Assembly (NCBI RefSeq): GCF_044324875.1
Contig: NZ_CP172185.1
Length of the DNA stretch: 64,000 bases
Reading direction: 5' to 3' (one strand)
DNA from: Escherichia coli
GTDB taxonomy: Bacteria > Pseudomonadota > Gammaproteobacteria > Enterobacterales > Enterobacteriaceae
Under the pieces are notes generated by a model. It searched no databases. It worked only from the letters and a program-made list of their open reading frames with translations, and was not told the origin of the DNA. A program made the position numbers and the translations under genes. Within the stretch, counting starts at the first letter, position 1. Every line of letters starts with the position of its first letter. This document shows positions 1-64,000 of this stretch, piece by piece.

Positions 1-187
1 TATTCATCACGAAAATGTGATCTGTGCCGAAAAATATCTATTAACCGCCCCGTTTTGTTTTATACATGTCCGGACTACGGACAGATTTTAGTATTGTTGT
101 GAAATTATTCTGCTTTATATTTACCCTCAGAGATGGCAACTGAAGCTCTTCCACATGGGGCTTCTTAATCTGTGATAAGGGTAAAAA

Positions 188-1741
188 ATGCAAATGATTA
201 CCTCGCGACAAAACAGATTATTACGATTCCTTTTACCACGAAGGGAATATACGACTATTGTTACGATTGCCGGCTATTTAAATGTTTCGGAAAAAACCAT
301 TCAACGTGATTTACGTTTACTTGAGCAATGGCTGGAACAATGGCGAATAACCGTTGAGAAGCGTGCTGGCGCAGGTGTGATGTTAGACTCGAAGAATATT
401 ACTGATTTGCTGCATCTTGATCATTTGTTGGGAGCAGAATGTGAAGAGATTGATGGTGTAATGAATAATGCCAGGCGCGTTAAAATAGCGTCGCAGTTAT
501 TAATTGAAACACCGAATGAAACGTCGATCAGTAAATTGTCAGAGCGCTATTTTATCAGTGGAGCCTCTATTGTTAATGACCTGAGAGTGATTGAGTCCTG
601 GCTTGCGCCGTTGGGGTTATCATTGATCCGCAGCCCAAGTGGTACGCATATTGAAGGTAGTGAAGGGCAAGTCCGACAGGCAATGGCATTACTGATTAAC
701 GGCATTATTAACCATAATGAGCCGCAAGGTGTCGTGTATTCACGTCTGGATCCCGGAAGTTATAAAGCATTAGTCCATTATTTTGGAGAAGAAGAGGTGT
801 TATTTGTCCAGTCATTGTTACTGGATATGGAAAATGAATTAAGTTGGTCTTTGGGAGAGCCTTATTACGTTAACATTTTTACTCACATCCTTATTATGAT
901 GTATCGCAACACGCACGGGAATGCGTTATCCAGAGAAGAAGATCAAACCAGGCAATATGATGAAAATATCTTTAATGTTGCCAGTCAGATGATTCATAAG
1001 ATAGAACAACGAATTGCACATACATTGCCCGATGATGAAGTCTGGTTTATTTATCAATATATCATTTCATCAGGTGTGGCGATTGATGGACAAAAAGATG
1101 TTAGCATTATTTCACATATGCAGGCCAGCAATGAAGCGCGTCTGATTACCTGGCGTTTAATTACGGTATTCAGTGACATCGTGGACTGCGATTTTAGTGA
1201 AGACAGCGCATTATATGATGGCTTGTTGGTTCATATTAAGCCGCTGATTAACCGACTAAATTATCGCATTCATATCCGTAATCCATTGCTGGAAGATATT
1301 AAAGCAGAATTAGCGGATGTCTGGCGGTTGACGCAATATGTGGTGAATCAGGTATTTAAAACCTGGGGTGAGAATGCAGTGAGCGAGGATGAAGTAGGTT
1401 ACCTGACCGTTCATTTTCAGGCTGCGATGGAGCGGCAAATTGCCCGTAAACGTGTATTACTGGTCTGTTCAACCGGAATCGGAACTTCGCATCTACTGAA
1501 AAGCCGTATTCTGCGAGCATTTCCTGAATGGACGATTGTTGATGTTATTTCAGCAGCGAATTTATCACAGGTTTTGCCTGACAATATCGAACTGATTATT
1601 TCGACCATTAATTTGCCTACAGTCACTATGCCGGTCGCTTATGTTACCGCTTTTTTTAATGATGCCGATATTAAGCGAGTCACTGAAATGGTGATTACGG
1701 GAAAATTACATCATGCGACATCTCGGGTCGTTGAAATTTAA
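188..1741 (+). CDS. PRD-containing transcriptional regulator of a PTS operon (BglG/MtlR/LicR-like; N-terminal HTH, PRD region, C-terminal EIIB-like domain)
   Basis: 517-aa ORF; N-terminal helix-turn-helix-like segment; Cys-containing EIIB-like motif LLVCSTGIGTSHLL near C-terminus; sits directly upstream of EIIA/B/C genes; ATG at 188 preceded by a G-rich RBS-like stretch. Confidence 0.65.
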   Translation: MQMITSRQNRLLRFLLPRREYTTIVTIAGYLNVSEKTIQRDLRLLEQWLEQWRITVEKRAGAGVMLDSKNITDLLHLDHLLGAECEEIDGVMNNARRVKIASQLLIETPNETSISKLSERYFISGASIVNDLRVIESWLAPLGLSLIRSPSGTHIEGSEGQVRQAMALLINGIINHNEPQGVVYSRLDPGSYKALVHYFGEEEVLFVQSLLLDMENELSWSLGEPYYVNIFTHILIMMYRNTHGNALSREEDQTRQYDENIFNVASQMIHKIEQRIAHTLPDDEVWFIYQYIISSGVAIDGQKDVSIISHMQASNEARLITWRLITVFSDIVDCDFSEDSALYDGLLVHIKPLINRLNYRIHIRNPLLEDIKAELADVWRLTQYVVNQVFKTWGENAVSEDEVGYLTVHFQAAMERQIARKRVLLVCSTGIGTSHLLKSRILRAFPEWTIVDVISAANLSQVLPDNIELIISTINLPTVTMPVAYVTAFFNDADIKRVTEMVITGKLHHATSRVVEI

Positions 1742-1767
1742 TGTCAGAATTTTATGAGGTATGACGA

Positions 1768-2238
1768 ATGGACATAACAAAAATCCTGAATACGAATCGC
1801 GTTATTTTAGATATGCAAGCGACGAATAAAGCGGAGGCGATTGAAGAATTAACTAATCTTCTCAAAAAAGATGGTGCGATCGATTGTCGGGAAACCTTTA
1901 TTAAAGATGTCTGGCAGCGCGAAGCGGAAGGCTCGACTGGTTTTGAAAATCATATTGCGATCCCGCATGGTAAATCTTCTGCGGTAATTAATACCACGCT
2001 GGCTATCGGGCGTACCCGGCAGGATATTCCCTGGGAAACACTGGATGGCAGTAGCGTACGCTGTATTATTTTATTTGCGGTACGTCTTGAAGATCAAAAT
2101 ACCACTCATATCCGTTTACTTTCCCAGGTCGCGGGCGCGCTTGCAGATGATGACATCATAGCGCAATTGCTGGTTGAGACGAGCCCGCAAAAAATCATTG
2201 ATCTCTTTAGTCAGTATGCACAATCCGATGTCTACTAA
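1768..2238 (+). CDS. PTS EIIA component (fructose/mannitol type)
   Basis: 156-aa ORF with HIAIPHG phospho-histidine-like motif typical of EIIA type 2; operon position. Confidence 0.7.
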   Translation: MDITKILNTNRVILDMQATNKAEAIEELTNLLKKDGAIDCRETFIKDVWQREAEGSTGFENHIAIPHGKSSAVINTTLAIGRTRQDIPWETLDGSSVRCIILFAVRLEDQNTTHIRLLSQVAGALADDDIIAQLLVETSPQKIIDLFSQYAQSDVY

Positions 2239-2255
2239 ATAACAGGGAGTATATC

Positions 2256-2570
2256 ATGAATATTGTCTGTGTTGCCGCCTGCACGGCGGGTATTGCTCAC
2301 ACCTATATTGCTCGTGAAAAGTTAATTAAAGGGGCAAAAGCACTGGGCCACACCATTAAAGTTGAAACCCAGGGAACCATTGGTACAGAAAACGAATTAC
2401 AGGCGGCAGAGATCTCTGCTGCTGACGTCGTGATTCTTGCTGTGGATGTGAAAATAAAAGGAGAAGAACGTTTTACCAATAAACGCATTGTGCGAGTAAA
2501 GACAGAGATCGTCATTAAATCGCCCGTTCAATTTCTTGAAAAGGTCGAAAAATCACTGGGAAATAAATGA
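2256..2570 (+). CDS. PTS EIIB component (fructose-like)
   Basis: 104-aa ORF, N-terminal Cys motif VCVAACTAGIAHT typical of fructose-type EIIB. Confidence 0.7.
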   Translation: MNIVCVAACTAGIAHTYIAREKLIKGAKALGHTIKVETQGTIGTENELQAAEISAADVVILAVDVKIKGEERFTNKRIVRVKTEIVIKSPVQFLEKVEKSLGNK

Positions 2571-2594
2571 TCCTTATACTGGAGGGATCTTAAT

Positions 2595-3686
2595 ATGAAA
2601 GAAAATGAAATTCCGGTTTCACAGGAAATTAAAAAACATTTATTAACCGGCATCTCGTGGATGATACCCCTTATTGTGGCCGCCGGGATATGTATTGCGT
2701 TGGGGCAAGTTCTTGGCGGTACAGATGTTGGTGAAAAAACAGGAACAATCCCGTGGATGCTTAATCAGATTGGCGGCTGGGGAATGGGGCTGATTGTGCC
2801 GCTGATTAGCGCGGCAATTGCCTATTCTATTGCCGATCGTCCCGGATTTGCCCCGGGCCTGATTGTCGGCTTTCTCTGTGGGCAAATCCATACCGGATTT
2901 ATTGGCGGTATGTTGGGTGGTTTCCTGGTGGGCTACACCATTTTGCTACTTAAACGCTATATTCGCCTGCCGCAGTCGATGCAAGGACTCATGCCAATCA
3001 TGGTGTTGCCGGTATTAAGCACCATTATCGGTGGGCTGTTAATGATGACGCTGATTGGTAAACCCATCGCCTGGTTACAAGAAGCACTGATTCATTTGCT
3101 CGAGTCGATGCAGGGCGGATCGCGCTTCCTGATGGGGGCCATACTTGGCGCGATGGCAACCTTCGATTTCGGTGGTCCGGTCAACAAAACCATGTCGCTG
3201 TTTTCCGATGGCTTGCTGGTCAGTGGCGTCTACGGACCAGAAGCCGTGAAATTTGTCGGCTCAATCATCCCTCCGTTTGGCATCACACTTTCGTTCTTAC
3301 TGACACGCCATAAATACACCCGTGCGGAGCGCGAGGCGCTGAAAGCCGCGTTTCCGATGGGGATCTGCATGATCACTGAAGGAGTCATTCCGATCGCCGC
3401 GCGTGACCTGTTGCGAGTAGTGGGATCTTGTGTGGTGGCATCGGCGGTCGCGGGCGGCTTAATCATGGTGTGGGGCGTGGAGAGTCCGGTTCCACATGGC
3501 GGCATGTTTGTTGTGCCTCTGTTCACCCATCCTCTGCTGTTTTGCCTGGCGCTGGGTATAGGCACGGTGATTTGTGGCGTGATGCTTTCACTCTGGAAGA
3601 AACCGGTAACGGAACGCGACGAAGAGTTTGACGAACTGAGCGATCAAAAGCTGAAAGATGAAGAGATCATTTTCACCCTCGAATAA
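2595..3686 (+). CDS. PTS EIIC permease (fructose-like family)
   Basis: 363-aa hydrophobic, Gly-rich multi-pass ORF immediately after EIIA/EIIB. Confidence 0.7.
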   Translation: MKENEIPVSQEIKKHLLTGISWMIPLIVAAGICIALGQVLGGTDVGEKTGTIPWMLNQIGGWGMGLIVPLISAAIAYSIADRPGFAPGLIVGFLCGQIHTGFIGGMLGGFLVGYTILLLKRYIRLPQSMQGLMPIMVLPVLSTIIGGLLMMTLIGKPIAWLQEALIHLLESMQGGSRFLMGAILGAMATFDFGGPVNKTMSLFSDGLLVSGVYGPEAVKFVGSIIPPFGITLSFLLTRHKYTRAEREALKAAFPMGICMITEGVIPIAARDLLRVVGSCVVASAVAGGLIMVWGVESPVPHGGMFVVPLFTHPLLFCLALGIGTVICGVMLSLWKKPVTERDEEFDELSDQKLKDEEIIFTLE

Positions 3687-3697
3687 CCGGAGGCCCT

Positions 3698-4549
3698 ATG
3701 TTTGCCGATATGAAAAGTATGGTGATGAAAGCCTGGCATGAACATTACGCCTTGCTGGCGATCAACTGTATGAATCTGGAAAGTGCTCGCGCAGCTATCC
3801 GCGTGGCGGAGAAGAATCGCGCTCCGATCATTCTCAATCTCTATCAGGGGCATCTGGCGCATTTTCCTGCACCCGTCGCGGCGGCAGTGGTTAAAACGCT
3901 CGCGGAATCTGCCTCAGTACCGGTCACTCTGGCGCTTGATCATGGCAAAAATCCGGACTGTATTCGTCAGGCGTTTCGTGCTGGTTTCAGCGGATTAATG
4001 ATTGATGCTTCTGCTTTTCCCTTGGAGGAAAACGTGCGCCAGACCAAGGCGGTGGTGGAACTCGCCGCCAGCGCGCAGCTCTGCGTTGAAGGCGAACTGG
4101 GCCATCTGGCAGATGCGCCGCGTTACGACCAGGCCGCCAATGCAGACATGATGACGCAACCCACTGATGTGGAAGCGTTTATCGCGCAGACAGGCATTGA
4201 TCTACTGGCCGTTTCGGTAGGCACGGCGCACGGCATGTACGCGCCTGGTGTTGTACCTGCTATTGATTTTCAGCGTCTGGCGGAGATTTTCCACTGCTCG
4301 AGCGTGCCTCTGGCATTACATGGTTGTAGCGGTACGCCGTTCGATCAGCTCCAGCTCTGTACGACTCTGGGGGTAGCAAAAATCAACGTGGGGGCGGCCA
4401 TTTTTGAACGGGGGAAATCCGCGCTCCTGCATACCCTCTGTCACGATATATCCATTGAACTGGTGGACGCGCTGAAAGCTATGGAACTGGCCTTCGAAGA
4501 AGCGATTACACCGTATTTACAGGCGAGCGGCTCTATCGGCAAAGCCTGA
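3698..4549 (+). CDS. class II ketose-bisphosphate aldolase paralog 1 (FbaA/GatY/KbaY family)
   Basis: 283 aa; motifs LALDHG, GTAHGMY, LALHGCSG matching the zinc-ligand histidines of class II aldolases. Confidence 0.65.
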   Translation: MFADMKSMVMKAWHEHYALLAINCMNLESARAAIRVAEKNRAPIILNLYQGHLAHFPAPVAAAVVKTLAESASVPVTLALDHGKNPDCIRQAFRAGFSGLMIDASAFPLEENVRQTKAVVELAASAQLCVEGELGHLADAPRYDQAANADMMTQPTDVEAFIAQTGIDLLAVSVGTAHGMYAPGVVPAIDFQRLAEIFHCSSVPLALHGCSGTPFDQLQLCTTLGVAKINVGAAIFERGKSALLHTLCHDISIELVDALKAMELAFEEAITPYLQASGSIGKA

Positions 4550-4629
4550 TTCATTTTCTGTCATGGCCTTTATGCCAGTGCAATAACGCACCGGCAGGGC
4601 GGACTACACGCTGAAACTGGAGATTTAAC

Positions 4630-5490
4630 ATGTTAGTTTCGATGAAAGAATTACTGCAACCTACCCGCCAGCACGGCTTTGCCATTGGCGCATTTAATGT
4701 GGCGGATAACTGTTTCCTTCGCGCAGTCGTGGATGAAGCAGAAGCGACAAATACTCCGGCGATTATTGCCATCCATCCCAGCGAACATGATTTTGTGGGC
4801 GATGCCTTTTTCGCTCACGTTCGCGAAATTACCCAGCGTAGTCCGGTCCCGTTTGTACTGCACCTCGATCATGGTGCCTCTGTAGAGCATGTTTTGCGTG
4901 CGATTCGCTGCGGATTTACCTCAGTAATGATCGACGGTTCGCTGCTGCCGTATGAAGAAAACGTGGCGCTGACCGCAGAAGTGGTTCGCCTCGCTCACGC
5001 GGTTGGAGTGTCGGTTGAGGGTGAACTGGGAACCATCGGACAAACAGGAACGTCGGTAGAAGGTGGTGTTTCACAAGTGACCTACACAGATCCGGCGCAG
5101 GCCGCCGATTTTATTGCTCGTACAGGTGCCGACACTCTGGCTGTGGCGATTGGTACAGCGCATGGCATCTATCCAAAAGGGATGCAGCCGAAGCTGCAAA
5201 TGGACATTTTGCGCGACATTGCCGGACGTATTGATATTCCGCTGGTGCTACACGGTGGTTCGGCAAACCCGGACGCGGAGATTGCTGAATCAGTTACGCT
5301 CGGCGTCGGCAAAATCAATATCTCCAGCGATATGAAATACGCCTATTTCCAGAAAGTGCGTGAAATTCTCGCTAAAGAGAGCTGGTGGGACCCGAACGTC
5401 ATCTATCCGGATGCGATTAACGCGGCGCGGGAAGTCATTCGCCACAAAATGAAACTGTTCGGTTCGCTCGGTAAAGCATCACTGTACTAA
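4630..5490 (+). CDS. class II ketose-bisphosphate aldolase paralog 2 (tagatose/fructose-bisphosphate aldolase-like)
   Basis: 286 aa; motifs GAFNV, LHLDHG, GTAHGIY, LVLHGGS typical of GatY/KbaY/FbaA family. Confidence 0.7.
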   Translation: MLVSMKELLQPTRQHGFAIGAFNVADNCFLRAVVDEAEATNTPAIIAIHPSEHDFVGDAFFAHVREITQRSPVPFVLHLDHGASVEHVLRAIRCGFTSVMIDGSLLPYEENVALTAEVVRLAHAVGVSVEGELGTIGQTGTSVEGGVSQVTYTDPAQAADFIARTGADTLAVAIGTAHGIYPKGMQPKLQMDILRDIAGRIDIPLVLHGGSANPDAEIAESVTLGVGKINISSDMKYAYFQKVREILAKESWWDPNVIYPDAINAAREVIRHKMKLFGSLGKASLY

Positions 5491-5537
5491 GCCAGAAGGG
5501 CGGGGTGACCCGCCTTTTACGCAACAAGGAACGAGAT

Positions 5538-6470
5538 ATGCACTATCTGGGGTTGGATATTGGTGGGACCAAAATCGCCGCCGTCGTCATGGATGCGCAT
5601 GGCTGGGAGATTCGCCGTTACCGCTGCCCGACGCAAAAGTCGACATATCAACAATTTGTCTCATGCGTTGTGGCGTTTATCGAGCAGATTAGGCGGGACG
5701 TTCAACGACCGATGCTGACAGGGATCGCCTTACCCGGCAGTATCTCGCCACTCACTGGCCTGATTAAAAACGCGAATATTCAGGTGATTAACGGTCATGC
5801 GTTACAGGCTGATTTGCAGCAATTGCTTGGGCAACCGGTGGTGATAGCCAATGATGGTAACTGTTTCGCGCTATCAGAAGCTTGCGACGGTGCCGGGCAA
5901 GATTATGACGTGGTATTTGGTATTACGCTTGGTACGGGCTGCGGCGGTGGCATTGCCATCAAGCAACGACCGTTTATAGGGGCCTGGGGAAATGCTGCCG
6001 AATGCGGTCATATCACGTTGCCAGGCTATACGGAGCAGGAAGATGGTCCATCAGTCAGTTGCTATTGCGGCAAACACAACTGCGTGGAGTCGTTTGTTTC
6101 CGGCAGCGGTTTTAGTGAACGCTATCAACAGATGACTGGTAACTTGCTCACTCCTGCGGCGATTGTCACCCTGGCACAACGTGGTGATGCTTGTGCCATG
6201 CAGCAGGTGGCACGTTTTCGCCAACAGCTTGCCCGCACGCTGGCAACCATCGTTAACGTTGTTGACCCTGGCGTGATTGTGATCGGCGGCGGGCTTTCGA
6301 ATGTGGAACTGCTTATCACCGCTCTGAACGCAGAAGTTGCTCCACTGGTTTTCACCGATCAATTCACCACTCCCATTGTAAAAGCACAGCACGGCGACAG
6401 TAGCGGAATGCGTGGCGCTGCCTGGCTTGCTATGCGCAACGGAGAAGCCAATGAAACGTTCACAAATTAA
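5538..6470 (+). CDS. ROK-family sugar kinase
   Basis: ORF track 5505-6470; likely ATG at 5538 (MHYLGLDIGGTK) preceded by AAGGA; LGLDIGGTK ATP-binding motif and CYCGKHNCVE zinc motif typical of ROK kinases. Confidence 0.7.
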   Translation: MHYLGLDIGGTKIAAVVMDAHGWEIRRYRCPTQKSTYQQFVSCVVAFIEQIRRDVQRPMLTGIALPGSISPLTGLIKNANIQVINGHALQADLQQLLGQPVVIANDGNCFALSEACDGAGQDYDVVFGITLGTGCGGGIAIKQRPFIGAWGNAAECGHITLPGYTEQEDGPSVSCYCGKHNCVESFVSGSGFSERYQQMTGNLLTPAAIVTLAQRGDACAMQQVARFRQQLARTLATIVNVVDPGVIVIGGGLSNVELLITALNAEVAPLVFTDQFTTPIVKAQHGDSSGMRGAAWLAMRNGEANETFTN

Positions 6471-7131
6471 TTATGTTATTGATAAAGCACATGCCATTGC
6501 GCAGACCTTCCGCGTTTGTTTGCCAGAGTTCGCCTATTTTACGGTGGATGACTGGCTGCAGCGGGAACGGGATAACTGGCAAGAAGTGGTCGACTTACAG
6601 CTCGGTTGGGATATCACCGATTTTGGTCGTGGTGATTTCAACCAAACGGGACTAACACTGCTAACGATGCGCAACGGCGCGCTGGGGGCGGCGGCATATC
6701 CAAAACCGTATGCTGAGAAAATGTTGCAGATCCAACAAGATCAGCAGACTCCCTGGCATTTTCACACCCACAAAATGGAAGATATCCTCAATCGGGGCGG
6801 TGGAGACTTATGCATGCAGTTGGCCTGGGCCAACGAAGCCAATCTCTGTGATGATCAGCGGGTTATTACCGTGAGTGTTGATGGTCAGCGGCGTGCCGTG
6901 AAACCTGGTGAAACGCTGGTGCTAAAGCCGGGGCAGGGCATTTGCCTGCCGCCGCGTCTGTATCATCGCTTCTGGGCGGAAAAAGCGTTTGTTCTCGGCT
7001 GGGAAATTTCGATGGTAAATGATGACCAACATGATAACCATTTTCTTGAGCCGGGAGGACGTTTTCCGGCGATAGAAGAAGATGAACCGGTGAAATGGTT
7101 ATTGTGTAGTGAGTATGCTGTTTTGCGGTAA
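6451..7131 (+). CDS. cupin-fold sugar isomerase (D-lyxose/D-mannose isomerase-like)
   Basis: ORF track 6412-7131; likely ATG at 6451 (MKRSQINY) preceded by GGAGA; HFH..H...E-type cupin metal motif (WHFHTHK, LYHRFWAE); overlaps kinase 3' end by 20 nt. Confidence 0.55.
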   Translation: MKRSQINYVIDKAHAIAQTFRVCLPEFAYFTVDDWLQRERDNWQEVVDLQLGWDITDFGRGDFNQTGLTLLTMRNGALGAAAYPKPYAEKMLQIQQDQQTPWHFHTHKMEDILNRGGGDLCMQLAWANEANLCDDQRVITVSVDGQRRAVKPGETLVLKPGQGICLPPRLYHRFWAEKAFVLGWEISMVNDDQHDNHFLEPGGRFPAIEEDEPVKWLLCSEYAVLR

Positions 7132-7133
7132 TA

Positions 7134-7170
7134 GCGGGGACGCTAACGTTGATATCCGTTAGCGCCCGCG
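7134..7170. terminator. palindromic hairpin between convergent cupin isomerase gene and yicH (putative bidirectional terminator)
   Basis: inverted repeat CGCTAACG / CGTTAGCG with flanking G/C-rich arms, 3 nt after the stop codon. Confidence 0.4.
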
Positions 7171-7173
7171 TAT

Positions 7174-8883
7174 TTACTGCACCGGCTCCGTCGATGTAAC
7201 TTCGCCACTGGAAACGACGCCTGCATTCATGGTTTGAGTCACTTGCTGCTTTGTGGCGTTCATGGCATGCAATTGCCCGCTAACCGTAGGTTTCAGCGGG
7301 ATATTGGCCTGAATATCGCCGCTGGCGGTAAGCTGAATATTGCCGTCGCCAGTCAACGGTAATTCAGGCCATCCCCACTGTTGCAAAATATTCACCGGCA
7401 CACCGCGTCCATTCAGGCTGATATGGGTCTGACGTTGTGGCGTTTGTGAAACACTGGCGGTGGCTTCCAGAATGCCTTTTTCAGTAAATGCACTCAGTTC
7501 GCTGATATTCACCGTGCTGCTGTTGGCGGTCAGCGCCAGCGATGGGCGACGAACATCAACACGATTGAATGTCGCGGCGGCGGCATTCAGATTCGCCGAA
7601 CCACTCCAGACGCCCCATTTATGATCGGTAACCAGCGTCAGGTTGGCACCGTAACCATCGAGCGCGGTGAGCTGCCACGGGAAGTCAGGGTCGATATCAA
7701 TGATCAGATTGCGGCTGGCGCTAAATCTCTTCAGTTGCAGGCTGTTTAACCAGCCGGGTGTCGTTTCCATCCACAACTGTTGCCAGTTTTTCGGCAAGGT
7801 ATATTCCAGCCCGGCAATTGCCGCATCATCAAGGATCAACGTTTTCCCGTCACGCAGCCAGTTCCCTGACGTTCTGACCATGCCCCCTTCCCAGCGGCTG
7901 GTGAACTGGCGCAGCGCTACGCCCTGCGGGGAAAATTCCGCGTTTATAATCGGGTCAAATAAATGCAGCGAACCATAAATGAACTCGCTGGCGTTCATCG
8001 ACAGTTTGCCTTCCTGTGTCTGCCAGTCATCTTTACTGAAGGTCATGTTGCGCAAGCTGAGATCGAGGTCGGTCACCGCCCAGTCCGGACCTTGCAGACG
8101 AGCGTCAATGACTTCCAGGCGACCAATCTGCAACGACGGGACAGAGCGTAATGGCGCAAAGAAATCGGTTAGCGATTTTTCGCTTTGTAGACGGATATCC
8201 GCCATGCGCAGGTTTTCCACTTGCCAGCTGCCGTCAGCGTTACGCTGCGCGTTTCCGGTTAATGTCCCGCGGGCGATGTCGGCACCCAGGTTAGTCAGCG
8301 TAACGCGATCGTTATCAATACTGCCTTCAATCAGTACATTGGTGGCAGGAACATCATTGAGCGAAAGCGATCCGGCACTAAACTGAATCTGCGCCTTCGT
8401 ACCCAGCACTTTACCGGCTTCTGGTGACCACGGAACCACGCCGCCATTTACCCGCTGCGCGCTCAGTTTCCATTCGCTATTCGGGCTATTAAACGCCATC
8501 TCACGCAGTTGCAGACGATCGGCTTTGAACGGTAGCGGCGCGGTCTGGTCGGTGAGATTCAGCGTCCCGTTTTCCAGCAGGATGGTATCGACATGGCGTG
8601 GTTCGGTCAGTTGCCGACTGCTTAGCGCAATGTCGACACTTTTTGCCACCAGGGTCGCGGGCTGGCCATCACGGCCAAACGTGACGTTCTCCAGCACGAT
8701 ATGAGATGGCGCGGAAAAACGGTGATCCATCGCCCCGAAGGCCAGATGATAGTCGCTATTCTCGGAAACCCATGCGCTGATATGTTCTGCTCCCCAGCGG
8801 GTTTGCAGAAGAAAATAGAGGCCAGCGATCACCACTAACAGAGCGATGAAAATGTAGAGAAGCAGCTTCCCAATAAATTTCAT
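7174..8883 (-). CDS. yicH: AsmA-family protein YicH
   Basis: ORF track 7174-8907; start placed at internal ATG giving MKFIGKLLLYIFIALLVV signal-anchor N-terminus; long ORF recognised as YicH. Confidence 0.8.
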   Translation of the reverse strand: MKFIGKLLLYIFIALLVVIAGLYFLLQTRWGAEHISAWVSENSDYHLAFGAMDHRFSAPSHIVLENVTFGRDGQPATLVAKSVDIALSSRQLTEPRHVDTILLENGTLNLTDQTAPLPFKADRLQLREMAFNSPNSEWKLSAQRVNGGVVPWSPEAGKVLGTKAQIQFSAGSLSLNDVPATNVLIEGSIDNDRVTLTNLGADIARGTLTGNAQRNADGSWQVENLRMADIRLQSEKSLTDFFAPLRSVPSLQIGRLEVIDARLQGPDWAVTDLDLSLRNMTFSKDDWQTQEGKLSMNASEFIYGSLHLFDPIINAEFSPQGVALRQFTSRWEGGMVRTSGNWLRDGKTLILDDAAIAGLEYTLPKNWQQLWMETTPGWLNSLQLKRFSASRNLIIDIDPDFPWQLTALDGYGANLTLVTDHKWGVWSGSANLNAAAATFNRVDVRRPSLALTANSSTVNISELSAFTEKGILEATASVSQTPQRQTHISLNGRGVPVNILQQWGWPELPLTGDGNIQLTASGDIQANIPLKPTVSGQLHAMNATKQQVTQTMNAGVVSSGEVTSTEPVQ

Positions 8884-9003
8884 GGTCTTCCATCCCGTGA
8901 AATGCACATAAGGGAGTTATGCACGATTTACGCGCAATCCTCAAGGCGGGAATGGTGAAAGAGGTGAGACTGCGGCGGTAATTATCTTACCGCCGCCAGT
9001 GAA

Positions 9004-10395
9004 TTACTGTTTTTCTGGTGGGAAAATCAGATTCAGCACGATGGCAGTAATACCGCCCGCGGCGATCCCGGAGGAGAGCAGGTTTTTCAGCCACTCAGGG
9101 GCAAACTGCAAAATCAGCGGCTGCTGAGAGACGCCCAGACCAACCGCCAGCGACAGCGCGATAATCAGAATCGCCCGACGGTTCAGCGGCTCACGAGACA
9201 CAATGCGCACACCGGAGGCGGCGATGGTGCCAAACATTACAAGTGTTGCGCCGCCCAGAACCGGTTCTGGAATATGTTGTACAAAACCGCTCACTGCCGG
9301 GAACAGACCCAGCACGATCAACATCAGCGCGACGACAAAACCGACATAGCGGCTGGCAACCCCGGTCAACTGGATCACTCCGTTGTTCTGCCCGAAGCAG
9401 GAGTTCGGGAAGGTGTTAAACACCGCCGAAACAAACGAGTTCAGGCCGTTTGCTAGCACGCCGCCTTTCAGGCGTTTCATGTACAGTGGACCGGACACTG
9501 GCTGTTCGGAAACGTCAGAGGTCGCCGTGATATCGCCAATGGTTTCCAGTGAAGTGATCATAAAGACCAGCATCAGCGGCAGCAGCAGACTCCATTCAAT
9601 GCCAAGACCGTAATAGAGCGGCGTTGGCACCATAATCAGTTCTTGCGTCATCGGTTCGTTGCTTTCTGGCAACATGCCCATAAACCACGCCAGCGCATAT
9701 CCGGCCGCCATCGCAATCACCAGTGAGGCCACGCGTAAGTAAGGGTTACGTTGACGGTTAAGCAGGATAATTAAGGCTAAGACCACGCCTGCCAGCAGCA
9801 GATTTTTCGGTGCGCCGAAGGTGTTATCGCTCATGGCTGCGTAACCGCCGCCAATGGATGTTAGCCCCACCTGAATTAGCGACAGGCCGATAATCATCAC
9901 CACAACGCCAGAAACCAGCGGCGTAATAATGCGGCGCGCCAGATGCAGAACGCGGGAGATCACCATCTCGGTGCAACTTGCCAGCATCAACGTGCCGAAC
10001 AAAGCCGCCATCATGGTAGGAACATCAGCACCACCGGTTTTCAGCGCGGTACCGCCCATAATCAGTGGGGCAACAAAGTTGAAGCTGGTGCCCTGAATAG
10101 ACAACAGCCCGGAGCCAACCGGACCCCAGGCCTTAATTTGAATAATCGATGCCACACCGGAGGCAAACAGCGACATACTAATAATGTGTTGCGTGTCTTG
10201 TGCCGGTAAACCCAGCGCCTGGCAGATTAATAGCGCTGGCGTGATCACCGCAACGAACATCGCCAGCAAATGCTGACAGGCGGCAAACAGAGTTTGAGGA
10301 AGCGGCGGACGATCTTCAAGACGGTAAATCAGTTCGCTGTTTTGAGTCTGCGCAACCGGTTGCGCATTTTCTGACTCGAGGGTGGAAACAGACAT
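9004..10395 (-). CDS. xanP: xanthine permease (NCS2 family)
   Basis: ORF track 9004-10404; start at [12 protein letters not shown]; nucleobase transporter, multi-pass membrane protein. Confidence 0.85.
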
Positions 10396-10673
10396 CGAAA
10401 ACAATCCCGTGGTAGCAAAGCGGGCATTTTAGCTGACCGAAAGAGAAAAGCAAACGTTTGCTACGGCCTCTGCTAAATATTTAAATGAGATAAATGCACT
10501 TTTTTATATAACTTTTGGTATTTTTCTGCTTAAAATCCATGCCATTTGTTCATTAACAGCTGAGAATTTGACCCAGGAAAGCATAACTCGATACCCGTCA
10601 TAGTTCATAAGTTGCCACTGCGCGATGAAGTATGACGAGTATGAAAGAGTGATGCGGATACAAAGGAGTAACT

Positions 10674-11879
10674 ATGTTTCATCTCGATACTTTAGCAACG
10701 CTTGTTGCCGCAACGCTGACGTTGCTGCTCGGGCGTAAGTTGGTCCATTCCGTCTCCTTTTTGAAGAAATACACCATACCGGAACCTGTTGCGGGTGGTT
10801 TGTTGGTGGCGCTGGCGCTACTGGTACTGAAAAAAAGCATGGGCTGGGAAGTCAACTTTGATATGTCCCTGCGCGATCCGTTAATGCTGGCTTTCTTCGC
10901 CACCATTGGCCTGAACGCCAACATTGCCAGTTTGCGTGCCGGTGGGCGTGTGGTTGGCATCTTCTTGATTGTGGTTGTTGGTCTGTTGGTGATGCAAAAT
11001 GCCATTGGCATTGGTATGGCTAGCCTGTTAGGGCTTGATCCGCTGATGGGGCTGTTGGCCGGTTCTATTACGCTTTCCGGCGGTCACGGTACGGGCGCTG
11101 CGTGGAGTAAATTGTTCATTGAACGCTATGGCTTCACCAATGCGACGGAAGTGGCGATGGCCTGTGCGACGTTTGGTCTGGTGCTGGGCGGCTTGATTGG
11201 CGGTCCGGTAGCGCGCTATCTGGTGAAACACTCCACCACGCCGAACGGTATTCCGGATGACCAGGAAGTCCCGACGGCGTTCGAAAAGCCGGATGTGGGC
11301 CGCATGATCACCTCGCTGGTGCTGATTGAAACTATCGCGCTGATTGCTATCTGCCTGACGGTGGGGAAAATTGTTGCGCAACTTTTGGCTGGCACTGCTT
11401 TTGAACTGCCGACCTTCGTCTGTGTACTGTTTGTTGGCGTGATTCTGAGCAACGGTCTGTCAATGATGGGCTTTTACCGCGTCTTTGAGCGTGCGGTATC
11501 CGTGCTGGGTAACGTAAGCCTGTCGTTGTTCCTGGCGATGGCGCTGATGGGGCTGAAACTATGGGAGCTGGCTTCGCTGGCGCTGCCGATGCTGGCGATT
11601 CTGGTGGTACAGACCATCTTCATGGCGTTGTATGCCATCTTCGTTACCTGGCGCATGATGGGCAAAAACTACGATGCGGCGGTGCTGGCTGCGGGTCATT
11701 GTGGTTTTGGCCTCGGTGCAACGCCAACGGCAATCGCCAACATGCAGGCGATCACTGAACGTTTTGGCCCGTCGCACATGGCGTTCCTGGTAGTGCCGAT
11801 GGTCGGTGCGTTCTTTATTGATATCGTTAACGCGCTGGTGATTAAGCTGTATTTAATGTTGCCGATTTTTGCCGGTTAA
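10674..11879 (+). CDS. gltS: sodium/glutamate symporter
   Basis: 401-aa hydrophobic ORF recognised as GltS. Confidence 0.9.
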   Translation: MFHLDTLATLVAATLTLLLGRKLVHSVSFLKKYTIPEPVAGGLLVALALLVLKKSMGWEVNFDMSLRDPLMLAFFATIGLNANIASLRAGGRVVGIFLIVVVGLLVMQNAIGIGMASLLGLDPLMGLLAGSITLSGGHGTGAAWSKLFIERYGFTNATEVAMACATFGLVLGGLIGGPVARYLVKHSTTPNGIPDDQEVPTAFEKPDVGRMITSLVLIETIALIAICLTVGKIVAQLLAGTAFELPTFVCVLFVGVILSNGLSMMGFYRVFERAVSVLGNVSLSLFLAMALMGLKLWELASLALPMLAILVVQTIFMALYAIFVTWRMMGKNYDAAVLAAGHCGFGLGATPTAIANMQAITERFGPSHMAFLVVPMVGAFFIDIVNALVIKLYLMLPIFAG

Positions 11880-11887
11880 CCGATGAA

Positions 11888-11914
11888 GCGGCGGTCTTCT
11901 CACCGCCGCCTTTT
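11888..11914. terminator. hairpin plus T-run between convergent gltS and recG
   Basis: GCGGCGGT-loop-ACCGCCGC stem followed by CTTTT on the plus strand. Confidence 0.5.
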
Positions 11915-13994
11915 ACGCATTCGAGTAACGTTCCGTCTCCGGCATCCAGCGTTCTATCAGGGCTTTTGCTTGTTGTGGGTAACGTTCGTGAATATGTCGC
12001 GCCAGGCGCTGAACTTCCGGGATCATCGCCTGGTCGCGCAGTAAATCCGCCACTTTAAACTCAGCATTACCCGTCTGACGCGTACCTAACAGTTCACCCG
12101 GTCCGCGAATCTCTAAGTCTTTCTGTGCAATCACAAACCCGTCATTGCTGTCGCGCAGCACTTGCAGGCGAATTTGCGCCGTTTTAGAAAGCGGCGTTTT
12201 GTAGAGCAGCACGCAGTGAGAAGCCACCGCACCACGACCTACACGCCCGCGAAGCTGGTGTAACTGCGCCAGACCCAGACGCTCAGGGTTTTCGATAATC
12301 ATCAGACTGGCGTTAGGCACATCAACGCCGACTTCAATAACGGTAGTGGCAACCAGCAGGTGTAACTCGCCTTGTTTAAATGATGCCATGACGGCCTGCT
12401 TCTCGGCTGGTTTCATCCGTCCGTGTACCAGACCAACATTCAACTCTGGTAGCGCCAGTTTCAACTCTTCCCAGGTAGCTTCCGCCGCCTGCGCTTCCAG
12501 TAACTCTGACTCTTCAATCAACGTACAAACCCAGTATGCCTGACGACCTTCAGTTATGCAGGCGTGGCGCACGCGGTCAATAATGTCGGTACGGCGGGTA
12601 TCAGGAATAGCGACCGTAGTCACTGGCGTGCGGCCTGGCGGCAGCTCATCTATCACCGAGGTATCGAGATCAGCATACGCAGTCATTGCCAGCGTTCGGG
12701 GGATCGGCGTGGCGGTCATGATCAACTGATGAGGATGGAAGCCTTGCTGCTGGCCTTTCTCCCATAACGCCAGACGCTGATGCACGCCAAAACGATGCTG
12801 TTCGTCGATAATCACCAGCGCCAGGCCGTTAAACTGCACCTGTTCCTGGAAGATGGCGTGTGTTCCGACAATCATCTGCACCTGACCGCTGGCGATGGCT
12901 TCCTGCTGTGCCAGCCGCGCTTTACCTTTCTGCTTACCGGCGAGCCAGCCCACTTCGATACCGAGCGGTGCAAACCAGTTACGGAAGTTATTGGCGTGCT
13001 GTTCGGCGAGTAATTCGGTTGGTGCCATCAATGCCACCTGTTTGCCGTGGGCAATCGCACGCAGCGCGGCGATGGCAGCGACCAGCGTTTTACCGGAACC
13101 TACATCGCCCTGTACCAGGCGCATCATCGGCGCATCCAGCGCCATATCGCGCTCGATCTCCGCCACCACGCGTGCCTGTGCGCCCGTTGGCTTGAACGGT
13201 AAGGCTGCGAGGAGTTTATTTTTCAGCGCGTCATTGGCGCTCAGCGGCTGGGCATGGAAACGTTGTGCACCAGCGCGTAACGCCAACATGCTGAGGTTGT
13301 GCGCAAGCAGTTCTTCCAGAATCAGCCGGCGTTGTGCCGGATGCTGCCCGGTTTCCAGATCGCTAAGCTGTAGCGTCGGTGGCGGGCGGTGCAAAGTGCG
13401 CAACGCTTCCGGTAGCGTCATCATTCCTTGTGACAGTTCCGGCGGCAGGAGTTCTTCAATGGCGCAGGTGTCGAGCAGATCCAGCGCCTGGTCGGTTAAT
13501 TTACGCAGCGTGGCCTGCTTTACGCCTTCCGTTGTTGGGTAAACCGGCGTTAGCGTTTCCTGCAACTCTGGCGTACTGAGATCGCCCTGCACGCGGTATT
13601 CCGGGTGGATCATCTCCGCGCCATATTTACCGCGCTTTGCTTCTCCATAGGCCAGCACGCGGCGGCCCGTCGTCAGGCTATTTTTCATTGCCGCGTTGAA
13701 GTTGAAAAAGCGCATGGTGAGAATGCCGGAACCGTCGCTGATCTGGCAGGTCATCATCCGCCGACCGCCGAAGGAGATATTGCAGTTCAGTACTTCGCCT
13801 TCTACCGTGGCATAAACGCCCGGTAGTAGTTCTCCGATGGGGTAGAGATGGGTGCGATCTTCGTAGCGCAGGGGAAGGTGTAAGAGTAGATCCTGCACGG
13901 TATGCAGGTTGATTTTCGCCAGCTTGTTACTAAGCGCTGCACCAACGCCCGTTAGGGAACTGAGCGGGACAGCATCTAACAGGCGACCTTTCAT
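11913..13994 (-). CDS. recG: ATP-dependent DNA helicase RecG
   Basis: ORF track 11913-14027; start at internal ATG (MKGRLLDAVPLSS) 5 nt downstream of the trmH stop; helicase motifs GDVGSGKT, DEQHRFG. Confidence 0.9.
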   Translation of the reverse strand: MKGRLLDAVPLSSLTGVGAALSNKLAKINLHTVQDLLLHLPLRYEDRTHLYPIGELLPGVYATVEGEVLNCNISFGGRRMMTCQISDGSGILTMRFFNFNAAMKNSLTTGRRVLAYGEAKRGKYGAEMIHPEYRVQGDLSTPELQETLTPVYPTTEGVKQATLRKLTDQALDLLDTCAIEELLPPELSQGMMTLPEALRTLHRPPPTLQLSDLETGQHPAQRRLILEELLAHNLSMLALRAGAQRFHAQPLSANDALKNKLLAALPFKPTGAQARVVAEIERDMALDAPMMRLVQGDVGSGKTLVAAIAALRAIAHGKQVALMAPTELLAEQHANNFRNWFAPLGIEVGWLAGKQKGKARLAQQEAIASGQVQMIVGTHAIFQEQVQFNGLALVIIDEQHRFGVHQRLALWEKGQQQGFHPHQLIMTATPIPRTLAMTAYADLDTSVIDELPPGRTPVTTVAIPDTRRTDIIDRVRHACITEGRQAYWVCTLIEESELLEAQAAEATWEELKLALPELNVGLVHGRMKPAEKQAVMASFKQGELHLLVATTVIEVGVDVPNASLMIIENPERLGLAQLHQLRGRVGRGAVASHCVLLYKTPLSKTAQIRLQVLRDSNDGFVIAQKDLEIRGPGELLGTRQTGNAEFKVADLLRDQAMIPEVQRLARHIHERYPQQAKALIERWMPETERYSNA

Positions 13995-13999
13995 GGTAC

Positions 14000-14689
14000 T
14001 TACCCTGCAGCTTGCATAGTGGCCCACCAGTCGGCATCGGCTTCAATTTCGCCCTGCTGATTGACGTGGGGGTAAGGCAGGCCTTTGCGTTTTGCGACTT
14101 TCGCCAGCACCGGATAGCCGCCTTCAAACAGCAGGCGTTGTTGCTCTGCTTCCGGCAACATGCTGTTTTCACGCAGGTACATGCCCGCATTTTGCCGCTG
14201 GCGCTGGGCTTCGTAAAGAATGAGGGCTGAGGCAACGGAAACATTCAGCGATTGCACCATGCCAATCATCGGAATGATGATGTCCCGATCCGCCAGGGCC
14301 AACGCTTCCTGCGTGATGCCTGTTTTCTCCTGTCCCATCAAAATACAGGTCGGGCGAGTGTAATCAATTTCGCGGAAATCGACAGCGTTATCAGAAAGAT
14401 GGGTTGCCAGAATCTGCATGCCCTGGCCTTTCAGATGAGCGACGGCATCGCCAATGGTGCGGTGCGTTTTCACCTGTACCCAGCTGTTACTACCCGCAGC
14501 TGCCGAAGCCATGGTGCGCATCCGGCTACCAGGCCAGACAGCATGAACTTCATGTACACCAACGGCATCTGCGGTACGAATAATCGCAGAAACGTTATGA
14601 GGTTTGTGGACCTGCTCCATGCAGACGGTCAGATCAGGCTGCCGCCTGGCGAGCATTTCGCAGATACGTGCATAACGTGTTGGGTTCAT
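14000..14689 (-). CDS. trmH: tRNA (Gm18) 2'-O-methyltransferase
   Basis: 229-aa SpoU-family ORF between spoT and recG. Confidence 0.85.
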   Translation of the reverse strand: MNPTRYARICEMLARRQPDLTVCMEQVHKPHNVSAIIRTADAVGVHEVHAVWPGSRMRTMASAAAGSNSWVQVKTHRTIGDAVAHLKGQGMQILATHLSDNAVDFREIDYTRPTCILMGQEKTGITQEALALADRDIIIPMIGMVQSLNVSVASALILYEAQRQRQNAGMYLRENSMLPEAEQQRLLFEGGYPVLAKVAKRKGLPYPHVNQQGEIEADADWWATMQAAG

Positions 14690-14695
14690 AAAACA

Positions 14696-16804
14696 TTAAT
14701 TTCGGTTTCGGGTGACTTTAATCACGTCTGGCATCACGCGGATTTTGCGCATGATATTCGCCAGATGCACACGGTCACGGGCGGTCAGACGAATAAAGGC
14801 GCTGTAGACGCGACCATCTTTCTCTTCCGTATTCAAACTTTGAATATTCGAGGTGGTGGTGTTAATTGCCGCTGTCAGGTTTGCCAGCGCGCCCTGATGA
14901 TTGAACATCTCCACCTTGATTTCGGTGATGAACTCCTGCGCCGTCTCTTTATCCCATTCCACAGCCATAAACTTCTCTGGCTCTTTCTGGTAGCCACGGA
15001 TGTTACGGCAGGATTCATGGTGGATCACCAGACCTTTACCGGGGCTGACGTGGGCGATAATCGGGTCGCCAGGAATAGGGCGGCAGCATTTCGCAAAGGT
15101 GATCAACACGCCATCGGCACCTTTAATGGGCAGATGTCCGTGACTTTGGGTTGCCGGTGGAATGGAGGCGTCCCCATGTTGCAGATTTTTCGCGACCACC
15201 ACGCTCATTGCGTTACCAAGGCCGATTTCAGCCAGCAGATCGTCAAGCGTTGCCAGCTTCATGCGGTCCAGCTCGCGCTGAATATTTTCCTGCGGGATTT
15301 CATTGAGCTTGCGGCTGCCACCCAACGCATGGTTGAGCAGACGACGGCCCAGGCTTACAGAATCATCACGCTTGAGGTTTTTCAGCAATTGACGAATTTT
15401 GGCGCGCGCTTTCGAGCTAACGACAAAGTTCAGCCACGCGGCATTCGGGCGAGCGCCAGGTGCGGTAATAATTTCAACGGTTTGACCGCTGGTAAGCGGC
15501 TGCGACAGCGGGTAAGGCTGGCGGTCGACGCGTGCGCCCACGCAGGCATGACCGATATCGGTATGCACCGCATAAGCGAAGTCGACGGGCGTTGCACCGG
15601 CAGGCAGCTCTACAATGCGCCCTTCCGGTGTGAAAACGTAAATTTCATCCGGGAAGAGATCGGATTTAACGCTCTCGATAAATTCAAACGAGCTACCGGC
15701 ACTCTGTTGCAGCTCCAGCAGGCTTTGCATCCAGCGCTGGGCGCGGATTTGTGCGGTGGTACTGGTTTCGCCGTGCTCTTTATAAGCCCAGTGCGCGGCA
15801 ACACCCATCTCTGCCATCTGATCCATATCTTCGGTACGGATCTGGACCTCAACCGGCACGCCGTGCGGGCCAATCATCGAGGTGTGCAACGACTGATAGC
15901 CGTTTGCTTTGGGAATGGCGATGTAGTCTTTCACACGACCCGGACGCGGCTTGTACAGGCTATGCATTTGCCCGAGCACGCGATAACAGGTGTCGGAATC
16001 ATTGACGATCACGCGGAAGGCGTAGATGTCCATAATCGAGTGAAAACGCTGCTCTTTGAGCACCATTTTGCAGTAAATCGAATAAAGATGCTTCTCGCGA
16101 CCACTGACGCGGCACGGTATTCCCGCTTCCTGCAAACGCCCTTCGATTTCAGAGAGGATTTTTTGGATCATCTCTTTACGGTTGCCGCGCGCGGCTTTCA
16201 CCACTTCTTTGATTACGCGGTAACGGTTGGGATACAGCGCCTCAAAACCCAGCTCTTCGAGTTCGGTTTTAATGTGGTGGATACCTAAACGGTGCGCCAG
16301 CGGGCTGTAAATTTCGAGTGTTTCACGGGCGATGCGGCGACGTTTGTCCGGGCGAAGTGAGCCCAGCGTGCGCATGTTGTGGGTACGGTCGGCAAGTTTG
16401 ATGAGAATGACGCGGATATCCTGCACCATCGCCATAATCATCTTGCGAAAGTTTTCGGCCTGCGCCTCTTTCTTATCGCGGAACTTGAGCTTATCAAGTT
16501 TCGACACCCCCTCTACCAGCTCGGCGACGCTTTTACCAAAAAGCTGTTCCATGTCCTGGTAGGTGGCGGGAGTATCTTCAATCACGTCATGCAGCAGCGC
16601 CGCCATAAGCGTTTCATAGTCGAGTTTCATCTCGGCCAGAATGCAGGCAACCGCCACCGGGTGCGTGATATAGGGTTCACCGCTTGAACGTGTTTGCCCC
16701 TCGTGAGCATCACGTGCAACGAGATACGCCTGCCGCAGACGCTTGATTTGGTCTTCCGGCAGGTAGGTTTGAATCAGTTGATTCAGGCTTTCAAACAGAT
16801 ACAA
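14696..16804 (-). CDS. spoT: bifunctional (p)ppGpp synthetase/hydrolase SpoT
   Basis: 702-aa ORF with HD-domain motif and RelA/SpoT architecture. Confidence 0.9.
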   Translation of the reverse strand: MYLFESLNQLIQTYLPEDQIKRLRQAYLVARDAHEGQTRSSGEPYITHPVAVACILAEMKLDYETLMAALLHDVIEDTPATYQDMEQLFGKSVAELVEGVSKLDKLKFRDKKEAQAENFRKMIMAMVQDIRVILIKLADRTHNMRTLGSLRPDKRRRIARETLEIYSPLAHRLGIHHIKTELEELGFEALYPNRYRVIKEVVKAARGNRKEMIQKILSEIEGRLQEAGIPCRVSGREKHLYSIYCKMVLKEQRFHSIMDIYAFRVIVNDSDTCYRVLGQMHSLYKPRPGRVKDYIAIPKANGYQSLHTSMIGPHGVPVEVQIRTEDMDQMAEMGVAAHWAYKEHGETSTTAQIRAQRWMQSLLELQQSAGSSFEFIESVKSDLFPDEIYVFTPEGRIVELPAGATPVDFAYAVHTDIGHACVGARVDRQPYPLSQPLTSGQTVEIITAPGARPNAAWLNFVVSSKARAKIRQLLKNLKRDDSVSLGRRLLNHALGGSRKLNEIPQENIQRELDRMKLATLDDLLAEIGLGNAMSVVVAKNLQHGDASIPPATQSHGHLPIKGADGVLITFAKCCRPIPGDPIIAHVSPGKGLVIHHESCRNIRGYQKEPEKFMAVEWDKETAQEFITEIKVEMFNHQGALANLTAAINTTTSNIQSLNTEEKDGRVYSAFIRLTARDRVHLANIMRKIRVMPDVIKVTRNRN

Positions 16805-16822
16805 GGGCGACCCGCTTTGTGA

Positions 16823-17098
16823 TTAACGACGACCTTCAGCAATAGCGGTAACGGCTTGTAATTCAGCGGCTTCCTGCTCTTGCTGTTCCTGGCGTTCACG
16901 AACGTCGAGGATCTGGTTGTTGATCAGACCTTCTTCGATTTCGCGCAGCGCGATTACAGTGGTTTTATCGTTTTCTTCCGGTACCAGCGGATCCTTTCCG
17001 CCTACCTGCATCTGACGAGCGCGACGCGCGGCGACCAGTACCAGGTCAAAACGGTTACCAATTTTCTCTACAGCGTCCTGAACAGTTACGCGTGCCAT
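16823..17098 (-). CDS. rpoZ: RNA polymerase omega subunit
   Basis: 91-aa [32 protein letters not shown]. Confidence 0.9.
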
Positions 17099-17152
17099 AC
17101 TTAAAAAGCTCCACAGGTGAAGAAATGACTGGGCATGATACTGAAATCAGGT

Positions 17153-17940
<788 letters not shown>

Positions 17941-17941
17941 C

Positions 17942-20330
<2,389 letters not shown>

Positions 20331-20620
20331 GGTTCTCTCCCTAAAAATCTGTCTGGCAGGGTAGCGATTTGTGCGTATTGTCACGATTGAGATTTTTTAA
20401 GGTGAGAGGAAATTGATAACTTGTAGTTATGTGAAATCGCTATTTTCTGTAGCGTAGATGCATTCTTCTGACTTCTTGTCTGAGAAAATGCATAAGAAAA
20501 AATAGGTTAAAATTGAGGGGTGGAAAAGAAAGGTGCAATGTTTAGCCATTGTGTTCACCGCACCTGGACTTTGGCTTACGCATCGGGTATCTCAATCAAC
20601 AAAAGAGTTTTTAGTTTCTG

Positions 20621-21445
20621 CTATTTCTTCTCTGTAATTTTTACACTGTTTTCCAACTGCTTGATGCTGACCTGCGGGGTCGGCAACTCCTCAGGCATGG
20701 TTCCGCCAAGTTCCTGAATGGTTTGCCTCACCTTGCTACCCACGTCAAAGTGTGTGGTATTAGCTTGCTGTTTTGAATTCACGCCATCCCGCTTGAGTTT
20801 TTCTTCTGTTTGGGTAGCTCGAAAGAGATTAGCCGCCAGTTCTGTTGAACCCATATGATCCAGGATCTTCTGACTCTTTTTCAGCCCCTTCCGCTGATGG
20901 ATGGCTTTCTGATCTAATCCACCATACAGCCCCCGGTAACCATGATTCTGAAATATGGCGAAATCGATAGCTGTCGCTACCCCAGCTTGCTGCGCTGCCT
21001 CAACTAATTGTTTGTTATGTTCTTTCAACTCATTTCTCAGAAAAAGACGCTTTTCGTCTTCACGAAGTTGCCTGAAAGCTTCATCGTCAGCCAGCTCCTG
21101 TCGTCGGGTCTGGATAGCAAAATAAGTTTGCCCTGCCGCAATAACCGGTTTCGCAGGGTCGCCGTTTTGTACTACCAGGTAACAGGCATAGCGGGAGAGT
21201 ACGATGTCTTTTAATGCTCTTTTGGCATTTGAGCCAATTTTGACCATATCGAGGATCTCCTCGAAATGGTCATCAATTGTGTGACCACTATTCAGACAAG
21301 CTTCTTTGGCGCGCGTTAATACAGGTATAAAGTGACGATACTCTGAATAACCCAGTAGTTTCCCAAGTTGTCTTGCTGACCATTGTTCTGCTCCGTTTGC
21401 ATTAATCAGCTTTATCTCTTCAAAAGGTTGATGATGTTCGTTCAT
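20621..21445 (-). CDS. dinD: DNA damage-inducible protein D
   Basis: ORF track 20621-21457; start at MNEHHQPFEEIK; LexA box found 46 nt upstream. Confidence 0.8.
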   Translation of the reverse strand: MNEHHQPFEEIKLINANGAEQWSARQLGKLLGYSEYRHFIPVLTRAKEACLNSGHTIDDHFEEILDMVKIGSNAKRALKDIVLSRYACYLVVQNGDPAKPVIAAGQTYFAIQTRRQELADDEAFRQLREDEKRLFLRNELKEHNKQLVEAAQQAGVATAIDFAIFQNHGYRGLYGGLDQKAIHQRKGLKKSQKILDHMGSTELAANLFRATQTEEKLKRDGVNSKQQANTTHFDVGSKVRQTIQELGGTMPEELPTPQVSIKQLENSVKITEKK

Positions 21446-21490
21446 TGCCCACTCCATGTGATATCGATTGCAAGGAAAGTAAGTCTACAA

Positions 21491-21506
21491 CTGTGTTTAT
21501 ATACAG
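21491..21506. promoter_or_regulatory. LexA (SOS) box upstream of dinD
   Basis: CTGTGTTTATATACAG matches CTGT-N8-ACAG consensus, 46-61 nt upstream of dinD start. Confidence 0.6.
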
Positions 21507-21665
21507 TTGTGAGTATCTCACGTTCTCACTGCGCTGGGCAAAAAAACATCGCAAAATCTGGAGCAGGCACGCAAAACAGAATTGAATGTTGCGGGGAAGA
21601 AAAATGCCGCTCTGTTTTAGTGGCGGCATTTGTGAAGGCGGAAAAGTAAGAATTGGCGTTACGAG

Positions 21666-22529
21666 TTACTCGATATTCTGGATCTGCTCGCGCATCTGCT
21701 CAATCAACACTTTCAGCTCAATCGCGGAGTTTGTCACTTCGGCATTGATAGACTTCGACGCAAGAGTGTTCGACTCGCGGTTGAATTCCTGCATCATAAA
21801 GTCCAGACGACGACCAACGGCTTCTTTTTTCTTCAGAATGTTGTAGGTCTCTTTGACATGCGCTTCTAGGCGGTCCAGTTCTTCGGCAACGTCAATTCGT
21901 TGTGCCAGCAGAACCAACTCCTGCTCCAGACGGTTGTTTTCCAACTGAACCTGAGCATCTTCCAGCTTCGCGACCAGACGCTCACGCTGCCATTGCAGGA
22001 TTTCCGGCATATGGGCGCGGACTTTGACCACTTCGGCGGTGACGCCTTCCAGACGCTGCTCGATCAATGCTTTCAGCGCCTGACCTTCGGTTTCGCGCGC
22101 GACGATAAAGTCGTCCAGCGTACCATCCAACGCCGCGAGAATTTCAGCGGCAATCGCGTCGAGATCCTGCTCCTGGGCTGCCATCACGCCCGGCCAGCGT
22201 AGAATATCAACCGGGTTGATTTCCCCTTCGTCACTCTGCATTTTTACCCAGTTCGCGGCAGTTACCAGCTGTTTAGCCAGTTTTTCGTTGAGGATCAGCT
22301 CACCTTGTGCGCTAACATCTGGTTCATAGCGCAGGGTACATTCCACTTTACCGCGCGTCAGGCGAGAACGAATACGCTCGCGAACGACAGGTTCAAGGCT
22401 ACGGAACTGCTCCGGCAGACGAAAGTAAGTTTCCAGATAACGCTGGTTTACCGAGCGCATTTCCCAGGTTGCGCTCCCCCATTCACCCTTGATTTCACGC
22501 CGGGCGTAGGCGGTCATACTGCGGATCAT
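21666..22529 (-). CDS. yicC: YicC-family stress-induced protein
   Basis: 287-aa ORF recognised as YicC. Confidence 0.85.
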   Translation of the reverse strand: MIRSMTAYARREIKGEWGSATWEMRSVNQRYLETYFRLPEQFRSLEPVVRERIRSRLTRGKVECTLRYEPDVSAQGELILNEKLAKQLVTAANWVKMQSDEGEINPVDILRWPGVMAAQEQDLDAIAAEILAALDGTLDDFIVARETEGQALKALIEQRLEGVTAEVVKVRAHMPEILQWQRERLVAKLEDAQVQLENNRLEQELVLLAQRIDVAEELDRLEAHVKETYNILKKKEAVGRRLDFMMQEFNRESNTLASKSINAEVTNSAIELKVLIEQMREQIQNIE

Positions 22530-22655
22530 AGACGTTCCTGTTTATAAAAGGAGAGGTGGAAGGATTATAGCCATCGATGCCTTGTCAGGATAGGAATAAC
22601 CGCCGGAAGTCCGTATAATGCGCAGCCACATTTGTTTCAAGCCGGAGATTTCAAT

Positions 22656-23372
22656 ATGCGTCCAGCAGGCCGTAGCAATAATCAGGTGCGTCCCGTTACC
22701 CTGACTCGTAACTATACAAAACATGCAGAAGGCTCGGTGCTGGTCGAATTTGGCGATACCAAAGTATTGTGTACCGCCTCTATTGAAGAAGGCGTGCCGC
22801 GCTTCCTGAAAGGTCTGGGCCAGGGCTGGATCACCGCAGAGTACGGCATGCTGCCACGTTCTACCCACACCCGTAACGCGCGTGAAGCGGCGAAAGGTAA
22901 GCAGGGTGGACGCACCATGGAAATCCAGCGTCTGATCGCCCGTGCTCTTCGTGCGGCAGTAGATTTGAAAGCGCTGGGTGAGTTCACTATTACGCTGGAC
23001 TGCGACGTGCTTCAGGCTGATGGTGGCACGCGTACCGCTTCGATTACGGGTGCCTGCGTGGCGCTGGCAGATGCGCTACAGAAGCTGGTGGAAAACGGCA
23101 AGCTGAAAACCAACCCGATGAAAGGGATGGTAGCCGCAGTTTCTGTCGGGATTGTGAACGGCGAAGCGGTTTGCGATCTGGAATACGTTGAAGACTCTGC
23201 CGCTGAAACGGACATGAACGTGGTGATGACTGAAGACGGGCGCATCATTGAAGTGCAGGGGACGGCAGAAGGCGAGCCGTTCACCCATGAAGAGCTTCTC
23301 ACCTTGTTGGCGCTGGCCCGAGGGGGAATCGAATCCATTGTAGCGACGCAGAAGGCGGCGCTGGCAAACTGA
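22656..23372 (+). CDS. rph: ribonuclease PH (intact)
   Basis: ORF track 22632-23372; start at ATG 22656 ([14 protein letters not shown]) giving 238 aa with complete C-terminus. Confidence 0.85.
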
Positions 23373-23377
23373 TTTTT

Positions 23378-23406
23378 AAGGCGACTGATGAGTCGCCTTT
23401 TTTTTG
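23378..23406 (+). terminator. rph-pyrE intercistronic attenuator/terminator hairpin
   Basis: AAGGCGACT-GATG-AGTCGCCTT stem-loop followed by run of 8 T, just after rph stop and 32 nt before pyrE ATG. Confidence 0.65.
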
Positions 23407-23437
23407 TCTGTAGAAAAGTAAGATGAGGAGCGAAGGC

Positions 23438-24079
23438 ATGAAACCATATCAGCGCCAGTTTATTGAATTTGCGCTTAGCAAGCAGGTGTTAAAGTTTGGC
23501 GAGTTTACGCTGAAATCCGGGCGCAAAAGCCCCTATTTCTTCAACGCCGGGCTGTTTAATACCGGGCGCGATCTGGCACTGTTAGGCCGTTTTTACGCTG
23601 AAGCATTGGTGGATTCCGGCATTGAGTTCGATCTGCTGTTTGGCCCTGCTTACAAAGGGATCCCGATTGCGACCACTACCGCCGTGGCGCTGGCGGAGCA
23701 TCATGACCTTGACCTGCCGTACTGCTTTAACCGCAAAGAGGCAAAATACCACGGTGAAGGCGGCAATCTGGTTGGTAGCGCGTTACAAGGACGCGTAATG
23801 CTGGTAGATGATGTGATCACCGCCGGAACGGCGATCCGCGAGTCGATGGAAATTATTCAGGCCAATGGCGCGACGCTTGCTGGCGTATTGATTTCGCTCG
23901 ATCGTCAGGAACGGGGGCGCGGCGAGATTTCGGCAATTCAGGAAGTTGAGCGTGATTACAACTGCAAAGTGATCTCTATCATCACCCTGAAAGACCTGAT
24001 TGCTTACCTGGAAGAGAAGCCGGAAATGGCGAAACATCTGGCGGCGGTTAAGGCCTATCGCGAAGAGTTCGGCGTTTAA
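23438..24079 (+). CDS. pyrE: orotate phosphoribosyltransferase
   Basis: ORF track 23423-24079; start at [11 protein letters not shown] giving 213 aa. Confidence 0.9.
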
Positions 24080-24086
24080 AGAAACT

Positions 24087-24110
24087 CGCCGGATGAAAAG
24101 TCATCCGGCG
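24087..24110. terminator. palindromic hairpin between convergent pyrE and slmA (REP-like, bidirectional terminator candidate)
   Basis: CGCCGGATGA-AAAG-TCATCCGGCG perfect 10-bp stem. Confidence 0.45.
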
Positions 24111-24115
24111 TCATA

Positions 24116-24712
24116 TTACTGCAACTGTGCGGCAATTAGCGGCCAGCGGGCGTCAAAATCATCCGTCGGGCGGTATTTAAACTCGCTGCGGACAAAGCGT
24201 GACAGCATACCTTCACAGAAGGCCAGGATCTGGCTTGCCAGCAGGGTTTCATCGGTGGTGTAACCTTCACCCTCACGCATTCTCTTTTCGCGCAATACCT
24301 GACGCAACTGCGCTTCAATACGCTCGAACAGCTGGTTGATGCGCCCTTGCAGGCGATCCTGTTCAAACATTAGTGCATGACCAGTGAGGATGCGAGTCAG
24401 GCCAGGATTACGCTCACCAAAACCGAGAAGCAGCAACACAATCAGACGCAGGCGCGCTGTGGTGTCCTTCTCATCTTTCAGAATCAGATTGATGCGAGTA
24501 ATCAGGCTATCTTCGATAAACTCAATCAGGCTATCGAACATGCGGGTCTTACTGGGGAAGTGGCGATACAGTGCCGCTTCGGAAACGCCGACAGAGGCGG
24601 CCAGTTTTGCCGTCGTGATACGTTGGCTTCCATCGCTGGATTCCAGCATCAGCGCCAGAGACTGAAGTATTTCCTCGCGACGGTTCCTTTTCGCAGTTTG
24701 TTTTTCTGCCAT
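24116..24712 (-). CDS. slmA: nucleoid occlusion factor SlmA (TetR family)
   Basis: ORF track 24116-24754; start at [16 protein letters not shown] giving 198 aa. Confidence 0.85.
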
Positions 24713-24818
24713 GTTACAAAATACCCCTGAAAATAAGCACTTGCCAGGCGGCACCCACGCTATGACCGCAAACGAAATGTTTGCGGCTATGTTATGACGT
24801 TATTCGGATGCGTATGTG

Positions 24819-25274
24819 TTACTGACGACCAGAGTGACCAAAGCCGCCTTCACCGCGGTCGGTGGCGTCGAAATCTTCCACCAGATTAAATTCAGCCTGT
24901 ACTACCGGAACAAAAATCATCTGGGCGATGCGTTCACCAGGTTGAATGGTGAAGCTGTCCTGACCACGGTTCCACACGGAAATCATTAACTGGCCCTGAT
25001 AGTCGGAATCGATCAATCCTACCAGGTTACCAAGCACGATACCGTGCTTATGTCCCAATCCGGAGCGCGGCAGCATCATTGCCGCCAGTGAAGGATCGGC
25101 AATATGAATCGCCAGCCCGGTCGGAACCAGCGTAGTGTCACCCGGAGCCAGTTCTACGGCGTCGTCGAGACAGGCACGCAGGTCAAGTCCGGCAGAGCCA
25201 GAGGTGGCATAAGTCGGGAGCGGAAATTCCTTCCCAACGCGCGGGTCCAGAATCTTAACGTCGATTTTTTTCAT
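24819..25274 (-). CDS. dut: dUTP diphosphatase
   Basis: ORF track 24819-25277 (two tandem ATG); [14 protein letters not shown]. Confidence 0.9.
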
Positions 25275-26475
25275 CATAACGGGTCACGATCTCGTCGAGT
25301 AATAATTGGCCAAGGAGCTCTTTGCGCTCAAGCGGTAAGACTTTATCTCCGTCCTGCCAGAAAAGGTGTAATGCGTTGTTGTCGCTGTTAAATCCTTGAG
25401 TTGGCTGGGAAACATCGTTCGCGCAGATCAGATCAAGGTTTTTACGGATACGTTTTTGCCGGGCGTATTCTTCCACATTATTTGTTTCGGCGGCAAATCC
25501 AACGACGTAGGGTCGATGGTCTTTTAGTGCGGCAACGCCTGCGACGATATCGGGGTTTTTAACCATTTTTATTGTTAATTCATCACCCTGCGTGGCCTGC
25601 TTTTTGATTTTTTCTGGGGCCACGGTAGCTGCGCGATAATCCGCCACGGCGGCGCAACCGATAAAAATATTTTGCTGCTGTACAGAAGCATTCACGGCGG
25701 CTTCCATTTCCAGCGCGGTCATCACATCAACACGTTTAACAAACGGTGGCGTCGGTAGTGAAACTGGACCTGATACCAGCGTGACGTTCGCGCCACGACG
25801 GGCAGCAGCGGCGGCGATAGCAAAACCCATCTTGCCGGAGCTGTGATTAGAGATATAACGCACCGGATCGAGCGGTTCACGCGTCGGGCCGGCGGTAATC
25901 ATAATGTTCAGATGTTTCAGGTCGTTGACGGGCGAAAAATGCGCTACTGCCATATCCACAATGGTTAACGGATCGAGCATTCGCCCAGGACCGATATCAC
26001 CACAAGCCTGACTGCCACTGTCTGGCCCCCAGATGAGCAAACCACGGGAAGCAAGCACCTCTAAATTATGCTGCGTGGCAGCGGCACGGTACATCTGCTG
26101 GTTCATGGCGGGGAGCACGGCTACAGGCGCAGGTGTAGCCAGACAAATCGTCGATACCAGGTCATTCGCCATTCCGGCAGCAACACGGGCAATCAAATCT
26201 GCCGTGGCAGGGGCGAGAATCACTAAATCAGCCCATTTACCCAGCTCAATATGGCCCATAGCGGCTTCGGCTGCCGGGTCCAGCAAACTGTCGGAAACGG
26301 GATAACCAGAAACCGCCTGCAAGCTAAGTGGGGTGATAAAGGCTTTTGCCGCTTCGGTCATGGCTACGCGGACGTCGGCCCCGCGATCGCGCAAACGACG
26401 CACCAGTTCAGGGGTTTTATAGGCAGCAATACCGCCGCTGACGCCGAGAACGATTTTTTTACCGGCCAGGCTCAT
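25255..26475 (-). CDS. coaBC: bifunctional phosphopantothenoylcysteine decarboxylase / phosphopantothenate-cysteine ligase
   Basis: ORF track 25255-26547; start at [20 protein letters not shown] giving 406 aa; 3' end overlaps dut start by 20 nt. Confidence 0.9.
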
Positions 26476-26640
26476 GATGATTTTTCCTGTTTGGTGACAC
26501 CAGAAGTTGGCGATTTTATCACAATACTTTTGTTGTCGTGCCTTCACCTGAGAATCACTTTGCGAGGCGCTTTCCAGGATTGAAAACTGGCCGTCGATTT
26601 AACGGAACGGCTATGACAGGATGCGAGCACCACAAAGGAG

Positions 26641-27315
26641 GTGAAGGTGAAAAACAATTCACAGCTGTTGATGCCGCGCGAAAAAATGCTGAAGTTTGGT
26701 ATTAGCGCCTTAACGGATGTCGAGCTGCTGGCGCTATTTCTGCGTACCGGAACGCGCGGTAAAGATGTATTAACCCTGGCAAAAGAGATGCTGGAGAATT
26801 TCGGCTCTCTTTATGGCTTGTTAACCTCTGAATATGAACAATTTAGTGGCGTTCATGGAATTGGCGTGGCGAAATTTGCCCAGTTAAAGGGGATTGCTGA
26901 ACTGGCGCGGCGTTACTACAACGTGCGGATGCGTGAAGAAAGCCCTTTACTCAGCCCGGAGATGACGAGGGAATTTTTACAAAGCCAGCTCACGGGTGAG
27001 GAGCGGGAGATCTTTATGGTGATCTTTCTCGACTCCCAACACCGGGTTATAACGCATAGCCGCCTTTTTTCCGGCACGCTAAACCATGTTGAAGTCCATC
27101 CTCGGGAAATTATCCGCGAAGCGATAAAAATAAATGCCTCGGCGCTGATCCTTGCACATAATCACCCTTCGGGTTGTGCTGAACCCAGTAAAGCGGATAA
27201 ACTCATTACTGAACGGATAATAAAGAGTTGTCAGTTCATGGATTTACGCGTGCTCGACCATATCGTGATTGGGCGTGGAGAGTATGTTTCTTTTGCCGAA
27301 CGCGGCTGGATTTAA
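26641..27315 (+). CDS. yicR: UPF0758/RadC-like JAB-domain protein YicR
   Basis: 224-aa ORF (GTG start in track) with C-terminal HNHPSG JAMM-like motif; exact start uncertain. Confidence 0.8.
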
Positions 27316-27510
27316 CCCGCTATGCGCGATCCTTCGGGATCTTTGTCTGTTCGGGACTTGAGCACATCGCTGAGTCAGCGTATACTACGCCACCTTTGAG
27401 AATCTCGGGTTTGGCATTTGGGCCTGGCAATCGAGAGTTCACATAGAACTGCGATGACCGGGCTGTAAAGCCTGACGAGGCGCCAATACCCCATACGAAG
27501 CTCGAGCTAA

Positions 27511-27768
<258 letters not shown>

Positions 27769-27785
27769 GTACTTAGAGGAAATAA

Positions 27786-27956
<171 letters not shown>

Positions 27957-27980
27957 TTCTCGCTTTGATGTAACGAAAAA

Positions 27981-28002
27981 CCTCGCTCCGGCGGGGTTTT
28001 TT
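27981..28002 (+). terminator. rpmBG operon intrinsic terminator
   Basis: CCTCGC-TCCG-GCGGGG hairpin followed by TTTTTT. Confidence 0.55.
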
Positions 28003-28053
28003 GTTATCTGCTTACCCCCATATTGATTGCATCTGTTCATTCCTGGAGATGCT

Positions 28054-28863
28054 ATGCCTGAATTACCCGAAGTTGAAACCAGCCGTCGCGGCATAGAACC
28101 GCATCTCGTTGGTGCAACCATTCTTCATGCGGTGGTGCGCAACGGACGCTTGCGCTGGCCGGTTTCAGAAGAGATTTACCGATTAAGTGATCAACCAGTG
28201 CTTAGCGTGCAGCGGCGGGCTAAATATCTGCTGCTGGAGCTGCCGGAGGGCTGGATTATCATTCATTTGGGGATGTCTGGCAGCCTGCGCATCCTTCCAG
28301 AAGAATTTCCCCCTGAAAAGCATGACCATGTTGATTTGGTGATGAGCAACGGTAAAGTGCTGCGCTACACCGATCCGCGCCGCTTTGGTGCCTGGCTGTG
28401 GACCAAAGAGCTGGAAGGGCATAATGTGCTGGCCCATCTTGGACCGGAGCCGCTTAGCGACGATTTCAACGGTGAGTACCTGCATCAGAAGTGCGCGAAG
28501 AAAAAAACGGCGATTAAACCGTGGCTGATGGATAACAAGCTGGTGGTAGGCGTAGGGAATATCTATGCCAGCGAATCTCTGTTTGCGGCGGGGATCCATC
28601 CGGATCGGCTGGCGTCATCACTGTCGCTGGCAGAGTGTGAATTGTTAACTCAGGTGATTAAAGCGGTGTTGCTGCGTTCGATTGAGCAGGGCGGTACAAC
28701 GCTGAAAGATTTTCTGCAAAGCGACGGTAAACCGGGCTATTTCGCTCAAGAATTGCAGGTTTACGGGCGAAAAGGCGAGCCGTGTCGGGTGTGCGGTACG
28801 CCGATTGTGGCGACTAAACATGCGCAGCGGGCAACGTTTTATTGTCGGCAGTGCCAGAAGTAA
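28054..28863 (+). CDS. mutM: formamidopyrimidine-DNA glycosylase
   Basis: ORF track 28027-28863; start at [13 protein letters not shown] (N-terminal Pro after Met removal is catalytic); C-terminal zinc finger CxxC...CxxC. Confidence 0.9.
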
Positions 28864-28872
28864 TTCATGCGC

Positions 28873-28894
28873 GCCGGATGGCGTACCATCCGGC
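28873..28894. repeat. REP-like palindrome between convergent mutM and coaD
   Basis: GCCGGATGG-CGTA-CCATCCGGC perfect inverted repeat. Confidence 0.45.
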
Positions 28895-28901
28895 ATAAAC
28901 G

Positions 28902-30666
<1,765 letters not shown>

Positions 30667-31017
30667 AGTAAATAGCTGACTTATGGATGTGCTGGGGATT
30701 CTATGTATTTAGCTGTGGCTTTACCATTACTTTTCCCGTTTTTGACTTAAATAGCAATTTAGCCGCCAATTCTTGCTGAACATCTATACTTTTTTTGTAT
30801 TTTTATGCGTTTCATTGATTTCTGCAGTACGTGCAGGAAGGAATCGCAGAGCAACAGTGAAAGAATATGGTTGCTAATGATTTTATTTGATTGATTTCTT
30901 TATTGAAAATCAACAATGTGCTTAAAAATCATTCGGGTCGGATTGCCGCGAAAGAAGTGATACACTAGCGCGTCAATATCAGTGCGGTATCAGTATTCAG
31001 GTAGCTGTTGAGCCTGG

Positions 31018-31029
31018 GGCGGTAGCGTG
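31018..31029 (+). promoter_or_regulatory. ops element (RfaH recruitment site, part of JUMPstart) in waaQ operon leader
   Basis: exact GGCGGTAGCGTG in the waaA-waaQ divergent region, about 50 nt upstream of waaQ start. Confidence 0.7.
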
Positions 31030-31078
31030 CTTTTTCTGCTTCACCTTAATCGGATAATCTCAACAAAAAGAGTTACTT

Positions 31079-32137
31079 GTGGATAAGCCATTTCGAAGAA
31101 TTTTGCTCATTAAGATGCGTTTTCATGGGGATATGTTATTAACTACTCCCGTCATTAGTTCGCTGAAAAAAAATTACCCTGACGCAAAAATCGATGTGCT
31201 GCTTTATCAGGACACCATCCCGATCCTATCTGAAAATCCAGAGATTAACGCGCTCTACGGCATAAAAAATAAAAAAGCAAAAGCCGCAGAAAAAATTGCC
31301 AACTTTTTTCATCTCATCAAGGTATTACGTGCCAATAAGTATGACCTTATCGTTAATCTTACCGAACAATGGATGGTTGCTATACTGGTTCGCTTATTAA
31401 ATGCCCGTGTGAAAATTTCCCAGGATTATCATCATCGGCAGTCTGCTTTTTGGCGTAATAGTTTCACTCATTTGGTGCCGTTGCAGGGTGGAAATGTGGT
31501 GGAAAGTAACTTATCCGTGCTGACACCATTGGGACTTGATTCGTTGGTGAAGCAGACAACCATGAGTTACCCGCCTGCAAGCTGGAAACGTATGCGTCGC
31601 GAACTTGATCACGCTGGTGTTGGACAAAATTATGTGGTTATCCAACCTACGGCGCGGCAAATCTTCAAATGTTGGGACAACGCCAAGTTTTCCGCTGTGA
31701 TTGATGCCTTACATGCTCGTGGTTATGAAGTCGTTCTGACGTCCGGCCCAGATAAAGACGATCTGGCCTGCGTCAATGAAATTGCGCAGGGATGCCAGAC
31801 GCCACCAGTAACGGCGCTGGCTGGAAAGGTGACCTTCCCGGAACTTGGTGCGTTAATCGATCATGCGCAGCTGTTTATTGGCGTTGATTCCGCACCGGCG
31901 CATATTGCCGCTGCAGTTAATACGCCGCTGATATCGCTGTTTGGTGCGACAGACCATATTTTCTGGCGTCCATGGTCAAATAACATGATTCAATTCTGGG
32001 CGGGAGATTACCGGGAAATGCCAACGCGCGATCAGCGTGACCGAAATGAGATGTATCTTTCGGTTATTCCGGCGGCAGATGTCATTGCTGCTGTCGATAA
32101 ATTACTGCCCTCCTCCACGACAGGTACGTCGTTATGA
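31079..32137 (+). CDS. waaQ: LPS heptosyltransferase III
   Basis: 352-aa GT9-like ORF (GTG start in track), first gene after ops element; precise start uncertain. Confidence 0.8.
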   Translation: MDKPFRRILLIKMRFHGDMLLTTPVISSLKKNYPDAKIDVLLYQDTIPILSENPEINALYGIKNKKAKAAEKIANFFHLIKVLRANKYDLIVNLTEQWMVAILVRLLNARVKISQDYHHRQSAFWRNSFTHLVPLQGGNVVESNLSVLTPLGLDSLVKQTTMSYPPASWKRMRRELDHAGVGQNYVVIQPTARQIFKCWDNAKFSAVIDALHARGYEVVLTSGPDKDDLACVNEIAQGCQTPPVTALAGKVTFPELGALIDHAQLFIGVDSAPAHIAAAVNTPLISLFGATDHIFWRPWSNNMIQFWAGDYREMPTRDQRDRNEMYLSVIPAADVIAAVDKLLPSSTTGTSL

Positions 32138-33258
32138 TCGTTGCTTTTTGTTTATATAAATATTTTCCCTTTGGCGGTTTGCAGCGCGATTTCATGCGTA
32201 TTGCTCAGACAGTCGCCGCTCGAGGTCATCATGTTCGGGTTTATACCCAGTCGTGGGAAGGCGAATGCCCTGATGTATTTGAACTGATCAAAGTGCCGGT
32301 TAAATCGCATACCAATCACGGGCGCAATGCGGAGTATTTTGCCTGGGTGCAAAAACATTTACGCGAACATCCCGTCGATAGAGTCGTTGGATTCAACAAA
32401 ATGCCGGGGCTGGACGTTTATTATGCCGCTGATGTTTGTTATGCCGAGAAAGTAGCGCAGGAGAAAGGCTTTTTCTATCGCCTGACGTCACGTTATCGCC
32501 ATTATGCCGCCTTTGAGCGAGCAACCTTTGAACAGGGTAAGCCGACACAGCTGCTGATGCTGACAGATAAGCAAATCGCCGATTTCCAGAAACATTATCA
32601 GACTGAAGCGGAGCGTTTTCATATTCTGCCACCGGGGATTTACCCTGATCGTAAATATAGCCAGCAGCCAGCCAATAGCCGTGAAATCTTCCGTAAGAAG
32701 AATGGAATAACCGAACAGCAATATTTATTGTTGCAGGTCGGTTCAGACTTCACGCGTAAAGGTGTCGATCGCTCCATTGAAGCACTTGCTTCGTTACCGG
32801 ATTCGCTGCGCCACAACACATTGCTATATGTTGTTGGGCAGGATAAACCGCGAAAATTTGAGGCGCTGGCAGAAAAACGCGGCGTGCGCAGTAATGTTCA
32901 CTTCTTCTCGGGGCGCAATGATGTCTCGGAATTAATGGCGGCGGCGGATTTATTACTGCATCCTGCCTACCAGGAAGCGGCGGGAATTGTGCTGCTGGAA
33001 GCGATTACTGCAGGATTACCGGTACTAACAACTGCCGTTTGTGGCTATGCGCATTATATTGTCGACGCCAATTGCGGCGAGGCTATTGCTGAGCCATTCC
33101 GCCAGGAAACATTGAATGAGATTTTACGCAAAGCGTTAACGCAATTTTCATTGCGCCAGGCCTGGGCGGAAAATGCGCGACATTATGCTGATACACAAGA
33201 TTTGTACAGTCTGCCAGAGAAAGCGGCGGATATCATAACGGGTGGTCTGGATGGTTGA
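32134..33258 (+). CDS. waaG: LPS core glucosyltransferase I
   Basis: 374-aa ORF recognised as WaaG (GT4). Confidence 0.85.
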
Positions 33259-34048
33259 ACTTAAAGAGCCGTTTGCCACGTTATGGCGCGGAAAAGATCC
33301 TTTTGAGGAAGTTAAAACTTTGCAGGGTGAGGTATTTCGTGAACTGGAAACTCGCCGTACTCTGCGCTTTGAAATGGCGGGCAAAAGCTATTTTCTCAAA
33401 TGGCATCGCGGCACGACCCTGAAAGAGATAATCAAAAATTTACTCTCATTGCGGATGCCAGTATTAGGCGCAGACCGCGAATGGAATGCGATTCATCGAC
33501 TGCGGGATGTCGGCGTTGATACTATGTATGGGGTGGCATTCGGCGAAAAAGGCATTAATCCGCTGACCAGAACCTCGTTTATTATAACCGAAGATCTGAC
33601 ACCAACCATCAGTCTGGAAGATTACTGTGCTGACTGGGCGACTAACCCTCCAGATGTTCGCGTAAAGCGTATGCTTATTAAGCGTGTCGCGATGATGGTG
33701 CGCGATATGCATGCTGCGGGCATTAACCACCGTGACTGTTATATCTGTCATTTCCTGCTGCACTTGCCTTTTTCCGGTAAGGAAGAGGAGTTAAAAATTT
33801 CGGTAATTGACCTGCACCGGGCGCAGCTTCGCACGCGCGTTCCACGTCGTTGGCGCGATAAAGATCTTATTGGGCTTTATTTTTCTTCGATGAATATTGG
33901 CCTGACTCAGCGGGATATCTGGCGGTTTATGAAAGTGTATTTTGCCGCCCCGCTTAAAGACATTCTCAAGCAGGAACAAGGACTGCTGTCGCAAGCAGAA
34001 GCAAAAGCCACAAAAATCAGGGAAAGAACGATTAGAAAATCGTTGTAA
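33251..34048 (+). CDS. waaP: LPS core heptose(I) kinase
   Basis: ORF track 33242-34048; start at ATG 33251 ([14 protein letters not shown]) giving 265 aa; overlaps waaG end. Confidence 0.85.
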
Positions 34049-34090
34049 CCCGTAACTTATTTTTGCCAAAATTTTGGATACAGAATAAAT

Positions 34091-35098
34091 ATGTCTCAAC
34101 TCAATGATAGTGACATCATCCTTTTTGAGTATAACTTTCATTATCAAAATATAAGATCTAAAAATACTCTTGATATCGCATTTGGTATTGACAGAAATTT
34201 TCTTTTTGGATGTGGTGTAGCCATCGCATCTATTCTATTAAACAATAGCGAAATCTCTTGTGAATTTCATGTTTTCACAGATTATATCAGTGATAAAGAC
34301 AAGTTATATTTTTCCGATTTAGCAAAACAATATAATTCAAGAATTAATATTTATGTTATCAATTGTGATAAGCTGAAGTCATTACCAAGCACGAAAAACT
34401 GGACTTACGCTACATATTTTCGATTTATAATTGCAGATTATTTCTATAATAAACATGAAAAAATACTATACCTTGATGCAGATATTGCTTGCAAGGGTAG
34501 TATTAAAGAACTCTTAGATTATCAATTCTCTACTAATGAAATTGCCGCAGTTGTAGCTGAAAGAGATGTTGAATGGTGGCAGAATCGAGCCTCGGTATTA
34601 ACTACACCACAATTAGCTTCTGGATATTTCAATGCTGGTTTTTTGCTGATAAATATTGATGAGTGGAATCTAAATAACATTTCGTCAAAAGCTATTGAAA
34701 TGTTGCGTGACCCAGATTGGGTAAGTAAAATCACCCACCTTGATCAAGATGTACTGAATGTATTATTGAATGGTAAAGTGAAGTTTATTTCGGGGAAATA
34801 TAATACCCGATATAGTATTAACTATGAATTAAAAGACAAAGTTGATAATCCAGTCAATGATGACACCGTGTTTATACACTATGTGGGACCTACAAAACCC
34901 TGGCATGAGTGGGCTGATTATCCGGTGTCACGTAGTTTTTTGATCGCCAAAGCAGCTTCTCCGTGGTGTAAAGAAGATTTACTTAAACCTGTGAATAGCA
35001 ATCAGTATCGGTATTGTGCAAAACATAAATTTAAACAAAAGCATTATATGGCAGGCATTTTTAATTATTTAAAGTATTATAAAGAAAAATGCTTCTAA
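34091..35098 (+). CDS. waaI: LPS outer-core glycosyltransferase, GT8 family (WaaI-like)
   Basis: 335-aa AT-rich ORF with GT8 DxD motif (YLDADIACKG); position after waaP as in R3-type loci; symbol assigned by gene order, not verified. Confidence 0.55.
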   Translation: MSQLNDSDIILFEYNFHYQNIRSKNTLDIAFGIDRNFLFGCGVAIASILLNNSEISCEFHVFTDYISDKDKLYFSDLAKQYNSRINIYVINCDKLKSLPSTKNWTYATYFRFIIADYFYNKHEKILYLDADIACKGSIKELLDYQFSTNEIAAVVAERDVEWWQNRASVLTTPQLASGYFNAGFLLINIDEWNLNNISSKAIEMLRDPDWVSKITHLDQDVLNVLLNGKVKFISGKYNTRYSINYELKDKVDNPVNDDTVFIHYVGPTKPWHEWADYPVSRSFLIAKAASPWCKEDLLKPVNSNQYRYCAKHKFKQKHYMAGIFNYLKYYKEKCF

Positions 35099-35123
35099 AG
35101 ATTTAAGGTTAAAATAATTCATT

Positions 35124-35831
35124 ATGATATATAATAAAACGATAAATGGGTTGAAAGTTTTCATAAAAGATAATGATCCCTTTTATGAGCAAGTGCTGAA
35201 TGACTTTTTAACTTGCAGGGTTAAAACATTAAAAGTTTTTCGTTCTATTGATGATACTAAAGTCATTCTTATTGACACTGCTCGTGGACCTCTTGTACTT
35301 AAAGTTTATGCGCCAAAGCATAAAATGATCGAACGTTTCTTAAAATCTTGCGTAAAAAAAGATTATTATGAAAATTTAATTTATCAAACCGATCGGGTAC
35401 GTGGTGAAGGCATTCAATCAATTAATGACTATTTTTTGCTTGCTGAACGTAAAACATTAAATTTCGCGCATTATTATATTATGCTCATTGAGTATATTGA
35501 AGGTGTCGGGTTAAATGAGTATTTGGAAATTTCTGAAGATCTGAAGGAACAATTATCAGAATCGATAAAAGAGTTGCATCAGCATGGAATGGTGTCTGGC
35601 GATCCTCATAAAGGAAATTTTATAGTATCCGAAAAAGGTTTAAGACTAATTGACCTTTCAGGTAAAAAAACAACCGCAGTTTTAAAAGCAAAAGATCGCA
35701 TTGATCTTGAACGGCACTATAATATAAAAAATGAATTGAAAGACTTTGGCTATACATATCTCATATTCAAAAAGAAAATTAAAAAAGCAATCAGGGATGT
35801 AAAAGTAAAACTAGGATTGAAGAGCAAATAA
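35124..35831 (+). CDS. waaY: LPS core heptose(II) kinase WaaY-like
   Basis: 235-aa kinase-like ORF between two GT8 genes. Confidence 0.65.
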   Translation: MIYNKTINGLKVFIKDNDPFYEQVLNDFLTCRVKTLKVFRSIDDTKVILIDTARGPLVLKVYAPKHKMIERFLKSCVKKDYYENLIYQTDRVRGEGIQSINDYFLLAERKTLNFAHYYIMLIEYIEGVGLNEYLEISEDLKEQLSESIKELHQHGMVSGDPHKGNFIVSEKGLRLIDLSGKKTTAVLKAKDRIDLERHYNIKNELKDFGYTYLIFKKKIKKAIRDVKVKLGLKSK

Positions 35832-35855
35832 TGATTATGATGAAGGGTAATTAAA

Positions 35856-36869
35856 TTGGATTTTAAACATCTTACTCAATTTAAAGATATAATTGAACTG
35901 GACAAGCGCCCCGTTAAACTTGATGAACGGGAAACGTTTAATGTCTCATGGGGTATTGATGAGAACTACCAGGTTGGGGCTGCGATTTCAATTGCTTCAA
36001 TTCTTGAAAATAATAAACAAAACAAATTTACCTTTCACATAATCGCTGATTACTTAGACAAAGAGTATATTGAATTATTATCACAATTAGCAACGAAGTA
36101 TCAAACAGTAATTAAATTATATCATATTGATTCTGAGCCATTGAAGGCGCTACCTCAATCAAATATCTGGCCAGTATCTATTTATTATCGTTTGCTTTCA
36201 TTTGATTATTTTTCTGCGCGATTGGATTCATTATTATATCTTGATGCTGATATCGTCTGTAAGGGTTCATTGAACGAGTTAATAGCATTAGAGTTTAAAG
36301 ATGAATATGGGGCTGTGGTAATTGATGTAGATGCTATGCAAAGTAAAAGCGCTGAGCGTTTATGTAATGAGGATTTTAACGGTAGCTATTTTAACTCTGG
36401 TGTAATGTATATTAATTTACGGGAATGGTTACAACAAAGACTAACGGAGAAATTTTTTGATCTATTATCAGATGAGTCAATTATCAAAAAATTAAAGTAT
36501 CCGGATCAAGATATTTTAAACTTAATGTTTTTACATCATGCTAAAATATTACCGAGAAAATATAATTGTATTTATACTATAAAGTCAGAATTTGAAGAAA
36601 AAAATAGTGAATATTACACCCAGTTTATTAATGATGAAACTGTCTTCATACATTATACTGGTGTAACTAAGCCATGGCATGATTGGGCGGACTACGCATC
36701 TGCAGATTATTTTCGTAATATTTATAATATATCTCCATGGAGAAATATACCTTATAAAAAAGCTGTTAAAAAACATGAGTACAAAGAAAAATATAAACAC
36801 TTGCTTTACCAGAAAAAATTTCTCAATGGTGTTTTTACAGCAATTAAATATAATGTTATGAAAGGTTAA
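35856..36869 (+). CDS. waaJ: LPS outer-core glycosyltransferase, GT8 family (WaaJ-like)
   Basis: 337-aa AT-rich ORF with YLDADIVCKG motif; symbol by order. Confidence 0.55.
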   Translation: MDFKHLTQFKDIIELDKRPVKLDERETFNVSWGIDENYQVGAAISIASILENNKQNKFTFHIIADYLDKEYIELLSQLATKYQTVIKLYHIDSEPLKALPQSNIWPVSIYYRLLSFDYFSARLDSLLYLDADIVCKGSLNELIALEFKDEYGAVVIDVDAMQSKSAERLCNEDFNGSYFNSGVMYINLREWLQQRLTEKFFDLLSDESIIKKLKYPDQDILNLMFLHHAKILPRKYNCIYTIKSEFEEKNSEYYTQFINDETVFIHYTGVTKPWHDWADYASADYFRNIYNISPWRNIPYKKAVKKHEYKEKYKHLLYQKKFLNGVFTAIKYNVMKG

Positions 36870-36877
36870 TATTCGAG

Positions 36878-38020
36878 ATGGTTGATAAAATAATATTTAC
36901 AGTTACTCCTATTTTTTCAATTCCTCCCCGCGGAGCGGCCGCTGTTGAAACGTGGATGTATCAGGTTGCTCAGCGTACCAATTTCCCAAATCGCATTGTT
37001 TGTATCAAGAATCCAGGATACTCAAATTACACCTTTGTTAATGATAATTGTAGTATTCATAGGGTTGGATTCAGTCGCATATATAAGCGGTTATTTCAAA
37101 AATGGACAAGACTTGATCCTCTACCATATTCACAGAGAATATTGAATATTGCCCATGATTTTCCTATAACGAAAGAAAGTGTTATTGTAGTTCATAATAG
37201 CATGAAGCTATACACTCAAATTCGTAAGCGAGCTCCTCAGGCAAGAGTGGTTATTCATATGCATAATGCATTTGAACCAAAATTGCTTGAGCAAAATGTT
37301 AAAATGATAGTGCCTAGTTTATACTTGAAAAAGTATTACCAATCTTATTTAGCAAATGCAGATATTGAGATTGTACCAAATGGAATTGATTTAGAAACCT
37401 ATCAATCTACTTTTCAGCCGATCACTAGAAGCGAACTTAATATCTCCCCTGAAGAGAAAATTATTTTTTATGCTGGGCGTATCGTCCCTGACAAAGGCAT
37501 ATTACTGTTGATGCAATCATTCGAAAAATTGGCCGTTGCTCACAAAAATTTAAAATTAGTTGTGATTGGTGATTATACAGAAATGAGTAAAAGTGACAAA
37601 GGTGCATATCAACACAATGTCAGGGAAATTGCAAAACGTTTGAAGGATCGTTGCATTATGTTAGGAAGCATACCGCCTGAAAAGATGCATTGTTATTACC
37701 CACTGGCAGATTTAGTTGTCATTCCTTCCCAGTTCCAGGAACCATTTTGCATGGTGGCAATTGAAGCTATGGGGGCTGGTAAGCCTGTTTTAGTGAGTAC
37801 GCGTGGGGGGATGACGGAATTTGTCAAAGAAAATACTACGGGATTCCATTTAAAAGAACCTATGACTGCAGACTCCATAAGCAGCGATATTTTAAAAACG
37901 TTAGCGAATCCTGAATTAACAGCAGTTGCAAAGCAAGGTCAGGATTTTGTGTTTGATCACTACAGTTGGGATGGCGTAACTCAAAGATTCGAAGAGGTCA
38001 TTCATAATTGGTTTGAATAA
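36878..38020 (+). CDS. waaD: LPS outer-core glycosyltransferase, GT4-like (WaaD-like)
   Basis: 380-aa ORF with EX7E motif (EPFCMVAIE) of retaining GT-B glycosyltransferases; last gene of waaQ operon before convergent waaL; symbol tentative. Confidence 0.45.
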   Translation: MVDKIIFTVTPIFSIPPRGAAAVETWMYQVAQRTNFPNRIVCIKNPGYSNYTFVNDNCSIHRVGFSRIYKRLFQKWTRLDPLPYSQRILNIAHDFPITKESVIVVHNSMKLYTQIRKRAPQARVVIHMHNAFEPKLLEQNVKMIVPSLYLKKYYQSYLANADIEIVPNGIDLETYQSTFQPITRSELNISPEEKIIFYAGRIVPDKGILLLMQSFEKLAVAHKNLKLVVIGDYTEMSKSDKGAYQHNVREIAKRLKDRCIMLGSIPPEKMHCYYPLADLVVIPSQFQEPFCMVAIEAMGAGKPVLVSTRGGMTEFVKENTTGFHLKEPMTADSISSDILKTLANPELTAVAKQGQDFVFDHYSWDGVTQRFEEVIHNWFE

Positions 38021-38022
38021 AT

Positions 38023-38049
38023 AAAAAGGCCGCATTATGCAGCCTTTTT
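38023..38049. terminator. bidirectional terminator hairpin between convergent waaD-like gene and waaL
   Basis: AAAAAGGC-c-GCATtATGC-a-GCCTTTTT palindrome with A-run on one side and T-run on the other. Confidence 0.5.
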
Positions 38050-38056
38050 TATTTTT

Positions 38057-39265
38057 TTACTTGTTTTTCATTGCTAATAATAAGCCGGCGTAAACGCCTA
38101 ATAAATTTGGTTCAATTTGTTCTACGTTTCCACGGATAACAAAATAACCTATAAAAGATAGTAAGATTATATAATATGCATTATATGGTGAGCGGTTTTT
38201 ATTCTGGACGCCATTTTTTATACACTCTTTCAATATTGCGCAGTATAGCATCATAAGACTTATCAGCCCTAATAAACCAGTGCCAAACCAGATGAATAGC
38301 GCAAAATTATGTGGCCCTATCGATTGTCTAAAGGTCCATTCTGGATAATCAACGACACGTTTATTATAGACATCTTTATATGCAACGTTACCGTAACCGT
38401 AACCAATAACAGGATTTTCTAATATTAGATCGAGTGCGCTGCCTTGAGTACCATTTGCATAGCGATAAGAACTATTAGTTTGTTGAAGTTTATACGTTAG
38501 ATTTGCGGTCATCTCCTTATGTGTGAAAATAACCGATAATGCAATGATGGAAACCATTACTCCTACTAATAGTAACTTCCATTGTTTAAACATCAGAATC
38601 CATATTAATCCAATGACTAACACGGAAAGCCAGGCTCCTCTGGATAAAGTTCCTAATATCAGAAAAATAAAAATAACGCTTAGAACCGCAAAAGAAATGC
38701 GGTATTTTGCTGATTTGATAAGCCAGAGATTTAACAATGCAGGAAATAAAAAGACCATCGAGTCAGAAATGCTACGGTGTCTATAATCTGCAAATGGCAT
38801 TACCCCTTGTTGATAGTCCTTATAATAGGCAATCAATTCAGAAAAACAACGTAAGCCCAACGCACTTATAAATGAGAAGAAAACGATTTTTTCGACATCT
38901 TCTCTTTTCTCGTCTCTCAATATGACCGGTATTGCTATTGTGCATAGTAAAGTATTTTCAATGATAGCTTTGAAAATTTCCTTCATGCTAGCACCTGCAT
39001 CTGGGGATTGAAGAAGTGATAGCAATGCAGCAATAGTTAATATGGCAACACTACCAAAAAGACATGTTTTAAATAGTGAAAGATAGTGTTTTGGCCGTTT
39101 GCAGAGATAGACGATTGTCGTTATTGTCATAAGAATAACAATAAGATGTTTATACCTTGTAATCCCACCCAAAAAATAGGTGGTAATGAATAAGAATACG
39201 AGAGCTCTGTTCCAGTACGCTATCCAGTTTTTTTTCTCGAGAGAGAAAAATAATGTTGAGGTCAT
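38057..39265 (-). CDS. waaL: O-antigen ligase
   Basis: 402-aa multi-pass membrane ORF downstream of waaC; start overlaps waaC stop (ATGA). Confidence 0.75.
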   Translation of the reverse strand: MTSTLFFSLEKKNWIAYWNRALVFLFITTYFLGGITRYKHLIVILMTITTIVYLCKRPKHYLSLFKTCLFGSVAILTIAALLSLLQSPDAGASMKEIFKAIIENTLLCTIAIPVILRDEKREDVEKIVFFSFISALGLRCFSELIAYYKDYQQGVMPFADYRHRSISDSMVFLFPALLNLWLIKSAKYRISFAVLSVIFIFLILGTLSRGAWLSVLVIGLIWILMFKQWKLLLVGVMVSIIALSVIFTHKEMTANLTYKLQQTNSSYRYANGTQGSALDLILENPVIGYGYGNVAYKDVYNKRVVDYPEWTFRQSIGPHNFALFIWFGTGLLGLISLMMLYCAILKECIKNGVQNKNRSPYNAYYIILLSFIGYFVIRGNVEQIEPNLLGVYAGLLLAMKNK

Positions 39266-40254
39266 CTTATCTCCGATGTCAACTTATTGGTTATTATTTC
39301 AAGATTTAAATTTTGAAAAACGGTTTGAGCTGGCAAATCTGCAAGAGACATACTTGTAGAACGACACTCTACTTGATTCTTCCCATACCCGCCAATTAAT
39401 CCCGGATCGGTAGGTCCATAAACCGTGATATTGGGTCTATCCAGTGCCGCCGTTAAATGGCTTAACCCCGTATCCACCGACACTACAAATTTAGCCCCGG
39501 CCAGCACGCGGGCAACGCCTTCCAGACTCATCTTCGGCAATACTTCAACATAAGCAAATCCTTCCGCCAGTCGTTTCGCCCGTTCTTCCTCATGCGGCGC
39601 GCCCCACGGAAGTTTAATCCGTATTCCTGAATCTGCCAGTAAACCAATCAAATCTCGCCAGTGTTCTTCCGGCCAGTGTTTATCATCACGGGTCGTCGCA
39701 TGAAGAAATACGGCATATTCGCCAGCATCTGTAGGCAGGTTCGTCAGGAAATGCTGTGCAATAGCATAATCGCCCTGGGTTTGCGGTTTGCTATAGCCCA
39801 GACTTTTGGCAAACAGTTCGCGGGTGCGTTCTACGGCGTGCTGCTGTTTCGCAATATGATGCTTACGATTGTAAAACAAGCTTGCCAGTGGTTCGCGAGC
39901 GGTTTGCCAGTCCATTCCATGCTTTACGCCATGTGCCAGACGCGTCACCAGCGCCGCGCTTTTTACCAGCCCCTGAGCGTCGATAACTGCGTCATAGTTC
40001 TCTGCTTGTAGCGCTTCACGAAACGCTTTCCGTTCAGCTTTTATGGGGGCCGAGAACCAGGCTTTACGCCAGCGACGTATTGCCACAGGAATAACTCGCT
40101 CAACAGCGGCGTGCCAGGAAGGAATTTGTGCGAACCCTTCTTCCACCACCCAGTCAAACTTAATCCCTGGGATTGCCTGCTGGGCATCAGTGAGTGCGGG
40201 CAACGTATGGAGAACATCGCCCATCGACGATGTTTTAACGATCAAAACCCGCAT
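39262..40254 (-). CDS. waaC: LPS heptosyltransferase I
   Basis: MRVLIVKTSSMGDVLHTLPALTDA N-terminus; GT9. Confidence 0.85.
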   Translation of the reverse strand: MRVLIVKTSSMGDVLHTLPALTDAQQAIPGIKFDWVVEEGFAQIPSWHAAVERVIPVAIRRWRKAWFSAPIKAERKAFREALQAENYDAVIDAQGLVKSAALVTRLAHGVKHGMDWQTAREPLASLFYNRKHHIAKQQHAVERTRELFAKSLGYSKPQTQGDYAIAQHFLTNLPTDAGEYAVFLHATTRDDKHWPEEHWRDLIGLLADSGIRIKLPWGAPHEEERAKRLAEGFAYVEVLPKMSLEGVARVLAGAKFVVSVDTGLSHLTAALDRPNITVYGPTDPGLIGGYGKNQVECRSTSMSLADLPAQTVFQNLNLEIITNKLTSEIR

Positions 40255-40257
40255 CCG

Positions 40258-41304
40258 TCAGGCTTCCTCTTGTAACAATAGCGCGTTGAGTTCTTCCAGT
40301 GCGCGCTGGGGAGTAATGTCGATCAAGCTCTGGTGATAACCCTCCGCAGCGTCACCTTTACGCACTTTGTGATAGCCGGTAATCAGGCGGATCACGCGTG
40401 CTTTATGGGATAGCGGCGGTGTGAAGTCCGGGCTACTCGGACCATACAGGGCAACCAGCGGACGATTGAGCGCCGCCGCAACGTGCATCAGGCCAGAATC
40501 GTTAGTGACAATGGCTTTACAGGCTGCAATCAGGATAACCGCTTGATCAAGCTGTGTTTCCCCCGCCAGGTTCCGGCACCATGCCTGCTGCTCGGTATTC
40601 AAAGCGGCAAGAATCTCATTGCCCGCTTCATGATCTTTCGCCGAGCCAAACAGAACCACCTGATAACCTTCATCAATCAGCTGCTTTGCCAGTTCCGCAT
40701 AGTGGTAGTGTGGCCAGCGTTTTGCCGGACCAAACTCCGCACCCGGGCAAAAGCCAATCATCGGACGTTCTGATGAAAGCGAAAATTGATTACAGGTATA
40801 TGATTTTTCACCTTCGCTCACCTGCAACTGCGGCCATAACAATGGCTGCGGCAGATCTTGTGCTGTACGCATAATGCCTTTGTCATAGGCCAGCGCGACA
40901 TAGCGTTCCACCATTAGCGGCCAGGCTTCTTTATCGAGCACGCGTACATCGTTAAGTAAACCGTAGCGCATCTCGCCGCGCCAGCCGGTGCGATGAGGAA
41001 TACCCGCGAAGAAAGGCACTAATGCGGACTTGAAGGAGTTGGGTAAGACGTAGGCGCGGTCGTAGCGCTTTTCACGCAGACTATGACCCAGTTTGCGGCG
41101 TTCGCCGATTTCCAGCGCTCCGTGACCGAGAGGCATAGGGATAGCTTCGTTAACTTCCGGCATCCGCGATAATAATGGACGGCACCATGCCGGTGCCATC
41201 ACGTCGATTATCGCCTGGGGATAGCGCGCCTGGAGCGTGCGATAGAGACTTTGCGACATCATCATGTCGCCAACCCAAGACGGGCCGATCACCAGTATTT
41301 TCAT
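40258..41304 (-). CDS. waaF: LPS heptosyltransferase II
   Basis: 348-aa ORF MKILVIGPSWVGDMMMSQSLYRTL. Confidence 0.9.
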   Translation of the reverse strand: MKILVIGPSWVGDMMMSQSLYRTLQARYPQAIIDVMAPAWCRPLLSRMPEVNEAIPMPLGHGALEIGERRKLGHSLREKRYDRAYVLPNSFKSALVPFFAGIPHRTGWRGEMRYGLLNDVRVLDKEAWPLMVERYVALAYDKGIMRTAQDLPQPLLWPQLQVSEGEKSYTCNQFSLSSERPMIGFCPGAEFGPAKRWPHYHYAELAKQLIDEGYQVVLFGSAKDHEAGNEILAALNTEQQAWCRNLAGETQLDQAVILIAACKAIVTNDSGLMHVAAALNRPLVALYGPSSPDFTPPLSHKARVIRLITGYHKVRKGDAAEGYHQSLIDITPQRALEELNALLLQEEA

Positions 41305-41313
41305 GCAGAGCTC

Positions 41314-42246
41314 TTATGCGTCGCGATTCAGCCAGGCCATGTATTCCGTTACACCTTCAGCAACGGTTTTGAACGGTTTGTCGTAACCCGCCGCGCGCAG
41401 ATTTGTCAGATCAGCCTGAGTGAACGCCTGATAGCGGCCTTTCAGTTTATCCGGGAACGGAATGTATTCGATCTGCCCTTTCTTGTGATAAGCAAGCGTA
41501 GCATCTGCTACTGCCTGGAAGGATTCTGCACGACCGGTGCCGAGGTTGAAGATACCGGAAACGCCATTTTCCAGGAACCACAGGTTTACATCTGCTACGT
41601 CGCCCACATAGACGAAGTCACGTTTGAAGTTCTCGCTACCTTCAAACAGCTTCGGTGATTCACCGTTGTTAAGCTGAGTGTTGAGATGGAAAGCGACGCT
41701 CGCCATGCTACCTTTATGGCCTTCACGCGGTCCATAAACGTTGAAATAGCGGAAGCCAACAATCTGCGAGTTCGCTTCAGGCAGGATTTGGCGAACATAT
41801 TCATCAAACAGGAATTTTGAGTAACCGTAGACATTCAACGGTTTTTCATATTCGCGGGATTCAATAAAGTCGGAGGTGCGACCGCCGTAAGTGGCTGCAG
41901 AAGAAGCGTACAGGAACGGGATTTCGCGCTCAAGGCAGTAGTGCAGCAGCTCCTTGGAGTATTGATAGTTGTTATCCATCATATATTTGCCGTCCCACTC
42001 GGTGGTGGAAGAGCACGCGCCTTCGTGGAAAATCGCTTCGACATCGCCGAACTCTTCGCCAGCCATAATCTGGATCAGGAAGTCTTCCTTATCCATATAG
42101 TCCGCGATATCCAGATCCACCAGGTTCACAAACTTGGTGCCGTCTTTCAGGTTGTCCACCACCAGAATATCGGTGATGCCTTTGTCATTCAGGGCTTTAA
42201 CGATGTTGCTGCCGATAAAGCCCGCGCCGCCGGTAACGATGATCAT
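41314..42246 (-). CDS. hldD: ADP-L-glycero-D-manno-heptose 6-epimerase
   Basis: 310-aa [23 protein letters not shown] (NAD-binding Rossmann). Confidence 0.9.
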
Positions 42247-42534
42247 AACTGTAACCTTCGAATTATGGAGTCAGAGACAATCTCAGACACGAATGTCTGT
42301 AATCATACCATCACATCCGAATCCCTTCAGCCCTTTACATAGAGATGCAAGGATGCTAATTGCAACAAACTAGTTTGGGTTTTAGCCAGTCCTTCATGGC
42401 GGATGTTGGATTTGCACGTGAATAGTGCTTTAGTATCAATATTCCGATGTATGATAAATAACTGAAACATTTGAATGGATAATATACAGTATACATTCTG
42501 TTAATATTTATGATATAATTCTTTTTTTATATTA

Positions 42535-43407
42535 ATGGTCTTATTAGTAATGAAATCATCCACCACAATTATCACTGCATATTTTGACATTGGTAGAGGG
42601 GATTGGACTGCTAATAAAGGGTTCCGTGAAAAACTAGCTCGTTCAGTTGATGTTTATTTTAGTTACTTTGAGCGTCTGGCCGCACTTGAAAATGAGATGA
42701 TTATTTTCACTTCTCCCGATTTGAAATCAAGGGTTGAAGCGATTCGCAACGGAAAACCAACAACGGTTATCGTTATCGATATAAAAAAGAAATTTAGATA
42801 TATCAGAAGTCGTATCGAAAAAATTCAAAAAGATGAGTCGTTTACAAATAGACTTGAGCCTCGACAATTAAAAAACCCAGAGTACTGGTCACCAGAGTAT
42901 GTTTTGGTATGTAACCTTAAGGCCTATTTTGTAAATAAAGCTATCAACATGGGCTTAGTGAAAACGCCTCTTGTTGCGTGGATAGATTTTGGCTATTGCC
43001 GTAAGCCAAATGTAACTCGAGGATTGAAAATTTGGGATTTCCCATTTGATGAAAATAAGATGCATCTTTTCACTATAAAAAAAGGGCTTACTGTCACATC
43101 TCAACAACAGGCTTTTGATTTCATGATTGGCAATCATGTATATATTATTGGTGGCGCAATTGTTGGTTCACAGCATAAATGGAAAGAATTCTATAAATTA
43201 GTTCTGGAAAGTCAAAAAATAACCCTAAACAATAACATTGTGGACGATGACCAGGGCATCTTTGTCATGTGCTATTACAAACGTTCCGATCTCTTCAACC
43301 TAAACTATCTGGGGAGAGGAAAATGGTTCGATTTGTTTCGCTGCTTCAGGAGTAACACTTTAGGGGCAAAAATGCAGGCGCTGAGAATTTTCCTTTCAAG
43401 AAAATAG
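42535..43407 (+). CDS. htrL: HtrL/YibB-family protein
   Basis: 290-aa AT-rich ORF divergent from hldD; alternative start possible at 42550 (MKSSTTIITAYF). Confidence 0.7.
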   Translation: MVLLVMKSSTTIITAYFDIGRGDWTANKGFREKLARSVDVYFSYFERLAALENEMIIFTSPDLKSRVEAIRNGKPTTVIVIDIKKKFRYIRSRIEKIQKDESFTNRLEPRQLKNPEYWSPEYVLVCNLKAYFVNKAINMGLVKTPLVAWIDFGYCRKPNVTRGLKIWDFPFDENKMHLFTIKKGLTVTSQQQAFDFMIGNHVYIIGGAIVGSQHKWKEFYKLVLESQKITLNNNIVDDDQGIFVMCYYKRSDLFNLNYLGRGKWFDLFRCFRSNTLGAKMQALRIFLSRK

Positions 43408-43454
43408 GTTTCCCTCCATTAGTGGGTAGCGTTTTGATGCCAACTGAGATAGGA

Positions 43455-43486
43455 AAAAATGATGCTTTGGCATCATTTTTTCTTTT
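43455..43486 (+). terminator. htrL intrinsic terminator
   Basis: ATGATGC-TTTG-GCATCAT hairpin followed by T-rich run TTTTTTCTTTTT. Confidence 0.5.
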
Positions 43487-43682
43487 TATATCAATGCAGT
43501 AAAATCACTCATCATTATGCCCAGCCAAAACTGTACAGTTTTTCTACTATCTATAGGTGTTGAGAGACATCAAGATTCACGTTATTTATCCTGAATTTTG
43601 CAGAAGTGTTAACGCGTCATCTCGTCGCAACCTATAAGTTTGGGTAATATGTGCTGGAATTTGCCCTGTCTGGAGAATCGCA

Positions 43683-44879
43683 ATGCGTGGAGAATTTTAT
43701 CAGCAGTTAACCAACGATCTGGAAACCGCACGGGCGGAAGGGTTGTTTAAAGAAGAGCGCATTATTACGTCTGCGCAGCAAGCAGATATCACTGTGGCTG
43801 ATGGAAGCCACGTCATTAACTTTTGTGCCAATAACTATCTCGGACTGGCGAATCATCCGGATCTGATTGCGGCGGCAAAGGCGGGAATGGATTCTCACGG
43901 TTTCGGCATGGCTTCGGTGCGTTTTATTTGCGGCACTCAGGACAGCCATAAAGAGCTTGAACAAAAACTGGCGGCCTTCCTGGGGATGGAAGATGCGATT
44001 CTCTACTCTTCCTGCTTTGATGCTAACGGTGGCCTGTTTGAAACGCTGTTGGGCGCGGAAGACGCCATTATCTCCGACGCACTGAACCACGCGTCTATTA
44101 TTGATGGTGTGCGTCTGTGCAAAGCTAAACGCTATCGTTATGCCAACAACGATATGCAGGAGCTGGAAGCACGTCTGAAAGAAGCGCGTGAAGCCGGTGC
44201 GCGTCATGTGCTGATTGCCACCGATGGTGTGTTCTCGATGGACGGCGTGATTGCCAATCTGAAAGGCGTTTGCGATCTGGCAGATAAATATGATGCCCTG
44301 GTGATGGTAGATGACTCCCACGCGGTAGGTTTTGTCGGTGAAAACGGTCGTGGTTCCCATGAATACTGCGATGTGATGGGCCGGGTCGATATTATCACCG
44401 GCACGCTCGGTAAAGCGCTGGGCGGGGCTTCTGGTGGTTATACCGCGGCGCGCAAAGAAGTGGTTGAGTGGCTGCGCCAGCGTTCTCGTCCGTATCTGTT
44501 CTCCAACTCGCTGGCACCGGCCATTGTTGCCGCTTCCATCAAAGTGCTGGAGATGGTTGAAGCGGGTAGCGAGCTGCGTGACCGTCTCTGGGCGAACACG
44601 CGTCAGTTCCGTGAGCAAATGTCGGCGGCGGGCTTTACCCTAGCGGGAGCCGATCACGCCATTATTCCGGTCATGCTTGGTGATGCGGTAGTAGCGCAGA
44701 AATTTGCCCGTGAGCTGCAAAAAGAGGGCATTTACGTCACCGGTTTCTTCTATCCGGTCGTTCCGAAAGGTCAGGCGCGTATTCGTACCCAGATGTCTGC
44801 GGCGCATACCCCTGAGCAAATTACGCGTGCAGTAGAAGCATTCACGCGTATTGGTAAACAACTGGGCGTTATCGCCTGA
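43683..44879 (+). CDS. kbl: 2-amino-3-ketobutyrate CoA ligase (glycine C-acetyltransferase)
   Basis: 398-aa PLP-enzyme [23 protein letters not shown]. Confidence 0.9.
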
Positions 44880-44888
44880 GGATGTGAG

Positions 44889-45914
44889 ATGAAAGCGTTA
44901 TCCAAACTGAAAGCGGAAGAGGGCATCTGGATGACCGACGTTCCTGTACCGGAACTCGGGCATAACGATCTGCTGATTAAAATCCGTAAAACAGCCATCT
45001 GCGGGACTGACGTTCACATCTATAACTGGGATGAGTGGTCGCAAAAAACCATCCCGGTGCCGATGGTCGTGGGCCATGAATATGTCGGTGAAGTGGTAGG
45101 TATTGGTCAGGAAGTGAAAGGCTTCAAGATTGGCGATCGCGTTTCTGGCGAAGGCCATATCACCTGCGGTCACTGTCGCAACTGTCGTGGCGGTCGTACC
45201 CATCTGTGCCGCAACACGATCGGCGTCGGCGTTAACCGTCCGGGCTGCTTCGCCGAGTATCTGGTGATTCCGGCGTTCAACGCTTTCAAAATCCCTGACA
45301 ATATCTCCGATGATCTGGCTTCCATTTTTGATCCCTTCGGTAACGCCGTGCATACCGCGCTGTCGTTTGATCTGGTGGGCGAGGATGTGCTGGTCTCTGG
45401 TGCAGGCCCGATTGGTATTATGGCGGCGGCGGTGGCGAAACACGTTGGTGCACGTAACGTGGTGATTACTGATGTTAACGAATACCGCCTTGAGTTGGCG
45501 CGTAAAATGGGTGTCACCCGTGCGGTTAACGTCGCTAAAGAGAACCTCAATGATGTGATGGCAGAACTGGGCATGACCGAAGGCTTTGATGTCGGTCTGG
45601 AAATGTCCGGTGCGCCGCCAGCGTTTCGTACCATGCTCGACACCATGAACCACGGCGGTCGTATTGCGATGCTGGGTATTCCACCATCTGATATGTCTAT
45701 CGACTGGACCAAAGTGATCTTTAAAGGCTTGTTCATTAAAGGTATTTACGGTCGTGAGATGTTTGAAACCTGGTACAAGATGGCGGCGCTGATTCAGTCT
45801 GGCCTCGATCTCTCGCCGATCATTACCCATCGTTTCTCTATCGATGATTTCCAGAAGGGCTTTGACGCCATGCGTTCGGGCCAGTCCGGGAAAGTTATCC
45901 TGAGCTGGGATTAA
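44889..45914 (+). CDS. tdh: L-threonine 3-dehydrogenase
   Basis: 341-aa zinc-dependent alcohol dehydrogenase family ORF 10 nt after kbl. Confidence 0.9.
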
Positions 45915-45923
45915 CACAAACAA

Positions 45924-45946
45924 GGGCTGGTATTCCAGCCCTTTTT
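45924..45946 (+). terminator. kbl-tdh operon intrinsic terminator
   Basis: GGGCTGG-TATT-CCAGCCC hairpin followed by TTTTT. Confidence 0.6.
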
Positions 45947-46152
45947 CCTGAGGATAATCCGTTAAATATGTAAAATCCTGTCAGTGTAATAAAGAGTTCG
46001 TAATTGCGCTGATCTCTTATATAGCTGTTCTCATTATCTCTCTACCCTGAAGTGACTCTCTCACCTGTAAAAATAATATCTCACAGGCTTAATAGTTTCT
46101 TAATACCAAGCCTGTAAAACGTCAGGATAACTTCAGAGGTTGTCGGTAATTT

Positions 46153-47187
46153 ATGATGAACAGCACCAATAAACTTAGTGTTATTATCCCGTTATATAAT
46201 GCGGGTGATGATTTCCGCACTTGTATGGAATCTTTAATTACGCAAACCTGGACTGCTCTGGAAATCATTATTATTAACGATGGTTCAACGGATAATTCTG
46301 TTGAAATAGCAAAGCATTACGCAGAAAACTATCCGCACGTTCGTTTGTTGCATCAGGCGAATGCTGGCGCATCGGTGGCGCGTAATCGTGGGATCGAGGT
46401 GGCGACGGGCAAATATGTCGCTTTTGTCGATGCTGATGATGAGGTGTATCCCACCATGTACGAAACGCTGATGACCATGGCGTTAGAGGACGACCTCGAC
46501 GTGGCGCAGTGCAACGCTGACTGGTGTTTTCGTGAAACGGGAGAAACCTGGCAATCCATCCCCACCGATCGCCTTCGCTCAACCGGCGTATTAACCGGCC
46601 CGGATTGGTTGCGGATGGGGCTTTCTTCCCGCCGTTGGACTCACGTTGTCTGGATGGGGGTTTATCGCCGCGATGTTATTGTTAAAAATAACATTAAATT
46701 TATTGCCGGATTACATCATCAGGATATTGTCTGGACAACAGAATTTATGTTTAATGCGCTGCGTGCGCGATATACCGAGCAATCGTTATATAAATATTAT
46801 CTGCATAATACGTCAGTGAGTCGGTTGAATAGACAAGGGAATAAAAACCTTAATTATCAACGTCACTATATTAAGATTACCCGCCTGCTAGAGAAATTAA
46901 ATCGAAATTATGCCGACAAAATTACGATTTATCCGGAATTTCATCAGCAAATAACTTACGAAGCATTGCGTGTTTGCCATGCGGTGCGCAAAGAGCCGGA
47001 TATTATTACCCGCCAACGGATGATTGCCGAGATATTTACTTCCGGTATGTATAAGCGCCTGATTACCAATGTGCGCAGCGTGAAGGTGGGTTATCAGGCG
47101 TTACTGTGGTCTTTCCGCTTATGGCAATGGCGCGACAAAACGCGGTCGCACCATCGCATTACGCGTAGCGCCTTTAATTTGCGCTAG
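46153..47187 (+). CDS. waaH: GT2-family glycosyltransferase WaaH (YibD)
   Basis: 344-aa ORF with N-terminal GT2 signature (LSVIIPLYNAG...DDE). Confidence 0.75.
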   Translation: MMNSTNKLSVIIPLYNAGDDFRTCMESLITQTWTALEIIIINDGSTDNSVEIAKHYAENYPHVRLLHQANAGASVARNRGIEVATGKYVAFVDADDEVYPTMYETLMTMALEDDLDVAQCNADWCFRETGETWQSIPTDRLRSTGVLTGPDWLRMGLSSRRWTHVVWMGVYRRDVIVKNNIKFIAGLHHQDIVWTTEFMFNALRARYTEQSLYKYYLHNTSVSRLNRQGNKNLNYQRHYIKITRLLEKLNRNYADKITIYPEFHQQITYEALRVCHAVRKEPDIITRQRMIAEIFTSGMYKRLITNVRSVKVGYQALLWSFRLWQWRDKTRSHHRITRSAFNLR

Positions 47188-48133
47188 CGTTAAGTTTTGC
47201 CGCTTCAGGCTGTTTGCCCCAGCCTTGCCACTGATGCTGGAAGTAAACGATCAGCGTGCTCTGGCTGATGCTTTCGCTTAATACTTCAAAGAAGCGATTA
47301 GCATAAACAGGTTCTATCGGTTTCTTCGGTTTGCACAGCTTCACGCCACGGAACGGATTACGCGGTGTGTCAGGCACAGTGTTTTTCGGCGGTGTAGACG
47401 TATCAACCTGCGGTTCATTCAGCAAGCTGCTGGCTTTCACCAGCGTAATGTCTGGCGGCAGGTTATAAACCATCTGTTGTAGCACGCGTACCGTTGAAGG
47501 GTGAGGATGCCCAATGGCAATGGTTGAACCGTTGCGACGCGCCAGATCAATTGCGCGATTGAACTGCACACGGATGTCCGCTTCATTTTGCGAATCGTCG
47601 AGGAACACTTTCCGTTTGATCACCTTCACGCCAGTGCCTTGCGCTGCGCGCATCGCCTGGGTATTACCGATGGTTACGCTGTCGAGGAAGTAAAGATTGT
47701 AACGCTCCAGCGCCTGCATCACTTTCTGCATACCAAACAGGTTAGAGGTCATCTTGCTGCCCATGTGGTTGTTGATCCCCACGGCATAGGGCACGTTATT
47801 GACCGCACTACGAATAATGCGCTCAATTTCGTCGCTGCTCATCTCCGGGCGTAGCGTATTTTTCTCCAGCGGCTGTTTACTCAGTGGTGCCATCGGTAGA
47901 TGAATCAACACTTCGTGACCGCTGTTATGCGCTTTGGTCGCCATCTCTCTGGCGTGCGGTGAATCGGGTAATACAGCGACGGAGATAGCGGAAGGCATCG
48001 CCAGCACCTGGTTTTCGTTGTGCGGGCGATACCCAAAATCATCAATGACGATGGCAAGTTTGCCAGCAATTACGGGGGAGGAGAGCGCCAACAGAGCGGC
48101 AAATGCAAGAACGTTACGACGAAATGGAAACAA
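47174..48133 (-). CDS. yibQ: divergent polysaccharide deacetylase family protein YibQ
   Basis: 319-aa ORF with signal peptide, upstream of waaH 3' end (convergent overlap 14 nt). Confidence 0.8.
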   Translation of the reverse strand: MFPFRRNVLAFAALLALSSPVIAGKLAIVIDDFGYRPHNENQVLAMPSAISVAVLPDSPHAREMATKAHNSGHEVLIHLPMAPLSKQPLEKNTLRPEMSSDEIERIIRSAVNNVPYAVGINNHMGSKMTSNLFGMQKVMQALERYNLYFLDSVTIGNTQAMRAAQGTGVKVIKRKVFLDDSQNEADIRVQFNRAIDLARRNGSTIAIGHPHPSTVRVLQQMVYNLPPDITLVKASSLLNEPQVDTSTPPKNTVPDTPRNPFRGVKLCKPKKPIEPVYANRFFEVLSESISQSTLIVYFQHQWQGWGKQPEAAKLNASAN

Positions 48134-48136
48134 AAC

Positions 48137-49396
48137 TTATCTTCCCAACCACGGCTGTGGATTGACCGCCTGACCCTGGCGGCGAATTTCGAAATAGAGT
48201 GAAGGCCGACCCTGACCGCCACTGCTGCCCACCAGTGCAATCGGCTGGCCCGCGCGAACCTGCGAACCAACGCTCACCAGTGCGCTCTGATTATAGCCGT
48301 AAAGACTCATGTCGCCTTTACCATGCTCAACCACCACCACCAGACCGTAGCCTTGCAGCCAGTCAGCCAGAATCACCCGACCGTCGGCAATGGCTTTAAC
48401 TTCAGTACCTTCAGAGGCACCGATAACCATTCCTTTCCAGCGTAATTCACCCTGTAGCTGCTCGCCATAGCGATGTAGCGTCGGCCCGCGAACCGGCCAG
48501 AATGCCTGACCACGCGGCGCGCCCAGGCCACCAGTTCGGGACATCAGCGATTTTTCGCTTTCGGTCGGTTTGTAGGTGGTGCCTTTGCGCGTCGCTTCTT
48601 TCTGGCGGTCGCGAACCGCCTGGGCCTCACGCGCTTCTCGTTCAGCACGCGCTTTCGCCGCGGCTTCCGCACGGGCAATGCTGTTACGCAGACGGGATTC
48701 GTTGGCACGCAGTTCACTTAGCTGCTGCTGACCTTGCTGGATGGAAGATTCCAGCCCCGCCAGCGTCTTTTTACGCTCGTTCAGCGCCTGGGTCAGCTTC
48801 GCCTGTTGGGCGCGCTGTTCATATAACAGCGTTTGTTGCTCGCTCTGTTTCTCTTCCAGTTCAGCACGCTGCATGGCGACTTCTTCACGCGTTTGCTTCA
48901 ACTGGGCAATGGTTTCTTGTCGCGCCTGGTTGAGATAGCCGAAATAAGCCTGTAAACGCTGTCCACGCTGGCTTTCTTCACCGCTGAGAATCAGCTGAAT
49001 ACCGGTATGCTCGCCCTGACGGAATGCGGCATCCAGTTGTGCGGCGAGGCTGCGCTCCTGGGCGGCTTTTTGCTGCTCCAGTTTGGCAATCGACGCGTTC
49101 ATCTCATCAATCTGTTTATTCAGTTGATTGAGAGTGTTTTGCGTTTCGCGCAGCTTACGGGTGGCTTCCGAGATCGCTTCTTCCTGCTTTTTCAACTGAG
49201 CAAGCAGGCTGGAGCGTTGTTGTTGCTTTTGGCGTACCGCGCGCTCTTTCGCGGCGATATCGGCCTGAATAGATTTGAGTTGGTCACGCTCATCCGCGTG
49301 GGCGGAAAAGGCGCACAACAATACGCCAGCGCTAAGAACGCTGGCGTAGATGATGGGCCTGATTGTAAACCTGCGCGGTTTCACGGCCCGTGTCAT
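48137..49396 (-). CDS. envC: murein hydrolase activator EnvC
   Basis: ORF track 48137-49420; start at MTRAVKPRRF; coiled-coil region plus C-terminal LytM (M23-like) domain. Confidence 0.85.
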   Translation of the reverse strand: MTRAVKPRRFTIRPIIYASVLSAGVLLCAFSAHADERDQLKSIQADIAAKERAVRQKQQQRSSLLAQLKKQEEAISEATRKLRETQNTLNQLNKQIDEMNASIAKLEQQKAAQERSLAAQLDAAFRQGEHTGIQLILSGEESQRGQRLQAYFGYLNQARQETIAQLKQTREEVAMQRAELEEKQSEQQTLLYEQRAQQAKLTQALNERKKTLAGLESSIQQGQQQLSELRANESRLRNSIARAEAAAKARAEREAREAQAVRDRQKEATRKGTTYKPTESEKSLMSRTGGLGAPRGQAFWPVRGPTLHRYGEQLQGELRWKGMVIGASEGTEVKAIADGRVILADWLQGYGLVVVVEHGKGDMSLYGYNQSALVSVGSQVRAGQPIALVGSSGGQGRPSLYFEIRRQGQAVNPQPWLGR

Positions 49397-49429
49397 GGTA
49401 TTAATCGCCTTTCCCCTCATGGGGAGGGA

Positions 49430-50974
49430 TTATTCCACGATGAACAGCGGCTTACCAGTCATCTCTTGCGGGATTTCCATACCCATCAGCGACAACATGG
49501 TCGGCGCGATGTCAGAAAGTTTGCCGCCTTCAACCGCTTTCACGTTCTTATCACCAACGTAAATCAGCGGAACTGGCAGGTTGGTGTGTGCCGTGTGTGC
49601 CTGACCCGTTGCCGGATCGCGCATCTGTTCAGCGTTACCGTGGTCAGCGGTGATCAGCAGTTGTCCACCCACGGACTCAACCGCTTTCGCGACTTCTTCC
49701 ACGCAGTGATCCAGCGCTTCAACCGCTTTAACCGCCGCTTCCATCACCCCGGTGTGACCTACCATGTCGCCGTTCGGATAGTTACAGATAATGGTGTCGT
49801 ATTTGCCGCTCTTGATTGCCGCAACCAGTTTTTCGGTCAGCTCTGCGGAGCTCATTTCCGGTTGCAGATCGTAGGTAGCCACTTTCGGTGAGTTGATCAG
49901 AATGCGATCTTCGCCTTTGAACGACTCTTCTACGCCACCGTTGAAGAAGAAAGTAACGTGGGCATATTTTTCGGTTTCGGAAATACGCAACTGAGTTTTG
50001 TCGTTTTTCGCCATCCACTCGCCGAAGGTGTTAACCAGGGACGCTGGTGGGTAAGCAACCGCAGTTTTGATGTCAGCGGCGTATTCGGTCAGCATCACGA
50101 AATCGACGTTAACCACTTTCTTGCGCGCGAAGCCATCGAAATCAGCGTTCACGAATGCACGAGTGATTTCACGCGCGCGGTCAGCACGGAAGTTCATGAA
50201 AATCAGCGCATCGCCGTCTTCCATTGCCGCGTCTGGCTGACCTTCTGCACGAATAACGGTCGCTTTCACGAATTCGTCGTTTTCGTCGCGAGCATAAGCA
50301 GCCTGCAAACCAGCAACGGCGGTATCGGCCTGGAACTCACCCTGCGCCAGAGTCAGCAGGTCATAAGCTTTTTCAACGCGATCCCAGCGGTTATCGCGGT
50401 CCATGGCGTAGTAACGACCAATGATGGACGCTACGCGGCCTTTACCCAGCGCGGCAAATTTCTCTTCGAATTTTTTCAGCGAGGATTCAGCACTGCGCGG
50501 CGGAGTGTCGCGACCGTCAAGGAATGCGTGCAGGTAGATTTTTTCTGCGCCGCGTTCAGCGGCCAGTTCTACCATCGCCATGATGTGATCTTCGTGGCTG
50601 TGTACGCCGCCTGCGGAGAGCAGACCCATAATGTGAACTGCTTTGCCTGCGTTTTTCGCTTTATCTACCGCGCCAGTCAGTACCGGGTTAGCGAAGAAAG
50701 CGCGATCTTTGATTTCAACGTCCAGACGAGTCAGGTCCTGATACACGATGCGGCCGGCACCCAGGTTAACGTGACCTACTTCGGAGTTACCCATCTGACG
50801 GTCAGGCAGACCGACTTCCAGACCGGAAGCGTCGATCAGGGTATGCGGACGATTGGCCCACAGTGCATCCATTACCGGGGTTTTAGCACTAAAAATGGCG
50901 TTATCCTGCTGTTCTTCACGATAGCCATAGCCATCCAGAATCACCAGTACCATAGGTTTTTTAGAAACCGACAT
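49430..50974 (-). CDS. gpmI: 2,3-bisphosphoglycerate-independent phosphoglycerate mutase
   Basis: ORF track 49430-51118; start at internal ATG ([19 protein letters not shown]) giving 514 aa. Confidence 0.9.
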
Positions 50975-51218
50975 TGCGACAACCTCATACTCAAGAGTCA
51001 AAATTTGCGTAATTTTACTACAGCTGAATCGATAAAATAGCCTCTGAAGATCAAAATATACGACCGCTCGCAGCAAGCCGATGCCAGATTTGCGCTTTTT
51101 TTTCGTCGCGCCCCGCAAAATTGCATTCCAGTTAACGCGCTGGCTGTATTTGCCGCACCGCGCAGGTATACTCCTTTCCTGGTTTTTTTAATCACTACGT
51201 CGGGAGTTGTTACCCCCC

Positions 51219-51650
51219 ATGCAAGAAATTATGCAATTTGTTGGCCGTCATCCCATACTGAGTATCGCCTGGATCGCGTTACTGGTGGCGGTTCTTGTGA
51301 CTACGTTTAAGAGCCTGACCTCGAAAGTGAAGGTGATTACTCGTGGTGAAGCTACGCGTCTGATCAACAAAGAAGATGCTGTGGTTGTGGATTTACGTCA
51401 GCGTGATGACTTCCGTAAAGGCCATATCGCAGGTTCTATCAACCTGTTGCCGAGCGAAATCAAAGCCAACAATGTTGGTGAGCTTGAGAAGCACAAAGAC
51501 AAACCGGTTATCGTGGTAGACGGTTCTGGCATGCAGTGCCAGGAGCCTGCAAACGCGCTGACGAAAGCTGGTTTTGCGCAAGTATTCGTGCTGAAAGAGG
51601 GCGTTGTTGGCTGGGCTGGCGAAAACTTACCTCTGGTGCGCGGCAAATAA
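51219..51650 (+). CDS. yibN: rhodanese-domain protein YibN
   Basis: ORF track 51207-51650 (TTG); ATG at 51219 (MQEIMQFVG); N-terminal TM helix plus rhodanese domain. Confidence 0.8.
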
Positions 51651-51791
51651 TTTACCTGTCGTCTTTCATGATGCAGGCCGTTAGCTGCAATTAGGCCCCC
51701 AGCGACTTATTGTTATAAGCTTCTGGGGACACTCCATTTTGCAGCCGCCCTGCAACAAGAAATTTCAGGGTAAAAAAACAGGAGCTAAGTT

Positions 51792-52043
51792 ATGGCCAAT
51801 GTTGAAATCTATACCAAAGAAACCTGCCCGTATTGCCATCGTGCGAAAGCACTGCTGAGCAGCAAGGGCGTGAGTTTTCAGGAGTTGCCGATCGATGGCA
51901 ACGCCGCTAAGCGTGAAGAGATGATCAAACGCAGCGGTCGCACCACGGTTCCCCAGATTTTTATTGACGCACAGCACATTGGCGGCTGTGATGACTTGTA
52001 TGCATTGGATGCACGTGGTGGACTGGATCCCCTGCTGAAATAA
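51792..52043 (+). CDS. grxC: glutaredoxin 3
   Basis: 83-aa ORF with CPYC active site. Confidence 0.9.
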
Positions 52044-52105
52044 CGTGTGAACGTTGGCATTACATTGCGCAGTATTTAAGGACAACACTTAAGGGTTTTC
52101 TACAC

Positions 52106-52573
52106 ATGTCAGAACAAAACAACACCGAAATGACTTTCCAGATCCAACGTATTTATACCAAGGATATTTCTTTCGAAGCGCCGAACGCGCCGCACGTTTT
52201 CCAGAAAGATTGGCAGCCAGAAGTTAAACTTGATCTGGATACGGCATCTTCTCAACTGGCAGATGACGTTTACGAAGTGGTACTGCGTGTTACCGTAACG
52301 GCCTCCCTGGGCGAAGAAACCGCGTTCCTGTGTGAAGTTCAGCAGGGCGGTATTTTCTCCATCGCGGGTATCGAAGGCACCCAGATGGCACATTGCCTGG
52401 GTGCATACTGCCCGAACATTCTGTTCCCGTATGCTCGTGAGTGCATCACCAGCATGGTATCCCGCGGTACATTCCCGCAACTGAACCTTGCGCCGGTTAA
52501 CTTCGATGCGCTGTTCATGAACTATTTGCAGCAGCAGGCTGGCGAAGGTACTGAAGAACATCAGGATGCCTGA
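52106..52573 (+). CDS. secB: protein-export chaperone SecB
   Basis: 155-aa [29 protein letters not shown]. Confidence 0.9.
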
Positions 52574-53592
52574 TGAACCAACGTAATGCTTCAATGACTG
52601 TGATCGGTGCCGGCTCGTACGGCACCGCTCTTGCCATCACCCTGGCAAGAAATGGCCACGAGGTTGTCCTCTGGGGCCATGACCCTGAACATATCGCAAC
52701 GCTTGAACGCGACCGCTGTAACGCCGCGTTTCTCCCCGATGTGCCTTTTCCCGATACGCTCCATCTTGAAAGCGATCTCGCCACTGCGCTGGCAGCCAGC
52801 CGTAATATTCTCGTCGTCGTACCCAGCCATGTCTTTGGTGAAGTGCTGCGTCAGATTAAACCGCTGATGCGTCCTGATGCGCGTCTGGTGTGGGCGACCA
52901 AAGGGCTGGAAGCGGAAACCGGGCGTCTGTTGCAGGACGTGGCGCGTGAGGCGTTAGGCGATCAAATTCCGCTGGCGGTTATCTCTGGCCCAACGTTTGC
53001 GAAAGAACTGGCAGCAGGTTTACCGACGGCTATTTCGCTGGCCTCTACCGACCAGACCTTTGCTGATGATCTCCAGCAGCTGCTGCACTGCGGCAAAAGT
53101 TTCCGCGTTTACAGCAATCCGGATTTCATCGGTGTGCAGCTTGGCGGCGCGGTGAAAAACGTCATTGCCATTGGCGCGGGAATGTCCGACGGTATCGGTT
53201 TTGGTGCGAATGCGCGTACGGCGCTGATCACTCGTGGGCTGGCTGAGATGTCGCGTCTTGGCGCGGCGCTGGGTGCCGATCCTGCCACCTTTATGGGCAT
53301 GGCGGGGCTGGGCGATCTGGTGCTTACCTGTACCGACAACCAGTCGCGTAACCGCCGTTTTGGCATGATGCTCGGTCAGGGCATGGATGTACAAAGCGCG
53401 CAGGAGAAGATTGGTCAGGTGGTGGAAGGCTACCGCAATACGAAAGAAGTCCGCGAACTGGCGCATCGCTTCGGCGTTGAAATGCCAATAACCGAGGAAA
53501 TTTATCAAGTATTATATTGCGGAAAAAACGCGCACGAGGCAGCATTGACGTTATTAGGGCGTGCACGCAAGGACGAGCGCAGTAGCCACTAA
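52573..53592 (+). CDS. gpsA: NAD(P)H-dependent glycerol-3-phosphate dehydrogenase
   Basis: 339-aa ORF; ATG overlaps secB TGA (TGATG). Confidence 0.9.
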
Positions 53593-53671
53593 ACCCAGGG
53601 AACCTTTGTTACCGCTATGACCCGGCCCGCGCAGAACGGGCCGGTCATTATCTCATCGTGTGGAGTAAGCA

Positions 53672-54493
53672 ATGTCGTGTGAAGAACTGGAAATTGTCTG
53701 GAACAATATTAAAGCCGAAGCCAGAACGCTGGCGGATTGTGAGCCAATGCTGGCCAGTTTTTACCACGCGACGCTACTCAAGCACGAAAACCTGGGCAGT
53801 GCACTGAGCTACATGCTGGCGAACAAGCTGTCATCGCCAATTATGCCTGCCATTGCTATCCGCGAAGTGGTGGAAGAGGCCTACGCCGCCGACCCGGAAA
53901 TGATCGCTTCTGCGGCCTGTGATATTCAGGCAGTGCGTACCCGCGACCCGGCGGTGGATAAATACTCGACTCCATTGTTATATCTGAAAGGTTTTCATGC
54001 CTTGCAGGCCTATCGTATCGGTCACTGGCTGTGGAATCAGGGCCGCCGCGCACTGGCAATATTTCTGCAAAACCAGGTTTCTGTAACGTTCCAGGTTGAT
54101 ATTCACCCGGCAGCAAAAATTGGCCGCGGTATCATGCTTGACCACGCCACGGGCATCGTTGTGGGTGAAACGGCGGTGATTGAAAACGACGTATCGATTC
54201 TGCAATCTGTGACGCTTGGCGGTACGGGTAAATCTGGTGGCGACCGTCATCCGAAAATTCGTGAAGGTGTGATGATTGGCGCGGGCGCGAAAATCCTCGG
54301 CAATATTGAAGTTGGGCGCGGCGCGAAGATTGGCGCAGGTTCCGTGGTGCTGCAACCGGTGCCGCCGCATACCACCGCCGCTGGCGTTCCGGCACGCATT
54401 GTCGGCAAGCCGGATAGCGATAAACCGTCAATGGATATGGATCAGCATTTCAACGGTATTAACCATACGTTTGAATATGGGGATGGGATCTGA
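53672..54493 (+). CDS. cysE: serine O-acetyltransferase
   Basis: 273-aa ORF with hexapeptide-repeat C-terminal half. Confidence 0.9.
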   Translation: MSCEELEIVWNNIKAEARTLADCEPMLASFYHATLLKHENLGSALSYMLANKLSSPIMPAIAIREVVEEAYAADPEMIASAACDIQAVRTRDPAVDKYSTPLLYLKGFHALQAYRIGHWLWNQGRRALAIFLQNQVSVTFQVDIHPAAKIGRGIMLDHATGIVVGETAVIENDVSILQSVTLGGTGKSGGDRHPKIREGVMIGAGAKILGNIEVGRGAKIGAGSVVLQPVPPHTTAAGVPARIVGKPDSDKPSMDMDQHFNGINHTFEYGDGI

Positions 54494-54575
54494 CGTCCTG
54501 TGATTGTGCCGGATGCGATGTAATTGAACTGCACCCCAAATGTTGGACATAATCTGACATCTGAAGGTGCAGTTT

Positions 54576-55097
54576 ATGAAACATTCATTTGAAGTAAAAC
54601 TTGCCGCTGTAAATCACTACCTGGCCGGTCATGCAGGCATCATTTCTACGGCAAAACTCTTTCAACTTTCTCACACCAGCCTCTCACACTGGATTAATCT
54701 TTTTCTTCTTCACGGTCCTCGGGCACTGGATTGCAGACACAAGCGTAGCTATTCTCCTGAAGATAAACTTTGCGTGGTTCTTTATGCTCTCGGGCATTCT
54801 GAGTCTCTACCCCGGGTAGCTGCCCGGTTTAACATTCCCAGCCACAACACGGTTAAAAACTGGATAAAAGGCTACCGCAAATCTGGTAATGAGGCCTTTA
54901 TCAGGCGCTGGAAGGAGAAAAGCATGACCCGTTCTGATGATACCCATGAAAACGAGGCAAACATGACGCCGGAAGAGATGAAGAATGAGCTGCGTTATCT
55001 TCGCGCAGAAAATGCATATCTGAAAGCCATGCAGGAGCATCTCCTGGAAAAAAAGCGCCAGGAGCTGGAGAAAAAACGAAAGTCATCCGGAGCCTGA
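54576..55097 (+). CDS. IS3-family transposase OrfA (HTH/leucine-zipper part)
   Basis: ORF track 54567-55097 (GTG); ATG at 54576 with AAGGTG RBS; product MKHSFEVKLAAVNHY... Confidence 0.8.
   Translation: MKHSFEVKLAAVNHYLAGHAGIISTAKLFQLSHTSLSHWINLFLLHGPRALDCRHKRSYSPEDKLCVVLYALGHSESLPRVAARFNIPSHNTVKNWIKGYRKSGNEAFIRRWKEKSMTRSDDTHENEANMTPEEMKNELRYLRAENAYLKAMQEHLLEKKRQELEKKRKSSGA
55049..55055 (+). other. programmed -1 ribosomal frameshift slippery heptamer A_AAA_AAG (OrfA to OrfB)
   Basis: AAAAAAG lies in the orfA zero frame within the 54950-55097 overlap with the orfB frame. Confidence 0.6.
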
Positions 55098-55201
55098 GGT
55101 GCGGACACTGCCAGTCTGACCTGTTAAAGGCTGCAGGGCTGGCCAGAAGCACGCTGTACTACCAGCTGTCACTGCAGAAGGCTAAGGACAAGTATGCTGA
55201 T

Positions 55202-55956
<755 letters not shown>

Positions 55957-55980
55957 AATCATCTATCCGGCATACAGTAA

Positions 55981-56454
55981 CTAATCTCTCAACACCGCTC
56001 CCGGATATCCCAGCTGCCGCCAGGCTTCATACACCACGACCGACACCGCATTGGACAGGTTCATGCTGCGGCTGTCCGGCACCATTGGAATGCGAATTTT
56101 TTGTTCAGCGGGCAGGGCATCGAGAATGCTTGCTGGCAGGCCGCGCGTTTCCGGGCCGAACATCAGATAATCGCCATCCTGATAGCTTACGGCGCTGTGA
56201 GCAGGCGTACCTTTCGTGGTGAGGGCAAACAGGCGCTGGGGATTTTCTGCTTCGAGGAACGCGCGATAGTCATGATGACGCGTAACGGCGGTAAACTCGT
56301 GATAGTCCAGCCCCGCGCGGCGCAGGCGCTTATCGTCCCAGGCAAATCCCATCGGTTCGATGATATGCAGACGAAAGCCGGTATTAGCGCAAAGACGGAT
56401 GATGTTGCCAGTATTTGGCGGAATTTCTGGTTCGTAAAGTACGATGTTTAGCAT
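55981..56454 (-). CDS. trmL: tRNA (cytidine/uridine-2'-O)-methyltransferase TrmL
   Basis: 157-aa SPOUT-family [29 protein letters not shown]. Confidence 0.9.
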
Positions 56455-56526
56455 ACTGCCCCCTTAGTGCGGGGGCAGGATAGCAGAAAATTGGTGATTG
56501 GTACGGCCTTTTCCCCTCACCCCCAA

Positions 56527-57717
56527 CTATGCCGCATTCCCTTTCGCCATCGGAGCCAGTGCCGCAGGCAACTCTTTACCCAGCCCTTGCACCAGCGAAT
56601 CTTGCGTAATTTCACTGATCGATTTCGCGCCAGTCAGCGTCATTGCCACTTTCATCTCTTTCTCGATTAGATTAAGCAGATTTGCCACGCCCGCCTGGCC
56701 CGCTGTTGCCAGCGCATACAGGAAAGCACGACCCAGCAGTACGGTGTCGGCACCGAGCGCAATCATACGCACGACATCAAGCCCGTTACGAATCCCGCTA
56801 TCCGCCAGAATGGCGATATCACCTTTCACGGCATCCGCAATAGCAGGCAGTGCACGGGCAGAAGAGAGCACACCGTCCAGCTGGCGGCCACCGTGGTTAG
56901 AAACCACAATTCCATCAGCACCAAAACGTACTGCATCGCGCGCATCTTCCGGATCGAGGATCCCTTTGATCACCATCGGGCCATCCCAGAAATCGCGGAT
57001 CCACTCAAGGTCTTTCCATGAGATGGACGGATCGAAATTATTCCCCAGCCAGCCGATGTAATCTTCCAGTCCGGTCGGTTTGCCGAGGTAAGCCGAGATA
57101 TTACCTAAATCATGTGGACGACCGTTCAGGCCCACATCCCACGCCCATTGCGGATGCGTCACCGCCTGTAAGTAACGGCGCATTGCCGCATTTGGGCCGC
57201 TCATACCCGAGTGTGCATCACGGTAACGCGCGCCCGGTGTCGGCATATCCACGGTGAAAACCAGCGTCGAGCAGCCTGCCGCTTTTGCTCGCTCCAGTGC
57301 GTTACGCATAAAGCCGCGATCGCGCAGCACATAAAGCTGGAACCACATCGGACGTTTGATAGCTGGAGCGACTTCTTCAATCGGGCAAACGGAAACCGTC
57401 GAGAGAGTAAACGGAATGCCATGCGCATCCGCCGCTTTGGCAGCCTGAACTTCGCCACGACGCGCATACATGCCACACAAACCCACCGGAGCCAGCGCCA
57501 CCGGCATCGACAATTTCTCATTAAACAGCGTCGTTTCCAGGCTTAAGTCAGACATGTTTTTCAGAATACGCTGGCGCAGCGCCACTTCTGACAAATCTTC
57601 CACGTTGCGGCGCAGCGTGTATTCAGAATATGCACCCCCATCCATATAGTGGAACAGGAACGGCGGCAGAATGCGTTGTGCTGCGGCGCGATAATCGCTG
57701 GCTGCGGAAATAATCAT
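56527..57717 (-). CDS. lldD: L-lactate dehydrogenase (FMN-dependent)
   Basis: 396-aa [33 protein letters not shown]. Confidence 0.9.
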
Positions 57718-58490
57718 GCGTTTTTCTCCCTCGAATGCTCATTATGGTCACCAGGCAGGCGGGTAATGCGTGCATGGCGAGCTTGATCTTCATCGAATCG
57801 TTTCATGGTAGTGTGAACAAAGCTAAGGTGCGCCATCATTGCTTTACGCGCCCCGTCAGCATCACCGGCAAAAATGGCGTCAATGACTGCCTGATGTTGT
57901 TCGGTCAGCTGTGAAAAAACCGGGGGTACCAGATACATCCGCTGGCGGCTATGCTTCACAGAGGATTGCAGGACATCGAAGAAACCGCGCATGGTTTGCA
58001 GCAGCACGATGTTATGTGAGGCTTCGGCAATCGCCAGATGAAAACGAACGTCCGCTTGTGAGGCGAGATCCGGGTCTTCACTTAGCGTTGCTTCAAAGCA
58101 AAGCTGAATTTTCTCTTTTTCGCCTGGTGTGGCGCGCATTGCCGCATGCCACGCGGTGCTGGCTTCAATGGCGTAGCGGGCTTCCAGAATATCGAAACTG
58201 TAATCCGGATCATCGGCCATCAGCGTTTTCAGCGGCTGGACGATGTTTTGCTCCGACCATGTGTCATGACGCCAGCGAATAAACGTCCCGCCGCCGCGTC
58301 GACTAAGCAGCACGCCTTCGCTCACCAGTTTTGCCAGCGCCTCGCGCAGTGAATTACGCGATACGCCGAGTTGCATCGCCAGTTGACGTTCAGCGGGCAA
58401 CTTCATGCCCGCCTCCAGGTTTTTTTCATCAATCAGCGCCCGCACACGATCGGCAACCTCGTCTGACAGGCGTCTGGGTAAAACAATCAT
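57714..58490 (-). CDS. lldR: GntR-family regulator of the lld operon
   Basis: ORF track 57714-58505; start at ATG ([16 protein letters not shown]) overlapping lldP stop by 1 nt; 3' end overlaps lldD start by 4 nt. Confidence 0.85.
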
Positions 58491-60145
58491 TAAGGAATCA
58501 TCCACGTTAAGACATAAGCCTGAAGCGTGGTGATCACGCCCACCATACAGGTGAAGATCAGGCTGTGTTTGACGGTAAAGCGGAACAGATCTGACTCTTT
58601 GCCTACCAGGCCTACCGCCGCACAGGCGATAGCGATAGATTGCGGAGAGATCATCTTACCGGTGACACCACCGGTGGTGTTGGCGGCAACCAACAACAGG
58701 TCAGAAACGCCAATTTGTTGTGCTGCAGTGGCTTGCAGGGCGGCGAACAGGGCGTTAGATGAGGTATCCGATCCGGTCAGGAAGACACCAAGCCAGCCGA
58801 GGAACGGCGAGAAGAAGGTGAATGCATGGCCGGTGTGCGCCAGTGCCAGCGCCAGCGTTGATGATAGTCCGGAATAGTTCGAGATAAAGGCGAACGCCAG
58901 CACCATACCGATGGAGTAGATAGGCAGAGCCAGTTCTTTCAGCGTGCTGCCGAAGGTGCTGATAGCGTCAGATGGTTTCATCTTCAGCCAGACAATCGAG
59001 AGCAGGGCAGCAAAAAGAATGGCGGTACCGGTGGCAGAGAACCAGTCGAACTTAAACACGGCGGCATACGCTGTCGCTTCGCTGACCACTGGCGGCATAC
59101 GGGCAACCAGTTTATCGAGGTACGGCACCGGAATATTGATCACCCATTCATACAGCGCACCACCCGAAGCGAACAGGGCTTTAAACGGTGGAATACTCCA
59201 CAGCGTTACGGTGGCGGTCAGGAACAGGAACGGTGTCCAGGCGCGAAGCACCTGACCTGCGGTGTAACCGGTGTGAGCCAGCGTCATATCAACCTGTGAC
59301 GCCCCCAAGTCACCGAAGCGGAATACGCGCACTGGTTGCCAGCGTTTGAGGAACAGCGTCAGGCAGAGCAGTGATACCAGCGAAGAGATAATGTCTGGCA
59401 GTTCCGGCCCAATGAAGTTAGAGCTGAGGTATTGAGCAATGGCAAACGAACCACCTGCAACCACGACCGCAGGCCACGTCTCTTTGATACCGCGCCAACC
59501 GTCCATAATCGCCATGATCCAGAACAGCACGATAATGGTCATAAACGGCAGCTGACGCCCCACCATCTGACCAATCTCAAAGCTGTCGATGCCTGTTACC
59601 TGCCCGGCGACCAGAATCGGAATACCCATCGCGCCAAATGCCACTGGCGCGGTGTTAACAATCAGGCACAGTCCGGCGGCGTACAGTGGTTTAAAGCCCA
59701 GACCGACCAGTAATGCGGCGGTAATTGCTACCGGTGCGCCAAAGCCTGCGGCTCCTTCAAGGAAAGCGCCGAAACAGAAACCGACGATCAGCATTTGCAG
59801 GCGCTGGTCAGGGGTTATCGAAAGAATAGACGAGCGGATGATGTCAAACTGCCCGGTTTTCACCGAGATCTTATAGACGAACACTGCCGCAATAATGATC
59901 CACGCGATGGGCCACAAACCGTAGAAGAAGCCATAAATCACCGAGGCCAGCGCGTTAGCGACCGGCATTTTATAGAACAGCAAAGCCACGGCAAGGGCGA
60001 TTGCCACCGTCCATGAGGCGGCGACATAACCTTTGAGTTTGAGCTTAATCAGCGCAAAGAAGAAAAACAGGATGGGAAGCGATGCTATCAGGCTGGAAAG
60101 CCAGATATTCCCGGCGGGATCGTAGTTTTGTTGCCAGAGATTCAT
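58490..60145 (-). CDS. lldP: L-lactate permease
   Basis: ORF track 58490-60172; start at [15 protein letters not shown] giving 551 aa. Confidence 0.9.
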
Positions 60146-60380
60146 TGCAGGTCTCCTGGAGTCCACGCACATCGTGTAATGAGTCTGATGCTCATCTCCT
60201 TGTCACACGTTGTGTAAAAGTGGTACTGCCAATTGTGTTGTGTAGGGATAATGACAATGAATGGTTAACTAAATGTTATGCATTGGCAACATTGATGTGA
60301 GTTTTAATTGGAGATCTGTGAACCAGAGGTCAGATAAGCGAAGAATTGGTAGGGCCAATCTTGGTGGAGGGAGATGTCTG

Positions 60381-60417
60381 GTAAAGAAAAGGGCAATCCT
60401 CATCAGAGAATTGCCCT
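60381..60417 (-). terminator. intrinsic terminator downstream of the adhesin gene (minus strand)
   Basis: AGGGCAAT / ATTGCCCT stem; on the minus strand the hairpin is followed by TTTTCTTTAC. Confidence 0.5.
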
Positions 60418-60441
60418 TAGTCACACTAAGTTAATGGATCA

Positions 60442-63400
60442 TTACCACTGAATACCGGCACCGAGTGCGGCGGAGTATTCACCCTGGCTATTGGTACTAC
60501 CTTGTAATTTGTAGACCCAACGACCATTGGCGCTCACCATCGACACACCTAAAGCAACAGCCGATTCACCATTGTAAGTACCGCCACCAATAGAGGCCAT
60601 GCTGGCACCTGGAGTGTAAGCCTGCGGCAGACCGGTCATTGCCATTGCAGAAGCGATACCACCGCTCAACTTGCTTTCGGTTTTGGACAGTTTGTTATCC
60701 ATCTCAACCATCCGCTGATCGGTGTATTGCTTCGTTTCCTGCACGCTTTGCTTCAACTGCGCATAGTTCACTGCGTCGTTGTTGTTGACGCCAGCAGAGA
60801 CGTTGCTGATGCGAGTCGTACCGCCATTACCACCACCGAGAGTGATGTTGCTGTAGTCTATAGAACCATCAGCTTTGGTGTCGTAACGAACGCCGCCTGC
60901 CTCAGAAGACTTCAGCTGCGAAACGTTAACCGCATCGGTGGCATTAACACCTGCAGCAACGTTGGTGATACGACGCTGGTTGGTAGAAGAACCCACAGAG
61001 ATGGTGTTTTCTTCGTTGGCCACGGAACCGGTACCCAGCGCGACGCTGTTGTCAGCGGCAGCAATGGAACCAGAACCAATTGCAACACTGTCTTTACCCT
61101 GCGCGTTGGCATCTACGCCATCGGTGTTGGTCTTGAAGTATTTGGTGCTACCGGTGGTTACGATATCGCCAATGCCGTTTTCGATATTGGTAACGCGAGT
61201 ATCCAGATTCGTCACCTGATTGTTCAGGTTAGTAATGCTCTGGGTATTCTGGGAAACCTGCGCGTCCGTTACTTTCAACTGACCCACGTTAACCGCATCG
61301 GTATCAGCCGAACCAGCCGCGACGTTGGTGATCTGACGTTGACCGTCTTCACTGCCGACAGAGAACTCACCCACAGAGTTCTGCGGTGCGTCCATGTTGT
61401 AGGCGGCGTAGCCAGTTTGAGCACCACGAGTCGTCTGTGAGCCATTACCCATAGCAATGCTGTTTGCATGGTTTGCACGCGCGTTGCTACCGATAGCAAT
61501 GCCATTAAGTGCATTCGCGTCCACGTAGGCACCATAACCGATACCAATACCCGCATTACCATTAACGATAGTTTTCGCGCCCATTGCTAGCGAGTCTTCA
61601 CCTACTGCCAGTGAATCTTCTTCCGTTGAGTTGGCGTGGAAGTATTTGGTCGGCGTGGTAGCGACTGCACCAATGGCATTTTGCAACTGGCGAACCGTAA
61701 CGGCGTCATGGGCTTCGGAACCATCGGCTACGTTGATGATTTGACGATATTTACCGTCATCACCAATAGACAACGCACCAAGTAGTTCGCCATCCGTGGT
61801 GTCATAACCAATCACAACACCTTCTTCCGACACGCTGGTGTCACGAGAACCTTTAACTATTACACGGCTGGAAACGGAACTGCTACCCAGGGCGATACCC
61901 GTATCAACGGAGCTGCTGCTACCTTGACCAATGGCTACGCTGCTTTCGCCTGAGGCGACAGCGTTATAACCCACAGCCGTAGCGCCAATACCTGAAGCGC
62001 TGGCATCGTTGAACGCTAAGCCGTTGTCGTTGGTACGTACATAGTTAATGTCCGCACCGTTATCTTCGATGTAGGTTTCGCTGGTGTTACCGGCAAGCTG
62101 ATTGATGATTTCGCTGTTCTGCTGGATCAGCATATTGGTGTTAAACAGCTGAGAACCGTTGATGGCGTCAGTGCTGCCTTCGCCAATGTTACCATCAGCA
62201 ACATTTGTGATGATGCTGGCCTTGCCGTCATGGCTGGCGTTGTAGGCACCTGCGCCGTCATTGGCTGTTGCATCCCACAGCAGAGCGTTATCGTCGAGCG
62301 CATCCAGGGCGTCACCGACGTTGTTGTACTCGGCATTTGCAATGGTGTAACTCGGCGCAGTGATAGTGCCATCAGCGTTGACTTCTGCGTCACCACCCAG
62401 CGCATCAGCGATGTACTTGTTGGTGGTATACAGTTGTGAACCGTTAATGGCATCGCTGCTGGTGGAGGAAATTGCACCGTTAGCGACGTTAGTGATTACA
62501 CTGGCTGTTTTATCTTTTCCGTGAGCGGCGCTAAATGCACCATTACCATCATTGGCTGTGGCATCCCACAGCAGGGCGTCATCCAGCGTGGTATCGATCG
62601 CTTCCAGCGCGTCACCGACGTTGCTGTAACTGCCGCCAGCGATGGCATAAGTCGGTGCGGTGATTGTGCCGTCAGCATTGACTTCTGCGTCACCACCCAG
62701 AGTATCGGCAATGTACTTGCTGGTGTCATAGAGCTGTGAGCCGTTAATAGCGTCGCTGCTGGTAGAGGAAATTGCACCGTCTGCAACATTAGTAATGATG
62801 CTGGCCGTGTTATCTTTTCCGCGACCGGCGCTAAACGCACCGTCACCGCCCTTGGCGGTCGCATCCCAGAGTAGGGCGTCACCCAGTGATGTGCTAAATG
62901 ACGTGTTAATGGCAGCCAGAGCATCACCGACGTTATTGTAGTCAGTACCACCAATAGTGTAGGTTGGCCCGGTTAATACACCCGCATCACTGATATCAGC
63001 ACCACCGCCAAGGTATGACGTAAATGAATCAGCTAAGCCATAAAGTTGTGAGCCATTAATGGCGTCAGTGCTATCAGAGGATACCGTGCCTGCCAGTAAG
63101 TTGGTGATTTTGCTGTCAGTACCGTTGGTGCCGTGTTTGGCACTGAATGCACCCGCCGTAGCGTTCCACAGCAGGGAATCGTCACCGAGACTGTCAACAG
63201 CGTCAGTCAGGTTGGTGATGTTGGTGGTGTTCGTGGCGATATTGGTGGTGTTGGTTGCCACGGCATCGTTAGTGGTTTTCAGCTGAGAGCCGTTTACCGC
63301 GTCAGTGCTGCCAGCCGTCAGGTCACCGTCTTTGACGTTGGTGATTTTGCTGGTGGCTTCGGTACCGTGCGCGGCGCTGAATGCACCCGCCGTAGCGTTC

Positions 63401-64000: not shown

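Follow-up and report, generated by a model that had tools for sequence, protein, structure and literature searches.

The R3 core is one of the five long-established lipopolysaccharide (LPS) core types of Escherichia coli and can be assigned automatically with existing tools. The core type sets the residue to which the O-antigen is attached, and where LPS is rough or partly exposed, the core type determines by which phages, antibodies and predators it can be recognised. Since recognition and attachment are both governed by the core type, an R3 call is useful for annotation, e.g. for the choice of a phage or of a core-directed antibody. The core of O157:H7 strains is R3 (PMC12323348, PMC13293308) and has the structure Glc I-Gal I-Glc II-Glc III (PMC12323348). 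In a passage of PMC9927288 that cites Kaniuk 2004, WaaI is described as the UDP-galactose:(glucosyl)LPS alpha-1,3-galactosyltransferase that adds Gal I. Corresponding passages of PMC9927288 and PMC12323348, again citing Kaniuk 2004, state that WaaD adds the Glc III substituent to the glucose added by WaaJ.

Here, we analyzed a 64-kb stretch of E. coli DNA (the window) that contains a waa (LPS core) locus. It is virtually certain that the region at 34091-38020 represents the type-specific part of an intact R3-type E. coli waa locus. As an R3 locus it is already well known and brings nothing new for biology.

Organisation of the waa locus

The ORF list revealed four intact plus-strand ORFs in 34091-38020, encoding a GT8 protein, a WaaY kinase, a second GT8 protein and a GT4 protein. 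They are located downstream of waaQ-waaG-waaP. Beyond them lies waaL (38057-39265) in convergent orientation, the final gene of a gmhD-waaF-waaC-waaL operon. The following features were assigned:

30991-31029, plus strand: JUMPstart element with ops site for RfaH, in the waaQ leader (Rfam RF01707)
31079-32137, plus strand: waaQ, heptosyltransferase III, first gene of the central operon (NCBIfam PRK10422, 712 bits)
32134-33258, plus strand: waaG, glucosyltransferase I, Glc I onto Hep II (WaaG matches; annotated waaG in strain 042)
33251-34048, plus strand: waaP, Hep I kinase (NCBIfam PRK15123, 481 bits)
34091-35098, plus strand: waaI (RefSeq "waaO"), GT8, 335 aa (NCBIfam PRK15171, 616 bits, cutoff 461)
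35124-35831, plus strand: waaY, Hep II kinase, 235 aa (Pfam WaaY, 311 bits)
35856-36869, plus strand: waaJ, GT8, 337 aa, TTG start (98.2% to O157:H7 WaaJ)
36878-38020, plus strand: waaD, GT4, 380 aa (99.2% to O157:H7 WaaD)
38023-38049, no strand assigned: symmetric hairpin AAAAAGGCTGCATAATGCGGCCTTTTT between the convergent waaD and waaL (terminator scan)
38057-39265, minus strand: waaL, R3-specific O-antigen ligase, 402 aa (Pfam Wzy_C; 97.3% to O157:H7 WaaL)
39262-40254, minus strand: waaC, inner core, conserved (NCBIfam RfaC, 634 bits; 042 annotation)
40258-41304, minus strand: waaF, inner core, conserved (NCBIfam RfaF, 750 bits; 042 annotation)
41314-42246, minus strand: rfaD/gmhD, inner core, conserved (strain 042 annotation)

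Pfam detected Glyco_transf_8 together with Glyco_transf_8C in the products of waaI and waaJ, WaaY in the waaY product, Glycos_transf_1 (GT4) in WaaD and Wzy_C (O-antigen ligase) in WaaL. The NCBIfam models PRK15171, RfaY, PRK15484 and RfaL were concordant with these families. Thus ORFs, Pfam and NCBIfam all confirmed the original prediction, which had placed a GT8, a waaY-like kinase, a GT8, a GT4-like glycosyltransferase and a convergent waaL after waaQ-waaG-waaP. The TTG start of waaJ is the same as in the RefSeq annotation of strain 042. Over 34000-39500 the G+C content is 0.28-0.40, compared to about 0.5 in the flanks. The 64-kb window contains a single IS element, and its lldPRD genes are intact.

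The JUMPstart match scored 55.2 bits (gathering score 35, E 1.3e-10). The hairpin between waaD and waaL consists of a 12-pair stem bordered by runs of A and of T in the terminator scan, and it likely functions as a bidirectional terminator, as predicted from its sequence. Since the promoter scan returned 28 sites where 31.6 were expected from shuffled sequence, and hence no excess, we make no promoter claim.

Assignment to the R3 core type

We compared the variable proteins by BLASTP to a reference set comprising the loci of all five core types (K-12, R1, R2, R3, R4). Every reference locus was typed independently with a published primer scheme, and the controls of the five types were typed correctly. 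This is the comparison that had been proposed together with the R3 (waaI-waaY-waaJ-waaD) reading, and it supported that reading: all five best matches were to O157:H7 86-24 (WaaI 98.8%, WaaY 97.9%, WaaJ 98.2%, WaaD 99.2% and WaaL 97.3% identity), and no protein had its best match outside R3. The best non-R3 matches reached 58% for WaaI, 58% for WaaY, 44% for WaaJ, 57% for WaaD and 51% for WaaL. The five proteins aligned to their O157:H7 counterparts over the full length and ungapped, all ORFs being complete. Gene order and orientation are the same as in the annotated loci of O157:H7 86-24 and 042. In gene content, order, orientation and intactness the locus agrees with R3 reference strains, to which it is nearly identical.

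The typing primers gave the same answer. R3-R matches exactly at 35940-35962 in waaJ and R3-F at 36941-36960 in waaD, and the LPSTyper R3 primer pair yields a waaJ-waaD product of 1021 bp, the published size. Primers for R1, R2, R4 and K-12 had no match in the window at up to 3 mismatches. Ten primers and homology arms directed against F653, the R3 prototype, are colinear at the waaG, waaI, waaJ and waaD boundaries with 0-2 mismatches each; the agreement with F653 (0-2 mismatches per 80 nt) refers to these primers and arms. Three of the six short verification primers of 20-27 nt (waaJ_down_VR, waaI_up_VF and waaG_down_VR) did not match the window under the E-value cutoff applied. For the Shigella flexneri 2a primers, we counted 0-1 mismatches per 30 nt.

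Since more than one core type contains GT8, WaaY and GT4 proteins, the locus could be imagined to belong to K-12, R1, R2 or R4, or to be a hybrid that resembles R3 in family composition only. The nearest non-R3 relatives of WaaD (57%) and WaaL (51%) are both found in R2, and R2/K-12 hybrids exist (PMC13293308). However, each of the five proteins shares 97% identity or more with the R3 references and no more than 58% with any other type, and no typing primer of another type matches. When all reference proteins were searched by tblastn, waaS, waaB, waaZ, waaU and waaX had no match anywhere in the 64-kb window, and neither had waaL of K-12, R1 or R4. The remaining reference proteins matched only paralogous R3 genes (34-59%) in the window, which is also devoid of a waaK-type gene, waaT, waaW and waaV. 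Furthermore, the waaL gene of R1 and R4 has the orientation of the waaQ operon, whereas that of the window is convergent. The primer, BLASTP and tblastn results refute another core type or a hybrid, to which we assign a negligible probability, and none of our results speaks against the R3 genotype.

Proposed assembly of the core

The enzyme activities and the sugar structure of this R3 locus would, by analogy, be those described in the literature for O157:H7 and F653. The genes waaQ-G-P-I-Y-J-D would be transcribed from upstream of waaQ, and RfaH acting at JUMPstart/ops would sustain this long operon. WaaG is expected to act first and to transfer Glc I onto Hep II. WaaI would then add Gal I in alpha-1,3 linkage after Glc I, followed by WaaJ adding Glc II (alpha-1,2) and finally by WaaD adding the terminal Glc III (alpha-1,2). 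WaaY presumably phosphorylates Hep II. The convergent, R3-specific WaaL would join O-antigen to the finished core, with the WaaJ-added residue as the attachment site. Predicted from the genotype only, the R3 chemotype may be written as Glc III-(1,2)-Glc II-(1,2)-[GlcNAc-(1,3)]-Gal I-(1,3)-Glc I, and an R3-specific antibody would be expected to react with it.

The locus does not encode the GlcNAc decorations that belong to a full R3 core. As stated in 10.1101/536201, citing Kaniuk 2004, WabB modifies Hep III, while the outer-core GlcNAc transferase is reported there as unidentified. A role of WabB in adding the outer-core GlcNAc onto Gal I was dropped in view of its action on Hep III in that text. 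The wabB gene is plasmid-borne in EHEC, and near-identical copies are found in about 530 records, mostly EHEC plasmids. A search of the 64-kb window did not find it; WaaD showed only a generic GT4 similarity of 24%.

The name of WaaD is in conflict, being a GlcNAc transferase in RefSeq and NCBIfam and a glucosyltransferase in passages of papers citing Kaniuk 2004. The fourth gene (36878-38020) might accordingly encode a GlcNAc transferase that forms the GlcNAc branch of the outer core instead of adding the terminal glucose. WaaD matches NCBIfam PRK15484 "lipopolysaccharide N-acetylglucosaminyltransferase" over its full length with 766 bits, and it is 57% identical to the product of an R2 gene that carries the annotation LPS GlcNAc transferase and that we take as waaK. 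WaaD is also treated as a GlcNAc transferase in PMC3184986, where a Shigella waaD mutant is interpreted as lacking GlcNAc, and the gap that 10.1101/536201 reports for the outer-core enzyme would leave room for such an assignment. Nevertheless, we regard a GlcNAc transferase as unlikely. Addition of glucose (Glc III) by WaaD is stated in the passages of PMC9927288 and PMC12323348 that cite Kaniuk 2004, a biochemical study, and PRK15484 is a model of the kind "subfamily", not "equivalog", therefore its name asserts no shared substrate. While Glc III addition is our preferred reading, the neutral label "GT4-like glycosyltransferase" of the original prediction proved safer than the RefSeq "N-acetylglucosaminyltransferase", since the passages citing Kaniuk 2004 in PMC9927288 and PMC12323348 call WaaD a glucosyltransferase.

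Distribution, alleles and a possible recombination block

Of 5426 complete E. coli genomes, 1363 (25.1%) carry the whole variable 5.2-kb segment with an identity of 97% or more, a share that matches the published R3 frequency of 25.8%. These genomes include O157:H7, O111, O26 and O104:H4 strains. The R3 allele of the window is 100% identical to that of strain 042 and diverges by about 1.8% in nucleotides from the O157:H7 allele.

The R3 segment falls into two allele groups, with 177 genomes at least 99% identical to the window and 1186 at 95-99%, the latter mostly at about 98.2%. One could argue that the locus is R3 by descent, but that the substitutions of the 042-type allele alter transferase or ligase specificity and lead to a modified outer core. 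Among the five proteins, divergence is highest in WaaL (97.3% identity). However, every ORF is full length and the alignments are ungapped, and E. coli lineages ordinarily diverge by 1-3%, as do the flanking housekeeping genes. The primers for the F653 prototype also fit, at 0-2 mismatches per 80 nt, and in the typing survey we found no R3 subtypes reported. We therefore consider a modified outer core very improbable and retain a conventional R3 core. Given the amino acid divergence of 1-3% from the O157:H7 proteins, an equal specificity of the window proteins is inferred rather than demonstrated.

The mismatch profile revealed one further feature:

33566-47027, no strand assigned: block of 13.46 kb near-identical to strains 042 and ECA64, with the whole R3 cassette inside

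This block shows 4 differences to 042/ECA64 in 13.46 kb versus about 10 per kb on either side. It comprises the 3' part of waaP, waaI-Y-J-D, waaL-C-F, rfaD, yibB, kbl and tdh and extends into waaH. Its left junction lies inside waaP, between 33565 and 34048. The background of the window is about 1% (at least 0.8%) diverged from every one of the 5426 complete E. coli genomes. Since the 042-like block sits in this diverged background, import by homologous recombination is suggested. We lean, with some reserve, toward a reading in which the LPS core-type cassette was recently replaced by lateral transfer; R3 and its matched ligase would then have been imported with one crossover inside waaP. If true, this would be a tidy example of core cassettes moving between lineages, a process that is already recognised.

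Comparison with known core loci

K-12 shares with the window the three-operon architecture, the JUMPstart leader, a convergent waaL and the conserved waaC, waaF and gmhD. The original prediction had set the locus apart from K-12, and the order it quoted, waaS-B-O-J-Y-Z-U, indeed agrees with the MG1655 annotation and is unlike the window: seven genes follow waaP in K-12, but four here. The terminal transferase of K-12 is the GT9 heptosyltransferase WaaU, whereas the last one in the window is the GT4 protein WaaD. By BLASTP, no similarity was detected between WaaL of K-12 and WaaL of the window.

R1 and R2 had been rejected as well, which holds, as the annotated orders of both loci differ from that of the window. 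R1 and R4 share with the window the GT8 and WaaY families and WaaQ-G-P at about 99% protein identity; the window WaaQ is 99% identical to WaaQ of R1, R3 and R4, but 72% to that of K-12 and R2, and WaaG is 99.2-99.7% identical to WaaG of the R1, R3 and R4 loci. The order in R1 and R4, however, is waaO-T-Y-W, then waaV (GT2) or waaX (GT25), and then a co-directional waaL. Their outer-core proteins are at most 56% identical to those of the window, and the window WaaL had no BLASTP match to WaaL of R1 or R4.

The R2 and Salmonella-type loci contain the closest non-R3 relatives of waaD and waaL: the R2 WaaK is 57% identical to the window WaaD and the R2 WaaL 51% to the window WaaL. The R2 waaL is convergent, as is the R3 waaL of the window. 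R2 differs by an extra GT8 gene after waaP and by waaB and waaZ, all of which are absent from the window, and its WaaQ-G-P are only 72-88% identical to the window proteins.

The R3 loci of F653, O157:H7 and S. flexneri 2a carry the same set of genes as the window in the same order and orientation, waaQ-G-P-I-Y-J-D with the convergent waaL-C-F-gmhD. EHEC strains have in addition the plasmid-borne wabB, a gene that the window lacks. Within the locus, R3 of O157:H7 and the window differ in alleles only, their variable proteins being 97-99% identical.

Gene Layout of the Outer-Core Region

The original prediction had proposed an R3 core type from gene order and family membership. We could confirm the underlying order, since ORF scanning, Pfam and NCBIfam agree on GT8, WaaY kinase, GT8, GT4 and a convergent waaL.

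Genes of the core locus (waaQ, waaG and waaP from the ORF scan; families from Pfam and NCBIfam)
31079-32137: waaQ, upstream of the four outer-core ORFs
32134-33258: waaG, between waaQ and waaP
33251-34048: waaP, directly preceding the four outer-core ORFs
34091-35098: waaI, 335 aa, GT8 with GT8 C-terminal domain
35124-35831: waaY, 235 aa, WaaY kinase
35856-36869: waaJ, 337 aa, TTG start, second GT8
36878-38020: waaD, 380 aa, GT4 (Glycos_transf_1)
38057-39265, minus strand: waaL, 402 aa, Wzy_C-type O-antigen ligase

In the ORF scan waaI, waaY, waaJ and waaD are co-directional, and the convergent minus-strand waaL runs on into waaC, waaF and rfaD. The G+C content is 0.28-0.40 across 34000-39500 compared to ~0.5 in the flanks; low G+C is usual for the variable part of polysaccharide loci. 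A JUMPstart element carrying the RfaH ops site was found at 30991-31029, just upstream of waaQ, in agreement with the antitermination by RfaH that is established for this long operon. Between waaD and waaL lie 36 nt with a symmetric A-run/stem/T-run hairpin (38023-38049), which, judged from its sequence, probably terminates both convergent operons.

Assignment to the R3 Core Type

A reference locus was assembled for each core type and typed independently with the primers of Trofimova et al. 2025 (PMC13293308): O157:H7 86-24 (R3), MG1655 (K-12), 536 and MS 57-2 (R1), UMNF18 (R2) and EC9952 (R4). Each was recognised by its own primer pair alone. Of these pairs only the R3 one recognised the window: its primers match exactly at 35940-35962 and 36941-36960 and give a product of 1021 bp, the published size. 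Primers of the other core types found no match in the window, even when three mismatches were allowed.

BLASTP against all reference loci placed the five best matches in the R3 locus of O157:H7 (97.3-99.2%): WaaI 98.8% (next-best 58%), WaaY 97.9% (58%), WaaJ 98.2% (44%), WaaD 99.2% (57%, R2 WaaK) and WaaL 97.3% (51%, R2 WaaL). Since these O157:H7 alignments are all full length and ungapped, the genes are intact. The window WaaL gave no BLASTP match to the K-12, R1 or R4 ligases, and a tblastn search of the 64-kb window with all reference proteins recovered neither waaS, waaB, waaZ, waaU or waaX nor a waaL of foreign type. Ten primers or homology arms directed at the R3 prototype strain F653 (PMC9927288) are colinear at the waaG, waaI, waaJ and waaD boundaries with 0-2 mismatches each, and primers for Shigella flexneri 2a (PMC3184986) map at 0-1 mismatches per 30 nt. 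Of the short verification primers in PMC9927288, six in number, three had no match in the window at the E-value cutoff used. The R3 core type was supported by every test run, among them the BLASTP comparison proposed with the original prediction.

Distribution of the R3 Cassette

E. coli 042 matches region 31000-42300 with 99.7% identity and its variable part (34091-39265) with 100%. Of 5426 complete E. coli genomes, 1363 carry this variable part over its whole length with an identity of at least 97%; the rest lack it, and it behaves as an all-or-none cassette. Carriers include O157:H7 (86-24, OK1 and others), O111, O26 and O104:H4 strains. We partitioned the 5426 genomes by type-specific segments and set the shares against a published survey.

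Core types among 5426 complete genomes (published share in brackets)
R1: 1833 genomes, 33.8% (35.4%)
R3: 1363 genomes, 25.1% (25.8%)
K-12: 1032 genomes, 19.0% (18.4%)
R4: ~694 genomes, 12.8% (12.3%)
R2: ~500 genomes, 9.2% (8.2%)

R3 is second to R1 and therefore one of the species' two most frequent forms.

Core Assembly and Hep III Decoration

The NCBIfam equivalog identifies WaaY as the Hep II kinase. According to PMC9927288 and PMC12323348, both citing Kaniuk et al. 2004, WaaG places Glc I, WaaI adds Gal I onto Glc I, WaaJ adds Glc II, the glucosyltransferase WaaD puts a further glucose (Glc III) on Glc II, and WaaL attaches the O-antigen at Glc II. In RefSeq and NCBIfam the waaD product carries the name "lipopolysaccharide N-acetylglucosaminyltransferase" (the NCBIfam model, PRK15484, is of the "subfamily" kind), a view also taken in a Shigella paper (PMC3184986). 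This name is probably an over-transfer of the family name from WaaK, which is 57% identical to WaaD, and we consider glucosyltransferase very likely to be the true activity rather than GlcNAc transfer.

The full R3 chemotype needs functions encoded outside the locus too. According to 10.1101/536201, Hep III receives GlcNAc from WabB, whose gene lies on virulence plasmids of EHEC and Shigella, and the enzyme that attaches the outer-core GlcNAc to Gal I is reported as unidentified. Near-identical wabB (query pO157p80, at 37659-38765 of the pO157 sequence) was found in only ~530 records, mostly EHEC plasmids; strains without it have only a distant capU homologue, and nothing comparable to wabB occurs in the 64-kb window. 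Because of this restriction, the decoration of Hep III may be different in many R3 strains. An intact waaH (GT2; in K-12 the Hep III glucuronosyltransferase) adjoins the R3 locus (46153-47187). For O157:H7, 10.1101/536201 reports that Hep III carries GlcNAc from the plasmid-encoded WabB, and this would preclude the addition of GlcUA.

A Mosaic Block Around the Locus

On either flank of the locus the window differs from both 042 and ECA64 at ~10 positions per kb (~1%). Within 33566-47027 (13.46 kb) only 4 differences from these strains were found, against ~135 expected at the background rate. This block starts inside waaP and ends at the end of waaH, comprising the 3' part of waaP, the R3 cassette, waaL-C-F, rfaD, yibB, kbl and tdh. 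The simplest reading of these sequence comparisons is that a recombinational exchange (import or export) would have moved the whole core-type cassette and the ligase matched to it, one of the crossovers falling within waaP. No genome among the 5426 is more than 99.0-99.2% identical to the window background (1-18000, 26000-33600 and 47200-60400), which therefore represents a lineage without a close complete-genome representative among them.

The K-12-type outer-core cassette pairs with two very different waaQ-G-P backgrounds, 85% (MG1655) and 97.7% (Ecol_AZ159) identical to the window, consistent with cassette shuffling. Similarity of Ecol_AZ159 to the window stops at 33944, inside waaP. Among K-12-type genomes, waaZ-waaU is at least 99% identical to MG1655 in 458 and ~96% identical in 561.

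Several further features were observed. The yibB/htrL gene (42535-43407, Pfam HtrL_YibB, G+C ~0.35) sits between rfaD and kbl; it is present in those R3 and K-12 loci that were compared and is missing from the R1/R4 loci of 536, MS 57-2 and EC9952, which do not align to the window across 42294-43579. An IS3-family element (~54525-55956; orfA 54567-55097 with HTH domains, orfB 55202-55924 with rve integrase domains) lies between cysE and trmL, an insertion common to ECA64 (annotated IS1397-like there) and missing in 042. At the yicC-dinD site (~21666-21671), 042 carries a ~20-kb island (8135-27750 of the 042 segment compared) that encodes a tyrosine integrase and contains phage-like genes; the window and ECA64 lack this island. 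The 1095-aa minus-strand ORF at 60442-63729, with the region onward to 64000, corresponds to a gene annotated as YadA-like family protein in 042 and ECA64; its alignments to 042 are broken and overlapping (80-91%) and therefore point to internal-repeat variation.

Comparison With Known Core Loci

In the R1 and R4 loci waaL comes after waaV or waaX and is read in the same direction as the waaQ operon, while waaL of the window is convergent, and hence its orientation is diagnostic too. The locus is a textbook R3 waa locus of a kind already known, common and assignable with existing tools.

Follow-up and report, generated by a model that had tools for sequence, protein, structure and literature searches.

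The A_AAA_AAG heptamer at 55049-55055 is, we are confident, the known and routinely annotated -1 frameshift signal of IS1397, in a copy of the element that by all sequence signs is intact and sits in the loop of a REP sequence. The window, i.e. the whole stretch of 64,000 nucleotides of Escherichia coli DNA that we analysed (NZ_CP172185.1), thus holds a transposase gene whose correct annotation is a two-piece CDS, join(54576..55055, 55055..55924), encoding a 449-aa OrfAB, and not two genes or a pseudogene. Beyond correct annotation the finding matters little. RefSeq/PGAP records the IS1397 transposase in just this way, as a two-piece CDS carrying the note 'programmed frameshift', and does so for the cysE-trmL insertion in other strains too. 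At other loci and at the same locus this CDS occupies positions 52-1400 of the element, which correspond to 54576-55924 of the window; the span of 1349 nt (3x450 - 1) is that of the RefSeq entries. The fusion made through 55049-55055 is letter-for-letter an NCBI IS1397 family transposase, as an exact-sequence look-up revealed. That the slippage is ribosomal is our inference, as are its efficiency and the roles of a nearby GGAG and a downstream hairpin.

By its sequence, the element is the already known IS1397, a member of the IS150 group of the IS3 family. A megablast search of 5426 complete E. coli genomes found copies 99.9% identical over 1432/1432 bases, and RefSeq labels the best matches "IS3-like element IS1397 family transposase". 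The element is matched in 3485 of the 5426 genomes, 1707 of which have near-full-length matches (at least 80% of the element length), and in up to 40 places per genome. This multiplicity, together with the 99.9% identity of the best copies, argues for recent mobility of the IS1397 family. The ends are well defined: within the 64-kb window the 16-nt core of the inverted repeats is confined to the two element termini, and when the empty site is reconstructed with a single AAT (301 nt) it matches other E. coli genomes at 100%, which establishes the boundaries and the 3-bp duplication. No Rfam family matches inside the element.

The insertion lies between gpsA and cysE (+) on one side and trmL and lldD (-) on the other, and splits a palindromic unit exactly in its loop, the left REP half being at about 54506-54524. 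Without the element, the site folds into a hairpin of the REP type (-12.5 kcal/mol, z -5.4), with the insertion point in the apical loop. A second copy, between barA and gudD in strain A10, is flanked by a GTTA duplication and is also found in the loop of a palindrome (GCCGGATGCGGCG...CGCCTTATCCGGC); the palindrome type at both insertions is GCCGGATG...CATCCGGC. The location of both copies in REP loops agrees with the specificity of IS1397 for REP sequences, or palindromic units, reported in PMC1525189. The cysE-IS1397 junction is shared by 134 of the 5426 complete genomes and the site is uninterrupted in 5283. Hence, the insertion is polymorphic and usable as a lineage marker. The features of the element are collected in Table 1.

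Table 1. Position of the IS1397 copy in the window and of the known, predicted and candidate features associated with it.
Feature	Position	Strand	Details
Target-site duplication AAT, left copy	54522..54524	.	in the loop of a REP/palindromic unit
Complete IS1397 copy	54525..55956	+	1432 bp, TG...CA termini; 99.9% identity to RefSeq-annotated copies
Left inverted repeat (IRL)	54525..54549	+	TGAACTGCACCCCAAATGTTGGACA; 21/25 match to the reverse complement of the right end
Left-end hairpin (predicted)	54525..54576	+	AACUGCACC (extreme left end) pairs with GGUGCAGUU (orfA ribosome-binding region, just before the ATG)
orfA, zero frame	54576..55097	+	173 aa; ATG 54576, TGA 55095-55097; HTH domains and a leucine-zipper-like tail
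orfB frame, -1 relative to orfA	54989..55924	+	TAA 55922-55924; HTH_21, rve, rve_2
Position homologous to the family-typical site	55017..55028	+	TAT CTG AAA GCC = YLKA; no slippery motif, no GGAG
Small hairpin (predicted)	55032..55046	+	CAGGAG-CAU-CUCCUG, contains GGAG; -8.3 kcal/mol, z -2.7
SD-like GGAG (candidate stimulator)	55033..55037	+	12-nt gap to the second base of the heptamer; within the range and motif list of PMC4066793
Slippery heptamer A_AAA_AAG	55049..55055	+	zero-frame in orfA; GAA AAA AAG = E K K
Downstream hairpin (candidate 3' stimulator)	55059..55096	+	outer stem CAGG/CCUG, inner stem CUGGAGA/UC-UCCGG
Second A-run G_AAA_AAA	55070..55076	+	zero frame, imperfect alternative slip site, in the hairpin loop
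Right inverted repeat (IRR)	55932..55956	-	25-nt imperfect repeat, pairs with IRL
Target-site duplication AAT, right copy	55957..55959	.	right REP half at about 55957-55972

The two reading frames overlap less than the initial annotation had proposed. It had started the overlap at 54950, but a TGA at 54986-54988 closes the orfB frame upstream (54950-55099 translates as KRGKHDAGRDEE*AALSS...) and the overlap is 54989-55097, i.e. 109 nt. We place the start of orfA at the ATG, whereas the list of open reading frames has it at a GTG at 54567. The exact 173-aa OrfA is present on 879 contigs and the exact OrfAB on 6. We looked for ATG, GTG and TTG in the orfB frame over 54989-55201 and found none, the first possible start being from 55202. 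Since orfB lacks a start of its own before that point, its conserved N-terminal part (70 codons) is not independently translatable. Slippage at the heptamer gives ...LLEKK|APGAGEKTKVIRSLRCGHCQSDLLKAAGLARSTLYYQL..., with LLEKKAPGAGEK as the predicted junction peptide; the continuation anticipated in the initial annotation is identical to this product, and the fused frame then runs without a stop to the TAA at 55922-55924.

The fusion has all the marks of an IS3-family transposase, a resemblance that had been noted for the N-terminal region of OrfB and that the comparisons bear out. It scores 385 bits against NF033516 (IS3 family transposase, cut-off 160), and the match is a single stretch, residues 62-442, spanning the junction at residue 160. 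Of the Pfam domains, HTH_28 and HTH_Tnp_1 belong to OrfA, and the OrfB part carries HTH_21, rve (75.7 bits for a cut-off of 32.6) and rve_2. The DDE triad is D295, D355 and E391 in fusion numbering (spacings 60 and 36), with K398 seven residues past the glutamate. In alignments, the -1 part is colinear with the OrfB N-termini of IS150, ISKpn8 and ISEnfa3.

The heptamer stands in the orfA zero frame, as the initial annotation had counted, base 55049 being the third base of an orfA codon. It is invariant in the 6 IS1397 variants found in E. coli genomes. The two strands of the 64-kb window hold 23 occurrences of AAAAAAG for about 16 expected, a rate of about 1.8e-4 per position; since the overlap offers some 36 positions in phase, about 0.006 such heptamers would be expected there by chance. 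In principle, the same ...EKKAPGAG... protein would be made if RNA polymerase slipped on the run of seven A's (55048-55054) and added one A, and for IS3-family elements both ribosomal frameshifting and transcriptional realignment have been reported (PMC3711429, PMC4066793). To judge from the sequence, the product of realignment would be indistinguishable from that of frameshifting. Yet, Antonov et al. 2013 (PMC3711429) implicate runs longer than seven A's in realignment and list A_AAA_AAG under ribosomal frameshifting. The motif also keeps its phase relative to orfA, and its last base is G in IS1397 and most of the relatives. Only a ribosomal mechanism would explain why an SD-like GGAG is kept at a constant distance of 12 nt. 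We regard transcriptional realignment as improbable.

Ribosomal slippage at the heptamer, the reading that we prefer, would operate as follows. Most ribosomes translating orfA would end at 55095-55097 and release the 173-aa DNA-binding OrfA. A fraction would slip by -1 on A_AAA_AAG, the two Lys-tRNAs re-pairing from AAA-AAG to AAA-AAA, and would then read GCG CCA GGA... in the orfB frame, yielding the 449-aa OrfAB with its HTH, HTH_21 and rve/DDE domains. As orfB has no start of its own before 55202, its N-terminal part would be made solely via this slip. For the IS3 family, Atkins et al. 2016 (PMC5009743) describe this mechanism with OrfA as a regulator that binds DNA and OrfAB as the transposase, the level of frameshifting setting that of transposition.

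Two elements around the heptamer, the GGAG upstream and, with weak support, the hairpin at 55059-55096, are likely stimulators of the frameshift, a prediction that we based on the empirical rules of Sharma et al. 2014 (PMC4066793), which for SD-like elements combine a gap of 6-17 nt with a motif list. GGAG is invariant in the 6 IS1397 variants. The initial annotation had suggested folding the RNA 3' of 55055, and this predicts a moderate hairpin of 38 nt (-13.9 kcal/mol, z -2.45), with 1 of 200 shuffled sequences as stable. It begins 4 nt past the heptamer with C-G, A-U, G-C and G-C pairs and agrees with all four hairpin rules of PMC4066793. Its stability of 0.37 kcal/mol per nt is somewhat under the IS3-family mean of 0.45 +/- 0.12 (PMC4066793). 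The inner stem is kept in 6/6 variants, NRZ94505 breaking the outer stem only, and G55089A, the majority state among the six, turns a G-U into an A-U pair (-14.6 kcal/mol). As the variation consists of this G-U to A-U replacement and a single disruption, it is too little for covariation. No structure homologous to this hairpin was found in the relatives, the closest of which (51-57% identity, mostly Bacillaceae) fold at -1 to -5 kcal/mol with z around 0. GGAG itself is contained in a small predicted hairpin, in which the variant C55043T makes a G-U pair. This hairpin presumably could not persist with a ribosome on the heptamer, and would be lost during the slip because its 3' arm would then be inside the ribosome.

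The overlap contains a second A-run, and one might ask whether a substantial share of OrfAB is made there, via G_AAA_AAA or A_AAA at 55070-55076, as ...QELEKK|TKVIRS... Such a slip would also give an open 449-aa fusion, tetramers of the type Z_ZZN, A_AAA among them, count as prone to shifting in E. coli (PMC4066793), and the two runs belong to a direct repeat that is not exact (QEHLLEKKR / QELEKKR). But this motif is not a perfect one, since the P-site tRNA must re-pair on GAA. The GGAG nearest to it (55061-55064) leaves a 6-nt gap to its second base, at the lower edge of the 6-17 range, and it lacks a hairpin 4-10 nt downstream, the next structure being about 20 nt away. In addition, A55076G interrupts the run in one copy whose annotation is still that of a functional element, and the corresponding fusion was absent from the protein collection in an exact-sequence look-up. 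A substantial contribution from this second run is, in our judgement, about as improbable as transcriptional realignment; low-level slippage there is possible. The units of the direct repeat, at 55032-55058 and 55059-55085 (CAGGAGC...TGGA(A/G)AAAAA), each carry an A-run, of which only the first includes a perfect in-phase heptamer.

Slippage at the first heptamer also has parallels in more distant elements. Among plasmids, tblastn found IS150, ISKpn8, ISEnfa3 and other elements with identities of 33-46%, and the range from 60% to 99% was empty. A scan of genome contigs gave 80 loci at 38-57% identity (in Bacillaceae, Pseudomonas, Halomonas, Rhizobium and others) and one partial E. coli copy; no locus fell in the 60-95% range, and ISKpn1 of Klebsiella was not among the results. 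The fusion was also searched against a collection of 5.8 billion proteins, and the 120 matches listed were all IS1397 at 98-100% identity, with no divergent relative among them. The orfB frame is -1 in the six plasmid relatives and in more than 50 genomic ones with intact ORFs, and an in-phase A_AAA_AAG (sometimes A_AAA_AAA) lies in the overlap of IS150, ISKpn8, ISEnfa3 and more than 50 others, about 60 in all, across phyla. The idea that the gene was simply broken by a frameshift mutation and that the heptamer is coincidental can draw on the IS1397 copies noted as 'frameshifted' pseudogenes in E. coli Nissle and strain ZJ3920, but it is effectively refuted because the 0/-1 layout and the in-phase A_AAA_AAR are kept in those roughly 60 relatives, and it is further at odds with the low chance expectation of the heptamer and with near-full-length matches in 1707 complete genomes at up to 40 places in each. 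A few relatives, in Pseudomonas endophytica, P. saliphila and Neobacillus pocheonensis, have overlapping 0/-1 ORFs and no X_XXY_YYZ heptamer, and read ENAYLKE or ENAYFKK; these may be copies in decay, or their shift may take place on a different motif.

The comparison with the relatives puts forward one only mildly new point, of small interest for the evolution of recoding signals. The initial annotation had pointed to annotated IS150 and IS1397 frameshift sites as a reference, and the site is indeed that of annotated IS1397, but its position differs from that of IS150, being 9 codons downstream. In the relatives, the heptamer supplies the two Lys codons of a conserved xENAYLKK (YLKK in IS150 and ISKpn8). 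IS1397 reads RAENAYLKA at this old position, with the Glu codon GAA following GCA, and its heptamer is at residues 159-160, 27 nt further on, in fused proteins that align gap-free. GGAG is found at the identical 12-nt gap in 40 of 63 relatives, and their equivalent Glu codon is GAG in 46 of 58, against 37% GAG in the upstream part of orfA, figures uncorrected for shared ancestry. At its new position IS1397 has CAG GAG, in the same register as the cassette of the relatives. Taken together, the sequences lean towards a relocation of the IS1397 cassette of GGAG, spacer and heptamer by 27 nt downstream, in which GGAG and heptamer were both lost at ENAYLKK while the linker length stayed the same and the old -1 frame remained open as a relic. 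We hold this to be rather probable, with considerably less assurance than we have in the signal itself. If true, this would be an example in nature of a recoding site that moved inside an overlap. The scan of genome contigs, empty at 60-95% identity, gave no close outgroup sharing the displaced site.

Some further observations touch on this displacement. A 27-nt tandem duplication, suggested by the CAGGAGC...A-run repeat, was considered as its origin and rejected, since the fused linker length is unchanged in the alignment. The old -1 frame of IS1397, open from 54989, reads ...SESHAGAS..., like the AESLSSS and AESLGSA linkers of the relatives. The overlap of a relative in Siminovitchia acidinfaciens contains A_AAA_AAG twice in phase, at a distance of 14 codons; an overlap of this type could be the kind of intermediate through which a site migrates. 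IS150, ISKpn8 and an Enterobacter element have strong 3' hairpins that start at +7 (-18 to -20 kcal/mol, z about -4.7). Such hairpins are absent from the elements closest to IS1397, and therefore the SD-like element is more likely than a 3' structure to be the conserved stimulator in the sub-lineage of IS1397.

The initial annotation took the element to be intact and potentially active. Its ends, duplication, ORFs and catalytic residues are all in order, so that by sequence criteria the copy looks intact, and it is plausible that it is active and mobile; the title of Clement et al. 1999, as cited in PMC1525189, concerns IS1397 transposition into the K-12 chromosome. Compared with three other IS1397 copies, the window copy is 1 nt apart from that of strain A10 at barA-gudD and 2 nt from those at the same locus. 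It has one synonymous difference, C54626, and codes for Trp at codon 112 of OrfA (TGG, 54909) where the two other cysE-trmL copies examined have Arg (AGG); the A10 copy has TGG like the window copy. Gene conversion between copies, or separate insertion events, may lie behind this pattern. Elsewhere, the copy of E. coli Nissle EcN_Sk has a 5-bp deletion, CTGGC, equivalent to 55139-55143 of the window and just downstream of the frameshift region. The Nissle EcN_Sk and ZJ3920 copies are annotated as pseudogenes ('frameshifted').

The left end of the element carries another predicted structure, a hairpin of -27.1 kcal/mol (z -5.2, with 0 of 200 shuffled sequences as stable). A promoter-like site lies between its arms, with a -35 TTGAAC at 54524 and a -10 CATAAT at 54548-54553. 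Hence, both arms, and with them blocked translation, would be present only in transcripts reading in from cysE, and the hairpin looks like the classical device of insertion sequences against activation by outside transcription. The sole Rfam match in the 64-kb window is a JUMPstart element (RF01707, 55.2 bits) at 30991-31029 (+). JUMPstart is a known cis-regulatory sequence upstream of polysaccharide and LPS-core operons.

IS1397 shares with IS150 and ISKpn8 the -1 layout of orfA and orfB and the A_AAA_AAG motif, and the OrfAB proteins are colinear, with about 43% identity. In IS150, however, the heptamer encodes the KK of YLKK without an SD-like sequence upstream, and the hairpin, 6 nt past the heptamer, reaches -18.5 kcal/mol (z -4.7), whereas that of IS1397 is weaker and not homologous. 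E. coli dnaX and IS911 likewise have A_AAA_AAG between an SD-like stimulator on the 5' side and a stem-loop structure on the 3' side (PMC3711429, PMC4066793, PMC5009743). Yet, dnaX is a cellular gene in which the frameshift truncates the protein, the stimulator of IS911 is a three-way junction, and the stimulators of both are proven experimentally whereas those of IS1397 are predicted. The closest known system is naturally IS1397 as already annotated: it is the same element as the window copy, with an OrfAB identical to NCBI entries and no difference of substance.
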